From: Bacilli bacterium
GTDB lineage: Bacteria; Bacillota_I; Bacilli_A; JBKEDG01
NCBI GenBank assembly: GCA_047975285.1
Contig: JBKEDG010000052.1
Location: 1,415-65,414, forward strand
Length of the DNA stretch: 64,000 bases
Direction of reading: 5' to 3'
Under the pieces are notes generated by a model. The model was not told the origin of the DNA. It did no database searches and worked only from the letters and a program-made list of their open reading frames with translations. Each line of letters starts with the position of its first letter. Position 1 is the first letter of the stretch. The translations under genes were made by a program, and so were the position numbers. Below are positions 1 through 64,000 of this stretch, piece after piece.

Positions 1-2
1 TA

Positions 3-1337
3 ATGCCTGAATCAAAGAAAAATGAAATTCTCGCTTTTTTAGAATTAGGGCTAGAAGATTTGAGTGTTACAAGAACTAGTTTTGAATGGGGAATTAAAAC
101 AAAAAATGATTCCAAACATGTTATATATGTTTGGATTGATGCTCTATCAAATTATATATCAGCTCTAAAATACCCAGATGGGGATTTATTTAACGAATAT
201 TGGAACAATGGTGATATATTACATGTTGTTGGTAAAGATATTGTTAGGTTTCATACTATATATTGGCCAATTATGTTGATGTGTCTTGATATTAAACTAC
301 CAACTACTATTTTTTCTCATGGATTTATAATGATGGGGGATGATAAAATGAGTAAATCTAAAGGAAATGTTGTTTTTCCTAGAGATTATAGTGAGAGTTA
401 CGGAGTTGACCCATTAAGATACTATTTATTATCTGAATTAGCAAATGGAAATGATGGAAGTTTTACTTTTGAAAGATTTATAGAAAAATATAATTATGAT
501 TTAGTTAATGACTTGAGTAATTTAGTTAATCGTTGTGCAAATATGTGTTGTAAATATTTTGATGATGCAATTGTCTATAACTCATTATATTGTGATGATT
601 ATGAAAACAATTTATGGAGCAGTTTTAATGAAATTGTCAATAGATATCATAATGCGATGAAAGATTATGATACTAAGAAAGCACTTTTAATTATATGGGA
701 ATTTATTTCTAAAACGAACAAATTTATTGATGAAACAGAACCATGGAAAGTAGTTAATGATGATAGGGTAAAACTAATGAATATTTTATATAATTTAGTT
801 GAAAGTTTAAGGAATATTTCACTTTTAATTAGTCCGTTTATCAACGAAACGGCACAAAAAATTATAGAGCAATTTAATTTTGATAGTGATATAAGGTTTG
901 TTAATCTTGAACATCAAAAAAATCATAGTTTTAAAGTTAATCAACCAAACATTATATATAAAAGACTTAATTTAGCGGAGGAAATCGAAAAGATGAATAA
1001 TACAGATCCAGAAAAAAAAGAATTAATTACAATAGATGACTTTGATAAACTTGAACTTAGGGTTGCAAATATAGTTGATTGTTGTAAGCATCCAAATGCT
1101 GATAAATTACTACTTTTCAAATTAAAAGTAGGTGATGAAGAAAGACAGATTTGTAGTGGAATTGCAAAATTTTATAATCCAAGCGACTTAATAGGAAAAA
1201 ACGTTGTTATTGTTGCAAACTTAAAACCTGTTAAATTAAGAGGAGAATTAAGTGAAGGAATGATTTTATCTGCAGAGTTTGGAGAAGAGTTAAATATTTT
1301 AGAATCTATTGCTAAAAGTGGAGCAGTAGTGTATTAA
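3..1337 (+). CDS. metG: Methionyl-tRNA synthetase, C-terminal part (5' end truncated by the window edge)
   Basis: KMSKSKGN class-I signature, anticodon-binding helical domain, C-terminal EMAP/Trbp111-type tRNA-binding domain (..HPNADKLLLFKLKVGDEERQICSGIA..); no start codon, ORF runs off the window edge. Confidence 0.9.
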   Translation: MPESKKNEILAFLELGLEDLSVTRTSFEWGIKTKNDSKHVIYVWIDALSNYISALKYPDGDLFNEYWNNGDILHVVGKDIVRFHTIYWPIMLMCLDIKLPTTIFSHGFIMMGDDKMSKSKGNVVFPRDYSESYGVDPLRYYLLSELANGNDGSFTFERFIEKYNYDLVNDLSNLVNRCANMCCKYFDDAIVYNSLYCDDYENNLWSSFNEIVNRYHNAMKDYDTKKALLIIWEFISKTNKFIDETEPWKVVNDDRVKLMNILYNLVESLRNISLLISPFINETAQKIIEQFNFDSDIRFVNLEHQKNHSFKVNQPNIIYKRLNLAEEIEKMNNTDPEKKELITIDDFDKLELRVANIVDCCKHPNADKLLLFKLKVGDEERQICSGIAKFYNPSDLIGKNVVIVANLKPVKLRGELSEGMILSAEFGEELNILESIAKSGAVVY

Positions 1338-1340
1338 TGA

Positions 1341-1380
1341 AAAAGAGAATAACTGTAAAATACAGGAATTCTCTTTTTTT
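1341..1380. terminator. Hairpin plus T-run between convergent metG and the 1394-2824 gene
   Basis: AAGAGAAT ... ATTCTCTT inverted repeat followed by TTTTTTT. Confidence 0.45.
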
Positions 1381-1393
1381 ATATTCATTTCAA

Positions 1394-2824
1394 CTATTTA
1401 TATCTATAGCTTAGGATGGGCGTTAATATCAAGCTATATGTTATAGCAACTAAAGTAAAAATTGATATTTCATCAATTGTTAAAATATTGTACATAAAGT
1501 ATAAATTATGTGTAATTATTGGCAGAATAATTATTAAGAAAATCAATAAAAGAATTTTAAAATCAATTTTATCAATAAAAATTAAAATCATAGTTAATAA
1601 TACAAGAGTTAATATTAAAATTGATATTACTTGTGAAAATAATACTAAGTTTATAACAACTAGCAAAATATTAGAAGTTATAGTTAAAATAATATTTTCC
1701 TTTTTATTTATTTTGTAGTGATTTTGTGATATCTTATTGGTTATAAAAGTTGAAATTAATATTATTATAAGGACAGATCCAAATATTAATTCTTTTAAGT
1801 AATTTATACCAAACTTATCAAGAAAATATGCAAATTCATTAATTGCTATAATATATGTCATAATTGGAATTATTAATGTAGACATGTTTAAAATTAAATA
1901 TTTACCAATCTTTTTAAAATTAAGATTTGATTTATTTTTATAAAGATAGCATATATACATTAAAATTGAAATGATGGCTAGTCCGTTTATTACATTATTT
2001 GAAATGCTAATAAAACTATCAAAATAATTAAAGTAGGATACCTTACTACTAGAATTACTAAAATTATACTCATGTGCTCCTGCTGCTAACTCATTAATTG
2101 TATTTATAAATAAGTTTTTAGAATTATCATTGAATTTTGAAATATTACCATACAGATCACTTGAAGTATTATTAAATATCCCAAAAGAAGCAAAATTATT
2201 AGTATTTGGATTAGAATGACCTAATTCAAAATCAGAAAAACCTGATTTAGATGTAACATATGATTTATAAAAATTAATTATATTTTGATCATTAGAACTA
2301 TTATATAAGTAAAGTTCTCCACTATTTCCTGATGTGTTAAACGAGAATAAATAATCTATTGTTTTATATAATTTTTTATTATTTTTAATATAATCAATAT
2401 TACTATCTAGTGTATCTAAAGAATCGTTAGTAAAAATAAAAATTAAATTATTATTAGAATTATGATTATTGTATGTTTGAATTGCCCCAATAAATGAACT
2501 AACAGCTATAGAATTATTATTATCTAATGAATTATAATTGCTGACGACGTACTTAGTTATGAATCCAATAGTTTTTGCATTTGTATTCTTAGAAAATTTT
2601 TTTACAATGATTGAATTATTATCTTTAGAAACTTCTACATCATATTTACTTACTTCAGCAAGTATGTAGTTATATACAGTATCATAGCTGTTTGAATAGG
2701 TATTTATTCTTTCAACATGTCTGTTTACTGCATTGTAATTTACATTATATTTAAAATTTGCTTTTGTATTAATAAAAAAACAAGATATTAAGATTATTAT
2801 TATACAAATAATATATTTTTTCAT
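1394..2824 (-). CDS. Hypothetical membrane protein: lipoprotein-type signal, N/S-rich extracytoplasmic domain, C-terminal about 6-TM domain
   Basis: Long ORF with N-terminal MKKYIICIIIILISC (lipobox-like LISC), about 270 aa polar Asn/Ser-rich region, then multiple hydrophobic helices; no family recognised. Confidence 0.5.
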   Translation of the reverse strand: MKKYIICIIIILISCFFINTKANFKYNVNYNAVNRHVERINTYSNSYDTVYNYILAEVSKYDVEVSKDNNSIIVKKFSKNTNAKTIGFITKYVVSNYNSLDNNNSIAVSSFIGAIQTYNNHNSNNNLIFIFTNDSLDTLDSNIDYIKNNKKLYKTIDYLFSFNTSGNSGELYLYNSSNDQNIINFYKSYVTSKSGFSDFELGHSNPNTNNFASFGIFNNTSSDLYGNISKFNDNSKNLFINTINELAAGAHEYNFSNSSSKVSYFNYFDSFISISNNVINGLAIISILMYICYLYKNKSNLNFKKIGKYLILNMSTLIIPIMTYIIAINEFAYFLDKFGINYLKELIFGSVLIIILISTFITNKISQNHYKINKKENIILTITSNILLVVINLVLFSQVISILILTLVLLTMILIFIDKIDFKILLLIFLIIILPIITHNLYFMYNILTIDEISIFTLVAITYSLILTPILSYRYK

Positions 2825-3453
2825 AAACTCACCTCTTTATAAAACTGTTTTATAATTATAACATATTTTACATAAAATTGTTATTTTACTACTAAAAATT
2901 AGCACTTATATACTTGTAAATGAAGAAAGACTAATTATTTAAAAAATTAAATTAAATGATGTATTATGATTTAAGCAATATATAAATTAGTAATTTGCTC
3001 TTAAATAATTTTTACTTTATTTGGATTGAGTCAAGTTATAAATAAATTGGAATGTTATTACTTCTTTTTAAATATTTTTTAATTTACCATACATTTTATT
3101 TAAATCAATATTTTTATTAATTTTAATGAAATAGTTGATATAATAATTTCAATATCAGAATATAAATTATGGTGGAGCAAAAACGAAAGTTTATATTTAG
3201 TAAGTAAATTGTTCATTACAACCATTGAAACGATCATTTTACTGTTTTAGATCTATTTTAGATATTTGGATCTTATAAATATATATTTTACATAAAATTA
3301 CCATTTATATATAATTTTCAATCTTTTCAATCATAATATTCAGTATTTACTTGATGGGGATACCTATTAACTAATTTATATGTTATACTCTAAATAGATG
3401 AGATACTGTACATGTGATTATCTGCTACAATATGAATAAAGGATGTGATAAAA

Positions 3454-4187
3454 TGAATGTAACAGAATTACTCACTAATAAAATGAGATTACCGGATTTT
3501 GCGGTAAGAAATCAGGCTTTATCAGAAATTTGTGAGATAATAATTAATGATAAAATTACTAAAGAAGGAAAATTATTAGTTTTAGATTATAGTTTAAAAA
3601 TTCTATTTGTTGATGTTGGGAAAACTGTTAATAATTACTATAGGAGTTCCAATCTTTGTGTTATTCAGTGTATTTTGGAAGATAACTTGGATAAAAATTA
3701 TATTGAAGATGACAAATTAGTGCAATTATTTTCAATAATGATTGAATACTTATCGCTTGAATTTATAGAATTAGGCTACGATAATAAATTCGGTATGATA
3801 CATACTTTAGCTCACATTGCTGATGTATTTGTTACATTATTTGATTATAAATGTATTAATAACTCAGAAAATTTTAAAAAATATTTTGAACTAGTTGTTG
3901 ATCGATATTGTTCATTGAACTATGTATTCATTACTGATGAAGCTGCTAGAATTTTAAGGGTATTTAATACTTATTATATTAATTTTAATAACGTTGAATA
4001 TATTATTGGATTTTTAGATGAATATAAAAGTAGATTAACTAAAGGTATTAAGGGTCTAAATCAGAGACAAAATTATTATAATTTTTTACATACGTTACAT
4101 TTTTTTACAAATGATATGGAATTATTGAGATTTATAGTTGAAGAATTAGAAAGAAAATATAAGAGGTATATAGATGGAATACTATAA
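3454..4187 (+). CDS. Hypothetical alpha-helical cytoplasmic protein, translationally coupled to proC
   Basis: ORF with AAAGGATG SD 6 nt before ATG at 3454 (MNVTELL..), extended -10 TGtTATACT promoter near 3375-3386; 14-nt overlap with downstream proC; no recognisable motif. Confidence 0.5.
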
Positions 4188-4932
4188 TATTGGATTCATT
4201 GGGTTTGGAAATATGGGAAAAGCTTTAGGTTTAGGTCTTATATCAAAAAATTATAATGTATATTATAATGATTTAATAGATATGGAAATTAGTGGAGTAA
4301 CTTATGCAGATGTTGAAACTATTTTATCCAAATGCAAGTATATTGTATTAGCCATTAAACCATATCACTATGAAGAATTCTTGAATAATCATGATGTTAG
4401 GAATAATATTATTATTTCAATCGCTGCTGGTATTACATCTGCATTTATGGAAAAATTTTGTAATAAATTTATCTTAACTATGCCAAATACTCCGGCGACT
4501 TTAAAATTAGGTTATACAGTTATGGTGAAAAATGATCAGTTAACAGATGATGAATTTGAAACTGTCAGAGTTTTTTTTAATAGTGTTGGTAAAACAAAAA
4601 TAATCAATGAGGAAGAACTATCAAAATATATTTGCTTAAGTGGAAGCTCTCCGGCCTATTTCTTTATGTATATTGATTGCTTATCAACTGCTATGTCAAA
4701 ATTAGGAATTGAAAAAACTGAATCCGAGAAAATTTTAGCACATGTAATGAAAGCTACTTCAGAGATGCTTTTACAAGAGGGAAATAGTGCAAAACAATTA
4801 TATGAAAATGTATGTAGTCCTAATGGAACAACAATTGAAGCAATAAATGTTTTTAAAGATAATAAATTCGAAGAGATATGTTATAATGCAATAAAAAATT
4901 GCTTTGAAAAAGCTGAGAAAATGAAAAAATGA
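4174..4932 (+). CDS. proC: Pyrroline-5-carboxylate reductase
   Basis: N-terminal Rossmann IGFIGFGNMGKAL, SGSSPAYFFMYIDCL motif typical of ProC, length 252 aa; AGAGGTA SD. Confidence 0.8.
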   Translation: MEYYNIGFIGFGNMGKALGLGLISKNYNVYYNDLIDMEISGVTYADVETILSKCKYIVLAIKPYHYEEFLNNHDVRNNIIISIAAGITSAFMEKFCNKFILTMPNTPATLKLGYTVMVKNDQLTDDEFETVRVFFNSVGKTKIINEEELSKYICLSGSSPAYFFMYIDCLSTAMSKLGIEKTESEKILAHVMKATSEMLLQEGNSAKQLYENVCSPNGTTIEAINVFKDNKFEEICYNAIKNCFEKAEKMKK

Positions 4933-4960
4933 TTTAAAATTAATTAAATCATTTTTTTAC
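4930..4960. terminator. Bidirectional hairpin between convergent proC and the adenosyltransferase gene
   Basis: TGATTTAA-AATTAATT-AAATCA inverted repeat then TTTTTTT. Confidence 0.45.
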
Positions 4961-5478
4961 ATTTTAACTTCAATAAGTTCAATATTATTTATGGTATTTT
5001 CATAACACGCAATAATGTAAATAAAATCTGACAATCTATTAATATATGTTAAGACATCACCATTGAAATCAAATTTTTTAGAAACTTTTACTATTTTTCT
5101 TTCACATTCTCGGCAAATACATCTACAAATATGTAAGTTGGAAGCTGTAATATTACCTCCTGGGAGTACAAAATGGTTGAAATTTTCAATTTTTGTTGTA
5201 AATTTATCAATACATTCCTCTAACCAGTCAATTTCACTGTATTTAACCTTATATTTTGATGAATCAGTCTGTGCTAAATCGTGACTAACGATAAATAGAT
5301 AGTTAGAAATTCTAATTAAGTATTCATCGTATTTTGGTTCAATACTTCTTACCAAATTTAGATGAGAATTAAGAGTGTCAATAGTTCCATATGCATCAAC
5401 TCTTAAATCATCTTTAAATACACGTTCACCAATTATACTAGTTGTTCCTTTATCACCTGTTTTTGTATAGACTTTCAT
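4957..5478 (-). CDS. pduO: ATP:cob(I)alamin adenosyltransferase, PduO-type
   Basis: MKVYTKTGDKGTTSIIGERVFKDDLRVDAYGTIDTLNSHL matches the PduO/MMAB N-terminal signature; AAGGAGAA SD; last gene of the riboswitch-led operon. Confidence 0.85.
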   Translation of the reverse strand: MKVYTKTGDKGTTSIIGERVFKDDLRVDAYGTIDTLNSHLNLVRSIEPKYDEYLIRISNYLFIVSHDLAQTDSSKYKVKYSEIDWLEECIDKFTTKIENFNHFVLPGGNITASNLHICRCICRECERKIVKVSKKFDFNGDVLTYINRLSDFIYIIACYENTINNIELIEVKM

Positions 5479-5488
5479 AATTTTCTCC

Positions 5489-6238
5489 TTATTCCCATAA
5501 CTTTAATAAAGTTTGCATCCATTCTTTTACATCAACACCGTATACATTTTTTAGTCTAGAACTGGTTAGGATTTCTTTGCAGTTTCCATAATAGAAGTTA
5601 TGTTCATTGTCAATAAGCATAACTTTATCAGCATATTTTTGTACTAAGTTTAAATCATGTAATACAACAATGGCAATCTTATTTTCTTTTTTCACCCAGT
5701 TCTTAATAAAAGATAATATTTCAAATTGATGTTTTAAATCAAGGTGATTTGTTGGCTCATCTAACATAATAATTTTTGGGTCTTGTACAATAAGTCGTGA
5801 AATCATTACTCTTTGATATTGTCCACCACTAATTTGATCAATTCTTTGATATTTTACGTCATATAAATCTGTTAACTTTAATGCATCTGATATTACTTCA
5901 TCTTCAACATCTACCTTAAATAGACCATTACTTTTTGAGTATGCTCCCATTGACACTGTATCATATATTGAATATGAAAAATAATTTGCTTTATTTTGTG
6001 ATAACAATCCAACCACTTCACCTAATTTTTTATGTGTTAGGCTTTTTAAATCAGTTTTATTATACAAGATATTCCCTTCATAATCAATAGTGTTGTTAAT
6101 TGATTTAAGTAAAGTTGATTTTCCACAACCATTAGGGCCAACAATACATAAAATTTCGCCATCTTCAATTTTAAAAGAAAAGTTTTTTAGAATTTTTTTG
6201 TTTTTATACCCAGTACTTAAATTTTTTATTTGTAACAT
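5489..6238 (-). CDS. btuD: ABC transporter ATP-binding protein (BtuD/FecE-type, cobalamin/iron-siderophore class)
   Basis: Walker A GPNGCGKST, ABC signature LSGGQYQR, Walker B IIMLDEPTNHLD; TAATG stop/start overlap with the upstream permease. Confidence 0.85.
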   Translation of the reverse strand: MLQIKNLSTGYKNKKILKNFSFKIEDGEILCIVGPNGCGKSTLLKSINNTIDYEGNILYNKTDLKSLTHKKLGEVVGLLSQNKANYFSYSIYDTVSMGAYSKSNGLFKVDVEDEVISDALKLTDLYDVKYQRIDQISGGQYQRVMISRLIVQDPKIIMLDEPTNHLDLKHQFEILSFIKNWVKKENKIAIVVLHDLNLVQKYADKVMLIDNEHNFYYGNCKEILTSSRLKNVYGVDVKEWMQTLLKLWE

Positions 6239-7224
6239 TATTTTTTTCTCCTCATTATAAATATTATTGCAAAAAATGGTGCTCCAATTAAAGCAGTTAT
6301 TGCACCAACTGGAAGCTCAATAGGAGGTGCTATTGTTCTTGCAAGTAAATCCGTTGCAATTAAGAATCCGCCACCAATCATAATTGATAAAGGAATAGTA
6401 ATTACATGGTTAGATCCAAACACTTTTCTGCATATATGAGGAACAACAAGTCCAACAAATCCTATTACACCGCATATTGAAACAGCACAAGCGGTTAATA
6501 GTGATGTTAAAATCATAATTTCGTTCTTTAGTTTTTTTACATTAACACCTAGACTATGTGCATCATCTTCTCCAAAACTTAATATGTCAAGTTGTTTACT
6601 CCTAATGAATAAATATATTGAACATATTATAAAAAATGGTAAAATCAGAATAATATCTTGCCAACCTTTCATAGCAATAGAACCAGATAAAAATAACAGA
6701 ATTTGTTTTGAATTTTCTAAATTTAATAGCATAATTAAAGAAATAAGTGCACCAAGAAGTAGGGAAAGAATCATTCCTGTAAGCACAATAGTTTCATTTC
6801 CTAGATTATTATCAATTAACGATACAAATTTTATAATGAAATATATAGTGATAAGTGCACCTAAAAAAGCAATTATTTGTGTTGTGTAGATACCAAGAAA
6901 ATTTAATTTTAATACAATAGCAATTGTTGCAGAAAGTCCAGCACCATTTGATATTCCAAGTGTATATGGACTTGCTAGCGGGTTTTTTAATAACGATTGA
7001 ATACATAGACCACTGATGCTTAATGAACCTCCTACAATAAATGCAAGAAATACTCTTGGAAATCTTATTTTCAAAATTATTGTATTAACAATTGTATTGT
7101 CTCCAAGATCACTTATAGTTAGATTACTGCTCCCAAACATTACTCCTGCAAAAATAATTAGTATTAATACGATTAATGTTATTATGAATTTATTACTGTT
7201 TTTCATTATGGATAGCTTTTGCAA
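6238..7224 (-). CDS. btuC: ABC transporter permease, FecCD/BtuC family
   Basis: About 9 hydrophobic helices, FecCD-type composition, between a binding-protein gene and an ATPase gene; start uncertain (TTG at 7224 or ATG at 7206). Confidence 0.8.
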   Translation of the reverse strand: MQKLSIMKNSNKFIITLIVLILIIFAGVMFGSSNLTISDLGDNTIVNTIILKIRFPRVFLAFIVGGSLSISGLCIQSLLKNPLASPYTLGISNGAGLSATIAIVLKLNFLGIYTTQIIAFLGALITIYFIIKFVSLIDNNLGNETIVLTGMILSLLLGALISLIMLLNLENSKQILLFLSGSIAMKGWQDIILILPFFIICSIYLFIRSKQLDILSFGEDDAHSLGVNVKKLKNEIMILTSLLTACAVSICGVIGFVGLVVPHICRKVFGSNHVITIPLSIMIGGGFLIATDLLARTIAPPIELPVGAITALIGAPFFAIIFIMRRKK

Positions 7225-8059
7225 TTTCTTCCATTCCTATAATAAATTTACATGATGGTCTGCTTGTTTCATCTGTTGCAACTTTAAAAACTGTATTATT
7301 TTTAACAGCAGAAATATTATCAAATCCATCTCTACTTAATATTTCATCAATAGGATTGTCAATGTAATTTACGTTTGTGATTATAACATCCGGATTCTCT
7401 TCAATGATTGTTTCAGCGCTTGGAGAAAAATAATCTTTTTCCACATCATTAAAAATATTTTCACCGCCAACTAAAGTTATAATTTCATTTAAAAACGATG
7501 ATTTTCCTGGTGTATAAATGTTAGGAGCAGGTGCGATTTCCATATATACTTTCTTTATAGTTTTATTACTATATTTATTTGTAATATCCTCTACTTTAGT
7601 TTTTAACTCATCAACTAAATTATCGCTAGCATCAGTATTATCTAAAGCTTTTCCTACTTCTGAAATACCTAAATAAATATCGTCGATGCTATTGGCACCA
7701 GAAATAGGAATTACTTTAATGCCCTCATCTTCAAAAATAGAGTACCCTGACTTTTTATCTCCTTCATAATTGTAATCAGCAACAAGGATATGAGTTGGTT
7801 GCAGTAATAATATCTCTTCAGTATTTAAAGTCATAGCATCTAAAGTAGTTAAATCTTTTGTTTCATCAAAAATCGAATACGTATCAACAGCAATTAGTGT
7901 ATCTTCCATACCTAATCCAATAATGTTTTCTGTAATACTTGGAGCAAGACTTATAACTTTATAATCACTATAGTCCTTTTCATTCACTTCGCTTTTTTTA
8001 CTTTCACATCCAATAAATAATAAGGATATTGTAGTAAACAGTACTAATAATTTTTTCAT
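7193..8059 (-). CDS. btuF: Cobalamin/siderophore-type periplasmic binding lipoprotein (BtuF-like)
   Basis: AAGGAGGAAAAC SD before ATG at 8059; lipoprotein signal MKKLLVLFTTISLLFIGC; class III substrate-binding-protein composition; first gene after the cobalamin riboswitch. Confidence 0.8.
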   Translation of the reverse strand: MKKLLVLFTTISLLFIGCESKKSEVNEKDYSDYKVISLAPSITENIIGLGMEDTLIAVDTYSIFDETKDLTTLDAMTLNTEEILLLQPTHILVADYNYEGDKKSGYSIFEDEGIKVIPISGANSIDDIYLGISEVGKALDNTDASDNLVDELKTKVEDITNKYSNKTIKKVYMEIAPAPNIYTPGKSSFLNEIITLVGGENIFNDVEKDYFSPSAETIIEENPDVIITNVNYIDNPIDEILSRDGFDNISAVKNNTVFKVATDETSRPSCKFIIGMEEIAKAIHNEKQ

Positions 8060-8067
8060 GTTTTCCT

Positions 8068-8300
8068 CCTTAAAAATATAAAAACTTATTAACACCTAGA
8101 TGCTAATAAGTAAACAAATGTATACTTATTTTCTCGCACCCAGGAGATGAATAACATTTATATAGGCAGGTCTACTGGCTTAACTTCATCTTACTCTAGT
8201 ACCTTCCCGATTAATTAATAATCAGTGGTTATTACTATTTTATCAGTATCACAGTTGCTGGGGCAGCTTAGGATTACCTAATTCCCTTTTAAGTTTAAAC
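8068..8300 (-). promoter_or_regulatory. Cobalamin (AdoCbl) riboswitch with an intrinsic-terminator expression platform
   Basis: Minus strand reads AAAAGGGAATTAGGTAATCCTAAGCTGCCCCAGCAACTGTGA ... AAGCCAGTAGACCTGCC (B12 box) ... CTCCTGGGTGCGAG; downstream CTTATTA-12nt-TAATAAG hairpin plus TTTTTATATTTTT directly before the btuF RBS. Confidence 0.85.
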
Positions 8301-8413
8301 ACCTATATAACTATTTATTAAGTTTCATTTAAAATTATAATATCTATTTGCTAGGATGTCAAGTGTTGTATATTTTAATTATTTACAGTATAATGATATT
8401 AAGAGGTGAGAAA

Positions 8414-10054
8414 ATGAAAAAAAACAATAATTTAATAATAGGAATAATTATTGCAATTGCTTTGTTTATTTTTAATTATTTTGAATTAATAACAATTAAT
8501 CTTAGATATGATGGGTTTAGAACTATTGTAATGTTTGCAATATTTTTAATATTGCTTATAAGATATTTAAAAAAACATGGACTAGGTACATTAAGTGGTG
8601 GTTTTCAAAGTACAAATATTCCTACAAGAACAATGATGAATTTAAAATCTTGGAAAATATTTAGAATTTTTATAATTGTAATATTACTGAACTCTTTGAT
8701 AGCATTTTTAAGTGGTCCAGTCTTTTTTGCGTCTAGTTATGCAAAATTGATTGGAGATATAGAGACAAAAGAGTTTTCTAGCGATTTTAGTACTCCTAAG
8801 CTTGATTCATTACCTATTGTTGATACAAAATATGCAAAACTATTGGGCGATAAAAAACTAGGGTCAACATCTGGACTTGGAAGTGAGTTTCATGTGGGTG
8901 AATATACGGATATTGTGTATAATGATGAATTCTACATTGCAGCTCCTTTAGAGTATAATGGATTTTTTAAGTGGTTTAATAATAGAAAAAGTGGAACACC
9001 TGGATATATTTTAATTAATAAATCAACATCTAAAGTTGAACTTGTGACCGCTTTAAATGGTAAAGATATTAGTTTAAAGTATGTTGATAGTGCTTATTTA
9101 AATACTGACTTACATAGAAAAGCTTATTTTGGTGGGGGATGGAATAATGAAATAACTAAGCCATTTTTTGAACTTGATGAAGAGGGAATGCCATATTTTG
9201 TTTATCCAAAAACGAAAAAAACTATCGGTATAAGCGGTGGAGATGATGTATATCAAACTGTTGTTGTTAATGCTGTAAATGGAGAAGTGAATGTTTATAA
9301 TCTTGGAGAACAACCAAAGTGGGTGGATAATGTTTATTCATCAAATTTAATTTCACAACAATTAAATTATTATGGTAAGTATCAAAATGGATTTATAAAC
9401 TCAATTCTTGGGCAAAAAGGTTTATTAAGAACTACAGATGGTAATAGACATATTTATAATAAAGATGATCTTGCAGTTTATACAGGAATGACTAGTATTG
9501 GAACTGATGAATCTACAGTTGGAATGGCATTTGTAGATGTTACTAATAAAAATGCGAAAATGTATTCCTTAACTGGTGCTACAGAAGATGCTGCAAAAAA
9601 GTCTGCAGAAGGTAAAGTGCAAAATTTAGGTTACACTGCTTCTTTTCCAATACCTATTAATATTAATGGTGAAGGCGCATATTTTATTACCTTAAAAGAT
9701 GCGGAAGGATTAATTAAACAGTATGCTTTTGTAAATGTCAATGATTATTCTATTGTTGAAAATGCTGTTACAATTACCGAAGCATATAGTAACTATGTAG
9801 ATAAAATGGGCTATGATAATGTTGAAAATACTGATTCAATTGCTGAACTGGATGCAGAAGTTGTTAGAATTAATGACGAAATTGTCAATGGAGATAGTGT
9901 ATACGTTCTGTTAGTTAAAATAGATGGTGAAAATCATTTATATACATGGAAAAAACCTAATAGTGAAATGGTTTTAACAAATGTAGGTGATAAAGTTAAA
10001 ATAAAAGTCAATGAAGATAAGATAATTAGCTTTGATAATTTAGAAATTGAATAA
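8414..10054 (+). CDS. Hypothetical membrane protein (N-terminal TM helices plus large extracytoplasmic domain)
   Basis: AAGAGGTGAG SD before ATG 8414 (MKKNNNLIIG..); 3-4 N-terminal hydrophobic helices then about 430 aa polar, beta-rich domain; no family recognised. Confidence 0.55.
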   Translation: MKKNNNLIIGIIIAIALFIFNYFELITINLRYDGFRTIVMFAIFLILLIRYLKKHGLGTLSGGFQSTNIPTRTMMNLKSWKIFRIFIIVILLNSLIAFLSGPVFFASSYAKLIGDIETKEFSSDFSTPKLDSLPIVDTKYAKLLGDKKLGSTSGLGSEFHVGEYTDIVYNDEFYIAAPLEYNGFFKWFNNRKSGTPGYILINKSTSKVELVTALNGKDISLKYVDSAYLNTDLHRKAYFGGGWNNEITKPFFELDEEGMPYFVYPKTKKTIGISGGDDVYQTVVVNAVNGEVNVYNLGEQPKWVDNVYSSNLISQQLNYYGKYQNGFINSILGQKGLLRTTDGNRHIYNKDDLAVYTGMTSIGTDESTVGMAFVDVTNKNAKMYSLTGATEDAAKKSAEGKVQNLGYTASFPIPININGEGAYFITLKDAEGLIKQYAFVNVNDYSIVENAVTITEAYSNYVDKMGYDNVENTDSIAELDAEVVRINDEIVNGDSVYVLLVKIDGENHLYTWKKPNSEMVLTNVGDKVKIKVNEDKIISFDNLEIE

Positions 10055-10087
10055 TAAAAATGTAATCATTTAAAATGATTACATTTT
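10055..10087. terminator. Bidirectional perfect-palindrome terminator
   Basis: AAATGTAATCATTTTAAATGATTACATTTTTT between convergent genes. Confidence 0.6.
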
Positions 10088-10672
10088 TTATAAACTTTTA
10101 AGTGCAAATAATATTTCTTCCCAATTATGTCCTTTTCGATAGATTTCTAAAGTATCGATATTTATAACTGTAGAGGCTGTTTTTGAAAGTTGTTGATCAT
10201 TTTCAACGTATAAATCAACACCATTACCAAATATTTGATTTGCTGTTTTAATATCATAGGTTTCACTTTGACCACTTATGTTAGCACTACTTAAAACTAA
10301 TGGACCCGTTTCTTTTAATGCATCTAATAGTGAGGGATGGTTTGGAATTCTAACACCGGTTGTTATATAGCCTTTGTTTATTGAATATTTGGAATTTTTT
10401 GTCTTTCCAACAATAGTTATATCACCAGGTAAAAGTTTATTTAATACGCTGTAGTATTTTAGAGGAATTTCTATAATTTTGCACATAGTTTCAAAATTGT
10501 GACACACTATTGCTAATGGTTTTAACTTGCGTTTTTTTAACTCGATTATTTTTTTATAACTTTTTATATTGCAACCAACCCCATAAATTGTATCGGTAGG
10601 AATAACAATTATTTTATTGTTATTAGTATAAGATTTTATTAAATTAATATCTTTAATGTTACATTTATTCAT
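10088..10672 (-). CDS. tsaC: L-threonylcarbamoyladenylate synthase (YrdC/Sua5 family, YrdC-only form)
   Basis: IIVIPTDTIYGVGCN N-terminal YrdC motif, GVRIPNHPSLLDALKETGPLVLSSANISGQ; 194 aa. Confidence 0.75.
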   Translation of the reverse strand: MNKCNIKDINLIKSYTNNNKIIVIPTDTIYGVGCNIKSYKKIIELKKRKLKPLAIVCHNFETMCKIIEIPLKYYSVLNKLLPGDITIVGKTKNSKYSINKGYITTGVRIPNHPSLLDALKETGPLVLSSANISGQSETYDIKTANQIFGNGVDLYVENDQQLSKTASTVINIDTLEIYRKGHNWEEILFALKSL

Positions 10673-10807
10673 ATCTTCCCTCCTTTTTATTTATTATATC
10701 ATAAATATTCATTTTATATAATTTGATTTATTCAGAATAAGTAAATATATAAAAAATATAGAAATTTAATTATTATAATGGTATAATTTATTTAGGAGTG
10801 TGATTAT

Positions 10808-11257
10808 ATGAGAATTGCGATAGGTAGTGATCATGGTGGTTTTGAATTAAAAACTTTGATTAAAGAATTTTTAATTGATGAAGGCTATGAGGTATTTGAC
10901 TTTGGTTGCAAAACAAAAGATTCTGTTGACTATCCAAATTATGGTTTTGCTGTAGGAGAAGCTGTTGCTTCAAAGGAGTATGATCGTGGGATTGTTATAT
11001 GTGGTTCTGGGATTGGTATTAGCATTGCGGCAAATAAAGTAAAAGGAATTAGATGCGCACTTGTTAATGATGTATATGTGGCAAAAATGACAAGAATGCA
11101 TAATGATTCAAACGTTTTAGCAATGGGAGGAAGAATAATAGGAGCTGGCTTAGCAAAAGAGATTGTTAAAGTTTGGATTACGACAGACTATGATGGCGGA
11201 AGACATGATAAAAGATTAGAAATTATTAATGATTATGAAAAGAAGGGAGATAAATAA
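10808..11257 (+). CDS. rpiB: Ribose-5-phosphate isomerase B
   Basis: MRIAIGSDHGGFELK..., ICGSGIGISIAANKVKGIRCAL RpiB/LacAB signature; AGGAGTG SD; TGgTATAAT extended -10 upstream. Confidence 0.9.
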   Translation: MRIAIGSDHGGFELKTLIKEFLIDEGYEVFDFGCKTKDSVDYPNYGFAVGEAVASKEYDRGIVICGSGIGISIAANKVKGIRCALVNDVYVAKMTRMHNDSNVLAMGGRIIGAGLAKEIVKVWITTDYDGGRHDKRLEIINDYEKKGDK

Positions 11258-11278
11258 CATTAGTTATTTAACATGTGA

Positions 11279-11905
11279 ATGGGAAATTTAGTTATTTTTG
11301 ATCATCCACTAATTAGCCATAAATTGACTTATATTAGAGATGAGAATACGAAACATTTTGAGTTTAAAAGAGCTATTGATGAAGTTACGTTGCTTATGGC
11401 CTACGAAGTAACTAGAGATTTACCACTTAGAGAAAAAGTGATTAATACACCACTTGAAAAAATGACGGCTCATGTTCTTGAAAAAAAAGTTGTTATTGTT
11501 CCTATAATGAGAGCAGGACTTGGGATGACTGATGGGATATTATCACTAATTCCTACTGCAAGAGTAGGACATGTAGGGTTATATAGAGATGAAACAACTT
11601 TAAAGCCAATGGAATATTATAAAAAATTTCCAAAAGAAATATCTGATAGTACAGTTTTTATAGTTGATCCTATGTTAGCAACTGGTGGTAGTGTTATTGC
11701 TACAATTGATATTGTGAAAGCAACAGGTGCAACTGACATTAGATACATTGGTATTGTTGGTTCACCAGAAGGGGTTAATGCGTTACAAAAGGCACATGAA
11801 GATGTTGATATCTATTTAGCAGCACTTGATAGAAATTTAAATGAGAATGGATATATTGTACCTGGACTTGGAGATTGTGGAGATAGAATTTTTGGAACAA
11901 AGTAA
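11279..11905 (+). CDS. upp: Uracil phosphoribosyltransferase
   Basis: [21 protein letters not shown]-binding [30 protein letters not shown]-terminus; conserved position directly upstream of the atp operon. Confidence 0.9.
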
Positions 11906-11927
11906 TGGATATAAGTCGTTGAAATAT

Positions 11928-12098
11928 ATGTCAATCCCTACAATATTTATTAGTAATCTTGCTATATATATAATTATAGGGTTGTGGATTGATAAAAAAT
12001 TTGATATTGGTAATTATTTAGTGTTATTTATAATTTTTGGATTACTAATGTCATGCTATTCTACTTATAAATTATTGAGAAGTCTTGATGAAAATTAG
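11928..12098 (+). CDS. Small hydrophobic protein upstream of the atp operon (AtpZ/AtpI-like candidate)
   Basis: 57-aa ORF from ATG 11928 (MSIPTIFISNLAIYIIIGLWI..), two predicted TM helices; the 11841 upstream extension would overlap upp and is discounted. Confidence 0.35.
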   Translation: MSIPTIFISNLAIYIIIGLWIDKKFDIGNYLVLFIIFGLLMSCYSTYKLLRSLDEN

Positions 12099-12498
12099 AT
12101 TAGATTTATTTAATTATCCAAAACAATCGTATATAATCTATCAAATCATTTTATTTGGTCTCGGATTCACAGTTATAACTATAATAAACGTATTTACAAT
12201 CATGAATTATTTTGTATTTATTGTAGGATATTTTAGAGGATGGTTAGTTATATCTATAGGTTTTTATATCATTGTTTATAGTTCAGACAAAATTTTATTT
12301 GTTTCTAAAAATGAAGCTCATGCAAAATCAATATCACTATTATTTTTTATAATCAGGTATTTTATATATAGTTTTATATGTGTTTTATCAATTCGTTTAT
12401 TTAATGCAAATATTATTACAATGTTTCTAGGGTTATTATCATTAAAAATAATAATATTTGTTGATAATTTTTTACAAAAGAATGGGGGTGAAATATAA
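12088..12498 (+). CDS. atpI: ATP synthase protein I-like multi-TM protein
   Basis: 4 predicted TM helices, immediately 5' of atpB; position analogous to atpI. Confidence 0.45.
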   Translation: MKIRLDLFNYPKQSYIIYQIILFGLGFTVITIINVFTIMNYFVFIVGYFRGWLVISIGFYIIVYSSDKILFVSKNEAHAKSISLLFFIIRYFIYSFICVLSIRLFNANIITMFLGLLSLKIIIFVDNFLQKNGGEI

Positions 12499-13193
12499 TG
12501 TTAATGAAAATTATTTTAACTGAAGTGAGTAAGCCTGTGGGCATTTCACTTGAGTTTGCTAACAAGGAATACTTTATTCATCCAGGTATATTTTATAGTT
12601 ATGTGATTGCACTCTTTATCTGTTTGTTTTGCATACTTGTTGCTTATAAAGTAAAAAGGGCAGATCCAAGTAAACGACCCAAAGGTTTGGTATTCTTTGC
12701 AGAATACTTTGTAACTTCAATAAATAATTTTACAAAACAAAATTTAAGTGAAGGAAGAAGGTCACTTGCACCATATCTTGGAATGTTAGCTATGTACCTA
12801 CTTATATCCAATTTAAGTGGTTTGCTATCATTTGTGCCACCAACTTCGGATTTTAATGTAACTTTAACATTAGCGTTAATTACAATTGTAATGGCACAGA
12901 TTTATGGAATAAAAGTAGATGGAGTTAAAAATTATTTCAGGTCATTTACAGAACCATATGTGTTCTTGTTACCAAATAATCTTTTGGACTTGATAACTAC
13001 GCCATTGTCAATGGCACTGCGTTTATTTGGTAATGTTTTAGCAGGCGCAATCATTATGTCACTTGTGTATAATGCATTAGGATTTATTTCAGTATTAGTG
13101 GCACCTGTCTTTCACGCATATTTTGACGTGTTTGCGGGCGGAATACAAACGTTTGTATTCGTATTATTAACAGCGGTAACAGTAGAAAAATAA
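12498..13193 (+). CDS. atpB: F0F1 ATP synthase subunit a
   Basis: LALRLFGNVLAGAIIM arginine-containing motif, 5-6 TM helices. Confidence 0.85.
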   Translation: MLMKIILTEVSKPVGISLEFANKEYFIHPGIFYSYVIALFICLFCILVAYKVKRADPSKRPKGLVFFAEYFVTSINNFTKQNLSEGRRSLAPYLGMLAMYLLISNLSGLLSFVPPTSDFNVTLTLALITIVMAQIYGIKVDGVKNYFRSFTEPYVFLLPNNLLDLITTPLSMALRLFGNVLAGAIIMSLVYNALGFISVLVAPVFHAYFDVFAGGIQTFVFVLLTAVTVEK

Positions 13194-13205
13194 AGGAGGA
13201 AATAT

Positions 13206-13514
13206 ATGTTTGATTTAGTAAATTTTTTAGAACAGGCAGCAAATGTAACTTATTTAATTGATCCAAGAGCTTTCATCTTAGGGTGTACAGCAATTGGTGG
13301 TGGAATTGGAGTACTTGCAGGTATTGGTACTGGAGCAGGTCAAGGACACGCAGCAGCGGCGGCAATAACTTCGCTTACTCGTCAACCCGAAATGGAAAGT
13401 AAGATTCGTTCGACATTAATTTTTGGTAATGCAATGGCAGAAACTTCAGCAATTTATGGACTTTTAATTTCAGTATTATTAATCTTTACTAATTTTATAA
13501 TTAATAAATTCTAG
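13206..13514 (+). CDS. atpE: F0F1 ATP synthase subunit c
   Basis: Gly/Ala-rich hairpin GIGVLAGIGTGAGQG ... carboxylate helix FGNAMAETSAIYGL. Confidence 0.9.
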   Translation: MFDLVNFLEQAANVTYLIDPRAFILGCTAIGGGIGVLAGIGTGAGQGHAAAAAITSLTRQPEMESKIRSTLIFGNAMAETSAIYGLLISVLLIFTNFIINKF

Positions 13515-13542
13515 ACATTAGATTAAGAAAGAGGGTGTTTGA

Positions 13543-14034
13543 ATGCCTGATGTTTATATAATTCCTGATCCACTACAAATGGTATTGCAACTAATTGCAA
13601 CATTTATTATGTTTTTAGCTGTTAAAAAGTTTTTGTGGGGATCAGTTACGAAATTTATTGAAGATAAGAAAGAACTTTCTGTTGCAGATATAAACGAAGC
13701 TAAGCAAAAAAATGAGGAAGCACAGAAATTACTTGATTCTGCTCATAAAACAGTAAGTAATGCAAGGCAAAAAGCGAATGATATTGTTAGTCAATCCAAA
13801 AAAAGTGCTGATGCAGTACATAAAAGAATTATTAGTGATGCGCAAAAAGAAGTTGTATATTTGAAAAATAATGCAAAAGAAAGTATTGAACAAGAAAAAT
13901 TGCAATTTTATGATGGTTTAAAAAAAGAGGTTGTTGATTTGACAATGGTTGCAACTTCTAAGATTATTGAATCAGAAATAAGTGAAAGCAAACAAAAATC
14001 AATTGTTGATTCTGTAATAGATGGTGTATCATAA
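13543..14034 (+). CDS. atpF: F0F1 ATP synthase subunit b
   Basis: Single N-terminal TM then long charged coiled-coil; operon position. Confidence 0.8.
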   Translation: MPDVYIIPDPLQMVLQLIATFIMFLAVKKFLWGSVTKFIEDKKELSVADINEAKQKNEEAQKLLDSAHKTVSNARQKANDIVSQSKKSADAVHKRIISDAQKEVVYLKNNAKESIEQEKLQFYDGLKKEVVDLTMVATSKIIESEISESKQKSIVDSVIDGVS

Positions 14035-14573
14035 TGAGTGTAATTAGTAGCAGATATAGTGAAGCTTTGTTTGATCTTGCTTGTGAAGAAAAATGTATTG
14101 AAGATATATACGAATCGTATAAAGTAATTACTTCTATTTTTAGATTACAAAGTGATTTAATAGACGTATTATCTCATCCTGAAATAGTTTTAGAAGATAA
14201 AATAAATATTGTAAAGGATGCTTTTTTAAATACAAATAAGAATTTATTAAATTTTATTTGTGTTCTTATTGAAAAAAGGCGATTAAAAGAAGTCTACAAT
14301 ATTTTTGATGATTTTGAAATGATTTATAATGCACATTTTAATATTTCAGTTGCAAAAGTATATACAGTTGAAAAATTGAGTGATAGTCAAGTTTTAAGTT
14401 TGAAAAGTAAATTGGGGCTTAAATTAAATAAAGAAATTCATATTGATAATGTAATTGATAAGAGTTTGATAGGTGGGATGAAAATAGTGATTGATAATCA
14501 TGTTATGGATCATTCTATTAAAACAAAAATCAGTGAATTATCAAATGAGTTACATAAAATACAAATAAGATGA
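14034..14573 (+). CDS. atpH: F0F1 ATP synthase subunit delta
   Basis: SRYSEALFDLA OSCP N-terminus, ATGA overlap with atpF, operon position. Confidence 0.8.
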   Translation: MSVISSRYSEALFDLACEEKCIEDIYESYKVITSIFRLQSDLIDVLSHPEIVLEDKINIVKDAFLNTNKNLLNFICVLIEKRRLKEVYNIFDDFEMIYNAHFNISVAKVYTVEKLSDSQVLSLKSKLGLKLNKEIHIDNVIDKSLIGGMKIVIDNHVMDHSIKTKISELSNELHKIQIR

Positions 14574-14583
14574 TTGGGGTTGA

Positions 14584-16104
<1,521 letters not shown>

Positions 16105-16117
16105 GGAGGGGTAATAT

Positions 16118-16936
16118 ATGCCATCCTTATTAGATACAAATAATCGTATAAAATCGGTTGAATCAACGCTTAAAATTACAAGTGCAATGAAACTTGTAGC
16201 TACTGCTAAACTTAGGGGAGCAAGAATTGCGTATGAAGAAAGTAAAGAATATGCTGATGGAATTAATAAAGTAATTAGCTCTGTTAAGCAATGTTTAGAT
16301 GCTGAATTTTATATAAAAAAAAGAACTAGTGGCAAAGATTTATATGTTGTAATTGGAAGTGAAATTGGGCTTTGTGGTGGATATAATACTAACATGTTTA
16401 AATTATTTGAGGATAAAACAGACTGCTTATTTGTAACATTAGGGAAAAAAGCAGTTTCATATTTTGAACATCGTAGTCAATATGAAGTTATTTATTCTAA
16501 AATTGATATTTCTGATCATCCTAGTTTACATAAAACAAAAGAACTTGGGAATCTCTTGTTAAAAATGTATGATAATATGGAATTAAAATCATTGAATATA
16601 GTCTATACTAAATATGTTAATTCCGTTACGTTTGAGCCAAGTATTATGAAAGTGTTCCCACTTGATAAAAATGAAGAAAACAGGATTATTGATTTTGAGC
16701 CAAGTAGTTCTCAAATTTTAAAAGTAGGATTACCAAGATATGTAGATGCATTAATTTATGTTTCAATGAAGGAGTCTCTTGTAAGTGAATACGCAAGCAG
16801 AAGACTTGCAATGGAAAATGCTACAGATAATGCTAGTGAATTGATTGACAATCTACTTATAGCAAGAAATCGTGCTAGACAATCTGCAATTACTCAAGAA
16901 ATTTCTGAGATTGTTGCTGGAGCCGAAGCTTTATAA
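16118..16936 (+). CDS. atpG: F0F1 ATP synthase subunit gamma
   Basis: IKSVESTLKITSAMKLVATAKL N-terminus, TAAGGAGGGG SD. Confidence 0.9.
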   Translation: MPSLLDTNNRIKSVESTLKITSAMKLVATAKLRGARIAYEESKEYADGINKVISSVKQCLDAEFYIKKRTSGKDLYVVIGSEIGLCGGYNTNMFKLFEDKTDCLFVTLGKKAVSYFEHRSQYEVIYSKIDISDHPSLHKTKELGNLLLKMYDNMELKSLNIVYTKYVNSVTFEPSIMKVFPLDKNEENRIIDFEPSSSQILKVGLPRYVDALIYVSMKESLVSEYASRRLAMENATDNASELIDNLLIARNRARQSAITQEISEIVAGAEAL

Positions 16937-16951
16937 GGAGGATTTTTATAA

Positions 16952-18343
<1,392 letters not shown>

Positions 18344-18352
18344 GGTGAGTTT

Positions 18353-18691
18353 ATGAATTTAAAAGTTGTTACTCCATATAAAACAATGGTTAATATTAAA
18401 GCTAGTGAGATTATGCTTGGAGGTTGTGAAGGTCATTTTACTATTTTCGAAGATCACGCAACATTTGTTTCAAGATTAAAAATATCAACTGGTTATTATG
18501 TAAGTGATGACGGATTACATGCTTTTTCAATTAAAGGTGGATTTAGTTCTGTAGATGATAATGAAGTAGTTGTAATTACATCAAAATATGTTGATGAAGT
18601 AATTAAGAAAAAACAAGAAGTAGTTGATAAGACAATTGAATTTTCAAAAATGACTAGAGAAGAAGTAGGTATGTACTTTGAAAGTGTTTAG
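18353..18691 (+). CDS. atpC: F0F1 ATP synthase subunit epsilon
   Basis: Size, beta-sandwich N-terminus, operon position. Confidence 0.85.
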   Translation: MNLKVVTPYKTMVNIKASEIMLGGCEGHFTIFEDHATFVSRLKISTGYYVSDDGLHAFSIKGGFSSVDDNEVVVITSKYVDEVIKKKQEVVDKTIEFSKMTREEVGMYFESV

Positions 18692-18887
18692 TTTTATAGA
18701 TGTTATAACATTTATTGTTATAACATCTATGGTACTTTATTCATTAGATAGTGTGGAATTTAAAAGAATTTTAAAGACTTCTAAACCTAGACAAGCATTC
18801 TTATTTTATATGATAATTTCATTTAGTTTAAGTAGTTTAGTTTTTACTTTTTATTTGTATTTTAAGCAGTTAATGTTTAATTTTTAG
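18678..18887 (+). CDS. Small hydrophobic hypothetical protein after atpC
   Basis: 69-aa ORF with two predicted TM helices overlapping the atpC stop by 14 nt; no motif. Confidence 0.3.
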   Translation: MKVFSFIDVITFIVITSMVLYSLDSVEFKRILKTSKPRQAFLFYMIISFSLSSLVFTFYLYFKQLMFNF

Positions 18888-18897
18888 AGAGGTTATT

Positions 18898-19734
18898 ATG
18901 GTAAAATCCTTCAAAATTACAAATCAGATTAAGAAAATTATGGTTGATAGATATAAACTGTTTATGACTACACCACCTAATTACGCTTCACATGCTTTTA
19001 AATTAGCTACTTTTAATATAGTTATCTATGATAGTTTAAAAGTTGTGTTTAGTGGTGATTTTGGTGACGCTGAAGTAGATCAATGGATTATGAAAACAAC
19101 TTATTATGATACTAATATTATTGGTAGTGATGAAGTAGGAAATGGTGATTTTTTTGGTCCATTAGTCGTTTGTGCCTCATTTATAAGTGACGATAACTTA
19201 AAAGAGATAAAAAAATTAAATGTAATGGACTCTAAAAATTATGACGATAATAAAATAATTATTCTTGCTTCAAAACTAAAGAAAATTGTTAAGTATTCAA
19301 TTGTAGAGTGCAATAATAATAGATATAATGAACTATATAGCAAAGGGTATAATATAAAGTCCATATTGGCAATTATGCATAAAAAGGCAATTGATTCTCT
19401 AAATATTAAAACTAGAGTTGTAATTGACCAATTTGTCAACAAACAGACATTTGAAAAATATGTAAATACAAAAGTAAATTATATTTTTGAAACTAAGGGT
19501 GAAAGCAAGTACTTAGCAATTGCAGTATCATCAATCATTGCTAGAGATTGTTTTGTTAGAAGAATGAATATAATTGCAGATGAACTTGGTGTAGATAAAA
19601 TAAAGTATGGTGCAAGTAGAGAATGTGATTTACTTGCTAAATGCTTGCTAAATGAACATGGTAGTGATATACTTGAAATGTATATAAAAAAGAATTTTGT
19701 TAATTATAAAAAGATTATGGAGGAAGTATTATGA
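18898..19734 (+). CDS. rnhC: Ribonuclease HIII
   Basis: IGSDEVGNGDFFGPLVVCA RNase HII/HIII catalytic motif preceded by about 80-aa N-terminal domain; 278 aa. Confidence 0.7.
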   Translation: MVKSFKITNQIKKIMVDRYKLFMTTPPNYASHAFKLATFNIVIYDSLKVVFSGDFGDAEVDQWIMKTTYYDTNIIGSDEVGNGDFFGPLVVCASFISDDNLKEIKKLNVMDSKNYDDNKIIILASKLKKIVKYSIVECNNNRYNELYSKGYNIKSILAIMHKKAIDSLNIKTRVVIDQFVNKQTFEKYVNTKVNYIFETKGESKYLAIAVSSIIARDCFVRRMNIIADELGVDKIKYGASRECDLLAKCLLNEHGSDILEMYIKKNFVNYKKIMEEVL

Positions 19735-20228
19735 TTTGTAATGAAAAAGTTTTAGAAAGATTAAATGATCAAATGAATTTTGAATTTTATAGTGCACATA
19801 TTTATTTAGGAATGGCTAGTTATTGTTCAGAGTTGGGTCTTGACGGTTTTGAAAATTGGTTTAAAGTACAGTATCAAGAAGAGATTGTTCATGCTATGAA
19901 ATTTTATGATTTTATAAATACTAGAGGTGGAAGAGCAATAATTACTAACTTTGGAGACGTTAAAAATAATTATGACTCTATTATGGATGCATTAAAATCT
20001 GCTTTAAATCATGAAAAAGAAGTAACTGCTAGAATACATTCAATTGCTAAAATTGCACTAGAAAGTGCGGATTTAACATCATTTTCGTTCATTCAATGGT
20101 TTATTGATGAACAAGTTGAAGAAGAAGACAATGTTACTAAATTAATTACAGATGTAGAACGTGTTGGTGGACAAGGGCTTTATTTAATTGATAAAGAATT
20201 AGCGACTAGAGTTTTAGAAACGGTATAA
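19731..20228 (+). CDS. ftnA: Ferritin-like non-heme iron storage protein
   Basis: NDQMNFEFYSAHIYLGMASYC...EEIVHAMKFYDFI ferroxidase-centre pattern, 165 aa; ATGA overlap with rnhC. Confidence 0.8.
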   Translation: MICNEKVLERLNDQMNFEFYSAHIYLGMASYCSELGLDGFENWFKVQYQEEIVHAMKFYDFINTRGGRAIITNFGDVKNNYDSIMDALKSALNHEKEVTARIHSIAKIALESADLTSFSFIQWFIDEQVEEEDNVTKLITDVERVGGQGLYLIDKELATRVLETV

Positions 20229-20235
20229 TATTATA

Positions 20236-20262
20236 AAGGAATTTAAATATTGAATTCCTTTT
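20236..20262 (+). terminator. Intrinsic terminator after the ferritin gene
   Basis: AAGGAATT-TAAATATTG-AATTCCTT hairpin then TTTTTTT. Confidence 0.5.
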
Positions 20263-20328
20263 TTTATTATATATAGTAAATTAATTATGAATATGTTATA
20301 ATATATTCATAGTTTTTTGGAGGTAGTT

Positions 20329-21003
20329 ATGGTTTTTAATATATTTTTTTTTCTAGGTATAATTTTTTATATATTACGTAGTTATAAGAAAACTTCTAAA
20401 GTAGTTATGATAAATTTATGTAGTATAATTTTTGCTTTAATTTTAGCTGCATTTTTAAGTGATTATATTGCTATTATATTAGCAAATCATGCCAAGTTTT
20501 TGTCTTTAGAAACCACGATGAATGTATTATTGGGATCTGAATATATATATTATAATGTAATAGGTTTTCTTTTAGTATTTTTTATTTTGCAATTTATTTT
20601 AAATAAATTGTTTAACTTTATATTGAAAGATTTTGAAATAAATTTTAGTTTTAAGTTTGTTAATTGTTTTTTAGGATTTTTTGTAGGAATAGTTCAGATG
20701 GTAGCAATTTTATCGGTTGTATTAGCTACACCATTTTCACAAAAATATGCAAATAATTTATCTGATACTCTGTCGAATAGTTTAGGACTTGGAATAGTTA
20801 TGGATAGTGTTAGTTACGATTTTGATAATTTTGCAAAAATTCTTAAGGAAAATCCTAATTTGGAATCTAATGAAATTAATATAATTGTATTAGAAAAAAT
20901 GGTAAATGATAATTATACAACTAAGTATAAGTTAAAAAAAGTTTTACAAAATTCACATTGGTATGATGATGAAATAGAAACTTGGTTTAATGAAAAAAGT
21001 TAG
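20329..21003 (+). CDS. cvpA: CvpA-family membrane protein
   Basis: GGAGGT SD before ATG 20329; 4 TM helices then soluble C-terminus; conserved position upstream of mutS2 (B. subtilis yshB-like). Confidence 0.5.
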   Translation: MVFNIFFFLGIIFYILRSYKKTSKVVMINLCSIIFALILAAFLSDYIAIILANHAKFLSLETTMNVLLGSEYIYYNVIGFLLVFFILQFILNKLFNFILKDFEINFSFKFVNCFLGFFVGIVQMVAILSVVLATPFSQKYANNLSDTLSNSLGLGIVMDSVSYDFDNFAKILKENPNLESNEINIIVLEKMVNDNYTTKYKLKKVLQNSHWYDDEIETWFNEKS

Positions 21004-21016
21004 TGAGGAAATATAA

Positions 21017-23311
21017 ATGGATAGAAAATATACGTATAATGTTTTAGAATTTGATAAAATATTATATTTATTAAGTAAAGAAACAGATACAAGTATTGCA
21101 AAAAATGATATATTAAAATTAGAGGCAAACACTAGTAAACAATATGTAGAGAAACAACTTGATATAACCCAAGAAGCATTTAACATTTTATCTTATACAG
21201 ATGCTTTTATATTCACAGGTAGAGTTGATATTTATAAATATCTAACACTAGTTGAAAAAGATGGTTTTTTAAGTTCTCATGAGTTTATTGATATACTTAA
21301 TCATATATCAGTTGTAAAAAGATTGAATAAATATGCTCAAGAATTAGATGTGAGCAATATTCCTTTTTTTAGGTCGCTAATCATTAAATTGACAATGCTT
21401 AATGAATTAGATGAAGAATTAACAAGATGTCTAGACAATGAGGGTAACGTTAAAGATAGTGCTAGTTTTGAAATTAAAAAATTAAGAAAAAATATTGCTA
21501 GTAAAGAAAATGAAATAAAAAATAAAATTAATCATATTATGATTTCTAAAAAATCAATGTTAAGTGAACGTATTATTACAATTAGAAATAATAGACAAGT
21601 ACTTGCAGTTAAAGCTGAGTATAAACATGTATTTGGAGGACTTATTCATGATGAAAGCATAAGTGGTCAAACAATTTATATTGAACCCGACTCTTGTGTT
21701 GGACTTAATAATAATTTAATTGAATTTAAAAGTAAGTTAAATAACGAGATTGATAAAGTTCTTATATACTTATCAAATTTTATTAAAAACAGAACAGATG
21801 ACATTAGAACAAATTTATATGTTATTAAAGAAATTGATATAATGTTTGCAAAAGCTAAATATTCAAAGAAAATTGATGGGCATAGAGTTAATTTTAGTAG
21901 CGATAACTTTGTGAATTTAATAGGTGCAAGACATCCCTTAATTAATCGAGATTTGGTTGTTTCAAATGATATAATCTTTAATGAAAATATTTTGATAATA
22001 ACTGGGGCTAATACTGGTGGAAAAACAATCACACTAAAAACAGTAGGGTTGTTTGCGTTGATGAATCAAATAGGGTTGTTTATAAGTTGTGGTCCTAATA
22101 GTAGTTTACCAATTTTTGATAAAATATTTACACAAATGGGTGATAACCAGTCATTAGAGAGTAACTTAAGTACATTTTCTTCACATGTTTTAGACTTAAA
22201 ATTTATTATTGAAAATGCTACTAGTTCCTCATTAGTTTTACTCGATGAAATTGGAAATGGAACTAACCCTAGTGAAGGTAGTGCTCTTGCTATTGCAATT
22301 CTAGAAGAACTAAATTCAAGAAATTGTAAAGTTATTGCTACTACACACTATAATGAATTAAAAGAGTATGCTACAACAAGAAATTATGTTTTAAGTAGTA
22401 GTGTGAAATTTAATGTTTCTAAATTAACACCTACTTATAAATTAAAACTAAATTCTACAGGGCATTCATATGCTCTTATGATTAGTGAAAGAATGGGGTT
22501 ACCAAAAAAAATAATTACAAATGCAAAACAAATATTAAATGATAATTTAGATCAAAATTTAATTTTATTAGAAAAGTTAAGTGAAAAAGAGAGTGTGTTT
22601 TCAGAAGAAAAGGATAAATTTAATGAAGAAAAAAAAGCGTTTGCTAAGGAAAAAGCAGAGTTAAATCATAAAATATCTGAGATCAATGATAGCAGTATAA
22701 AAATTATAAATCGGGCTAAAAATGAGGCTAATACAATAATAAATAACGCTATAAAACAATCAGATAAATTAATTATAGAATTAAAAAGTGAACAAAAACA
22801 TCACCAATTATTAAAAACAAAAAAAAGGCTTGAAGCAGAATTGTTTAAAGAAAAACAAAAGAAAAAAATGAGTGATATTGAAATTATAGAAGGCGATGAA
22901 GTGCTTGTTTTACCGTTTGAATCTAAGGCGGTAGTTGTAAAAAAAATAAATGACGATACTTTTGAAGTTTTAATTGGTAATATGAAGTCTTCAGTAAAAA
23001 AGTCAAATTTAATATTTAACTATCGAAGTAAGAATAAGAATAAATCGGAAGTAACATTAAATGTTAATAAAAAAACGAATTTAAAAATTGATTTGCGAGG
23101 ATTAAGAGTTGAAGAAGCTCGTTTAGCATTGGATAACTATCTTGATCGAGTAAAAATTAGTAATCTACCATATATAACGATTATTCATGGCTATGGAACA
23201 GGAGCTGTTAGAAAAATGGTCATAGAGTTACTTGAAAAAAAGAATTATAATTATCGTAGTGGTGGTGCAAATGAAGGCGGTAGTGGAGCCACAATTGTTG
23301 AATTTAAATAA
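21017..23311 (+). CDS. mutS2: Endonuclease MutS2
   Basis: MutS ATPase GANTGGKT, DEIGNGTNP, C-terminal Smr domain (IDLRGLRVEEA..IIHGYGTGAVR). Confidence 0.9.
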   Translation: MDRKYTYNVLEFDKILYLLSKETDTSIAKNDILKLEANTSKQYVEKQLDITQEAFNILSYTDAFIFTGRVDIYKYLTLVEKDGFLSSHEFIDILNHISVVKRLNKYAQELDVSNIPFFRSLIIKLTMLNELDEELTRCLDNEGNVKDSASFEIKKLRKNIASKENEIKNKINHIMISKKSMLSERIITIRNNRQVLAVKAEYKHVFGGLIHDESISGQTIYIEPDSCVGLNNNLIEFKSKLNNEIDKVLIYLSNFIKNRTDDIRTNLYVIKEIDIMFAKAKYSKKIDGHRVNFSSDNFVNLIGARHPLINRDLVVSNDIIFNENILIITGANTGGKTITLKTVGLFALMNQIGLFISCGPNSSLPIFDKIFTQMGDNQSLESNLSTFSSHVLDLKFIIENATSSSLVLLDEIGNGTNPSEGSALAIAILEELNSRNCKVIATTHYNELKEYATTRNYVLSSSVKFNVSKLTPTYKLKLNSTGHSYALMISERMGLPKKIITNAKQILNDNLDQNLILLEKLSEKESVFSEEKDKFNEEKKAFAKEKAELNHKISEINDSSIKIINRAKNEANTIINNAIKQSDKLIIELKSEQKHHQLLKTKKRLEAELFKEKQKKKMSDIEIIEGDEVLVLPFESKAVVVKKINDDTFEVLIGNMKSSVKKSNLIFNYRSKNKNKSEVTLNVNKKTNLKIDLRGLRVEEARLALDNYLDRVKISNLPYITIIHGYGTGAVRKMVIELLEKKNYNYRSGGANEGGSGATIVEFK

Positions 23312-23384
23312 AAATATCATATCTATGGTTATTTTAATTTTATTATGGTAAAATATAGATATAAATTTATTAGGAGGTAAAGAA

Positions 23385-23693
23385 ATGGTTAAAGTAATTA
23401 CAGCTGAAGAATTATCAAATTTAGATAATAATGGATCTATTTTAGTTGATTTTTTTGCAGATTGGTGTGGCCCATGTCAGCAGTTAGGTCCAATATTAGA
23501 TGAAGTTTCAAATGAAGTGGATACTCCTATTTACAAAATTAATGTTGATGATCCTGCTTCAAAAAAACTTGCAATGAAAAACAAGGTAATGTCTATTCCT
23601 ACAATGGTAATGTTTAAAAATGGTGAATCAGTTGCAACAACAGGATTTTTAGGTAAAGAAGATTTAATAAAGTTTATTAATGAAAATAAATAA
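23385..23693 (+). CDS. trxA: Thioredoxin
   Basis: WCGPCQ active site, 102 aa. Confidence 0.9.
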   Translation: MVKVITAEELSNLDNNGSILVDFFADWCGPCQQLGPILDEVSNEVDTPIYKINVDDPASKKLAMKNKVMSIPTMVMFKNGESVATTGFLGKEDLIKFINENK

Positions 23694-23759
23694 ACTATGA
23701 TTAGAAATTAGTAAATATAATTATTTATAGAAAGTCAATGATGATGGAAATTTGGCAAT

Positions 23760-23928
23760 GAATATTTATTAAGAACATCTATGAGTTAATAGAAGAAAGT
23801 AATTTTACTAGTAGAACTATTCGTAAAACTGCGTTAAAGTTATGAGAGTGTACTTGTGTACAAATTAAGGTGGTACCGCGAAATAATTTCGTCCTTATAT
23901 ATTTAATATATAGGGATTTTTTTAAGGA
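23760..23928 (+). promoter_or_regulatory. T-box riboswitch leader of asnS
   Basis: AATTAAGGTGGTACCGCG at 23863-23880 (near-consensus T-box), then TCCTTATATAT/ATATATAGGGA terminator hairpin plus TTTTTTT immediately before the asnS RBS. Confidence 0.75.
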
Positions 23929-23934
23929 GAAAAT

Positions 23935-25320
23935 ATGGATTTAAGAGAGTTAGTAAAAAAATATAAAGATTTGGAAGGTCAAACTGTAAATGTTTCTGGC
24001 TGGATTAGAAATAACCGTGACCAAAAAGAATTTGGATTTTTAGAACTATTTGATGGCACTGCTTTTGGGAGTATTCAAATAGTTTATTCAGATGATAATA
24101 CAAATAATTTTGAAGAAATTAGTAAATATAGAATTGGTAGTGCTCTTGAAATTGAGGGTGAAGTAGCTTTAACTCCTAATGCTAAACAACCGTTTGAAAT
24201 AATAGCAAAAAAAGTAGTTTTATGTGCTGATTCAGGTGAAGATTATCCAATTCAACCAAAGAGACATACAAGAGAATTTTTAAGAGAAAAAGCACATTTA
24301 AGAGCTCGTACGCTGTTATTTAACACAGTTTTTCGTGTTAGAAATGAACTGACTTATGCAGTGCATAAATATTTTCAAGAACATGGTTTTGTTAATTGTC
24401 CTTCTCCAATTATTACTAAAGTTGATGCAGAGGGAGCTGGAGAAATGTTTGGTGTTTCTGTTCTTGAGCATAAAAACCCACCACTAGATAAAGAAGGAAA
24501 TGTAGATTACAATAAAGATTTTTTTGGTGGGAAGAGTAGTTTAACTGTTACTGGGCAGTTACAAGCGGAGATATATGCGATGTCTTTTAAAAAAACATAT
24601 ACATTTGGTCCTACTTTTAGAGCAGAAAATTCTAATACAAGTAAACATGCCGCTGAGTTTTGGATGATTGAACCAGAGATAGCATTTGCTGATAATGAAG
24701 AAAATATGAGAATTGCGGAAGATTTTGTTAAGAACGTTATTTCTTATGTTTTAAATAATTGTGATGAAGAGTTGAAATGGTTAGATAAGTTTGTTGAAAA
24801 AGGGTTGATTGATAAATTAAAAGATGTAGTTAGCAAAGATTTTTTAAGAGTTACGTATACACAGGCACAAGAAATATTAAAAAATGCTGATGTTGAATTT
24901 GAATTTCCTATTGGATTTGGAAATGATTTGGCAAGTGAACATGAAAAATATCTAACGGATATTCATTTTAATGCTCCCGTTTTTGTGACTGATTGGCCAA
25001 AAGAAATGAAAGCTTTTTATATGAGATTGAATTCTGATAATAAAACTGTTGCTGGAATGGATTTACTTGTTCCAAGAGTTGGGGAATTAATAGGTGGAAG
25101 TCAACGTGAAGAAAGATATGATCATCTAATTAAGCGTATGAAAGAGATGAATGTACCAAGAAAAGATTTGGAGTGGTATTTAGATTTAAGAAAATATGGT
25201 GGTTGTTATCATTCTGGTTTTGGATTAGGATTTGAAAGATTGGTAATGTATGTTACAGGAATTGAAAACATTAGAGATGTTCATCCATTTCCAAGGACAC
25301 CTAACAATTGTGAATTTTAG
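23935..25320 (+). CDS. asnS: Asparaginyl-tRNA synthetase
   Basis: Class II motifs FGPTFRAENSNTSKHAAEFWMIEPE, GGSQREER, GFGLGFERL; N-terminal OB fold; 461 aa. Confidence 0.9.
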   Translation: MDLRELVKKYKDLEGQTVNVSGWIRNNRDQKEFGFLELFDGTAFGSIQIVYSDDNTNNFEEISKYRIGSALEIEGEVALTPNAKQPFEIIAKKVVLCADSGEDYPIQPKRHTREFLREKAHLRARTLLFNTVFRVRNELTYAVHKYFQEHGFVNCPSPIITKVDAEGAGEMFGVSVLEHKNPPLDKEGNVDYNKDFFGGKSSLTVTGQLQAEIYAMSFKKTYTFGPTFRAENSNTSKHAAEFWMIEPEIAFADNEENMRIAEDFVKNVISYVLNNCDEELKWLDKFVEKGLIDKLKDVVSKDFLRVTYTQAQEILKNADVEFEFPIGFGNDLASEHEKYLTDIHFNAPVFVTDWPKEMKAFYMRLNSDNKTVAGMDLLVPRVGELIGGSQREERYDHLIKRMKEMNVPRKDLEWYLDLRKYGGCYHSGFGLGFERLVMYVTGIENIRDVHPFPRTPNNCEF

Positions 25321-25321
25321 T

Positions 25322-26047
25322 ATGGAGAGAGTACAAAAAGTTATTGCTCATAGTGGATATTGCTCGCGTAGAAAGGCAGAAGATTTAATACTATTAGGTA
25401 AAGTAAAAGTAAATGGAGAAATAATTACCAAATTGGGATTTAAAGTTAATCCTTCAGATGTTATTATAGTTGAAGGAAAATTAATTGTTCGTGAAGATCC
25501 AGTATATTTTATTTTTAATAAGCCCAAAGGATTTTTGTGTTCAACTGTAAGTGAAGATAATAAACCATCTATAATGGACTTTTTTAGTGATGTTGAAGAG
25601 AGAATTTATCCAGTTGGAAGATTGGATTTTAATACAAGTGGGTTACTTTTACTTACAAACGATGGTGAATTTGCAAATTTGATGATGCATCCTAGTTATA
25701 AAATTGCCAAGAAATATTCTTTAAGATGTAAAGGTAAATTAAAGGGTAGTGAAATTTTTAAATTAGAGAATGGAATTATTGTTGATGGGTATAAGACAAA
25801 AAGAGCTAAAATAAAAGTTAAGAAATATGATAGAATGAAAGATGATACACTTTTAGATATTACTATTTATGAGGGAAGAAATCAACAGATTAGAAAAATG
25901 TTTTTAAATATTGGACACGGCGTTAAACAGTTGAAAAGAATACAATATGGGAAACTTAATTTAGATGGAGTCGCACAAGGAGAATATCGAAAATTAAAAG
26001 TTCATGAGCTTAAGGAATTGTATAATATTGCAAAAAATGGTATATAA
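25322..26047 (+). CDS. rluB: rRNA pseudouridine synthase (RluB/RsuA family)
   Basis: S4 domain MERVQKVIAHSGYCSRRKAEDLI, catalytic PVGRLDFNTSGLLLLTNDG. Confidence 0.8.
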   Translation: MERVQKVIAHSGYCSRRKAEDLILLGKVKVNGEIITKLGFKVNPSDVIIVEGKLIVREDPVYFIFNKPKGFLCSTVSEDNKPSIMDFFSDVEERIYPVGRLDFNTSGLLLLTNDGEFANLMMHPSYKIAKKYSLRCKGKLKGSEIFKLENGIIVDGYKTKRAKIKVKKYDRMKDDTLLDITIYEGRNQQIRKMFLNIGHGVKQLKRIQYGKLNLDGVAQGEYRKLKVHELKELYNIAKNGI

Positions 26048-26071
26048 TTCAAAATGTTAGTATTGTAGTAA

Positions 26072-27607
<1,536 letters not shown>

Positions 27608-27621
27608 ATTACGGGGGTATT

Positions 27622-30120
27622 ATGAAATATAATAATGAAATAATAATGAAACTAAATGATGATATAAATAAATATTTTCTTAATATTTTTCCTGTTGATG
27701 AAACTATGCATTTAACTCATGAAGGCGTGAGTAGGCTTGTAATGATTGATAGATATGCTCAAAAGGACAAAAGTTTAAAATCGCTTTCTGAGGGAGATAT
27801 TGTTATTACAATTGTCAAAGATGATTTGAATTTTCCAACGAGAGGAATTGGGAAAGTCATTAAATTATCATGGTCAACAAACGAAGCAATTATTGAACTA
27901 GAGGAAGAATTTTGTGGTTCATTAGAAGATGAAGAGGAAATTAGTACAAGAAGAATTAAAAGAAGTTTAAGTGTAGTTGAAAAGCCATTAGAATTGTATT
28001 ATGAACAAATTGCAAAGCGTGTTGCTTTTGCCCTTAGTAGAGAAGAGAGAAGTGAAGATTTAAGAGAATCTACATTTATGGATTTTTATGAAGTGCTAAG
28101 TGATATGTCATTTGTACCAGCGGGAAGAGTATTATTTGGTGCAGGTAGTGGAAATGAAGTAACATTTTTCAATTGTTTTGTAATGCCGATGATACAAGAC
28201 TCAAGAGGTGGTATTAGCGAACATCGTAAGGAAGTTATGGAAATAATGTCTCGTGGAGGAGGAGTAGGAACTAATGGTAGTTCACTTCGTCCAAGACATT
28301 GTCGTGCTAAAACTGTTGGTGGTAGAAGTAGCGGTGCAGTTAGTTGGTTAAATGATTTGAGTGGGCTAACTCATTTAGTAGAGCAGGGTGGTAGTCGTCG
28401 TGGAGCACAAATGATTATGATGGCTGATTGGCACCCTGATATTATTGAGTTTATTATTTCAAAAATGCAAAACCCTAAAATATTAAGATTTTTAATTGAA
28501 AATTCTAAAAATGATTTAATTGTTGAAACAGCAAAAGAAAAGTTAGCGTTTATTCCATTAACTTCTATTGAAAAAAAATTATATAGAGAGATTATTGATT
28601 CTGAAAATACTGTACCAAGTGATGTATATGAAGAAGCAACTAGTAAACTTAGAGATGGTGGAACTTATAATGTAAATGAGCCTGATTTTTTAACCGGTGC
28701 AAATATTTCTGTTAATATTACTTCTGAATTTATGGAGGCAGTTTTTAAAGATGATATTTATGAATTAAGGTATCCAGATTTAGATGCTTTGACTGATGAA
28801 CAAAAAGAATTTTATGATGAAAAATGGCATGAGATTGGTGATGTTAGAGAATGGGAAAGTTTAGGCTATCCAGTCAAAACATACTATGAAATTGAGGCCC
28901 GTGAATTATGGGATTTGATAAATGTTTGTGCTACATATAGTGCAGAACCAGGAGTGTTTTTCATTGATAATGCCAATGATATGACTAATGCAGTTGCTTA
29001 TGACCAAAAAATTGTTGCTACGAATCCTTGTGGTGAACAACCGCTTGCACCGTATTCTGTGTGTAATTTAGCAGCAATTAATCTCTCAAATGTTGTTGAT
29101 AAAGCAACAGGAGAAATTAATTATGAAAAACTAAAGCGAATTATTAGAATTGGTGTTAGAATGCAAGATAATGTAATAGATGTTACACCTTATTTCTTAG
29201 AATCTAATAAAGAACAAGCTCTTGGAGAAAGAAGAGTTGGTCTAGGTGTTATGGGACTTCATGATTTGTTAATATGGAATAAGAAAAAATATGGTAGCGT
29301 AGAGGGTAATGAGGTTGTAAGTAAAGTTATGCAAATTATTGCAGAAACTGCTTATAACACAAGTATTGATTTAGCTAAAGAAAAAGGAAGTTTTCCATTT
29401 TTAATTAATAGAGATAAACTATTAACATCAGGATACATAAAAAAATTACCTGATGAGATTAAGGAAAAAATCAAAAAAGAGGGTATTAGAAATTCACATT
29501 TATTAACCATTGCTCCTACTGGATCTACAGGTACTATGGTAGGTGTTTCTACTGGACTTGAACCATATTTTTCATTTAAGTATTTTAGAAGTGGAAGGCT
29601 TGGGAAATTTATTGAAGTTAATGCTAAAATTGTTGATGAATGGTTAAAATATAATCCTCAGTATAATGAGAATAATTTACCCAATTATTTTATTTCCGCA
29701 ATGGAATTGTCTGCAGAAGAACATGTAGAAGTTCAATGTGTGATTCAGTATTGGATTGATTCTTCGATATCTAAGACAGTTAATGCTCCAAAAGGATATA
29801 GTGTTAAAAACGTTGAAAAAATATATGAAAAACTATATTTAGGCGGTGCTAAGGGAGGTACTGTTTATGTTGATGGATCACGCGAAAGCCAAGTTTTATC
29901 TCTAACAAATGAAGATATAGAGATTACTGAACAACTTGACTTAGGATTGAATGTTAAAAATAATGATGTTAGTTTGGATACTGTTGTTACAAAGCAAGAC
30001 CAAGATGTTGGTGTAGAAATAAATAATATTTGCCCAATTTGTAAAGAAGGAAGAGTTATTGATTCTGGTGGCTGCAATACTTGTAGTAATTGTGGAGCTC
30101 AACTTAAGTGTGGTTTATAA
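27622..30120 (+). CDS. nrdJ: Adenosylcobalamin-dependent ribonucleotide reductase (class II, NrdJ) with C-terminal Cys4 zinc ribbon
   Basis: TNPCGEQPLAPYSVCNLAAINL active-site/thiyl region, IDRYAQKD N-terminus (compare RDRYFMKD of class II enzymes), no ATP-cone, C-terminal CPICKEGRVIDSGGCNTCSNCG. Confidence 0.85.
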   Translation: MKYNNEIIMKLNDDINKYFLNIFPVDETMHLTHEGVSRLVMIDRYAQKDKSLKSLSEGDIVITIVKDDLNFPTRGIGKVIKLSWSTNEAIIELEEEFCGSLEDEEEISTRRIKRSLSVVEKPLELYYEQIAKRVAFALSREERSEDLRESTFMDFYEVLSDMSFVPAGRVLFGAGSGNEVTFFNCFVMPMIQDSRGGISEHRKEVMEIMSRGGGVGTNGSSLRPRHCRAKTVGGRSSGAVSWLNDLSGLTHLVEQGGSRRGAQMIMMADWHPDIIEFIISKMQNPKILRFLIENSKNDLIVETAKEKLAFIPLTSIEKKLYREIIDSENTVPSDVYEEATSKLRDGGTYNVNEPDFLTGANISVNITSEFMEAVFKDDIYELRYPDLDALTDEQKEFYDEKWHEIGDVREWESLGYPVKTYYEIEARELWDLINVCATYSAEPGVFFIDNANDMTNAVAYDQKIVATNPCGEQPLAPYSVCNLAAINLSNVVDKATGEINYEKLKRIIRIGVRMQDNVIDVTPYFLESNKEQALGERRVGLGVMGLHDLLIWNKKKYGSVEGNEVVSKVMQIIAETAYNTSIDLAKEKGSFPFLINRDKLLTSGYIKKLPDEIKEKIKKEGIRNSHLLTIAPTGSTGTMVGVSTGLEPYFSFKYFRSGRLGKFIEVNAKIVDEWLKYNPQYNENNLPNYFISAMELSAEEHVEVQCVIQYWIDSSISKTVNAPKGYSVKNVEKIYEKLYLGGAKGGTVYVDGSRESQVLSLTNEDIEITEQLDLGLNVKNNDVSLDTVVTKQDQDVGVEINNICPICKEGRVIDSGGCNTCSNCGAQLKCGL

Positions 30121-30125
30121 TTAAA

Positions 30126-30165
30126 AAAAGCAAGGTGAACTGAAACATTCACCTTGCTTTTTAAA
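30126..30165 (+). terminator. Intrinsic terminator after nrdJ
   Basis: GCAAGGTGAA-CTGAAACA-TTCACCTTGC 10-bp stem then TTTTT. Confidence 0.7.
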
Positions 30166-30167
30166 AA

Positions 30168-30203
30168 TATAAAAGTAGGAAGAATTACCTTACCTACTTT
30201 TTG
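30168..30203 (-). terminator. Intrinsic terminator after rpsD
   Basis: AAGTAGG...CCTACTT hairpin followed by T-run on the minus strand. Confidence 0.45.
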
Positions 30204-30210
30204 AATTGTA

Positions 30211-30810
30211 TTACTTATTATAAAATTCTACTATCAATTGTTCATTAATTTCTTGATTTAATTCATTACGTTCTGGCATACGTATAAAAGTACCAGCCAT
30301 TTTTTCCTCATCAAATGATACAAATTCCAATCTAGAAGTAGTAGTATTCAAACTTTCGACAATTGCTGGATGTTTTCTTGACTGCTCTTTAACAGATATT
30401 ACTTGTCCAGGTTTAACAATATATGATGGAATATCCACTTTTTTACCATCTACTAAAATATGTCCATGATTTACAACTTGTCTTGACGCTCTTCTAGTAT
30501 TAGCAAGTCCCATTCGATAAACAACATTATCAAGACGACTTTCTAATAATTTTAAGAAGTTCTCACCATGAGGTCCATCTAATTTTTTCGATTTATCAAA
30601 TGTTGTACGAAATTGTTTTTCGTTCACAGCATACATAAATCTTACCTTTTGTTTTTCTGATAATTGTAAACCATAATTTGATAATTTAATTCTTCTCTTA
30701 CCATGTTGTCCAGGTGGAAATGGACGCTTTTGTAACTCTTTACCATTTTCTAAGATTGAAAATCCTAATCTTCTACTTCTTTTCCAAGTAGGTTCTTTAA
30801 TTCTTGCCAT
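30211..30810 (-). CDS. rpsD: 30S ribosomal protein S4
   Basis: [18 protein letters not shown]..., S4 domain; 199 aa. Confidence 0.95.
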
Positions 30811-31112
30811 TGTATTGCCTCCTTATTATAGTTGCGCAATCCAAGTTAATAAAATCTAGATACTAAGGGAGTCTAAGTTCACCTGCAGTTAGGTTACTAT
30901 ATTTCTTTACTTAAACACTTTTAATATAAGTCTCATTTACTGCATTAATACGCACAAACTATTATAATATATTTCAAACTATTTGTCAAATTTCTTAATA
31001 AAAAAAAAATTAAAAATTTGCAACTAATATTTTATACATAATATCAATTCATTACATAGAATTTTAATTTAATTTATGATAAAATATATATGTATAGATG
31101 TGAGGTGTATTT

Positions 31113-32861
31113 ATGGATAAAATTACAAATGTTTTAACGAAATATTCAATGTTTTTAATAATAATTTTTGTTGTTTTACTAGTAATAGTTCTACTGTTTT
31201 TTTTGCACTATAAAAAACGTAAATATAAAGAATACAGTGAAATTGTTAGTGATTTAGATAAACAGAAAGTAAGAATAACTTTTACTCCTATTGATGTTGA
31301 ACTATCAAAATTGAATAAAGTTATTAAAAATAAAGAACTGTTAATTGTTTTAAATGATTGGAATGAAAAGTGGAATTTAATTTTAATTGATAAAATTAGT
31401 GAAATATCGGATAAAATTCTTGAAATAGAGGATAATGTTGAACGAAGAAAATTTAAAAATATTTCAGTAGATGTAGATGAATGTCAAAAGATGATTGATG
31501 CTTTAAAAAAAGAAACTGAAGAATTGCAAAATGAAATCTACGAAGTTAGTGTTATTGAAGATAGAATAAGAGAAAAAGTTACGAAAATTAAGGCTGACTT
31601 TAGAAATGTAAAAAAAATATTTGTAGATAATGAAGCATTATTATATTATATGAAAAAAGAACTTGATGAAAAATTTGATGAATTTGTGAACCATGTGCAT
31701 GATTTAGAATTGATTGTAGGTGCAAATGAATATACTGCTGCCGAAGAACTAGTTGAAAGTGTTGAAGAAGAGGTAAAGGTTTTAAGAATTTTGGTGGAAA
31801 AACTTCCCGAACTTGTGTATGTCGTTAAGCAATATATTCCAAGAAAAGTTGTTGCATTTGAAAATATGTATAAAAAAAAATTAGATAGCGAAGTTTATTT
31901 AGCTCATTTACTTTTTGATGAGAAAATTGCAGAAATATCAAAAATGATTGATGAAGTTATTGAAAAAATGAAGAAATTATCATTTGAAGATGTTGAAGCA
32001 GAAATAGATGCAATAAGTATTTTTACTGATAATTTATTCAAAACATTAGATGATGAGAGTAATAATTTTTATATATTTAATGAAAAATATCATGAACTTG
32101 AAGATGTTATTAGCGATATAAAATTGTATGTTGAAGAATTAAAAAATGAAATTGAGAAAGTTAAAGTACTTTACGATTTAGATGATTTTGATGAAGAAGA
32201 AGCAAATAAATTTAATTATGAGCTAAATGAGCTAGTTGAGACATTTAAATGTATAAATGAATTTCCAGAAGTTGAACAAACTTATTTTGAATTAATTAAA
32301 GTAGTAGATGATTTATTAATAAAAACAAATGGAATTTTTAGTCGTGTTGAAGAAAGTAGTTCTAAAATTATGAGTTTAAGAGCAGATGAACAACGTGCTA
32401 GGGAACAAATGATGGAAATCCAATACTTAGTTGATCAGACAAGAAAATCAATTAAGACTGCAAAGCTACCAGTAGTTCCTGCAGAATATCGAGTTTACGT
32501 TGCTGATGCAAAAGATGGGATAAGATATATTAGTGAAGAACTAGATAAAGTACCAATTGTTGTAAAAGATTTAAACCAAAGAGTTGAAACTTCTTTAAAA
32601 CTAGCATATAAGTTACATAGTAATACTAAGAAAATAATTAAAGAATCAATGTTATCTGAAGTTGCCATTATATATGGTAATAGATACCGCTCTAATATTA
32701 GTAATGTAGATATTGCAATAACTAAAGCAGAAAAGTTGTATTATATTGGAAAATATCATGATGCACTTAATGTTGTAGTTAATGCTTTGGAAAAAACTGA
32801 GCCAGGTATTTATAATCAATTGAAGAAGTTCTTTGAAAAAGGTGAAATAATTAATGAATAA
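31113..32861 (+). CDS. ezrA: Septation ring formation regulator EzrA
   Basis: Single N-terminal TM, about 550 aa of charged coiled-coil/spectrin-like repeats; divergent from rpsD and followed by csd-thiI as in Staphylococcus/Bacillus. Confidence 0.65.
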   Translation: MDKITNVLTKYSMFLIIIFVVLLVIVLLFFLHYKKRKYKEYSEIVSDLDKQKVRITFTPIDVELSKLNKVIKNKELLIVLNDWNEKWNLILIDKISEISDKILEIEDNVERRKFKNISVDVDECQKMIDALKKETEELQNEIYEVSVIEDRIREKVTKIKADFRNVKKIFVDNEALLYYMKKELDEKFDEFVNHVHDLELIVGANEYTAAEELVESVEEEVKVLRILVEKLPELVYVVKQYIPRKVVAFENMYKKKLDSEVYLAHLLFDEKIAEISKMIDEVIEKMKKLSFEDVEAEIDAISIFTDNLFKTLDDESNNFYIFNEKYHELEDVISDIKLYVEELKNEIEKVKVLYDLDDFDEEEANKFNYELNELVETFKCINEFPEVEQTYFELIKVVDDLLIKTNGIFSRVEESSSKIMSLRADEQRAREQMMEIQYLVDQTRKSIKTAKLPVVPAEYRVYVADAKDGIRYISEELDKVPIVVKDLNQRVETSLKLAYKLHSNTKKIIKESMLSEVAIIYGNRYRSNISNVDIAITKAEKLYYIGKYHDALNVVVNALEKTEPGIYNQLKKFFEKGEIINE

Positions 32862-33987
32862 GGTTTATTTAGATAATTCAGGAAGTACGGTTGTTCTTGA
32901 TGAGGTGTTAGAAACATATATTACTGTGTCTAAAAAGTATTACGCCAATAGTTCGGCTGTTCATAATTTAGCAAATGAAGGAAGACTACTTTTTAATGAA
33001 TCAAAAAAACAAATTGCTAGTTTATGCAATGTTTTGGAAGAAGAGATATTTTTCACTTCTGGAGCAAGTGAGTCAATTAATACAGCTATAAAAGGATATG
33101 TGTTAAGAAATTTAAAAAGGAAGAATCATATTATAGTTACAACTATTGATCATTCTAGTACACTAAATACAGTTAAGTACTTAAAAGATAAATTTAATAT
33201 TATTGTTGATTATGTATCACCAGAGAATGGGGAAATAACTTCTGAAATGATTATGGAATATGTTAATGAAGATACTTTGATGGTAAGTCTCCCTCATGTT
33301 CAAAGTGAAACAGGATATATTTTACCAATAGAAGAGATTGCAAAAGTATTAAAAAATAATAAAATAGTTTTTCATGTAGATGCTTCCCAGTCAATAGGTA
33401 AGATTCCAATTGAATTTTCAAATTATGATATGATTTCTGCTTCATTTCATAAAATTCATGGTGTAAAGGGAATAGGGTTGTTATATAAAAAAAAGAATGT
33501 GTTAATAGACGAACTAATTCATGGAGGTAATCAACAGACTGTAAGAAGTGGAACGATTAATTTACCTGCATGTGTTTCTAGTTCTAGATGTTTAAGACTG
33601 ATTTTTGAAGATTTAAAACAAAGTTATTTAAAGGTTTGTAAGTTAAATGAAATGCTTAGGAAATATTTTAATACAAGAGATGATGTGGTTATTAATAGCA
33701 GTAATAATTGCTCTCCGTATATTCTAAATATTAGTTTAAAAGATATAAATAGTGCAGCATTATCTAGAAGAATGTGGAATTTAGGTTATTTTTTCTCAAA
33801 TAATACTTCTTGCAATTCTAATAAAGATTATTCTAATGCAATTTTAGAATTTACAAATGATTTAAAATTGGCCGCAAATTCGATTAGAATTTCCATTAGT
33901 AAGTTCACGACAGAATTAGAAATAAAATCATTTATAGCTATATTTGAAGAATCAATAGATAAAGTGAGGGGTAATGATTGTGGATAA
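32854..33987 (+). CDS. Cysteine desulfurase (class V aminotransferase, NifS/NifZ-like) partnering ThiI
   Basis: PLP-lysine motif SASFHKIHGVKGIGLLY, 377 aa, 8-nt overlap with ezrA and directly upstream of thiI. Confidence 0.8.
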   Translation: MNKVYLDNSGSTVVLDEVLETYITVSKKYYANSSAVHNLANEGRLLFNESKKQIASLCNVLEEEIFFTSGASESINTAIKGYVLRNLKRKNHIIVTTIDHSSTLNTVKYLKDKFNIIVDYVSPENGEITSEMIMEYVNEDTLMVSLPHVQSETGYILPIEEIAKVLKNNKIVFHVDASQSIGKIPIEFSNYDMISASFHKIHGVKGIGLLYKKKNVLIDELIHGGNQQTVRSGTINLPACVSSSRCLRLIFEDLKQSYLKVCKLNEMLRKYFNTRDDVVINSSNNCSPYILNISLKDINSAALSRRMWNLGYFFSNNTSCNSNKDYSNAILEFTNDLKLAANSIRISISKFTTELEIKSFIAIFEESIDKVRGNDCG

Positions 33988-35164
33988 AATGAATATTTTA
34001 ATTAAGTATGGTGAGTTGACATTAAAAGGGAAGAATGTAAATGTTTTTAAGAATAAATTATGTGATAATATTAAAGTGGCTTTAGAAGAGTTTGACTATA
34101 CAATTAAACAAGCTTATTCTAGACTATATATAGAAATTAATAATACTGATTTTGAAAAAATTAAATTTAAATTATTAACAGTATATGGTATTCATAGTTT
34201 TGCTCCATTTATTTCTTGTAATAATGAGATGTCTGTAATAAAAGAAACAGCATTAGATTATGGCTCTTTTGATGATTATGATACATTTAAAGTAGAAACT
34301 AAAAGAAAAAATAAACGATTTGAACCTAATAGTATTGAAATTTCTAAGGAAGTTGGGGGGTACATTAAAAAATATTCTAAAATGAATGTAGACGTACATA
34401 ATCCAGATTTAAAGATAAAAGTTGAAATTAGAAATAATGAATGTTTGATATATTTTGATGAATATAAAGGGCTAGGGGGCTTGCCAGTTGGTATTAGTGG
34501 AAAAAGTCTATTATTGTTATCTGGGGGAATTGACTCACCTATTGCAGGATACTTGATTAATAAAAGAGGTATTAAATTTGATGCAATACATTTCACTTCA
34601 CCGCCATATACTGCACAAGAATCAGTTGATAAAGTTATAAATTTATGTAATAAATTAGTGTTATATAACGGCGAATTCAAATTGTATTTAGTAAAATTTA
34701 CCAAGGTTCAAGAGAGTTTGTTATCTATTTCAAATGACTCTTATTATATTACAATTATGAGACGAATAATGTATCGTATCTCGGATATGTTATGTAAAGA
34801 ACATAATTATCAAGCGATTATAAATGGGGATTCAATTGGACAAGTTGCATCACAAACTTTAGAAAGTATGAAAGTTGTTGATTCTCTTATATCATACCCA
34901 ATTATCAGACCTTTAGCAATTTTTGATAAAAGTGATATTATTAAAATTTCTAAAAATATTGGTACTTATGATATTAGTATTTTAGATTTTAAAGATTGTT
35001 GCACAACATTTATTCCAAAATCACCTATTATAAAACCTAAAATAGGATTGTGTGAAAAATTAGAAAAAGAAATAAAACTTGAAAATTTAATTATAGATTG
35101 TATTGAAAATATTGAAGTTTTAAGTATTACTACTTCAAATAAAAAATTTAGTAAATTACTTTAG
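33974..35164 (+). CDS. thiI: tRNA 4-thiouridine(8) synthase ThiI
   Basis: THUMP N-terminus, PP-loop LLLSGGIDSPIAGY; start ambiguous (ATG 33974 or ATG 33989). Confidence 0.85.
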   Translation: MIVDKMNILIKYGELTLKGKNVNVFKNKLCDNIKVALEEFDYTIKQAYSRLYIEINNTDFEKIKFKLLTVYGIHSFAPFISCNNEMSVIKETALDYGSFDDYDTFKVETKRKNKRFEPNSIEISKEVGGYIKKYSKMNVDVHNPDLKIKVEIRNNECLIYFDEYKGLGGLPVGISGKSLLLLSGGIDSPIAGYLINKRGIKFDAIHFTSPPYTAQESVDKVINLCNKLVLYNGEFKLYLVKFTKVQESLLSISNDSYYITIMRRIMYRISDMLCKEHNYQAIINGDSIGQVASQTLESMKVVDSLISYPIIRPLAIFDKSDIIKISKNIGTYDISILDFKDCCTTFIPKSPIIKPKIGLCEKLEKEIKLENLIIDCIENIEVLSITTSNKKFSKLL

Positions 35165-35172
35165 GAGAATAT

Positions 35173-36603
35173 ATGAAAGAAAGTTATGATGTAATAATTG
35201 TTGGAGCAGGACCTGCAGGAATTTTCACAGCCTACGAGTTGGTTGAAAAAAATAGAACTTTAAAAATACTGTTATTAGATAAAGGACTAAATATTTATGA
35301 GCGAAAATGCCCTATTTTAGAAAAGAAAATTCCAAAATGTCCTGTTAATAAAGATGGTGTTAGTGGCTGTAGTCCAGCATGTAGTATTACTTCTGGTTTT
35401 GGAGGTGCTGGTGCGTATTCAGATGGAAAGTTTAATATTACTAGTGAATTTGGTGGATGGATGACAGATTATATGCCAAATCATGAAGTAGAATCTGTAA
35501 TTAAATATGTTGATGCAATAAATTTGAAACACGGAGCAATTTCAAAAAAAACTGATCCAACTACAGAAAAAGTTAAAAATATTGAACGTGAAGGAATGGG
35601 CTATGGTCTAAAATTGCTACGAAGTGAAGTTAGACATTTAGGGACTGAACAAAATTTGCAAATATTACAAAGGATTTATGAATATTTGTTAGATAAAATT
35701 GATATGGTATATAAAACTACATGTGATGATATAATTGTTGAAAATGATAAAATTAAGGGAATTGTATCAGGGAATAAATCTGTTTATAGTAAGTATGTAG
35801 TTGTTGGACCAGGTAGAGATGGAAGTAAATGGCTTAGTAAAATATGTAAAAATCATGGGATAAAAATGACAAATAATCAAGTAGATATTGGTGTTAGAGT
35901 TGAGACAAATGATATCATTATGGATGAAATTAACAAACATCTCTATGAAGGAAAATTTATTTTTAGAACAAGTGTAGGAACTACTGTTAGAACATTTTGT
36001 TCTAATCCTAGTGGGCATGTAGTTGTTGAAAATCACTCTGGGATAATGCTTGCTAATGGACACGCATATAAAGATGAGGGGTTGGGTAGTAGAAATACAA
36101 ATTTTGCACTACTTGTTTCACATCAATTTGAAGAACCCTTCAATCGTCCAAATGAATATGCAAGTGATATTAGCTCTCTTGCTAATAAATTAAGCAATGG
36201 CTCAATAATAGTACAAAAATATGGTGATATAAAAAATGGAAGAAGGACTACGAAGAAAAGACTTGAAGAAGGGTTCGTAATACCAACATTAAAAGAAGCA
36301 GTACCAGGTGATCTTGGCTTGGTATTACCGTATAATACAATGAAATCATTAATAGAAATGATTGAGGCGCTTGATTATATTACACCAGGAATTGCTACAG
36401 AACATACTTTATTTTATGGTGTGGAATCTAAATTTTATTCCGCTAGACCTAAAGTAAACAAAAAATTTGAATCTAAGATTTCAAATCTATTTTTGATTGG
36501 AGATGGTGCTGGTATAACCAGAGGACTAGCTCAAGCTGGTGCAAATGGTGTTGTTGTTGCTAGAGCAATTGTAGATAAAGAAGGAGATAAGTATGAAGAA
36601 TAG
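35173..36603 (+). CDS. FAD-dependent oxidoreductase (uncharacterised HI0933/COG2509-like flavoprotein with Cys-rich insert)
   Basis: YDVIIVGAGPAGIF dinucleotide-binding motif, CPxxxxKIPKCP...CSPAC cysteine cluster, 476 aa. Confidence 0.6.
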   Translation: MKESYDVIIVGAGPAGIFTAYELVEKNRTLKILLLDKGLNIYERKCPILEKKIPKCPVNKDGVSGCSPACSITSGFGGAGAYSDGKFNITSEFGGWMTDYMPNHEVESVIKYVDAINLKHGAISKKTDPTTEKVKNIEREGMGYGLKLLRSEVRHLGTEQNLQILQRIYEYLLDKIDMVYKTTCDDIIVENDKIKGIVSGNKSVYSKYVVVGPGRDGSKWLSKICKNHGIKMTNNQVDIGVRVETNDIIMDEINKHLYEGKFIFRTSVGTTVRTFCSNPSGHVVVENHSGIMLANGHAYKDEGLGSRNTNFALLVSHQFEEPFNRPNEYASDISSLANKLSNGSIIVQKYGDIKNGRRTTKKRLEEGFVIPTLKEAVPGDLGLVLPYNTMKSLIEMIEALDYITPGIATEHTLFYGVESKFYSARPKVNKKFESKISNLFLIGDGAGITRGLAQAGANGVVVARAIVDKEGDKYEE

Positions 36604-37873
36604 TGCAGTAGTTGTTGGAACACAATGGGGAGATGAAGGTAAAGGGAAAATAACTGATTATCTTGCATCTAAGGCAGATGTTGTTGTGCGATATCAAGGG
36701 GGTAATAATGCAGGGCATACGATTGTATTCAATGATAATAAATATGCACTACATTTAATTCCATCAGGAATATTTGATAGCAGTACCACAAATGTTTTAG
36801 CAAACGGAATGGTTATTAACCCAGACGCGTTAAAGCAAGAATTAGATTATATTAAAAGCCATGGTTTTACTAATTTTAAATTGAAAATTAGTGACAGAGC
36901 GCATATTGTTATGCCGTATCATATTGATTTAGATGGTTATTATGAATCAATTAGTAATGAAAATAAGGTTGGAACTACAAAAAAAGGAATTGGTCCTGCA
37001 TATACTGATAAAGCTTCTAGATTTGGAATTCGTGTTTATGATTTATTTGATGAAGATGTCTTAAGGTCAAAGATTGAATTTAATTTAAAAATTAAGAAGG
37101 ATTTATTAGAAAAATGTAATGTTAATTATACAGTTGATAGTTTAGTTAATTATTTAAATAATTATAAAGAGATTTTTCAAAACTATGTTACTGATACTTC
37201 AAAATTCTTGAATGATATGCTCTCAAATAATAAAAAAATTTTATTTGAAGGAGCGCAAGGAATTATGTTGTGTTTGGATCATGGAACGTATCCATTTGTT
37301 ACTAGTTCTTCCCCAACTGCTTCTTCAATTCCTTTAAATGCTGGGATAAGCGTTAAATATGTTAATAATGTAGTTGGAATAAGTAAAGCATATTCTACTC
37401 GTGTAGGAGAAGGAGCATTTCCTACAGAATTTGAAGATGATATTTCAATAAAAATTAGAGATATTGGAAATGAATATGGAACTACTACTGGAAGACCTAG
37501 GCGTATTGGATGGTTTGATTGTGTAGTAGTTAAACACTCTATTCGTGTTGGAAGTATTGATACTTTGTCAATTATGCTTCTTGATGTTTTAACAGGAATT
37601 AGCGAATTACAAATATGTACGCACTACAAACTTAATGGAGAATTAATAGATTATGTTCCAGGATATATTAAAGACTTTGATAAATGTGTACCAGTGTTTA
37701 TTAAAACTCCAGGTTGGACTGAAGATATTACAGGAATTAAATCGTATGAAGATTTACCAGATAATGCTAAGAAATACTTAAATTTAATTGAGAAGTATTG
37801 TAATACTAAAATATCAATGTTTTCAGTTGGTCCTGATCGTTTACAAACTGTTGTAATTAAGGAAATATATTAA
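36593..37873 (+). CDS. purA: Adenylosuccinate synthetase
   Basis: GTQWGDEGKGKITD P-loop, GNNAGHT, TTKKGIGPAY. Confidence 0.95.
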   Translation: MKNSAVVVGTQWGDEGKGKITDYLASKADVVVRYQGGNNAGHTIVFNDNKYALHLIPSGIFDSSTTNVLANGMVINPDALKQELDYIKSHGFTNFKLKISDRAHIVMPYHIDLDGYYESISNENKVGTTKKGIGPAYTDKASRFGIRVYDLFDEDVLRSKIEFNLKIKKDLLEKCNVNYTVDSLVNYLNNYKEIFQNYVTDTSKFLNDMLSNNKKILFEGAQGIMLCLDHGTYPFVTSSSPTASSIPLNAGISVKYVNNVVGISKAYSTRVGEGAFPTEFEDDISIKIRDIGNEYGTTTGRPRRIGWFDCVVVKHSIRVGSIDTLSIMLLDVLTGISELQICTHYKLNGELIDYVPGYIKDFDKCVPVFIKTPGWTEDITGIKSYEDLPDNAKKYLNLIEKYCNTKISMFSVGPDRLQTVVIKEIY

Positions 37874-38670
37874 TGGTTTTGGATGGTAAAATTATTAGTG
37901 ATGCTATTTTAAATAATCTTAATATTAAAGGGAAAAAATTAGTAGTAATTAGTGTAGGAAATGACAAACGTGCTATTTCTTATTTAAGAGGAATAGAATC
38001 TAAAGCTAGTAAAGTAGGTGTTATAGTGGAACACTTATCCCTTAATAGTGATACTACAAATGATGAATATATTAAACAAATTTTGTTATTAAATGATACT
38101 GCTGATGCAATACTTTTACTTACTCCATTGGAGGAACACCTGAATCTTAATGAAATTGTAGGTAATTTAGATAATAAAAAAGATGTAGATTGTTTAACAA
38201 AATACAATAATGGAAGATTCTATTTATCAACAAATGAAGTGGTATCTCCTTGTACTGCTTTAGCTGTTATGGAAATATTTAAATTCAATAAATATGATCT
38301 TACTTCTAAAAAAGTATGCATAGTTGGTGCTTCTAATATTGTTGGTAAACCTTTAACAAAATTAATGCTTAGTGCTAATGCTACAGTTACTGTTTGTAAT
38401 TACTATACAAATGATTTAGCAAAACATACTAGTGAAAGTGATATTATTGTTATGGCTTGTGGTGTACCAAAATTACTAAAAAAAGAGTACATAAAAAATA
38501 ATGCTATTATCATAGACGTTGGAATAAATTTTGTTGATGGTAAATTATGTGGAGACGTTGATTATGAAGATTGCTCGCTGAAGTCTAAATTTATTACAAC
38601 AGTTCCTGGAGGAGTTGGAAGTATTACTTCGTCAATAATTTTTAAAAATATGAGTTTACTTAATAAATAG
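37873..38670 (+). CDS. folD: Bifunctional methylenetetrahydrofolate dehydrogenase/cyclohydrolase
   Basis: VGNDKRAISYLRG..., TPCTALAV-like SPCTALAVMEI, Rossmann VCIVGASNIVGKP, PGGVGSIT C-terminus. Confidence 0.8.
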   Translation: MVLDGKIISDAILNNLNIKGKKLVVISVGNDKRAISYLRGIESKASKVGVIVEHLSLNSDTTNDEYIKQILLLNDTADAILLLTPLEEHLNLNEIVGNLDNKKDVDCLTKYNNGRFYLSTNEVVSPCTALAVMEIFKFNKYDLTSKKVCIVGASNIVGKPLTKLMLSANATVTVCNYYTNDLAKHTSESDIIVMACGVPKLLKKEYIKNNAIIIDVGINFVDGKLCGDVDYEDCSLKSKFITTVPGGVGSITSSIIFKNMSLLNK

Positions 38671-38680
38671 GAGTTTTAAT

Positions 38681-39451
38681 ATGGATAATATTATAATTTT
38701 ATCAGATGGTAATGGTTATCATGTACAAAATGTTTTAGAAATGTATAATTCCCATTTAACAAGTGAATATGACTTAGACACATATTCATATATTAGAAAT
38801 ATTGAAGAAATAAAGAAAATTTTAAAAGTAACTTATTATAAAAAAAGTATTCTAGTATATGCTCTATTGAGAAATGAGCACAAAGAATTTGTTAGAAAAT
38901 TTTGTAAAAAACATCAGTTGAGTTCTGTAAATATTTTTAAAGACTATGATAAAATACATTCTCAAAATTATAGTTTTACTACGTATAATGCAGAATTAGA
39001 TGATAAATATTTTAATCAAGTTGATTGTATAGAATTTGCAATTGATAATGATGATGGAAAAAATTATAAAAAAATTTTAGATGCCGATATAATTATATTA
39101 GGTGTAAGTAGGACTGGGAAAACTCCACTAAGTATTTTTTTGGCAATGAAAGGTTATAAGGTTATTAATATACCACTTTTTAATGGAATGGAAATACCCA
39201 AGGAATTATATAAAGTGTCAAGATATAAAATTTTTGGGTTAATTAATTCTGTAGAAAAAATTACTACTATAAGAAAAAATCGGATAAAAATGTCAAATAC
39301 TAAATATACTAATGAAAATAGTATTATGTGTGAGTTGAATTTCGCATATACACTATACAATAACTTAGAATGTGATATAATAAATTCAGAAGACCAAGCA
39401 GTTGAGGAAATTGCACATTATGTTGAAAATAAAATAAAGGAGAATTTATAA
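38681..39451 (+). CDS. Pyruvate, phosphate dikinase regulatory protein (PDRP, DUF299)
   Basis: P-loop ILGVSRTGKTPLSIFLAMKGYKVINIPL matches the bifunctional kinase/pyrophosphorylase family; directly upstream of ppdK. Confidence 0.8.
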   Translation: MDNIIILSDGNGYHVQNVLEMYNSHLTSEYDLDTYSYIRNIEEIKKILKVTYYKKSILVYALLRNEHKEFVRKFCKKHQLSSVNIFKDYDKIHSQNYSFTTYNAELDDKYFNQVDCIEFAIDNDDGKNYKKILDADIIILGVSRTGKTPLSIFLAMKGYKVINIPLFNGMEIPKELYKVSRYKIFGLINSVEKITTIRKNRIKMSNTKYTNENSIMCELNFAYTLYNNLECDIINSEDQAVEEIAHYVENKIKENL

Positions 39452-39452
39452 T

Positions 39453-42089
39453 ATGAAATATGTTTACAACTTAAGAGAAGGTAACAAAGATATGAGAAGT
39501 CTACTTGGTGGAAAAGGTGCAAATTTATCAGAGATGTGTGTATTAAATTTGAACGTTCCTAGTGGTTTTATTATTACAACGGATGCGTGTAAGGACTATT
39601 TATTAAATAAAAATGATTTAAATACTGAGATTGTTGATCAAATTATTGCTGAAATTAAGAAAGTTGAAGAAATGACAAAAAAAAATTTTGGTAGAGATGG
39701 GAACACACTTTTGTTTTCTGTAAGATCTGGAGCTCCTATTTCAATGCCTGGAATGATGGATACAATCTTAAATTTAGGTTTAAATGATAATACTGTTATT
39801 GAATTTGCTAGTGAAACTGATAATGAAGTAATGGCTTATGATTGTTATAGACGTTTGATTCAAATGTATGGAAATGTTGTTTATGGTGTTTCTTCTGCAA
39901 AATTTGAAAAAGCGCTTGAAAATCATATGATAAATTGTGAAGTGAAAAATGAAAGAGAATTTAGTGCGGATAATTTAAAAGCCTTAATTCCTATCTATAA
40001 GAAAATATTTATAGAAAATTGTGGTAAAGAGTTCCCACAAAATGTTGGTGTACAACTATTAAGTGCAGTTGAATCAGTATTTTCATCATGGAATAATGAT
40101 AGAGCTAAAACATATCGTAAAATTAATAAGATTTCAGATGATTTAGGAACAGCAGTAGTTGTACAAGAAATGGTTTTTGGTAACTATAATGATGATAGTG
40201 CTACAGGAGTATTATTTTCAAGAAATCCAAATACTGGAGAAAAAGGTATTTATGGGGAATTTTTAATTAATGCACAAGGTGAAGATGTTGTTGCTGGAAT
40301 TAGAACGCCTTTAAATATTGATGAAATGATTAAAGTTATGCCTACAACCTATAAAGAATTAGAAAAAATCGCTTTATATTTAGAAGAATACTATAAAGAT
40401 ATGCAAGATATTGAGTTTACAATTGAAAATCAAAATTTATTTATTCTACAGACAAGAAATGCACAAAGAAGTAACAAAGCAAAAATCAAATGTTTACTTG
40501 ATATGCTTGAAAATAAAGAAATTTCTAAAATTGACTTTATTAAACGTATTGATATAGAAGATGTGGAAACATATTTATTTTCTCAGTTTGATCAAGATGC
40601 ATTAAAAGATCATGAATTATTTGCAAAAGGTTTACCAGCAAGTTCAGGAGCAGCATCTGGTAAGATTTGTTTTACAGAAGCTGATGTGAATGAAGTTGTT
40701 TCTAAGGGGGAAAAAGCTATTTTGGTTAGAAATGAAACGTCTCCAGAAGATATTTCAAGTATGCATTATAGTGATGCAATTGTTACAGCACTTGGAGGAA
40801 TGACTTCACATGCAGCTGTTGTAGCACGTGGTATGGGGAAATGTTGTGTGTGTGGTGCAACAGGGCTCGTTGTTAGTGAATCTAAAAAGAATGCAATTTT
40901 TAATAATATGGAGTTAAAATTAGGCGATGTTATAAGTGTTAATGGAACTACAGGAGAAGTTTATGTTGGAGAAGTTCCTGTTAAAGACGCAACACTAGAT
41001 GATAATTTTTATAAGATGATGGATATTATTGATGAAATTAAAGAAATTGATGTTTATGCAAATGCTGATGAAGGTAATACAGGTGTTGAAGCTATTAAAT
41101 ACGGTGCTGAAGGTGTTGGACTTGTTAGAACAGAGCATATGTTCTTTGAGGATGGTAGACTTCAAGATATGCAAGCTTTAATTATGAGTGATACCCTTGA
41201 TGAAAGAGTAGAGTTTTTAAAGAAAATGTCAAAGTATCAAATTGATGATTTTGTAAATTTACTTGATGTTATGGAAACACGTCCAGTATCAATAAGGCTT
41301 CTGGATCCACCACTTCATGAATTTCTTCCAAAAAAACTATCTCAAGCAAAAGTTTTAGCTGAAAAATTAGGTATTACTGTTGAAGATATTAGAAAAAAAG
41401 CAAGACTTTTACAAGAAGAGAACCCAATGCTTGGTCATCGTGGATGTCGTTTGGCTATAAGTTATCCTGAAATTTATCAAATGCAAGTGGAATCTATTGT
41501 TACAGCTGTAGTACTAAGAAAAAATTGTGGTTTGGATAGTAATGTTAAAATATTATTACCACTTATAACAGAAGAAAACGAATTAATTTATTTGAAGAAA
41601 ATAATTGATTTAACTACAGAGAGATTATTGAATGGTCAAGACATTGATATTAATATTTCATTAGGTGTAATGATTGAAACTCCAAGAGCTGCATTAATTA
41701 GTGATCGTTTAAGTAAATATGTTGATTTCTTTAGTTATGGTACTAACGATTTAACTCAATTAACTTATGGTTTTAGTAGAGATGATGTAGCAATGTTCTT
41801 ACCTAATTATTTTGAAAAAAATATTTTAGGGTTTGACCCTTTTGTTTCAATTGATAAATTAGCAGTTGGAAAACTTGTAATTCTTTCTAATCAATTTGGT
41901 AAAGTTGCTAATCCTAACTTAACAACAGGTATTTGTGGAGAACATGGAGGAGATTTTGAATCTGTACAATTTGCATATAATATAGGGTTAGATTATGTTT
42001 CTTGTGGTCCAAAAAGAATTCCTGTTGCAAAATTAGCAGCTGCGAAGGCAGTTATAGAAACGGGTGGTTCTTGTGAAAAGCAGGTATGA
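39453..42089 (+). CDS. ppdK: Pyruvate, phosphate dikinase
   Basis: Phosphohistidine domain GGMTSHAAVVARGMGKCCV, PEP-utilising C-terminal TIM barrel (CGEHGGD), 878 aa. Confidence 0.95.
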   Translation: MKYVYNLREGNKDMRSLLGGKGANLSEMCVLNLNVPSGFIITTDACKDYLLNKNDLNTEIVDQIIAEIKKVEEMTKKNFGRDGNTLLFSVRSGAPISMPGMMDTILNLGLNDNTVIEFASETDNEVMAYDCYRRLIQMYGNVVYGVSSAKFEKALENHMINCEVKNEREFSADNLKALIPIYKKIFIENCGKEFPQNVGVQLLSAVESVFSSWNNDRAKTYRKINKISDDLGTAVVVQEMVFGNYNDDSATGVLFSRNPNTGEKGIYGEFLINAQGEDVVAGIRTPLNIDEMIKVMPTTYKELEKIALYLEEYYKDMQDIEFTIENQNLFILQTRNAQRSNKAKIKCLLDMLENKEISKIDFIKRIDIEDVETYLFSQFDQDALKDHELFAKGLPASSGAASGKICFTEADVNEVVSKGEKAILVRNETSPEDISSMHYSDAIVTALGGMTSHAAVVARGMGKCCVCGATGLVVSESKKNAIFNNMELKLGDVISVNGTTGEVYVGEVPVKDATLDDNFYKMMDIIDEIKEIDVYANADEGNTGVEAIKYGAEGVGLVRTEHMFFEDGRLQDMQALIMSDTLDERVEFLKKMSKYQIDDFVNLLDVMETRPVSIRLLDPPLHEFLPKKLSQAKVLAEKLGITVEDIRKKARLLQEENPMLGHRGCRLAISYPEIYQMQVESIVTAVVLRKNCGLDSNVKILLPLITEENELIYLKKIIDLTTERLLNGQDIDINISLGVMIETPRAALISDRLSKYVDFFSYGTNDLTQLTYGFSRDDVAMFLPNYFEKNILGFDPFVSIDKLAVGKLVILSNQFGKVANPNLTTGICGEHGGDFESVQFAYNIGLDYVSCGPKRIPVAKLAAAKAVIETGGSCEKQV

Positions 42090-42810
42090 TAAAAATCAAG
42101 AATTATATGCTAAAGTAAAGAATAATGACTATGACGATTATAATAACGGTATAGAAGATTTTAATATTGAATTTGAAGCAAAAGAAAGTAGAAAAAAGTT
42201 TCAAGAGAAAAAAAGATTAAGCATTTATTTTAAAGATATAGAGCAAGAATTAGAAAGTGCTAATGAGAAATTTAGTAATATTTCTAATTCTCGTGGGCTT
42301 GAGATAAAAAAAGATGCGGATCTTAAAACTTTAATAGAACAAGCTAAAAAGAATCATCGTGAAAATGGCGGAAATATCTTTTCTAATACTCAGTATGAAA
42401 TATTAAGTAGTTTAAATGTAGAAGAGTCTGATGTTGAAGAAGATAGTAATTTGATGTTAGAAGAAATAATTGGGCAGACAATGGAACTTGATTTGGAAAA
42501 TCAGTTAATTTCTGATGATTTCTCTGATTCTATCGTACAATTAAATGATATTAGTGATTATATTGAGAATGATGATGAAGTTGATGATGATGAAGATGAA
42601 GAAGATGACGATTACGATGATTGTCTTAAACCAGAATATGATAATGTTAAAGATATAAAAACTAAAGATAAAAATAATTTAGATGATAATAACAATGATA
42701 TCTATAATAAAAATGATAAAATGTTAACAATATTATTAGTGCTAATGATAATAGCGCTAGTATTAGTAGTGATTGTTATTGGTACACAATATGTTGGTGA
42801 TTTAATATGA
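42064..42810 (+). CDS. Hypothetical highly acidic protein with C-terminal membrane anchor
   Basis: ORF (GTG at 42064 overlapping the ppdK 3' end; true start uncertain) rich in D/E with (GAT/GAA)n-encoded DDEVDDDEDEEDDDYDD run, single C-terminal TM LTILLVLMIIALVLVVIVIG; ATGA coupling to cmk. Confidence 0.4.
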   Translation: MVLVKSRYDKNQELYAKVKNNDYDDYNNGIEDFNIEFEAKESRKKFQEKKRLSIYFKDIEQELESANEKFSNISNSRGLEIKKDADLKTLIEQAKKNHRENGGNIFSNTQYEILSSLNVEESDVEEDSNLMLEEIIGQTMELDLENQLISDDFSDSIVQLNDISDYIENDDEVDDDEDEEDDDYDDCLKPEYDNVKDIKTKDKNNLDDNNNDIYNKNDKMLTILLVLMIIALVLVVIVIGTQYVGDLI

Positions 42811-43457
42811 ATATAATAGCTATTGATGGTCCTTCGGGAAGTGGTAAGAGTAGTGTTGCAAAAAAAGTTGCAGAAAAGTTGGGAATTCTATATGTAACAA
42901 GTGGAATATTTTATAGAGCCATTACATATTTAATAGTAAAAGATGATGAGAGTAAAGTCGATGATTTTACTTTCATTTCTGCTGTATTATTAAAAAATAA
43001 ATTAGAATATAATTCAAATAAAATTTTTATAAATTATATTGATTGTACATCTGAAGTTACAAAAGAAATTTATACAAAGTATCTTCCTACTGTAAGTACA
43101 AATTTATGTGTGAGGGATTATGTTAATAAAATATTGAGAAAAATTGCTAAAACAAATATAATTGTAATGGATGGAAGGGATATTGGAACTGCAGTATTTC
43201 CTAATGCAAACTTGAAAATATATTTAGATGCAAGTGTTGAAGTTAGGGCTAAAAGAAGATATGAAGAAGTGAAAAATAAAGGTCATAAATACGACGATAT
43301 TTTATCTAGATTAAAAAATAGAGATAAAATTGATTCTACAAGAAAAATTGCACCTTTAAAAGTTGCAGACGATGCGATTATGATAGATTCAACAAATATG
43401 ACAATAAATGAAGTTGTTGAAAAAATTTGTAAGATTTATAAAGAGGTGATTGAATGA
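42807..43457 (+). CDS. cmk: Cytidylate kinase
   Basis: IIAIDGPSGSGKSSVAKKVAEKLG P-loop, 216 aa. Confidence 0.9.
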   Translation: MNIIAIDGPSGSGKSSVAKKVAEKLGILYVTSGIFYRAITYLIVKDDESKVDDFTFISAVLLKNKLEYNSNKIFINYIDCTSEVTKEIYTKYLPTVSTNLCVRDYVNKILRKIAKTNIIVMDGRDIGTAVFPNANLKIYLDASVEVRAKRRYEEVKNKGHKYDDILSRLKNRDKIDSTRKIAPLKVADDAIMIDSTNMTINEVVEKICKIYKEVIE

Positions 43458-44764
43458 AATATCCTGTAGTTGCAATTGTTGGAAAACCAAATGTTGGTAA
43501 ATCAACAATTTTTAATCGAATAGTTGGAGAAAGAATATCAATTGTTGATGATACAAGAGGAGTTACAAGAGATAGATTATATGCAAGAACTTCATGGATG
43601 GGAGAAGAGTTCATATTAATTGATACTGGTGGTATTGAAGTAGATGAGAGTATCTTTTCTAGTGAGGTAGCTATTCAGGCAAATATTGCTATTGATGAAG
43701 CAGACATAATTATATTTGTTGTAAATGTAAGAGATGGATTGACAAGTGAAGATCACGAGGTTGCTACATTGCTTTATAAATGTAATAAGCCTATAATTCT
43801 TGTTGCTAATAAAGTTGATAATTTAGAACAGAGTAAAGATGTTTATGAATTTTATAGTTTAGGATTTGAAAATGTTATTGGAGTTAGTGGTGCACATGGA
43901 ATTGGAATTGGAGATTTACTTGAAAAAGCACACAGTTTTTTTCCAAAAATTGATTATGAAGATATTGATGAAAATTCTATTTCAATTTCATTTATAGGAA
44001 GACCAAATGTTGGGAAGAGTTCTTTAATTAATTCAATCATTGGTGCAAATCGAGTAATAGTTAGTGATGTTGCCGGAACTACACGTGATGCAACTACAAC
44101 ACCTTTTTTATATGATGAGCAAAAATACAATTTAATTGATACTGCAGGTGTAAGAAAAAAGGGAAAAGTTTACGAAAATGTTGAGAAATATAGTGTGCTT
44201 CGTAGTATAGATGCTTTATCTAAAAGTGATGTAGCTATATTAGTACTTGATGCACAAACAGGTATAATAGAACAGGATAAAAATGTTGTTGGATATGCAA
44301 TTGAAAGTGGATGTGCAATTCTAGTTGTTGTTAATAAATGGGATTTAGTAAAAAAAGATAATACTAGTGTAAAAGAGTGGACTGAAAATATAAAAAGTCA
44401 TTTTCCATTTATTAACTATTCTAATATAATTTTTGTTTCAGCTTTAACTAAGCAACGTATTTATAAAATATTATCTGAAGTTGTTTATTGTAACGAAAAT
44501 AGACAAAGAAGAGTGAGTACAAGTGTTTTAAATAATATAATTTCTGACGCAACATTACTTAATCAAGCACCTAGACATAATGGTGGAAGGCTAAAAATAT
44601 ATTACGCAAGCCAAGTTTCAATAGCGCCACCAACATTTGCACTTTTTGTAAATGATACAACTTATGCACATTTTTCATACATAAGATATATTGAAAACAC
44701 GATAAGAGAATACTTTGATTTTTCAGGTACTCCTGTGAAATTTGTATTGAGATTAAGAAAGTAG
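43454..44764 (+). CDS. der: Ribosome-biogenesis GTPase Der (EngA)
   Basis: Two tandem GTPase domains (GKPNVGKST, GRPNVGKSS) plus KH-like C-terminus. Confidence 0.95.
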   Translation: MKYPVVAIVGKPNVGKSTIFNRIVGERISIVDDTRGVTRDRLYARTSWMGEEFILIDTGGIEVDESIFSSEVAIQANIAIDEADIIIFVVNVRDGLTSEDHEVATLLYKCNKPIILVANKVDNLEQSKDVYEFYSLGFENVIGVSGAHGIGIGDLLEKAHSFFPKIDYEDIDENSISISFIGRPNVGKSSLINSIIGANRVIVSDVAGTTRDATTTPFLYDEQKYNLIDTAGVRKKGKVYENVEKYSVLRSIDALSKSDVAILVLDAQTGIIEQDKNVVGYAIESGCAILVVVNKWDLVKKDNTSVKEWTENIKSHFPFINYSNIIFVSALTKQRIYKILSEVVYCNENRQRRVSTSVLNNIISDATLLNQAPRHNGGRLKIYYASQVSIAPPTFALFVNDTTYAHFSYIRYIENTIREYFDFSGTPVKFVLRLRK

Positions 44765-44771
44765 GTAAAAT

Positions 44772-45776
44772 ATGAAGATTAGTATCTTAGGATTAGGTAG
44801 TTGGCCTTTAGCTTTATCGGTGGCATTAAATGACAACAATAATGATGTTTTAATGTGGAGTGCGATTGAAGAAGAAGTGCAAGAGTTCAATAAGTATCAT
44901 ACTGCTCGTAAATACATTAAGGATGTTACATTTGATAGTAAAATTAAAGCAACACACAGCCTAAAAGAAATATGTGAACACAGTTCAGTAATAATCATTG
45001 GAATACCAACAAAGTTTTATAGAAATATACTTAGTTTATTAAATGAAAACTTAAATCAAAAAAAGATTTTTGTTAATATAAGTAAGGGAATTGAACCTAA
45101 TACTCATATGTTGATGAGTGAAGTTATTACTGATGAAATAGATAATAACTTAATTGATGAGATAGTTAATCTTACTGGACCAAGCCATGCAGAAGAATTA
45201 GTTAAAAGAATGGAGACAACATTAGTAAGTGCTTGTGAAACTTCTACTATAGCAAAGTTAATACAATCCGCTTTTCAAAATCAGTACTTAAGAGTATATA
45301 CGAGTAATGACTTGATTGGATCTCAGCTTGTAAGTGCATTAAAAAATATTATAGCAATTGCTTCAGGGGTTTTGGTTGGACTTGGGAAAGGTGATAATTT
45401 AAAAGCTGCTTTAATAACTAGAGGGCTTGTAGAACTAAAGAGGTATGCACTTTTAAGAGGTGCAAAAGAGGAAACAATTTACAGTTTAGCAGGTCTTGGT
45501 GATTTAATTGTAACGACATCTAGCGTTCATTCTCGCAATTTTCAAGCTGGTTATCGAATTGGAAAGGGAGAAAATCCTAAAGTTGCAATTGAAAAATCAG
45601 TGATGGTTGTTGAAGGGATAAGAACATGCAATGCTGTTGTAAATCAGCTTGATGAATTAGGAATTGAAATGCCAATTAGTGAAGCAGTTTATGATGTATT
45701 TTATAATAATGTTAATATTAATGATGCTATTATTAAGTTGATGACTAGAGAACATCGTCAATTGGAGGAAAATTAA
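44772..45776 (+). CDS. gpsA: NAD(P)H-dependent glycerol-3-phosphate dehydrogenase
   Basis: N-terminal Rossmann ISILGLGSW, ALKNIIAIASG motif, cmk-der-gpsA synteny. Confidence 0.85.
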   Translation: MKISILGLGSWPLALSVALNDNNNDVLMWSAIEEEVQEFNKYHTARKYIKDVTFDSKIKATHSLKEICEHSSVIIIGIPTKFYRNILSLLNENLNQKKIFVNISKGIEPNTHMLMSEVITDEIDNNLIDEIVNLTGPSHAEELVKRMETTLVSACETSTIAKLIQSAFQNQYLRVYTSNDLIGSQLVSALKNIIAIASGVLVGLGKGDNLKAALITRGLVELKRYALLRGAKEETIYSLAGLGDLIVTTSSVHSRNFQAGYRIGKGENPKVAIEKSVMVVEGIRTCNAVVNQLDELGIEMPISEAVYDVFYNNVNINDAIIKLMTREHRQLEEN

Positions 45777-45777
45777 A

Positions 45778-46455
45778 ATGTTTGGGTTTAATAACAAAAA
45801 ACAAAAAACTGACATTGCAATTATTGGGTTAGGATCATTTGGAAGAAACATTTTGCATAATTTTATTAATGAGGGTGTCGATGTTACAATAATAGATAAA
45901 AATATTGAAATTATTAACCAACACGCTTCAATTTGTGATAATGCATACTGTGTTGATAGTACACAAGCAGATGCACTTAGAAAAGTTGGAATTCATAATT
46001 TTGATTGCGTGATTGTCTCAATTGGTCAGGATTTGAATGCAAGTATTTTAACAACACTAATTTTAAAAGAATTTGAAATTGATAAAATAATTGTAAAGGC
46101 TAGTGACGAAAATCATGGAAAGATTCTAAATAAAATTGGTGCTGATCAAATTGTGTATCCTGATAAAGAAATGGGTAAACGTATTTCAATGCAAGTTATG
46201 TATAGTTCAATGCAAGAACTTGTTGAATTGAATGAAGTACAAGTTATGGCTCAATTGATTGTAACGAGTTCTGAATTTATCAATAAATCTTTAGAGTCGC
46301 TAAACATTACAAATAATTATAATGTTATGATTTCAGCTATAAGAAGAGAAAATGAAGTGATTATTCCTGCAGCTAGCGAGTTTTTACTTAAAGATGATTT
46401 ATTAATCGTAATTGGAGAAATTGATAAAGTTGATGCGCTAACAAAGGTGATATAA
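45778..46455 (+). CDS. ktrA: K+ uptake system regulatory subunit (TrkA/KtrA RCK domain protein)
   Basis: IAIIGLGSFGRNIL Rossmann, TrkA-N plus TrkA-C architecture, 225 aa. Confidence 0.7.
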   Translation: MFGFNNKKQKTDIAIIGLGSFGRNILHNFINEGVDVTIIDKNIEIINQHASICDNAYCVDSTQADALRKVGIHNFDCVIVSIGQDLNASILTTLILKEFEIDKIIVKASDENHGKILNKIGADQIVYPDKEMGKRISMQVMYSSMQELVELNEVQVMAQLIVTSSEFINKSLESLNITNNYNVMISAIRRENEVIIPAASEFLLKDDLLIVIGEIDKVDALTKVI

Positions 46456-46925
46456 TGAATGATTTTGTCATTAATAACAATAGTTGTTATGATATAGATA
46501 TGTATATTATTGAAATAATAGATACTATTCTTAAAGAACTTATTATTGATAATGTCACATTTTCAATAAATATCATTTCTGATTTAGAGATTTCAAAAAT
46601 TAATAATGATTATAGAGATAAAGAATGTGTAACTGATGTTATAACATTTGTATATGAAGAAATAGATGATTTTAATCATTTATTTGATACTAGAGAACTG
46701 GGAGATATTTTTATTGCAATTGACCATGTTATAAATAATAGTAAAAAATATGGACACTCTATAAAAAGAGAAATCTCGTTTGTAGTTGCGCATGGGATAT
46801 TACACTTACTCGGTTATGATCATATGACAAAAGAAGAAGAAGAAGTGATGTTTTCATTACAAGAAAAATTAATAAATAGTATTAAATTTAAAGGAAGTGA
46901 TATTAATGAAATATTTAATAAATAA
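46455..46925 (+). CDS. ybeY: rRNA maturation endoribonuclease YbeY
   Basis: HGILHLLGYDH metal-binding motif. Confidence 0.85.
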   Translation: MNDFVINNNSCYDIDMYIIEIIDTILKELIIDNVTFSINIISDLEISKINNDYRDKECVTDVITFVYEEIDDFNHLFDTRELGDIFIAIDHVINNSKKYGHSIKREISFVVAHGILHLLGYDHMTKEEEEVMFSLQEKLINSIKFKGSDINEIFNK

Positions 46926-47295
46926 GGCTAAAATTGCACTTAAAAATGCGTATGCACCTTATTCTAAATTTTATGTAGGATGCAGTTTGGAAATGAAGGA
47001 TGGCACTATTTTTTTAGGATCTAACGTTGAAAACATTTCTTATGGAGGAACAATATGTGCTGAAAGAAGTGCTATTGTTGCTGCTATATCTAATGGCTAT
47101 AAAAAGAAAGATTTTAAAGCAATAGCAATTGTTGCTAATACAAATAAGTATATTCGTCCATGCTTTATATGCAGACAAACATTTGTAGAGTTTTTTGATA
47201 AAGACATGAAAATTGTTCTTGGAAAAATAGATGATGATTTTGAAATTTTAAGAATTGGCGATTTAATACCATATCCTTTTGAGAATTTTCAATGA
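46906..47295 (+). CDS. cdd: Cytidine deaminase
   Basis: AAGGAAG SD before ATG 46906; CAERSAI and PCFICRQ zinc-ligand motifs. Confidence 0.85.
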   Translation: MKYLINKAKIALKNAYAPYSKFYVGCSLEMKDGTIFLGSNVENISYGGTICAERSAIVAAISNGYKKKDFKAIAIVANTNKYIRPCFICRQTFVEFFDKDMKIVLGKIDDDFEILRIGDLIPYPFENFQ

Positions 47296-48179
47296 TGAAA
47301 AAAACAGGATTTGTTGGTCTAATAGGTAGACCTAATGTAGGGAAAAGCACATTACTTAATTCAATTTTAGAAATGAAACTTTCAATCATTTCATCAAAAC
47401 CTCAAACAACAAGAAATATTATTCGGGGAGTTTATAATGATGATGATAGTCAAGTGATTTTTATTGATACACCAGGAATACACAAACCCAAACACGAACT
47501 AGGTAATTATATGAATAAAGTAGCAGTAGCGACTTTAAATGAGATGGATATAGCTCTTTTCTTAATTGACGTTAGTGAAGAGTTCGGTGGAGGAAATAAC
47601 TATATTTTAAATCTATTAAAAGATGTTTCTTGTCCTGTAATATTGGTAATTAACAAGATTGATAAAATTAATAATGATAAATTAATTGAAAAAATAGATC
47701 AATATAAAAACATTTACAATTTTTCTGAAATTGTTCCAATTTCTTCATTAGAGGGAAGAAATATAAATACATTACTTGACGTTATAAAAAGTAAACTTTT
47801 ACCTAACTATGAATATTATGATTCAGATACTTATACAGATATCAGTGATATATTTTATATAAAAGAAATAATTAGGGAAAAAATTTTATATCATACACAA
47901 GAAGAAATACCACATAGTGTAGCTATTGAAATAGATGATTTAATTGAAGGGAAAAACAGTATTGAAATATTTGCTTCAATCATTGTTGAAAGAGATTCAC
48001 AAAAAGGGATTTTAATTGGAAAACGTGGAGCGATGATAAAACAATTAGGTAGCGAATCAAGAGCGGAATTAACTAAGTATAAAAGTAAAAAAGTACATTT
48101 AAATTTAATAATAAAAGTTGATAAAAATTGGCGTAGTAATAGTCGTTCACTTAATAGATATGGATATACGAATAAATGA
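47292..48179 (+). CDS. era: GTPase Era
   Basis: GRPNVGKSTLLN P-loop, DTPG, NKID, C-terminal KH domain; ATGA coupling. Confidence 0.9.
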   Translation: MMKKTGFVGLIGRPNVGKSTLLNSILEMKLSIISSKPQTTRNIIRGVYNDDDSQVIFIDTPGIHKPKHELGNYMNKVAVATLNEMDIALFLIDVSEEFGGGNNYILNLLKDVSCPVILVINKIDKINNDKLIEKIDQYKNIYNFSEIVPISSLEGRNINTLLDVIKSKLLPNYEYYDSDTYTDISDIFYIKEIIREKILYHTQEEIPHSVAIEIDDLIEGKNSIEIFASIIVERDSQKGILIGKRGAMIKQLGSESRAELTKYKSKKVHLNLIIKVDKNWRSNSRSLNRYGYTNK

Positions 48180-48889
48180 TAAAGGAAATAACTGGCATTG
48201 TTATCAATGAAAGAAATTATAGTGATAATGATAAAATTATTACAATTTTTTGTAATGATGGTTCATTAAAAAATATTAAAGTTGTGTCAGGAAGAAAGTT
48301 TAAAAACACTAATAGATCTAAAACGCAAATGTTTTGTAATGGTGAATTTATTATAAATGAAAATATAAATAAATTTTCAGTATTAAAAAATGCGATGATC
48401 AAAAATGCTTTTTTGTTTCTTAAACTAGATATAAAAAAGTATTATTATGGGATATACTTTTGTGAGTTTATTACAAAAATAGGATATTATACAGACTTGG
48501 AAGAAGAAGTATATAGCCAATTTATTCTAATGTTAAGTAGGCTTGAAAAAGAACAAAGTTTGGAAGAAATTAGAATAGTATATATTTTTGTTTTATTAAA
48601 ATATTTGGGATTAAGTCCTCACTTTGATAATTGTGTAAACTGTGGAAATAATAATGTAGTTTCTATTGATTATAAATTAGGAGGGTTTATTTGTAACAAT
48701 TGTTTGAATCATAATAATAAATATGACATTAAAACACTAGCAACAATAAAAAAAATAAGTATGGTTGATTTTAAAAAGCTTGGTAAAATTAATTTGAGTA
48801 GTAAAGTAATTTATGAAATAGACTTCTTCCTTGATAAGTATATTGCATATCATTTAAATATAAAACTTAATTCTAAGGCTTTTCTTTGA
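48176..48889 (+). CDS. recO: DNA repair protein RecO
   Basis: N-terminal OB fold, CVNCGNN...CNNC zinc finger, era-recO synteny. Confidence 0.7.
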   Translation: MIKEITGIVINERNYSDNDKIITIFCNDGSLKNIKVVSGRKFKNTNRSKTQMFCNGEFIINENINKFSVLKNAMIKNAFLFLKLDIKKYYYGIYFCEFITKIGYYTDLEEEVYSQFILMLSRLEKEQSLEEIRIVYIFVLLKYLGLSPHFDNCVNCGNNNVVSIDYKLGGFICNNCLNHNNKYDIKTLATIKKISMVDFKKLGKINLSSKVIYEIDFFLDKYIAYHLNIKLNSKAFL

Positions 48890-49020
48890 AAAAGTAGCTG
48901 TAAGTTATCATATTTAGTAATTGTTTAAATCCTTTTTATAATCAGGAACAGTTTTATAATAAATTAAAATAAAAATATACGGTATCTTTATCAAAAATTG
49001 TATCAAGTAGTTATAAAGTG

Positions 49021-49049
49021 TTGACAAATATAGTATAATATTGTATTAT
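49021..49049 (+). promoter_or_regulatory. Candidate sigma-A promoter of pheST leader
   Basis: TTGACA - 17 nt - TATTAT. Confidence 0.4.
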
Positions 49050-49074
49050 ATATTTAATATTATTTATGATTGAG

Positions 49075-49279
49075 GATTAGTAATAAAAAGTTGTTTTTAA
49101 GAGAGTTAGTGGTTGCTGTGAACTAATAAATAATTTTTTATGAATTCACCTCATAGATGCAAGTAGGGAGATTTATCAAAATACTTGTCGGGGAAACTCG
49201 TTAATTAATTAAGTACTTTTGAGTAGGATGGTACCGCACACTTGTGCTCCTATTTGAAAGTTTTTTTATGGAGGGGAAT
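49075..49279 (+). promoter_or_regulatory. Probable T-box leader of pheST
   Basis: AGAGAGTTAGTGG (AG-box-like) near the start of the leader, GAATTCA (TTC Phe codon plus A) candidate specifier, TAGGATGGTACCGCAC close to T-box consensus at 49225-49240, U-rich tract before the RBS. Confidence 0.5.
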
Positions 49280-50332
49280 ATGAATGATTTAGATTTAAAA
49301 AAGATATATCAAAATTTTTTAACAGAAATATTAAAAATTGATGATTCAAAAAATTTGTTTGATTTACAAGTTAAATATTTGGGGAAAAAAGGAATATTAA
49401 CTAGTTGTATACATGAGTTGAAAAATATGGAAAAAGAGGATAAAGCTGTTTATGGAAGAGAGTTAAACAGTGTAAAAACTAGAATTAAAAGTCATATTGA
49501 GGAGAAAAAACGTGCAATTAGTGAAATAGAACTTGAAAGTCAACTCAATGAAGATTCAATAGATGTTACTCAACCAGGACTATATTTTGAAAGTGGATAT
49601 ATTCATCCTCTTGAAAAAATGAAAGTTCAAATATGCGCTGTTTTTACTACAATGGGATATGATGTTGTAACAGGTCCAGAAGTTGAATCAGACTATTATA
49701 ATTTCGAGATGCTAAATATTCCCAAAAACCATTCTGCTAGAGATATGCAAGATACGTTTTATATTGATGACAATAATTTGCTTAGAACTCATACTTCACC
49801 TATGCAAATTAGAATTATGATGAACAATAAAGAAAAAGGGCCGATACGCATTGTAAGTCCAGGTAAGGTTTATAGAAGAGATGAGGATGATGCAACGCAT
49901 TCACATCAATTTATGCAAATTGAGGGACTTCTAATTGATGAAGATATTTCAATTGGACATTTAGTTGCTACTTTAGAGGAATTTGTGAAGTCAATATTTG
50001 GTGAAGATAGAAGGGTTAGAGTTAGACCATCATACTTTCCATTTACAGAGCCATCACTAGAAGTTGATGTGGACTGCTTTAATTGTAATGGTTCTGGATG
50101 TAATATTTGTAAAAACACAGGATGGATTGAGGTTTTAGGAGCTGGAATGGTGCATCCAGAAGTTTTAAAAATGACTGGTTATGATTCAAAAAAATACTCT
50201 GGATTTGCATTTGGATTAGGCATTGAAAGGTTTGTAATGCTTAAATACAAGATTAAAGATATTAGAGATTTCTATACTAATGATTTAAGATTTATTTCAA
50301 AATTGAATAGTAGAGATGGGGGTGGATTTTAA
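49280..50332 (+). CDS. pheS: Phenylalanyl-tRNA synthetase alpha subunit
   Basis: Class II core FRNE-like motifs, GFAFGLGIERFVM motif 3; GGAGG SD before ATG 49280. Confidence 0.9.
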   Translation: MNDLDLKKIYQNFLTEILKIDDSKNLFDLQVKYLGKKGILTSCIHELKNMEKEDKAVYGRELNSVKTRIKSHIEEKKRAISEIELESQLNEDSIDVTQPGLYFESGYIHPLEKMKVQICAVFTTMGYDVVTGPEVESDYYNFEMLNIPKNHSARDMQDTFYIDDNNLLRTHTSPMQIRIMMNNKEKGPIRIVSPGKVYRRDEDDATHSHQFMQIEGLLIDEDISIGHLVATLEEFVKSIFGEDRRVRVRPSYFPFTEPSLEVDVDCFNCNGSGCNICKNTGWIEVLGAGMVHPEVLKMTGYDSKKYSGFAFGLGIERFVMLKYKIKDIRDFYTNDLRFISKLNSRDGGGF

Positions 50333-52725
50333 TGAAAATTTCTAGAAATTGGTTAGAAGATTATATAGATATAAATAGATTGACAAATATTGAAATTTCT
50401 GAAGGATTAACTAGGAGTGGTATAGAAGTTGAATCTGTGACTCCTTTAACAAGTGTTAAGGGTGTAATTGTAGCAATGATTTTAAATGTAAAGCCTCATC
50501 CTACATCAGATAAATTATCAATTTGTACAGTAGATATTGGAAACAATGCAACTTTTGATGTTGTTTGTGGAGCTAGTAATGTACGTGAATATATTAAAGT
50601 AGCGTTTGCACCTATTGGTGTAGTGATTAATGGAACAGAGATTAAAGAATCAAATATTCGTGGAATTAATTCGTTTGGAATGCTATGTAGTTTGGAAGAA
50701 TTAGGAATAAATTCTTCTTTAATTAGAGAAAATAGTGAAAATGAGATTTTAGTTCTACCAAATAACTTTGAACTTGGAGGCGATGTAATTGAATTAATGA
50801 ATTTTAATGATACAATATTTGATCTTAGTTTAACTCCTAACAGAAGTGACTGTTTAAGTGTTATTGGATTAGCTTATGAAATTAGTGCGATTTTTGATAT
50901 ACCGTTAAAGAAAAAAACTATTAAATATCCAGAAGTTGAGAATGAATCTGAATTTGTAAATTTACTTGTTTCAAACAATAATGTAAATTATTTTTCAGTT
51001 ATGCCATTACATAATATAAAAGTTGGTGATAGCCCACAGTTTATTAAATCAAGACTAATGAGTTGTGGAATAAAACCTATTAATAATGTTGTTGACATAA
51101 CAAATTATATTCTTATTGAAATTGGTCAGCCATTACATATTTTTGATTTAGCAAAGTCTACTCAAAATATTGAAGTAAGAAATGCTTTTAAAAATGAAAC
51201 TATTAAATTACTAGACGAAAAAGATTATTGTCTAGATACTGATGATATTGTTGTTGCAAATCAAGAAGTTTGTTTATCACTGGCAGGAATTATGGGTGGA
51301 ATGAACTCAAGAGTAACAAAGTATACTGAAAATATTTTATTAGAATGTGCTGTTTTTAATTCACAAAAAATAAGAAAGTCATCAAAAAAGCATTTACTTA
51401 GAAGTGAATCAAGCATTAGGTATGAAAAAGGTATAGACATAAACAAAGTTGAAATTGCACAAAAGATGGCTGTAGAATTATTGATTAAATATGCTTCAGC
51501 TAAACTTAGTACTAAACAAGTTTACTATAAAAGTGAAGAATTTGAATTCGAAGAAAATTATATAGAATTAGAGTATCAAAAATTAGTTAAATATTTAGGA
51601 TTTAATATTGATGTAAATGAAGTGGCTAAAATTTTTAATAGATTACAATTTTCATACACCTTTGAAAATTCTATTTTTAAAGTTAAAAAAATGAGTAGAA
51701 GAGCTGATTTACAATTTGATGTTTGTTTAATAGAAGAGATATTAAGATTGTATGGTGTTAATAAAATAAAAAAAGAATTGCCAAAATCAAAATTAAAAAG
51801 AGCTTATGTTGCTGATTATGATAGAACTCTTACTGCAATAAAGAATATTTTACATAGTATGGGTTATAGTGAATGTATTAATTATTCTTTAACATCTAAA
51901 AGTAAGGCCTATATTTCATTAAGTGAAAATGAAAGTTTGATTCAGTTGAAAAATCCACTTAGCAGTGAAAGAGAGTTCATGCGCAAAACACTGATACCTT
52001 CTTTAATAGATACAGCGGTATATAATTTAGAAAGACAAGCATCTATAGTTCGTCTATATGAAATAAGTCAAATTAATTTTCTAAAAGATAATGAGAATGT
52101 GACACATAATAAAATTACTGCAATGATATCAGGTTTTACGATCGAAAAACCTTTATTTGATGTTAAAATAAAAGGGGACTTTTATTTAATCAAGGGAGCT
52201 TTACAAAAATTACTTTCAATGGCTGGATTAACAGAAGGTAGAGACTATTTTGTTAAATCTAGTGATAATATACCGAATATATTTCATCCAAATCAAAGTG
52301 GAGAAATTATTTTATATGGGAAAGTAGTTGGTTACGTCGGTAAAATTCATCCTAAATATTCCAAATACGATTTATATACATTTGAGATTGATTTTTATGA
52401 ATTAAAAAAACTTTTTTCAGAAGATATCACTCTTGGGACTTTGTCTGTATATCCTTCAATCTCAAGAGATTTGAGTATTGTAGTTGAAAAAGAAATTAAT
52501 TCAATAGATATGATAAAATCGGTTCACAATTTAGACATTGATATCTTAGAAGATATAAGTATATATGATATTTACTATGATGAAAAATTACAAAATAAGA
52601 AATCGTTAACATTTAGAATTATTTTTAGAAGTAATATTTCTACATTATCAGATGAAACTGTTTTACAAAAATTAAAAATGATTACAGATGTATTTAGGCT
52701 TGAATACAATGGAGAACTTAGATGA
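50332..52725 (+). CDS. pheT: Phenylalanyl-tRNA synthetase beta subunit
   Basis: N-terminal tRNA-binding (EMAP) domain, B3/4, B5 and FDX anticodon-binding domains; TAATG coupling to pheS; 797 aa. Confidence 0.9.
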   Translation: MKISRNWLEDYIDINRLTNIEISEGLTRSGIEVESVTPLTSVKGVIVAMILNVKPHPTSDKLSICTVDIGNNATFDVVCGASNVREYIKVAFAPIGVVINGTEIKESNIRGINSFGMLCSLEELGINSSLIRENSENEILVLPNNFELGGDVIELMNFNDTIFDLSLTPNRSDCLSVIGLAYEISAIFDIPLKKKTIKYPEVENESEFVNLLVSNNNVNYFSVMPLHNIKVGDSPQFIKSRLMSCGIKPINNVVDITNYILIEIGQPLHIFDLAKSTQNIEVRNAFKNETIKLLDEKDYCLDTDDIVVANQEVCLSLAGIMGGMNSRVTKYTENILLECAVFNSQKIRKSSKKHLLRSESSIRYEKGIDINKVEIAQKMAVELLIKYASAKLSTKQVYYKSEEFEFEENYIELEYQKLVKYLGFNIDVNEVAKIFNRLQFSYTFENSIFKVKKMSRRADLQFDVCLIEEILRLYGVNKIKKELPKSKLKRAYVADYDRTLTAIKNILHSMGYSECINYSLTSKSKAYISLSENESLIQLKNPLSSEREFMRKTLIPSLIDTAVYNLERQASIVRLYEISQINFLKDNENVTHNKITAMISGFTIEKPLFDVKIKGDFYLIKGALQKLLSMAGLTEGRDYFVKSSDNIPNIFHPNQSGEIILYGKVVGYVGKIHPKYSKYDLYTFEIDFYELKKLFSEDITLGTLSVYPSISRDLSIVVEKEINSIDMIKSVHNLDIDILEDISIYDIYYDEKLQNKKSLTFRIIFRSNISTLSDETVLQKLKMITDVFRLEYNGELR

Positions 52726-53003
52726 TTAAAAAAACTTTAAATAATGAGAATCTTTCCCAACTTGAGTTATATTACGATAATATTCTTGTTGGGAAAATTG
52801 AATATTTAAAAACAAAATATAATATTAATTACTCATATATTTATGTGAATCCAGAATATAGAGGGCAAAAAATATCTAAACAGTTAGCGTATATTGCTTA
52901 TGATAATTATAAACAACACAATTTAAAGACCAAAGTTACTTGTAAAGTACTTAGAAATATTTTAGAAAATAATGATGAATTTAACGAAATGATATTTGAT
53001 TGA
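52722..53003 (+). CDS. Small GNAT-fold protein (mini-acetyltransferase)
   Basis: 93 aa, YVNPEYRGQKISKQLAYIA resembles GNAT motif A (R/Q-x-x-G-x-A/G region); ATGA coupling to pheT. Confidence 0.4.
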   Translation: MIKKTLNNENLSQLELYYDNILVGKIEYLKTKYNINYSYIYVNPEYRGQKISKQLAYIAYDNYKQHNLKTKVTCKVLRNILENNDEFNEMIFD

Positions 53004-53052
53004 AATCGCCCCAATAATTAGGGTGATTTTTTGTAAAAAAAATCAGCAAAGC
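53004..53052. terminator. Two back-to-back hairpins terminating pheST-GNAT (+) and rpmF (-)
   Basis: ATCGCCCC-AATAATTA-GGGTGAT plus T-run; AATCAGC-AAA-GCTGATT. Confidence 0.5.
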
Positions 53053-53055
53053 TGA

Positions 53056-53235
53056 TTATTCTGCATCAGATAAAATATTTTTACCTTTATAAGTACCGCA
53101 ACTAGGACATACTCTATGCATCTTTTTTACTTCACCACAACTAGGACATTTTTGAGTTCCAGGAGCAGATAATTTAAAGTGTGTTCTTCTAGTACGTTTC
53201 TTCATTTTTGATGTTCTTCTAAATGGAACTGCCAT
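53056..53235 (-). CDS. rpmF: 50S ribosomal protein L32 (not in the supplied ORF track, 59 aa)
   Basis: Minus-strand translation [59 protein letters not shown]; GGAGGTG SD; directly downstream of yceD. Confidence 0.85.
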
Positions 53236-53238
53236 ACA

Positions 53239-53703
53239 TTACACCTCCTCATTTCTATTTAACAAATCCAATAAAGGCTTAAGTCTATCATCAATACCTT
53301 TATCTTCAACTTTATCATGATATAATTTCCAACCATCTCCATCAATAATGCTTTGATTATATTTAGATGGTCTGTTAAATATCTCAACTACTATATTTTC
53401 CCATATTTTCATACATAAATCAAGTGTTTTTTTATGAATATATAAATTTTCTTTCAAAAATTCTTCTTTTTCATTAATATTTAATGATAAATCAACATTT
53501 TGTATAGAATGATTGTTATTATCTTCAACAGTTACAGTCAAATCTACATTTAACTGTAATTCAAATGTGTCATGTGTTGAATATACATTTCCTTTGATTT
53601 TTGCCATTGATAAATCAATTATACCAATAGTATTTTCAAATATATCCATCTGAATTGAAGAATCTATCTCTATCTTATCATATGGTTTTAGGTTTATTAA
53701 CAT
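53239..53703 (-). CDS. yceD: YceD/DUF177 family protein (large-subunit rRNA accumulation protein)
   Basis: Acidic about 150-aa protein 3 nt upstream of rpmF, GAGGTGA SD; canonical yceD-rpmF pairing. Confidence 0.7.
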   Translation of the reverse strand: MLINLKPYDKIEIDSSIQMDIFENTIGIIDLSMAKIKGNVYSTHDTFELQLNVDLTVTVEDNNNHSIQNVDLSLNINEKEEFLKENLYIHKKTLDLCMKIWENIVVEIFNRPSKYNQSIIDGDGWKLYHDKVEDKGIDDRLKPLLDLLNRNEEV

Positions 53704-53787
53704 TTACATCACCTCATGACTATAATAACATTTAATGCTTTAAACTTCAATAAAAATAGTGTAGAATATAAATGAAAGGGTGAGTTG

Positions 53788-54924
53788 ATGAATATAATAG
53801 GAATTATTGCTGAATATAACCCATTTCATAATGGTCACTTATATCATTTGGATTATATAAAAGAAAAGTATAAAGATAGTGTAATTATCGCTGTTGTTAG
53901 TTCAAACTTTGTACAAAGGGGAAGTATTTCAATTATATCTAAATGGGAAAAAACCAAAATATGTTTAGAATATGGAGTGGATATTGTTCTAGAATTACCA
54001 TTTGTTTTTGCTAATGAATCTGCTGATTTTTTCGCTATAAATGCTCTTAAAATTTTAAGTAATTTTAAAGTGGATACAATTATCTTTGGAAGTGAATGTG
54101 GAGATTCTTCAAGTTACACTAAGTATGCTAATATTCAACTTAATAACACCGACTATGCAAACTATGTAAAAAAAAATTTAGCTAATGGTTTTAACTTTCC
54201 AACTTCTAGTTCTTTGGCTCTTAAAGAAATTTGTGGAGAAGAAGTTAATTTACCTAATGATATTTTAGGATTAGCTTATACTAAAGCAATTATTAAAAAT
54301 AGTTATGATATTAAAATTGAAACAATAAAAAGAACAAATTCATATCATAGTTTAAGTATTAATAAAATTAGTAGTGCTACTAGTATAAGGAAAGCTATAC
54401 AATCTGGGGTAAATTATGATATTTGTGTTCCTGATTTTTCAAAAAAAATTTTAAAAAACAGTAGATTATATAGTAATGCCGATTTTTTTATTATGTTAAA
54501 ATATAAAATTATTTCTTCTACTGTTGAAGAATTAGCAGCGATTCATTTAGTAGAGGAAGGCATAGAATATCGAATAAAAAAAATGGTATCAGTATCGTAT
54601 GGGTTTGACAGTTTAGTTAAAAATATCTCTTCTAAAAGGTATACATATGCAAGAGTATCACGATTATTATTTAATATACTAATAAATTATAAAAAAAAGG
54701 ACAGAATTGATATTCAAAACCAAAATTATTTTAGAGTACTTGGTTTTAATAAGAAAGGTCAAAAATATTTAAAAATTTTAAAAAACCAAAACATTAAGTT
54801 TAGCACTAATATAAAAAATATTAATAATTACGTATCATATTTTGAATATAGAGTTAGTAGTATAATCAAAATAATTGATAGTAGTTATGAGGAAAATAAA
54901 ATAATAATAAAAGAAGAGTTATAA
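53788..54924 (+). CDS. tmcAL: tRNA(Met) cytidine acetate ligase (TmcAL/YlbM, UPF0348)
   Basis: N-terminal nucleotidyltransferase IIGIIAEYNPFHNGHLYHL (HxGH), about 380 aa, divergent from yceD-rpmF as in B. subtilis ylbM-ylbN-rpmF. Confidence 0.65.
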   Translation: MNIIGIIAEYNPFHNGHLYHLDYIKEKYKDSVIIAVVSSNFVQRGSISIISKWEKTKICLEYGVDIVLELPFVFANESADFFAINALKILSNFKVDTIIFGSECGDSSSYTKYANIQLNNTDYANYVKKNLANGFNFPTSSSLALKEICGEEVNLPNDILGLAYTKAIIKNSYDIKIETIKRTNSYHSLSINKISSATSIRKAIQSGVNYDICVPDFSKKILKNSRLYSNADFFIMLKYKIISSTVEELAAIHLVEEGIEYRIKKMVSVSYGFDSLVKNISSKRYTYARVSRLLFNILINYKKKDRIDIQNQNYFRVLGFNKKGQKYLKILKNQNIKFSTNIKNINNYVSYFEYRVSSIIKIIDSSYEENKIIIKEEL

Positions 54925-55908
54925 CTACTCTTCTTTTTCCATAAATTTATTTATCGTTTCTCTTGTTTTTTGTAATTCTTCTGGATCTAATATAAAATAT
55001 GAGCCATATCCCGCATAATTACCATACTGATATTGAGCAATACCTTTTAATTGATATGTATTAATTTTATTATCTGTTTTATTAAATAAATACATGTTGT
55101 ATAGCATGTAAGCTGCTTGTTTTGGACTAATATTGGACTTTATTTTTCCATCCACTGAATCTATGATTTTTTCTATATCGTTTATGTCTCTAATTTTCAT
55201 AATTTCTTTAATAGTATCAGAAATTATTTGACTTTGCAAAGTATTACGATTTAAATCTGAAGAATGTTGTCTACTTCTTGCAATTGCTAATGCTTGTTCA
55301 GAGTTTACTTCTTGCTTTCCAAATTGCGAAAAACATATTTGATCTACACGATTTGATGTTTGCTCACACCATTCTTGGCCATCATAAAAATCGGGGATAT
55401 TAGTTGTAATTGTACCAACTTGATCAATAATAGAAATAAATCCTGAGAAATCAAGTTTTAAATAGAAGTCTATTTCATGATTAAATAAATTGTTTAATCC
55501 ATCTAATGTACATTCAATTCCACCATAACTATGAGAATTAGTTATTTTATCAGAATATTCTCCAATGCATTTATATTGTATATAAGTATCTCGTGGGACA
55601 CTATATATACGCATTTCATTACTTTTAGCATTAATTGCCATAACATTAATTGAGTCAACTCGACTATTATATAACGTTTCATCTACTCCCAAAATTGCCA
55701 CTAAGTATGATGATGATAATACTTTGTGATCATCTGCTAAATCTTTATCATAAATTGTTTCATTATAGGTTTTAATAGTACTTTTTAAATCGTCTTCTAT
55801 AAAATATTTATAAACAGCAAATAATATTAATACAAAAAATATTATAATTATAAATAAAGCCCTAATAATTCTAAATGGAAGTCTTAATCTTCTTTTTTTC
55901 TTTTTCAT
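54925..55908 (-). CDS. LytR-CpsA-Psr (LCP) family cell-wall glycopolymer transferase
   Basis: Basic N-terminus plus single TM, INVMAINAKSNEMRIYSVPRDTYI core LCP motif. Confidence 0.7.
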   Translation of the reverse strand: MKKKKRRLRLPFRIIRALFIIIIFFVLILFAVYKYFIEDDLKSTIKTYNETIYDKDLADDHKVLSSSYLVAILGVDETLYNSRVDSINVMAINAKSNEMRIYSVPRDTYIQYKCIGEYSDKITNSHSYGGIECTLDGLNNLFNHEIDFYLKLDFSGFISIIDQVGTITTNIPDFYDGQEWCEQTSNRVDQICFSQFGKQEVNSEQALAIARSRQHSSDLNRNTLQSQIISDTIKEIMKIRDINDIEKIIDSVDGKIKSNISPKQAAYMLYNMYLFNKTDNKINTYQLKGIAQYQYGNYAGYGSYFILDPEELQKTRETINKFMEKEE

Positions 55909-56053
55909 TTTATCACCATTTTTATTATACTATATTTTTTTAAGATTTTTTAAAAAATTTAAATTAATTAATAAAATTTGCAAAAAAAAATATTTAATAT
56001 ACTATTTTAAATACATATATTTTAATGTATAATAGTTAATGGAAGGTGATATG

Positions 56054-56788
56054 ATGGGAAGAGCATTTGAAGTAAGAAAAGCTTCTATGGCTAAGACAAG
56101 TGCAGCTAAGAGTAAAGTATATGCAAAGTTTGGTAAAGAAATTTATATGGCAGCAAAAACTGGAGAACCAGATGTAGAAATGAATGTGAATTTGAAAAGG
56201 ATTGTTGAGAAAGCAAAAAGTAATCAAGTTCCATCAGATATTATAAAAAGAGCAATTGATAAAGCGAAAGGATCAAGCAAGGAAAATTATGAATCAATTT
56301 TATATGAAGGATTTGGTGCTGGTGGATCTAACTTGATGATTGAATGTTTAAGTGATAATGTTAATAGAACGATTAGTGAAGTTAGAAATTGTTTTACAAA
56401 GACTAATGGTAAACTTGGTGTTAGTGGGGCTTTGCAACATTTGTTTTCTCACGTTGCTATGTTTGTATTTAATACTTGTGTTTTAGAAGATGAAATTTTA
56501 GAAAAATTAATGGAAAATGATTTAGAATATATTGAACTTGAAGTCGAAGATGAATACATTACTATTCAATGTGAAATTGTATATTATAATTTGATGAGAA
56601 AATTAATTGAATCATTAAGAGAAGACATTAAATTTGAAGTTAGTGAAATACTTTGGTTGCCAAATTCTTATATTGAATTAGAAGCAGATGACAAGAATAA
56701 ATTTGATAAATTATTAGAAATGTTAAATGAATGTGAAGACGTTCAAGATATTTACCATAATGTGGAGAATAATGATGAAAATATTTAA
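56054..56788 (+). CDS. YebC/PmpR-family transcriptional regulator (YeeN subgroup)
   Basis: MGRAFEVRKASMAKTSAAKSKVYAKFGKEIYMAAKTGEPD N-terminus typical of YebC/YeeN; GGAAGGTG SD. Confidence 0.85.
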   Translation: MGRAFEVRKASMAKTSAAKSKVYAKFGKEIYMAAKTGEPDVEMNVNLKRIVEKAKSNQVPSDIIKRAIDKAKGSSKENYESILYEGFGAGGSNLMIECLSDNVNRTISEVRNCFTKTNGKLGVSGALQHLFSHVAMFVFNTCVLEDEILEKLMENDLEYIELEVEDEYITIQCEIVYYNLMRKLIESLREDIKFEVSEILWLPNSYIELEADDKNKFDKLLEMLNECEDVQDIYHNVENNDENI

Positions 56789-57506
56789 AAATAAACTTAC
56801 ATACATTATAATAGTATTTTTAGGTTTGGTTATTTCTATGCTGTTATTTGCCAATTATGTTATTAAAGATATAAAGGGAAATAAATCGGAAGAAAAAGTA
56901 GAAAATATTATAGAAAAGGAATTTGAAAACTTTATTTTATATGCTGATTCTAGTGACTATCAAAGAACACTATTTGCAGAGTTAGAGGAATATTATTATA
57001 CTGGAGATGTTGAAGCAGATAAAGAATTAAAATATGTTGATATTTACGCTAAAAACTATATTGCAGATTATGTAACTTTAGGTTCTAAAAAACCTAAAGT
57101 TAATCGTGTTGGTGGGAAACAATTTTTAGTTGATGCTTTGCAGATCCATTATGAAGAATTAGATGGCGTAGCTGATTATTATCTATCTAGAGATTATTAT
57201 ATTGATAGCAACCCTAAAACATATAAGGATACTTTACCAGATGTAAAGAACTTAGAATTAATTTCAAGTAAAGAGCAAACTTATGATTATTACGACATTA
57301 GTGGTAAGAATAAAGAAAAAATAGGTATGAATGCTTATGCTTTGACATATAATATTGAATACAATGAAATTGCCAATGCTAAGCAAGATTTTCAACTATT
57401 TGATAAAATTAAAGTTATTGTTGTAGATTGGGATGGTGTTTGGACTGTTGTAGAAGTGCAAACTAATCTATATCAAGAAGTACCAACTGTTATTGAAATG
57501 AAATAA
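56775..57506 (+). CDS. Hypothetical membrane-anchored protein
   Basis: GGAGAA SD, start MKIFKNK.. overlapping the yebC-family stop; one N-terminal TM then acidic/aromatic-rich soluble domain; no motif. Confidence 0.4.
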   Translation: MKIFKNKLTYIIIVFLGLVISMLLFANYVIKDIKGNKSEEKVENIIEKEFENFILYADSSDYQRTLFAELEEYYYTGDVEADKELKYVDIYAKNYIADYVTLGSKKPKVNRVGGKQFLVDALQIHYEELDGVADYYLSRDYYIDSNPKTYKDTLPDVKNLELISSKEQTYDYYDISGKNKEKIGMNAYALTYNIEYNEIANAKQDFQLFDKIKVIVVDWDGVWTVVEVQTNLYQEVPTVIEMK

Positions 57507-57521
57507 ATTATGGAGGCTATT

Positions 57522-58550
57522 ATGAATATAAAACCAGTAACATTTGAATTTATGAGAGTTACAGAATGTGGTGCAATTGCTGCATATCAATCAATAGGGT
57601 TATGTGATAAGAATTTAGCAGATCAGTTAGCAGTTAAAGCTATGCGTATAATGCTAAATGACATATCAATTGATGGTGAAATTGTGATTGGAGAAGGTGA
57701 AATGGATGAAGCACCTATGCTTTATAAAGGTGAAAAAGTTGGTAAAAGTGGATTGAAAATTGATATAGCAGTAGATCCAGTTGATGGTACTAGTAATGTT
57801 AGTGTTGGACGCGGAAACTCTGTTTCTGTTTTAGCAGCAGCAGAAAAAGGATGCTTATTAAAAGCACCAGATATGTATATGCTTAAAATTGCTGTTGGTA
57901 GAAAAGCAGCAAACGCTGTAGATATTTCTAAATCACTTACTGAAAATATTAAAGAAGTTGCTAAAGCATTAGACAAGAACATTAACGATATTGGAGTTGC
58001 AATGCTTGAGCGTGATAGACATTTAAAGTTTGCTGATGAAGTTAGAAAAATTGGAGCAAAATTATTTTATTTTCCTGATGGAGATGTTGCAACAGCTGTA
58101 CAAACATGTATGCCAAATAGTGATATTGATATTATGTATGGATATGGCGGGGCACCAGAAGGTGTAATTGCAGCAGCAGCATTAAAAGCTTTAGGTGGAA
58201 ATTTTGAAGGTGTTTTGGTGCATTATGATCAAATGTGGCCTGATGATGAAGAATCTACTGATTTTACTGCTAATGAAAAAAAGCAATTAAAAGAATTAAG
58301 TGTAAATGTTGGTGACATTTTAAAACTAGACGACTTAGTTATAGGTGAAGATTTTGTGTTTTCATGTACAGGTATTACAAAAGGTGATCTTGTTGATGGT
58401 ATTTATATTGATGATGGTATCTTATATACCGAAACTCTATTGATTCGTGGAAAAACTCAAACTATAAGAAAAATTAAATCGGGACATTTAATTGAAAAAA
58501 AACCGGATGAATTAAGAGAAACTTTCGAATATGTTAAAAGACAGATATAA
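57522..58550 (+). CDS. glpX: Fructose-1,6-bisphosphatase class II
   Basis: FEFMRVTECGAIAAYQSIGLCDKNLADQLAVKAMR..IVIGEGEMDEAPMLYKGEKVG matches GlpX almost position for position. Confidence 0.85.
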   Translation: MNIKPVTFEFMRVTECGAIAAYQSIGLCDKNLADQLAVKAMRIMLNDISIDGEIVIGEGEMDEAPMLYKGEKVGKSGLKIDIAVDPVDGTSNVSVGRGNSVSVLAAAEKGCLLKAPDMYMLKIAVGRKAANAVDISKSLTENIKEVAKALDKNINDIGVAMLERDRHLKFADEVRKIGAKLFYFPDGDVATAVQTCMPNSDIDIMYGYGGAPEGVIAAAALKALGGNFEGVLVHYDQMWPDDEESTDFTANEKKQLKELSVNVGDILKLDDLVIGEDFVFSCTGITKGDLVDGIYIDDGILYTETLLIRGKTQTIRKIKSGHLIEKKPDELRETFEYVKRQI

Positions 58551-58680
58551 TTAAAATAATGTTTTATTAATCCATAAATGTATTTTAGACAAATCATGTT
58601 TATGGATTTTAATTATATTTGTAAAATCATGAAATTTTTATCATTTATGGTATAAAAAATGTCAAACTACAAAAAAATAT

Positions 58681-58802
58681 TGACAATTAAGTTGTTATGT
58701 AGTATCATTATTAAGTAATGTAACCTTTTGGTTACAAACCGTACAGCAAAGGTTTAAGCGTAGCACCTTAATGGCGAGTCTTGACAAAAAGGAGGAGAAA
58801 AT
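58681..58802 (+). promoter_or_regulatory. rplU promoter plus structured 5' leader (candidate L21-leader-type ribosomal autoregulatory element)
   Basis: TTGACA-17-TATCAT promoter; leader with GTAACC-TTTT-GGTTAC and AAACC-loop-GGTTT hairpins, GC-richer than flanks, about 95 nt before the RBS AAAGGAGGAG. Confidence 0.35.
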
Positions 58803-59102
58803 ATGTTTGCAATTATTCAAACTGGTGGAAAACAATACAAAGTTTCTGAAGGAGATACTATATACATTGAAAAATTAAATGTTAAAGATGGTAAGAAAGT
58901 AACTTTTGAAAATGTTTTAATGGCTGGAGATAAGATTGGTACACCATTAGTAGATGGTGCAGTTGTTGAAGGTGTTGTTTCTAAACATGGTAAAAATAAA
59001 AAAATTATTGTATTTAAGCACAAAGCTAAAAAAGGATACAAGAGAAAACAAGGACACAGACAACCTTATACTAAAGTGGAAATTAAAAAAATTAAGGCAT
59101 AA
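58803..59102 (+). CDS. rplU: 50S ribosomal protein L21
   Basis: [18 protein letters not shown].. Confidence 0.95.
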
Positions 59103-59104
59103 TA

Positions 59105-59422
59105 ATGATTGAAATTGAAATATCTAGAGTTAATTATATTAATAGTTTTGAGGTTAAAGGCCATGCAAATTATTTAGAATACGGAAAAGATATTGTATGT
59201 GCTAGTGTGAGTTCAATGACAATTTTTGCTTTTAATTTATGTTTGGAACTCAATAAAAATGTTAAATATGAGCAAGAAAATGGTTATTTAAAACTTAGAG
59301 TAAATGAGTATTTTGAAAATGTAGATATTGTATTAAATAGATTATCTTCTATGTTAGATGAATTAAGAATACAGTATCCAGAATATATATCAATTGTTGA
59401 TGGAGGTGAAAATGATGATTAA
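59105..59422 (+). CDS. prp: Ribosomal-processing cysteine protease Prp (DUF464)
   Basis: Between rplU and rpmA; H/C catalytic context KGHANY...VCASVSSM. Confidence 0.8.
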
Positions 59423-59693
59423 ACTTAATATACAGTTATTTGCATCAAAAAAAGGTGTAGGTTCTACAAAAAATGGACGTGATTCTCATTCAAAGAGATT
59501 AGGTGCAAAAATGTCTGATGGGCAATTTGCCAAAGCAGGGTCAATTTTATATCGTCAAAGAGGAACAAAGATACACCCAGGTATAAATGTAGGACGTGGT
59601 GGAGATGACACACTTTTTTCTAAAGTAAGTGGTGTTGTTAAATATGAAACTGTTGGTAAAAACAAGAAACAAGTAAGTGTTTATACACAATAA
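59412..59693 (+). CDS. rpmA: 50S ribosomal protein L27 with cleavable N-terminal extension
   Basis: [25 protein letters not shown]: extension ending at the F/A Prp cleavage site; GGAGGTG SD. Confidence 0.9.
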
Positions 59694-59714
59694 AAGAGCA
59701 AAGCTCTTTTTTAA
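59692..59714 (+). terminator. Intrinsic terminator after rpmA
   Basis: AAGAGC-AAA-GCTCTT then TTTT. Confidence 0.55.
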
Positions 59715-59741
59715 TTTAATATAGAATTTGAGTGGTGAAGT

Positions 59742-61016
59742 ATGTTTGTAGATTATGTAAAAATTAATGTTAAAGCTGGAAACGGTGGAAATGGATGTGT
59801 TGCTTTTAGAAGAGAGAAATACGTTCCATTTGGTGGTCCTGCTGGTGGAAATGGCGGAAATGGTGGAGATGTCATTTTTGTTGCTGATGAAGGAAAAAGT
59901 ACATTAGTAGATTTAAGATATAATTCTTTGGTCAAGGCTTCTAATGGGGCAAATGGATTAGGAAGCAGTATGCATGGTAAGAATAGTGATAATACATATA
60001 TAAGTGTACCTGTGGGGACAATAGTAAAAGATATAAAAAGTAACAAAGTTATAGCTGATCTTGTTGAACATGGTCAAAGTTGCATTATATGTAAAGGTGG
60101 TCGTGGTGGAAGAGGTAATAAATTTTTTAAAAGTAATAGTAACAAAGCTCCTAAGATTAGTGAAAATGGAGAGTTTGGTGAAAACAAAGATGTAATAGTT
60201 GAATTAAAATTACTTGCTGATGTTGGAATTATTGGATTACCAAATGTAGGGAAATCAACTTTTATTTCAATGGTAACTAATGTTAAACCCAAAATTGCAA
60301 ATTATCCTTTCACTACAATTATACCAAATTTAGGAGTAGCCAGAACTCTAGATTCTCGTGAGTTTGTAATTGCTGATATGCCAGGGTTGATTGAGGGAGC
60401 AAGTGATGGAAGAGGTTTAGGACATCAATTTTTAAAACATATTGAAAGAACTTCAGTTTTATGTCATATTGTAGACATGAGTGCTGTTGATCCTGTTGAT
60501 AATTATTTGAAAATAAATTCAGAGTTGAGTAAGTATGATTCAACATTAATGAATAGACCACAAATTGTACTTGCTAATAAAATGGATATTGAAAATGCAA
60601 AAGATAATTTAAAAAGATTTAAAAAAGAGATTACTGATGTGGAAATTTTTGAAACAATTGCTATAGTTAAAAAAGGGTTAGATTCTGTAATTTTTAAACT
60701 TGCTGATCTTGTTGATAAAACACCAAAATTTTATGGTTCACTTGATGAAAATAATTTAGAAAATCATGTTAAATATACTTTTGAAAAAGTTGAAGATAAT
60801 TTTGAAATTAACAAACTAGACAAAGGACTTTTTGAGATAAGTGGAAATAAAATTGAAAAAATATTCTTAAAAACAAACTTTGACCAAGAAGATTCAATAT
60901 TAAAATTTGCATCAACGCTTCGTAGAATGGGAATAGAGGATGAACTTAGAAAACTAGGATGTATAGATGGTGATACTGTTAGAATAATGAATTTTGAGTT
61001 TGAAATGCATGATTAG
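59742..61016 (+). CDS. obg: GTPase Obg/CgtA
   Basis: Gly-rich Obg fold (GGNGGNGG), G domain GLPNVGKST, C-terminal OCT/TGS domain. Confidence 0.95.
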   Translation: MFVDYVKINVKAGNGGNGCVAFRREKYVPFGGPAGGNGGNGGDVIFVADEGKSTLVDLRYNSLVKASNGANGLGSSMHGKNSDNTYISVPVGTIVKDIKSNKVIADLVEHGQSCIICKGGRGGRGNKFFKSNSNKAPKISENGEFGENKDVIVELKLLADVGIIGLPNVGKSTFISMVTNVKPKIANYPFTTIIPNLGVARTLDSREFVIADMPGLIEGASDGRGLGHQFLKHIERTSVLCHIVDMSAVDPVDNYLKINSELSKYDSTLMNRPQIVLANKMDIENAKDNLKRFKKEITDVEIFETIAIVKKGLDSVIFKLADLVDKTPKFYGSLDENNLENHVKYTFEKVEDNFEINKLDKGLFEISGNKIEKIFLKTNFDQEDSILKFASTLRRMGIEDELRKLGCIDGDTVRIMNFEFEMHD

Positions 61017-61025
61017 GAGGTATGA

Positions 61026-61748
61026 ATGAGTATTTTAGAGTATAAAAACTATCTTGTAAATTGGCTGAAAGAATGTGTTGAAGAAGCAAATGCTTCAGGT
61101 TTAGTTGTTGGAATAAGTGGTGGTATTGATAGTGCATTAGTTGCTAATTTAATTAAAGAAGCTACTAATGATAATTATTTAGGAATTATCATTCCAATTG
61201 AGACCGATAACATCGATTTAATAGATGCTCATGAGTTAGTTACAAATTGTGAGTTGAATCATATAGAGTTAACTTTAGATTCTGTTTTTAATAGTTTTAA
61301 AAATGTATATGATTACAAAAAATCAAATAGTTTATCCAATATCAAGGCTAGAATTAGAATGACTCAGCTTTATGCAATTGCAAGTGAACACAATTATTTA
61401 GTTGTTGGTACAGATAATAAATGTGAATGGTATACAGGGTTTTTCACAAAATATGGTGATGGTGGTGTTGATATTGCTCCACTTATTCATTTAAATAAAT
61501 CGGAAGTATATGAGATGGCGAAATTATACAATATTCCAAAATCTATACTGGAAAAAAAACCTAGTGCAGGTCTTGGTTCCAATCTAACAGATGAAGAGGA
61601 AATGGGAGTTAAATATGAAACTTTAGACAAGTTTTTACGTGGAGAAAGCGTGGATAAAAATTCAACTTCTATAATAAATAAACTACATTTACAGTCTGAA
61701 CATAAGCGTGTAGGGATAAAATTTCCCAATGTAGATATAGAAAGATAA
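61026..61748 (+). CDS. nadE: NH3-dependent NAD+ synthetase
   Basis: PP-loop VVGISGGIDSAL, 240 aa. Confidence 0.85.
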   Translation: MSILEYKNYLVNWLKECVEEANASGLVVGISGGIDSALVANLIKEATNDNYLGIIIPIETDNIDLIDAHELVTNCELNHIELTLDSVFNSFKNVYDYKKSNSLSNIKARIRMTQLYAIASEHNYLVVGTDNKCEWYTGFFTKYGDGGVDIAPLIHLNKSEVYEMAKLYNIPKSILEKKPSAGLGSNLTDEEEMGVKYETLDKFLRGESVDKNSTSIINKLHLQSEHKRVGIKFPNVDIER

Positions 61749-61792
61749 ATAAATTTTATATTTAAAGATATAATGGCTAAGAGGTGATTTAT

Positions 61793-63058
61793 ATGAAATT
61801 TAATAGTTGTAACTTGAGTCAAAAGATGTTGGATACTCTTAATGATCTCAAGATTATAGAAATGACTAAAATACAAGAGGAAGTGATTCCACTTGCATTG
61901 AAAAATAAGAATGTTGTTGGAATTAGTGATACAGGAAGTGGAAAAACATATGCTTTCTTAATTCCAATAATAGAAAAAATTGATGTTAATATTAAAGAAG
62001 TTCAAGCAGTTATAATTTCACCTACGAGAGAACTTGCAACGCAATTATATTATGTATGTTTAGAATTAGTTAATAATTATAATTCTGAAATTAAAGTAGG
62101 AAAATTTGTTGGTGGTAGTGATAAAAAAACGTCTAAATTAACTAGTCAAATTGTTATTGGAACCCCTGGAAGACTTCATGATTTGTTTATAAAAGAAAAT
62201 TTACTAAGAATTGATCAAACAAGAACTTTAGTTATTGATGAAGCTGATATGGTATTTGAGGATAATTATATCCATAGTATTGATGAAATTAAAGGTAAAT
62301 TAACTAAAAATGATATTTTATATATGGTATTTTCGGCAACGATTAATTCAAATTTAAGTTCTTTTTTAAAAAAATATTTAAAAAATACGAAGATTATTGA
62401 TTGTAGCACTGTTAAAGGAATTAATTCAAATGTTATGCATATACTTATTAAATCCAAGTATGATAGAAAAGATCAAAAGTTATTAGAAATTCTTCAAAGT
62501 ATTAATCCTTATACTTGTCTTATTTTTGCAAGTAAAAAAACCGAAGTTGATCGCCTTTATAATCTTCTTAGTAATTATGGTTATAAAGTAGGAATGATAC
62601 ATGGGAATATGCAACCTAGGCAGAGAAATCGTGTTATGAAAGATATGTTGAATGATCGTTATCAATACTTGGTTGCAAGTGATATTGCAAGTAGGGGAAT
62701 TGATTTAGAAATGGTTACTCATGTCATTAGTTATGACTTACCATCGGAACTTATTTTTTATTCTCACCGAAGTGGAAGAACAGGAAGATTTAATTCAAAT
62801 GGAATTTCTATTCTGTTGTATGATGAAAAAGATTTAGTTTCAATTAATAAAATTCAAAAAACGGGGATAGATTTTAAATATTATCATATTATAAAAAATG
62901 AGCTAGTTGAAAAGAAAGAATTCTTTTTTAAAAAAAATAAAAAGGGGTTAGATGTTATTATTACTAATAAAGAAAGAAAAGTAAAACCAGGATATAAGAA
63001 AAAACAGAAAGATAAGTTTGATAAAGCTAAAAAAAAATCAAATAGAAAAGTAAGGTGA
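61793..63058 (+). CDS. DEAD-box ATP-dependent RNA helicase (CshB-like) with basic C-terminal tail
   Basis: SDTGSGKT, DEAD (VIDEADMVF), SAT, HRSGRTGR; Lys-rich tail; AGAGGTG SD before ATG 61793; followed by nfo as B. subtilis cshB-nfo. Confidence 0.85.
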   Translation: MKFNSCNLSQKMLDTLNDLKIIEMTKIQEEVIPLALKNKNVVGISDTGSGKTYAFLIPIIEKIDVNIKEVQAVIISPTRELATQLYYVCLELVNNYNSEIKVGKFVGGSDKKTSKLTSQIVIGTPGRLHDLFIKENLLRIDQTRTLVIDEADMVFEDNYIHSIDEIKGKLTKNDILYMVFSATINSNLSSFLKKYLKNTKIIDCSTVKGINSNVMHILIKSKYDRKDQKLLEILQSINPYTCLIFASKKTEVDRLYNLLSNYGYKVGMIHGNMQPRQRNRVMKDMLNDRYQYLVASDIASRGIDLEMVTHVISYDLPSELIFYSHRSGRTGRFNSNGISILLYDEKDLVSINKIQKTGIDFKYYHIIKNELVEKKEFFFKKNKKGLDVIITNKERKVKPGYKKKQKDKFDKAKKKSNRKVR

Positions 63059-63061
63059 AAA

Positions 63062-63970
63062 ATGTTGATAATTGGTAGTCATGTAAGCTGTAGTGGAAAA
63101 GAAATGCTTTTGGGTAGTGTTGAAGAAGCTATATCGTATAATGCTAATACATTTATGTTTTATACAGGTGCACCTCAAAATACTAAAAGAAAAAGAATTG
63201 ATGAGTTTAATGTATCTAAAGCAAAAGAATTGATGAGTTTAAATGGTATTGATTTTAATAATATAATTGTTCATGCTCCCTATATAATTAATCTTGCAAA
63301 TACTACAAATATAAAAACGTTTGAGCTTGCAGTAGAATTTTTAAAAAAAGAAATTATAAGGTGTGAAAAAATTGGAATAAAAACGATTGTTTTACATCCT
63401 GGGAGCCATGTCAATAAGGGAAGTGACGTAGGTATTAAGCGTATTATAGAGGGATTGAATTTGGTTTTAAGAGAGAACCAAACTGTTAGTATTGCTATTG
63501 AAACAATGAGTGGAAAAGGAAGTGAATGTGGTTGCACATTTGAAGAAATAGCTCAAATTATTGATGGTGTAAAGTTAAATCATTTACTAAAAGTTTGTTT
63601 AGATACTTGTCACTTAAATGACGCAGGTTACGACATAGTTAATGATTTAGATAATGTAATTGATAAATTTGATAAAATAATTGGTTTAGATAAAATTTCT
63701 GTGATTCATGTAAATGATAGTAAAAATATCTTAGGAGCAAAAAAAGATCGTCATGAGAATATTGGATATGGAACTATTGGATTCGACGCATTACTTAAAA
63801 TAATTTATCATCCTAGTTTTAATAATATTCCAATGATTTTAGAAACTCCATACATTGATAATGGAAGTGATAGCAAACTTAAATATTCACCATACAAGTA
63901 CGAGATAGCAATGATTAAAAATAAATGTTTTGATGAATCTTTAAAAAAAAAGGTAATTCTTGATGAATAA
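63062..63970 (+). CDS. nfo: Endonuclease IV
   Basis: MLIIGSHVS.., TIM-barrel AP endonuclease 2 metal-ligand pattern (HAPY, LHPG, ETM, CLDTCH, HVNDS). Confidence 0.9.
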
Positions 63971-64000
63971 TTTTAAAGCCACTCGCAGATTCATTTGTTC

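Follow-up and report, generated by a model that had tools for sequence, protein, structure and literature searches.

A cobalamin riboswitch upstream of a predicted corrinoid uptake and adenosylation operon in an uncultured low-GC Bacilli genome

Results and discussion

Gene content and context of the operon

The stretch of DNA analyzed here (the window, 64 kb), derived from an uncultured low-GC Bacilli genome (MAG), carries on its minus strand a four-gene operon with a predicted role in corrinoid import and conversion to coenzyme B12, headed by a genuine but ordinary B12 switch (Table 1). The first three genes supply all the components of a type II importer, namely a cluster A binding protein, a FecCD permease and an ABC ATPase. 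The signal peptide of the binding protein ends in the lipobox FIGC, and the protein is 100% identical to a 288-aa NCBI MAG protein, which bears only the name 'ABC transporter substrate-binding protein'. An earlier note on this DNA had read the genes as btuF > btuC > btuD > PduO; the order and the families hold, but the first three names come from context. In NCBIfam, the products miss the equivalog cutoffs for BtuF (NF002894, 69 against 234), BtuC (NF007081, 224 against 461; NF003001, 209 against 334, with BtuC being the best, if sub-cutoff, match of the permease) and BtuD (NF002981, 136 against 281). Hence, the btu names used here are functional assignments rather than statements of family membership.

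Table 1. Features of the operon, its leader and the surrounding window
Feature	Position	Strand	Description
Candidate bidirectional terminator	4924..4957	.	14-16-bp A/U-rich hairpin between convergent pduO and proC, overlapping both stop codons
pduO	4957..5478	-	PduO-type ATP:cob(I)alamin adenosyltransferase, 173 aa, single domain; TIGR00636, PF01923
btuD-like gene	5489..6238	-	ABC ATPase, 249 aa; PF00005 (ABC_tran), 110 bits; start overlaps btuC stop
btuC-like gene	6238..7224	-	FecCD-family permease, 328 aa from TTG start; PF01032, 302 bits; overlaps btuF end
btuF-like gene	7193..8059	-	Substrate-binding lipoprotein, 288 aa; PF01497 (Peripla_BP_2), 98 bits
Predicted intrinsic terminator (ligand-bound fold)	8072..8111	-	12-bp stem 8111-8100 / 8095-8084, loop CUAG, U-run 8084-8072
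Predicted antiterminator (ligand-free fold)	8095..8144	-	CCUGGGUGC (8144-8136) with GCAUCUAGG (8103-8095)
Antiterminator inner helix	within 8095..8144	-	AAUAAGUA (8130-8123) with UACUUAUU (8112-8105)
P13/L13 hairpin	8132..8147	-	UCUC-CUGGGUGC-GAGA; L13 CUGGG (8143-8139) complementary to L5 CCCAG
Cobalamin riboswitch aptamer	8148..8321	-	RF00174, Cbl-I-type architecture, P6 extension, very short P2
B12 box	8165..8181	-	AAGCCAGTAGACCTGCC / AAGCCAGUAGACCUGCC at 8181-8165
P5/L5 hairpin	8257..8267	-	GCUGCCCCAGC; L5 bases CCCAG (8262-8258), proposed kissing-loop partner
Core segment	8267-8249	-	GCTGCCCCAGCAACTGTGA / GCUGCCCCAGCAACUGUGA; with the next segment, J3/4-L4 and P5/L5 core sequences
Core segment	8286-8271	-	GGGAATTAGGTAATCC / GGGAAUUAGGUAAUCC
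Sigma-70-type promoter	8334..8362	-	TTGACA (8362-8357), 17-nt spacer, TATAAT (8339-8334); 12/12 consensus match
T-box leader	23688-23899		Passes Rfam gathering score
NrdJ	27622-30120		Class II AdoCbl-dependent ribonucleotide reductase; NF005991, 1349 bits against cutoff 854
T-box leader	49057-49254		Passes Rfam gathering score

The pduO product, on the other hand, passes its curated cutoffs (TIGR00636, PduO_Nterm, 165.2 against 108.45; PF01923, Cob_adeno_trans, 170 against 24) and matches the PDB structures of the Bacillus cereus enzyme (3ke4), Lactobacillus reuteri PduO (LrPduO; 3ci1) and Bacillus subtilis YvqK (1rty) with E-values of 1e-33 to 1e-35. Its N-terminal ATP-binding motif is TKTGDKGTT (residues 5-13, including KTGDKGTT), and D34 and R119 align with D35 and R128 of LrPduO, which we take to have a functional role. 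F103 aligns with position 118 of the 3gaj chain, i.e. Phe112 of LrPduO once a 6-residue tag offset is allowed for, a residue with a catalytic role according to Mera et al. 2009, as that study is cited in PMC4923194.

The operon may end at the hairpin shared with the convergent proC gene, a candidate terminator for both directions: its folding energy is -11.2 kcal/mol (z -5.15) for the minus strand and -12.5 kcal/mol (z -5.07) for the plus strand, and 0 of 200 shuffled sequences folded as well. Three impressions of the earlier note regarding the setting were not confirmed. The operon is not GC-enriched, its 27.9% comparing with 27.8% for the window and lying at the 46th percentile of equal-sized windows; it is not the only ligand-regulated module, given the two T-box leaders; and its description as 'accessory' is doubtful because the window also encodes a B12-dependent ribonucleotide reductase. 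This NrdJ, 20 kb from the operon, is a plausible and indeed likely consumer of AdoCbl. No homologues of cobU or cobC were found within the 64-kb window.

The promoter and the aptamer

The earlier note had named a transcription start downstream of the aptamer as evidence against its reading; a promoter of perfect consensus was found upstream instead, which would place the start at about 8328-8326 on the minus strand. In an alignment of eight leaders, comprising that of the window and those of seven related loci, the promoter is kept in 8/8, with TTGACA-17-TATACT at the same position in all 7 relatives.

The Infernal search proposed in the earlier note returned a full-length RF00174 match (cmscan, 106.8 bits, 3.4x the gathering score of 31.5; E 9.2e-26; model 1-189/189) on the expected strand and roughly in the expected place. 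RF00174 is the best model within clan CL00101, with a score far above chance. The limits first proposed, 8130-8295, need revision: this range omits the 5' strand of P1 and extends into the expression platform. The B12 box and the two further segments quoted with it are all present on the minus strand. In the RF00174 alignment, the posterior probability is high throughout the P6 extension (model positions about 80-165); P2 can be recognized but is shortened, lacking 10 consensus positions.

These features bear on the ligand. The aptamer might not be AdoCbl-specific, and could respond broadly to corrinoids and upper ligands like that of B. subtilis yvrC, in which case regulation would not strictly track the product of PduO. 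Precedents are the promiscuous ligand binding of the B. subtilis btuF/yvrC riboswitch (PMC7367189) and the broad corrinoid sensitivity of cobalamin (Cbl) riboswitches (10.1101/2022.02.20.481237), and the unusually short P2 points the same way. In contrast, the match is full-length and includes the P6 extension typical of AdoCbl-selective Cbl-I elements, and having pduO under the control of the switch is easiest to understand if it is the adenosylated form that is sensed. We therefore consider a broad response rather unlikely, albeit deserving of some weight, and AdoCbl the probable ligand.

The expression platform

Downstream of the aptamer lie three predicted helices that together fit the published kissing-loop / P13 / antiterminator / terminator logic of an OFF switch. 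The P13/L13 motif is nearly invariant in the 8 leaders, its stem being 100% paired with one compensatory change (C-G to U-A). L5 CCCAG is likewise invariant in 8/8, and its 5-bp pairing with L13 CUGGG is complementary in 8/8 leaders and predicted at -12.2 kcal/mol (RNAduplex), though as every column is invariant there is no covariation. A compatible L5-L13 pairing of different sequence, ACCCCA:UGGGGU, occurs in locus L132, which was not selected by motif; L132 and L027 share the same platform wiring in unrelated sequence.

The antiterminator is the minimum-energy fold of both the nascent (-15.2 kcal/mol) and the full platform (-19.0 kcal/mol), and cannot form together with either P13/L13 or the terminator. 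Its outer helix, CCUGGGUGC:GCAUCUAGG, is 98.6% paired across the 8 leaders, as against 15-47% in slid controls. The terminator hairpin, ACUUAUUAGCAU-CUAG-GUGUUAAUAAGU (8111-8084), folds at -11 kcal/mol (z -3.07; 3 of 200 shuffles fold as well) and is followed by UUUUUAUAUUUUU (8084-8072), the RBS AAGGAGG (8071-8065) and the ATG at 8059. The CTTATTA/TAATAAG hairpin and T-run before the RBS described in the earlier note are part of this element (8110-8104 / 8091-8085), the stem in fact extending to 12 bp. It is 97.8% paired across the leaders with compensatory changes at 4 pairs, a support drawn from 8 related sequences, one of which provided the structure itself. When folded singly, all 8 leaders adopt the antiterminator as the minimum-energy fold and form the terminator once L13 is withheld from pairing. 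This two-state folding in every relative, together with the pairing conserved in both helices, supports the transcription attenuation proposed earlier.

The switch could conceivably act mainly on translation, by sequestering the RBS, or dually, instead of terminating transcription. With 2 G-C pairs and about -11 kcal/mol, the A/U-rich terminator stem is weak, and it was not reported by a generic terminator scan, which missed it because it demands at least 3 G-C pairs; the pyrimidine-rich 5' strand of P13, UCUCCU, could pair with the AGGAG of the RBS; and one long-range fold pairs the 3' strand of P1 with the region of the U-run and RBS. However, the RBS lies in no conserved helix, the hairpin and U-run are retained in 8/8 leaders with compensatory changes and end before the RBS, and the UCUC strand would be unpaired when no ligand is bound (the ON state), the opposite of what repression requires. 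Furthermore, in the reporter study of Kennedy et al. intrinsic terminators were predicted in 37/38 functional Cbl riboswitches. A chiefly translational or dual mode thus appears improbable, and premature termination of transcription is the mode of control that we favor.

Conservation in relatives and the transported substrate

RF00174 elements lie directly upstream in 9/9 loci in which BtuF is at least 41% identical, the aptamers before the same operon in 8 other loci scoring 83-99 bits, and pduO closes the operon in 7/9 of the loci at this level of identity. The element also precedes the homologous btuFCD of L022 and L048, for a total of 11 loci reaching down to 34% identity. In L002 the operon is extended by CobC-like and CobU genes, a direct link with corrinoid metabolism.

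This synteny helps in assigning a substrate to the transporter, which is ambiguous by sequence alone. Heme or an iron chelate might be imported instead of corrinoids, the link to B12 being then merely regulatory: the best solved relative of the binding protein is 4m7o (E 2e-37), annotated as an 'iron-binding protein', and heme and iron-chelate NCBIfam models, including IsdE (heme) and a heme ABC ATPase among the sub-threshold matches, score similarly to the Btu models whose cutoffs are unreached. As against this, the next-best PDB matches are the B12-binding BtuF structures 5ysc and 1n2z, the operon is shared with a corrinoid adenosyltransferase and, in L002, with CobU and CobC-like genes, and a Cbl riboswitch stands before homologous btuFCD genes in all 11 loci. 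The equivalent B. subtilis operon raises the uptake of Cbl, pCbl, CreCba and Cbi (10.1101/2022.02.20.481237). Import of heme or iron chelates is accordingly very improbable, and the riboswitch, pduO and the cobU of relatives point to corrinoids as the substrate. That the element is a decaying relic before a constitutive operon, as might be imagined in an A/T-rich, uncultured MAG, is scarcely credible given a score so far above the gathering threshold, intact core motifs, and an aptamer, P13, antiterminator, terminator and promoter all kept across relatives with only 47-68% identity in BtuF.

Proposed mechanism and implications

Taken together, it is very probable that this btuF-btuC-btuD-pduO operon is governed by a riboswitch that turns transcription off in response to adenosylcobalamin (or related corrinoids). 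Transcription from the consensus promoter, starting near 8327, would yield a leader about 268 nt long. As long as no ligand is bound, CCUGGGUGC of the L13 strand would pair with the terminator's loop and 5' arm, and the polymerase would read through the resulting antiterminator into the operon, providing a lipoprotein-anchored corrinoid ABC importer and a PduO-type enzyme to adenosylate what is imported. As AdoCbl accumulates it would bind the aptamer, whereupon L5 CCCAG may capture L13 CUGGG, the kissing loop so formed keeping the short P13 hairpin in place; the 5' arm of the terminator would then be released to form the 12-bp hairpin with its U-run, halting transcription about 10-20 nt before the btuF RBS. 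Since AdoCbl would in this way shut off both importer and adenosyltransferase, the end product is predicted to feed back on its own uptake and activation.

For annotation, the gain is a probable function in corrinoid uptake and adenosylation for four genes; it offers little beyond this and advances no open question. The operon and the class II reductase together suggest that this lineage depends on scavenged corrinoids. The eight aligned leaders illustrate kissing-loop / antiterminator / terminator logic cleanly in natural sequences, and synthetic corrinoid sensors could be designed with them as a compact template.

Comparison with known systems

The layout is that of the known B. subtilis yvrC-yvrB-yvrA-yvqK (btuFCDR) operon, which lies downstream of a Cbl riboswitch and takes up and adenosylates corrinoids (10.1101/2022.02.20.481237; PMC7367189). 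Both share: 1) the gene order of lipoprotein binding protein, permease, ATPase and PduO-type adenosyltransferase; 2) a riboswitch directly upstream of the first gene, with an L5-L13 kissing-loop architecture that in the window is predicted; and 3) a homologous last gene (YvqK, PDB 1rty, E 2e-33). For YvrC/B/A the likeness is one of gene order and families rather than of directly compared orthologs. In B. subtilis the aptamer, an atypical Cbl-I/Cbl-II hybrid, has only a small P6 extension, binds ligands promiscuously and uses a CCG/GGC kissing loop, whereas that of the window fits RF00174 over its whole length, P6 extension included, and has a minimal P2 and a putative CCCAG/CUGGG kissing loop. 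The B12-dependent enzymes also differ, being QueG for B. subtilis and NrdJ for the window.

With Escherichia coli the operon shares the RF00174 family aptamer with its B12 box, as seen in the btuB riboswitch, and the type II ABC architecture of BtuCD-F (Peripla_BP_2, FecCD, ABC_tran; BtuF structure 1n2z, E 8e-11). In E. coli, the target of the element is btuB, the gene of the outer-membrane receptor, which it regulates mainly through translation; btuCD and btuF do not lie behind it. Unlike E. coli BtuCD-F, the window proteins fall short of the NCBIfam BtuF/BtuC/BtuD cutoffs, and the binding protein is a Gram-positive lipoprotein. The human-type PduO of L. reuteri (PDB 3ci1/3gaj, E 1e-33) likewise has a single domain and a length of about 170-190 aa, with the same N-terminal GDxGxT motif and the equivalent of Phe112; the enzyme predicted here differs in a slightly shorter C-terminus and in having no link to a pdu/diol dehydratase cluster.

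[quoted passage not shown] The regulated genes differ, P13 is only 4 bp here, and the antiterminator strand, for which metE uses the 3' half of the P13 stem, is predicted here to be the L13 loop together with one base from the 5' half, so that the kissing-loop nucleotides would compete directly with the antiterminator. A nearly invariant 16-nt module, UCUCCUGGGUGYGAGA, precedes btuFCD in several low-GC lineages. We see about an even chance that it represents a compact variant of the switch, a reusable minimal 'KL-or-antiterminator' unit in which the L13 bases CUGGG, within CCUGGGUGC, are themselves the antiterminator strand, with L5 docking competing base for base in place of the indirect stabilization of the P13 3' side seen in P. 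megaterium metE.

The cobalamin aptamer and its promoter

A search of the entire window with Rfam 15 returned one match to the Cobalamin family (RF00174), which lies on the minus strand, spans model positions 1-189 of 189 and, at 106.8 bits, exceeds the gathering score of 31.5 (E 9.2e-26), as the Infernal check proposed in the earlier note had anticipated. The P6 extension aligns well to the model, and P2 is shortened, with ten consensus positions missing. The motifs from which the aptamer had originally been recognized are all present on the minus strand, namely the B12 box (8181-8165), the L5 segment (8267-8249) and the GGGAA/L4 segment (8286-8271). The range first assigned to it, 8130-8295, has to be shifted, since the aptamer sits about 20-25 nucleotides further upstream. 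Its identity as a cobalamin riboswitch aptamer is practically certain. A perfect consensus promoter predicts that transcription begins a few bases upstream of the aptamer and not downstream of it, and its hexamers and spacing are kept in all eight leaders, i.e. that of the window and those of seven related loci.

Features of the B12 operon, its leader and other loci in the window
Feature	Position	Strand	Evidence
476-aa ORF	1394-2824	minus	flanked by metG and DUF2785; without match in Pfam or NCBIfam
DUF2785 gene and proC (pyrroline-5-carboxylate reductase)	3414-4932	plus	overlapping genes
A/U hairpin	4957-4924	both	14-16 bp; z about -5.1
Cob_adeno_trans protein (pduO), 173 aa	5478-4957	minus	TIGR00636 PduO_Nterm, 165 bits, cutoff 108
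ABC ATPase (btuD-like)	6238-5489	minus	family match
FecCD permease (btuC-like)	7224-6238	minus	family match
Peripla_BP_2 binding protein (btuF-like), 288 aa	8059-7193	minus	RBS AAGGAGG; signal peptide ends at lipobox FIGC
Terminator stem, 12 bp, loop CUAG	8111-8100 with 8095-8084	minus	followed by UUUUUAUAUUUUU
Cobalamin aptamer	8148-8321	minus	RF00174
Promoter	8362-8334	minus	perfect TTGACA-17-TATAAT
547-aa protein	8411-10054	plus	divergent from riboswitch promoter region; hydrophobic N-terminal segments
T-box leader	23688-23899	plus	precedes asnS (23935-25320); 94.7 bits, just over gathering 93
Class II ribonucleotide reductase (NrdJ), adenosylcobalamin-dependent	27622-30120	plus	NF005991, 1349 bits, cutoff 854
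T-box leader	49057-49254	plus	precedes pheS-pheT (49244-52725); 99.5 bits, just over gathering 93

Architecture of the expression platform

The hairpin ahead of btuF, previously described as having 7 bp, is present, but its stem is in fact 12 bp long. A generic terminator scan of 4700-8600 reported no terminator, only because it demands at least three G-C pairs; the scan being too strict, the terminator was judged by direct folding and comparison. Direct folding gives the hairpin an energy of -11 kcal/mol (z -3.07), and in the alignment of the eight leaders the stem is 97.8% paired, with four pairs altered on both sides.

Upstream of the terminator lies an almost invariant 16-nucleotide segment, UCUCCUGGGUGYGAGA, which can fold as a P13 hairpin of 4 bp with the loop bases CUGGG (L13, 8143-8139). 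In all eight leaders the CCCAG of the aptamer loop L5 (8262-8258), itself invariant, is complementary to them; as none of these columns varies, no covariation is seen. The L13 loop strand, CCUGGGUGC, also pairs with GCAUCUAGG, which covers the loop of the terminator together with its 5' arm; across the eight leaders this helix is 98.6% paired, and sliding the partners lowers the figure to 15-47%. As indels cause MAFFT to misalign the inner antiterminator helix, it was assessed by per-sequence folding instead of column counts. In every leader, whether the platform is nascent or complete, the antiterminator is the fold of lowest energy (-19.0 kcal/mol in the window, versus -15.8 for the terminator state), and the terminator appears once L13 is kept from intramolecular pairing. 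Equivalent wiring in unrelated sequences was found in L027, a metagenomic leader, and in L132, a more distant locus that was not chosen by motif.

These features point to an OFF switch, in which a kissing loop between L5 and L13 would withdraw L13 from the antiterminator, whereupon the terminator hairpin could form. Sequestration of the RBS by the 5' strand of P13 or the 3' strand of P1 was rejected, as the regulatory sign would be wrong and the pairing is not conserved. The output of the switch is probably transcription termination; the predicted terminator with compensatory pairs and the mutually exclusive antiterminator in eight leaders agree with the attenuation postulated at the outset.

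The operon and its transported substrate

Four closely packed ORFs follow the leader in the same direction, and their families match the proposed order of binding protein, permease, ATPase and adenosyltransferase. The PduO-type assignment of the last gene holds, with the TIGR00636 cutoff clearly exceeded. Its closest solved relatives are PduO-type enzymes (B. cereus 3ke4, L. reuteri 3ci1/3gaj and B. subtilis YvqK 1rty, E 1e-33 to 1e-35), and it retains the N-terminal GDKGTT motif and a Phe equivalent to LrPduO Phe112, a residue whose role is credited to Mera et al. 2009 in PMC4923194.

The names btuF, btuC and btuD are less secure: the superfamilies fit, though all three proteins fall below every NCBIfam BtuF/BtuC/BtuD equivalog cutoff. 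Models for heme or iron-chelate transporters score similarly to the Btu models, and the best solved relative of the binding protein in PDB is 4m7o, an 'iron-binding protein', with BtuF structures that bind B12 coming next. Corrinoid specificity is hence drawn from context; a corrinoid is very probably the transported substrate.

The A/U hairpin separating the convergent pduO and proC spans the stop codons of both and is a candidate bidirectional terminator.

Related loci

The binding protein has a 100% identical counterpart in an NCBI MAG that is annotated 'Bacilli bacterium'. As a contig search with BtuF recovered one locus only, further relatives were taken from the protein database and the encoding contigs. 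In total there were seven distinct related loci (BtuF 47-68% identical), all with RF00174 directly upstream of btuF-btuC-btuD (83-98 bits) and six with pduO ending the operon. The riboswitch is also present in L132 (41% identity); no RF00174 match was found in L133 and L134 (39% and 33%). At L133, about 640 nucleotides upstream of the btuFCD homologue, a gene at 2729-3361 encodes a 210-aa protein that contains the B12-binding domains PF02607 and PF02310; it might act as a B12-sensing protein, or be unrelated.

In the related locus L002 the operon is longer: pduO is followed, at 6515-8273, by a His_Phos_1 (CobC-like) gene, a gene for a 220-aa protein that matches nothing in Pfam, cobU and one or more further genes, and L003 shows a similar continuation. 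The CobC-like gene and cobU tie the module to corrinoid salvage, and the extension suggests cobinamide salvage and nucleotide-loop assembly. Within the window, tblastn found no match to cobU, cobC or the 220-aa gene.

A metagenome search with GACCTGCC-N(8-36)-TCTYCTGGGTG matched more than 120 stretches, mostly of 55-75% GC and without upstream CCCAG, among which only L022, L027 and L048 were confirmed as RF00174. With about 18 specified bases, many matches may be due to chance, and they were therefore not counted as evidence; the set may mix real cobalamin leaders having another L5 partner with chance matches.

Genomic setting and the likely consumer of B12

The GC enrichment formerly ascribed to the operon was not recovered: its GC content is 27.9% versus 27.8% for the window (46th percentile among equal-sized windows). 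On this ground, and because the flanks (DUF2785-proC and the 547-aa neighbour) are syntenic in relatives, horizontal acquisition was rejected. In at least two relatives (L008 3772-5233, L009 7102-8584) the DUF2785-proC pair follows pduO in the same convergent arrangement. The 547-aa protein has no match in Pfam, NCBIfam or PDB; counterparts of 542-546 aa occupy the equivalent divergent position in three related loci (L001, L006, L009), and it may be B12-linked or merely syntenic. Nor is the operon the sole ligand-regulated unit in the window, as had been claimed, given the two T-box leaders.

The class II ribonucleotide reductase, also recognized by TIGR02504 NrdJ_Z (563 bits, cutoff 400), begins 14 nucleotides past lysS without a leader of its own, and likely consumes the AdoCbl made by the operon. 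Should the genome encode no reductase besides NrdJ, the B12 operon would count as essential and not as accessory.

Comparison with known systems

The original finding is essentially correct and entirely conventional: the locus adds an uncharacterised case to a well-understood type of system, from the low-GC genome of an uncultured member of the Bacilli. [quoted passage not shown] The platform of the window appears to use an equivalent mechanism, with the minor difference that the L13 loop itself serves as antiterminator strand, a role taken in metE by the 3' side of P13. The genes have their counterpart in B. subtilis yvrC-yvrB-yvrA-yvqK (btuFCDR), which stands behind a cobalamin riboswitch, raises the uptake of several corrinoids and adenosylates them (10.1101/2022.02.20.481237; PMC7367189). 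The four-gene set and its order behind the riboswitch are identical; however, the B. subtilis aptamer is an atypical hybrid, in contrast to the standard full-length RF00174 aptamer of the window, the kissing-loop sequences differ, and so does the likely B12 consumer, which in the window is the class II ribonucleotide reductase.

Follow-up and report, generated by a model that had tools for sequence, protein, structure and literature searches.

Dependence of DNA synthesis on vitamin B12 has been recognised ever since the B12 bioassay with Lactobacillus leichmannii, and the L. leichmannii enzyme is a monomeric NTP reductase (RTPR). NrdJ of Thermotoga maritima, a dimeric class II ribonucleotide reductase (RNR), has structures in the PDB (1XJE, 3O0N/3O0O). 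The Stackebrandtia nassauensis enzyme, NrdJd, ends in six cysteines (C920/923/933/936/939/945), for which a zinc site and a redox shuttle pair have been proposed (Loderer et al. 2017, PMC5704485). In L. delbrueckii, a B12 auxotroph, nrdJ lies in an nrdJ-cbrS-cbrT-pduO cluster (Santos et al. 2018, PMC5997447). The finger-loop motif is NPCXE in class II and NLCXE in class I, with NPCGE the predominant motif of class II, and the C-terminal zinc finger occurs on short tails as well as on long ones (Burnim et al. 2022, PMC9669993). Cobamide-independent RNRs are the commoner kind, and 30% of bacterial genomes hold cobamide-dependent and cobamide-independent RNRs together (PMC6461909).

We analysed a 64-kb stretch of DNA from an uncultured Bacilli lineage (hereafter the window), in which nrdJ (27622..30120, + strand) is predicted to encode a class II, adenosylcobalamin (AdoCbl)-dependent RNR of 832 aa. 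The gene is a single uninterrupted ORF with an ATG start. At a GC content of about 30%, the stop frequency is near 0.08 per codon by our own arithmetic, so a frame of 832 codons would stay open by chance with a probability near 1e-30. The protein scores 1349 bits against the NCBIfam equivalog NF005991 (cutoff 854), a full-length match (residues 2-832 on model positions 7-858), and 562.6 bits against TIGR02504 (cutoff 399.95), while every class I RNR model fell under its cutoff. Pfam places the ten-stranded alpha/beta barrel of RNRs (PF02867) at residues 184-749 (E=3e-107). The full-length AF2 model reaches only a moderate pLDDT of 71; its top Foldseek matches are RNR structures with probability 1.00, T. 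maritima NrdJ first, including AdoCbl complexes, and T. maritima NrdJ is also the closest PDB sequence. Judged by these matches, the gene is a genuine, intact class II nrdJ, as the earlier note had proposed.

The NF005991 (PRK08115) family, from which this NrdJ shows no substantive difference, occurs in Bacilli in Erysipelotrichaceae, Haloplasma, Spiroplasma eriocheiris and many Bacillaceae. Hundreds of database proteins that are 60-87% identical are already named vitamin B12-dependent ribonucleotide reductase. The one place where the exact protein turned up was a 3-kb Logan contig (SRR30067258), and the closest match among species-representative genomes, 87% identical, is in the metagenome-assembled genome Bacilli bacterium VLC_076.

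The enzyme shares the barrel fold, the NPCGE loop and the lack of an ATP-cone with T. maritima NrdJ, although the two are only about 25% identical and the protein described here is longer by about 75 N-terminal residues, an SH3-like barrel among them, and by about 95 residues between positions 285 and 414. Alignment to 1XJE matched the catalytic Cys, Asn and Glu residues throughout, with T. maritima C134/N320/C322/E324/C333 corresponding to C185/N468/C470/E472/C481. Cys185 (28174..28176, + strand) and Cys481 (29062..29064, + strand) are the first and second cysteines of the active-site redox pair. The finger loop N468-P-C470-G-E472 (29023..29037, + strand) carries the class II signature NPCGE with the putative thiyl-radical cysteine, Cys470. 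All five residues are invariant among 35 homologues.

These conserved residues lead us to infer established NrdJ chemistry for the protein, and AdoCbl binding, the substrate (NDP or NTP) and the reductant are presumed in the same way. Enzyme-bound AdoCbl would turn Cys470 of the finger loop into a thiyl radical. Ribonucleotide reduction, assisted by Asn468 and Glu472, would then leave a Cys185-Cys481 disulfide, which a flexible 72-residue C-terminal tail would reduce again, its zinc finger presenting a redox pair. The tail itself would be reduced by an external donor, possibly the thioredoxin whose gene lies 4 kb upstream.

The earlier note had described this tail as a CxxC...CxxC zinc ribbon. 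The C-terminal cysteines are present, but there are six rather than four, which points to the zinc finger plus redox-active pair of NrdJ enzymes. The module (C804, C807, C818, C821, C824 and C830; 30031..30111, + strand) is spaced C-x2-C-x10-C-x2-C-x2-C-x5-C, and all six cysteines are invariant in the 35 homologues. The spacing is that of S. nassauensis NrdJd, except that the first long gap there is x9 (C-x2-C-x9-C-x2-C-x2-C-x5-C). By analogy with that enzyme, residues 804/807/821/824 are predicted zinc ligands and 818/830 a predicted redox shuttle pair. The two enzymes belong to different subclasses, however, and the S. nassauensis cysteine-rich domain (CRD) spans 150-220 aa, whereas here the barrel is followed by only about 72 residues (761-832). 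Residues 754-794 are predicted to be disordered, and this NrdJ has neither a CRD of that length nor the IscU-like domain that Burnim et al. (PMC9669993) describe before the finger. Since the finger is known with both tail lengths, we read the tail as the short variant. In the S. nassauensis CRD, turnover with TCEP needed all six cysteines, and neither the organism's own thioredoxins nor its own glutaredoxin reduced the enzyme (PMC5704485). Reduction of the tail by an external donor is unsettled even in the model enzyme, and the role of trxA (thioredoxin, PF00085; 23385..23693, + strand), the candidate physiological reductant in the window, is therefore speculative.

At the other end of the protein, an SH3-like beta-barrel is modelled as an insertion in the N-terminal helical region (codons 46-123; 27757..27990, + strand). 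The ATP-cone profile PF03477 has no match in NrdJ (Pfam), and the modelled N terminus consists of helices and the SH3-like barrel, so the absence of an ATP-cone reported in the earlier note is borne out. We considered a degenerate ATP-cone for the N-terminal extension and rejected it on the modelled fold. Because it has no ATP-cone, the enzyme would be without a dATP on/off switch of the ATP-cone kind. A monomeric NrdJm/RTPR was likewise ruled out: the monomeric RTPR model TIGR02505 gave 64.9 bits, under its cutoff of 340, and the segment from GGGVG (212-216) to the QGGSRRGA loop (255-262) is short, in the style of dimeric enzymes and without the long loop-1 insertion of RTPR.

The gene is the last of a housekeeping string of asnS-like, rluB-like, lysS and nrdJ genes. 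The stop codon of lysS (26108..27607, + strand; stop at 27605-27607) is separated from the nrdJ ATG by 14 nt, which hold a ribosome-binding site, GGGGG (27613..27617, + strand). From this spacing, lysS and nrdJ are probably co-transcribed. We found no terminator between them; the sole terminator found follows nrdJ, an intrinsic hairpin with a 16-bp stem (30125..30162), flanked by an A-run and, on the opposite side, a T-run, between the convergent nrdJ and rpsD. A T-box leader (RF00230, 94.7 bits; 23688..23899, + strand) precedes the asnS-like gene and is a possible upstream control point for the asnS-rluB-lysS-nrdJ string. The lysS-nrdJ adjacency is kept in the relatives L001 and L084 (87% and 79%), and L084 keeps the whole order mutS2-trxA-asnS-rluB-lysS-nrdJ. 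A search for the NrdR box ACACWAWATATWTWGTGT with up to 3 mismatches found 0 against 2.5 expected, and a promoter scan around nrdJ was uninformative (42 matches, 44 expected). Since the gene has neither a riboswitch of its own nor an NrdR box, constitutive expression is suggested.

On the opposite strand, the window carries a putative B12 import and activation operon. Its cobalamin riboswitch aptamer (8148..8321, - strand) matches RF00174 at 106.8 bits over the full length of the model (1-189/189; gathering score 31.5), with the B12-box AGCCAGTAGACCTGC at 8180, and a consensus sigma-70 promoter, TTGACA-17-TATAAT, lies upstream (8334..8362, - strand). Directly downstream on the same strand, the first gene, starting at 8095 or 8059, encodes a BtuF-like substrate-binding lipoprotein (7193..8095; NF002894 BtuF, E=3e-19, under cutoff), whose true start is likely Met13 (nt 8059) in view of a lipobox, LFIG-C. 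There follow, tightly spaced on the - strand, a BtuC/FecCD-type ABC permease (6238..7224; best NCBIfam match BtuC NF007081, 223 bits, under the equivalog cutoff), a BtuD-like ABC transporter ATPase (5489..6238; profile match under the equivalog cutoff) and, after a 10-nt gap, the last gene, for a PduO-type ATP:cob(I)alamin adenosyltransferase (4957..5478). PduO scores 165.2 bits against TIGR00636 (cutoff 108.45), has the N-terminal TKTGDKGTT motif and matches PDB PduO-type adenosyltransferases at E about 1e-33. The three importer proteins match Btu models under their equivalog cutoffs, beside heme and siderophore models; it is the riboswitch, not the protein matches, that suggests corrinoid as the substrate. 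From the riboswitch to the start of nrdJ the distance is 19.3 kb. The earlier note had placed a riboswitch-led btuFCD-pduO operon about 20 kb from nrdJ and had seen no cobalamin biosynthesis genes in the window; both statements hold, with no cob/cbi genes among the window ORFs.

Together these features would form a salvage route, in which the BtuFCD-like importer, under riboswitch control, takes up corrinoid and the co-transcribed PduO turns it into AdoCbl. AdoCbl would feed NrdJ and would also close the operon through the riboswitch. In the window, pduO and nrdJ are 22 kb apart, on opposite strands and in separate transcription units, so the case for their link comes from relatives and from biochemical reasoning. 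Among related Erysipelotrichaceae, about 14 loci (L006-L012, L016, L017, L019, L022, L023, L025 and L029) have pduO as the next gene upstream of nrdJ, on the same strand. Anaerorhabdus furcosa ATCC 25662 is one example of the pduO-nrdJ arrangement. Nine related loci have a B12-box about 1.6 kb upstream of nrdJ, and in two of the nine, L006 and L011, a full riboswitch was confirmed. The L011 cluster includes two small proteins, of 173 aa and 147 aa, that match nothing in Pfam or NCBIfam; the 173-aa protein emerged as a CbrT homologue in a PDB sequence search, and the 147-aa protein is labelled 'cbrS-like' by position only. The same locus encodes a further protein with a B12-binding domain 2 kb from nrdJ.

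The inferred logic is that of L. delbrueckii/leichmannii, namely corrinoid import, adenosylation by PduO and use of AdoCbl by NrdJ. In L. delbrueckii the gene set forms one cluster, as in the Erysipelotrichaceae relatives, whereas here nrdJ is 19-22 kb from the importer and pduO. The importers also differ, ECF-CbrT in L. delbrueckii and a BtuFCD-type ABC system here, and L. delbrueckii is a known auxotroph, whereas the present organism is known here from 64 kb of genes alone. Given the adjacency of pduO and nrdJ in relatives and the L. delbrueckii precedent, the earlier suggestion that the operon's PduO supplies AdoCbl to NrdJ appears well founded, and the comparative support from relatives appears to be new. 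The explanation that joins these observations, which we hold with high confidence from the sequence evidence, is a functional dimeric-type NrdJ at the end of a housekeeping string, likely receiving its AdoCbl by way of the BtuFCD-like/PduO operon.

How far the organism would depend on this supply turns on its other RNRs. As previously noted, nrdJ is the only RNR gene in the window: Pfam and NCBIfam scans of the window ORFs of at least 100 aa, minus five short ones overlapping longer genes, found no NrdA, B, D, E, F, G, I or R, and six-frame tblastn of the window with E. coli NrdD/G/E/F/H/I queries returned nrdJ itself only. The absence of NrdB/F and NrdG from these 64 kb also fits class II, which needs neither a radical-generating partner subunit nor an activase. 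Of 80 related loci, 79 show no second RNR up to 10 kb from nrdJ; in L033, a complete class I RNR stands 1.4 kb away. Many Bacillaceae with an NrdJ of the NF005991 family carry class Ib NrdEF, and most anaerobic Firmicutes encode NrdDG. On balance, we expect a second RNR elsewhere in the genome, most likely a class III NrdDG.

NrdJ would then be one of at least two RNRs, and B12 salvage would improve or broaden dNTP synthesis, for example across oxygen levels, while being non-essential. We regard this as the probable state of affairs, because class I and class II RNRs stand together in L033, the NrdJ family is widespread among organisms that carry other RNRs, and comparative-genomics base rates point the same way (PMC6461909). 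It has to be reconciled with the lack of a second RNR in the window or within 10 kb in the 79 loci, which are a small share of each genome, and with the lack, in the 64 kb searched, of a cobalamin riboswitch before an alternative RNR, an arrangement that usually marks redundancy conditional on B12.

The opposite reading takes NrdJ as the only RNR in an organism that makes no cobamide, so that DNA synthesis would need scavenged corrinoid, as in the B12-requiring L. leichmannii/delbrueckii. Several observations fit it: NrdJ is the only RNR within 64 kb, the same 64 kb are without cob/cbi genes, nrdJ shares a housekeeping operon with lysS in a lineage-conserved arrangement with no conditional regulator visible, import and adenosylation have a dedicated riboswitch-controlled operon, and L. 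delbrueckii offers a precedent (PMC5997447). The window probably makes up no more than a few percent of the genome, however, a class I RNR adjoins nrdJ in L033, many Bacillaceae have an NrdJ of the same family alongside class Ib NrdEF, and both RNR types are found in 30% of bacterial genomes (PMC6461909), which makes obligate dependence rather doubtful. A bolder version, in which NrdJ is the sole RNR, cobamide synthesis is absent, replication runs on neighbours' corrinoids and the SH3-like barrel, as a module for regulation or oligomerisation not described before, takes the place of the ATP-cone, strikes us as unlikely.

Returning to the supply of AdoCbl to NrdJ, we also weighed whether btuFCD-pduO mainly serves other cobamide enzymes (ethanolamine or propanediol lyases, mutases, MetH or QueG), with NrdJ an incidental user. 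PduO-type adenosyltransferases do serve several AdoCbl enzymes, pduO and nrdJ are unlinked here, and the relative L011 has its additional B12-binding-domain protein near nrdJ. No such enzyme, nor any other recognisable B12 enzyme besides NrdJ, was found among the window ORFs with Pfam and NCBIfam, though, and in relatives pduO is attached to nrdJ specifically rather than to eut, pdu or mutase genes; to our knowledge, MetH and QueG need no adenosylation. We therefore consider this reading distinctly improbable. NrdJ is very probably a main client of the BtuFCD-PduO module, and further AdoCbl enzymes may be encoded elsewhere, outside the 64 kb. A decayed or catalytically inactive RNR paralogue is hardly a tenable reading of a full-length gene with no disruptions, invariant catalytic and tail cysteines, scores far above the equivalog cutoffs, a good ribosome-binding site and a terminator.

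The type of dependency, the NrdJ family, the zinc-finger tail and the association of transporter, PduO and NrdJ have all been described before, so the finding mainly confirms that the gene is correctly annotated. Modest additions are the SH3-like N-terminal insert conserved across the NF005991 NrdJ family and the riboswitch-cbrT-pduO-nrdJ cluster that recurs in Erysipelotrichaceae. By analogy with the textbook precedent, NrdJ is plausibly supplied by the operon for B12 import and activation nearby. Should NrdJ prove to be the only RNR, corrinoid auxotrophy would reach as far as DNA replication in this organism. Such a case would illustrate cross-feeding dependence cleanly in an uncultured lineage of Bacilli and would also give a practical hint for cultivation, the addition of B12 or deoxyribonucleosides.

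The open reading frame at 27622..30120 (+) is the only long one there, starting at ATG and encoding 832 aa. At the composition of the window (GC ~24-34%), stop codons should occur at ~0.08 per codon, so that an open 832-codon frame is essentially impossible by chance (~1e-30 by our own arithmetic). Its product, NrdJ, matched the NCBIfam equivalog NF005991 ("vitamin B12-dependent ribonucleotide reductase") across residues 2-832 with 1349 bits (cutoff, 854), passed TIGR02504 (NrdJ_Z; 563 bits; cutoff, 400), and fell far under all cutoffs of the NCBIfam class I ribonucleotide reductase (RNR) models. It likewise fell far short of the monomeric RTPR model (TIGR02505, 65 bits; cutoff, 340). Pfam identified the barrel domain of RNRs (PF02867; E=3e-107) and, weakly, an all-alpha N-terminal domain. 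Thermotoga maritima NrdJ (1XJE) is the nearest solved structure by sequence, and the same enzyme, AdoCbl complexes included, was the first fold match to the AlphaFold model (mean pLDDT 71).

We aligned NrdJ to this characterized enzyme and found the catalytic Cys, Asn, and Glu residues in place, bearing out the class II assignment of the earlier note. T. maritima C134, N320, C322, E324, and C333 correspond to C185, N468, C470, E472, and C481. The finger loop reads NPCGE, the signature that predominates in class II, against NLCXE in class I enzymes (PMC9669993). Across 35 aligned family members (63-87% identity), these five residues and NPCGE do not vary. Judged by sequence, nrdJ encodes a class II RNR that is intact, with none of the catalytic or tail residues missing, and NrdJ is an ordinary, correctly recognized member of a well-populated family. 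Compared with the T. maritima enzyme, this family has ~95 additional residues after the first aligned barrel segment, before the alignment resumes (residues ~285-414; window ~28477-28863); mainly helix, plus two short sheets, is predicted for them.

The C-terminal cysteine motif described earlier as a CxxC...CxxC zinc ribbon is present, but the array comprises six cysteines rather than two pairs: C804, C807, C818, C821, C824, and C830 (C-x2-C-x10-C-x2-C-x2-C-x5-C). This is essentially the array of Stackebrandtia nassauensis NrdJd (C920/923/933/936/939/945), in which four cysteines were modeled as zinc ligands and two as a redox pair, and all six were needed for turnover with TCEP (PMC5704485). 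By analogy, C804/C807/C821/C824 would bind zinc and C818/C830 would shuttle electrons. With ~72 residues and a linker predicted to be disordered, the tail is a short-tail variant, without an IscU-like domain. The six-Cys finger is a real feature but a common one, as 71% of dimeric class II RNRs, of either tail length, have a zinc finger (Burnim et al., PMC9669993). Pfam found no ATP-cone in NrdJ, as the earlier note had stated. An SH3-like beta-barrel insert in the N-terminal helical region (residues 46-123) is kept across the family, with D59, D68, P72, G75, and G77 invariant; we found no mention of it in one survey of RNR insertions (the term "SH3" does not occur there).

A 14-nt gap, which contains a GGGGG ribosome-binding site, separates nrdJ from the stop codon of lysS; the gene ends 5 nt before an intrinsic terminator (30125-30162; 16-bp stem) common to nrdJ and the convergent rpsD. 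We found no riboswitch of its own, no NrdR box, and no other conditional signal for nrdJ; this placement in a housekeeping operon is a point in favor of a primary role. The order mutS2, trxA, T-box, asnS-like, rluB-like, lysS, nrdJ (window 23385-30120) is kept in a 79% relative (L084, 3236-12511), and lysS-nrdJ-rpsD-ezrA-iscS-thiI is kept in an 87% relative. The T-box (23688-23899) begins at the trxA stop codon and could in principle gate transcription reaching nrdJ.

In the riboswitch-led operon noted earlier as lying 20 kb away, the riboswitch is 19.3 kb from nrdJ. This full-length cobalamin riboswitch (8148..8321, -; RF00174, 107 bits), with a consensus promoter immediately 5' of it, heads four tightly packed genes, encoding a substrate-binding lipoprotein with a lipobox (BtuF/heme/siderophore class), a BtuC/FecCD-type permease, an ABC ATPase, and a PduO-type adenosyltransferase (TIGR00636, 165 bits; cutoff, 108). 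PduO has the TKTGDKGTT motif and matched PDB PduO enzymes at E ~1e-33. All three transporter proteins score under the Btu equivalog cutoffs, so the corrinoid specificity of the importer rests on the riboswitch. Divergent from the riboswitch promoter is a 568-aa ORF (8348-10054, +) with N-terminal transmembrane segments, no Pfam or NCBIfam match, and no homologue near nrdJ in relatives. Just past the pduO end, between metG and proC, a 476-aa ORF without a family match (1394-2824, -) adjoins a gene for a 257-aa DUF2785 protein (3414-4187, +).

Pfam or NCBIfam scans covered window ORFs of at least 100 aa, minus five short ones overlapping longer genes, and showed housekeeping genes only: metG, proC, rpiB, upp, the atp operon, rnhB, ferritin, mutS2, trxA, asnS-like, rluB-like, lysS, nrdJ, rpsD, ezrA, iscS, thiI, purA, folD, ppdK, cmk, der, gpsA, era, recO, pheST, obg, nadE, and others. 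A second T-box leader (49057-49254, +; 99.5 bits) lies directly 5' of pheS-pheT, an ordinary arrangement. As previously proposed, nrdJ is the only RNR gene in the window and cobalamin biosynthesis genes are absent from it: these scans detected no second RNR, NrdR, NrdI, or NrdG, and no cob/cbi genes or other recognizable cobamide enzymes, and six-frame tblastn of the window with E. coli NrdD/G/E/F/H/I matched only nrdJ (NrdE, E=5e-14).

It is doubtful that NrdJ is the sole RNR of the organism. Obligate dependence of dNTP synthesis on scavenged corrinoid, the main inference of the earlier note, would require the rest of the genome to lack both a further RNR and a cobamide pathway, and is unlikely. 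Indirect evidence leans towards RNR redundancy being common. Other RNR classes co-occur with this family: 1.4 kb from its nrdJ, an Erysipelothrix MAG (L033) encodes a complete class I RNR (13950-17057, minus strand), with an alpha subunit scoring 761 bits on TIGR02510 and a beta subunit with an ATP-cone. This NrdJ family is also widespread among Bacillaceae. Among species-representative genomes the best match (87%) is MAG Bacilli bacterium VLC_076; for the exact protein, the sole record is a 3-kb contig. Other cobamide-binding proteins exist in relatives: on an Erysipelotrichaceae chromosome (L011), a 207-aa protein with B12-binding domain PF02310 is encoded 2 kb downstream of nrdJ (14408-15031, minus strand).

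Comparison of 80 loci encoding NrdJ relatives supports the proposal that NrdJ is a client of the B12 module; the interpretation in the earlier note, taken as a whole, is partly supported. In 14 of them, all from Erysipelotrichaceae/Anaerorhabdus genomes including cultured Anaerorhabdus furcosa ATCC 25662, a pduO homologue lies directly 5' of nrdJ on the same strand. A B12-box lies ~1.6 kb upstream of nrdJ in nine loci; for L006 and L011, Rfam confirmed that it is part of a full riboswitch. The L011 cluster (8248-12511), from a clade of Erysipelotrichaceae MAGs, has nrdJ as its distal gene, after a riboswitch with terminator hairpin and genes for a 147-aa exported protein, a 173-aa homologue of the vitamin B12 ECF S-component CbrT (PDB 6FNP chain A, E=2.6e-9; a membrane protein), and PduO. 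The same layout is suggested in L006, L009, L010, L016, L020, L021, L029, and L032. We detected no terminator between pduO and nrdJ in the L011 cluster; the 78 nt separating them may include an extended -10 promoter (TGATAAAAT). The same gene set forms the nrdJ-cbrS-cbrT-pduO cluster of L. delbrueckii, a B12 auxotroph in which PduO is described as making AdoCbl "accessible for NrdJ" (PMC5997447). The window organism has the same functional parts but rearranged: pduO stays with a BtuFCD-type importer, and nrdJ has moved into the mutS2-trxA-asnS-rluB-lysS-nrdJ string, which the 87% and 79% relatives have kept.

Established NrdJ and PduO biochemistry suggests how these parts would work together. 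Corrinoid would be taken up by the importer and adenosylated by PduO, and AdoCbl bound to NrdJ would generate a thiyl radical on Cys470. Oxidation of C185 and C481 would follow, and the C818/C830 pair on the zinc finger would re-reduce them. The ultimate reductant might be the thioredoxin encoded 4 kb upstream of nrdJ, a speculative assignment; the redoxins of S. nassauensis failed to reduce the NrdJd of that species (PMC5704485). AdoCbl would also bind the riboswitch, repressing uptake and adenosylation. The tie of NrdJ to B12 uptake and adenosylation is an already established paradigm. Should the genes of L011-type clusters share a transcript, an RNR that depends on AdoCbl would itself be under the control of an AdoCbl riboswitch; the usual logic runs the other way, with B12 riboswitches repressing isozymes that do not need B12.
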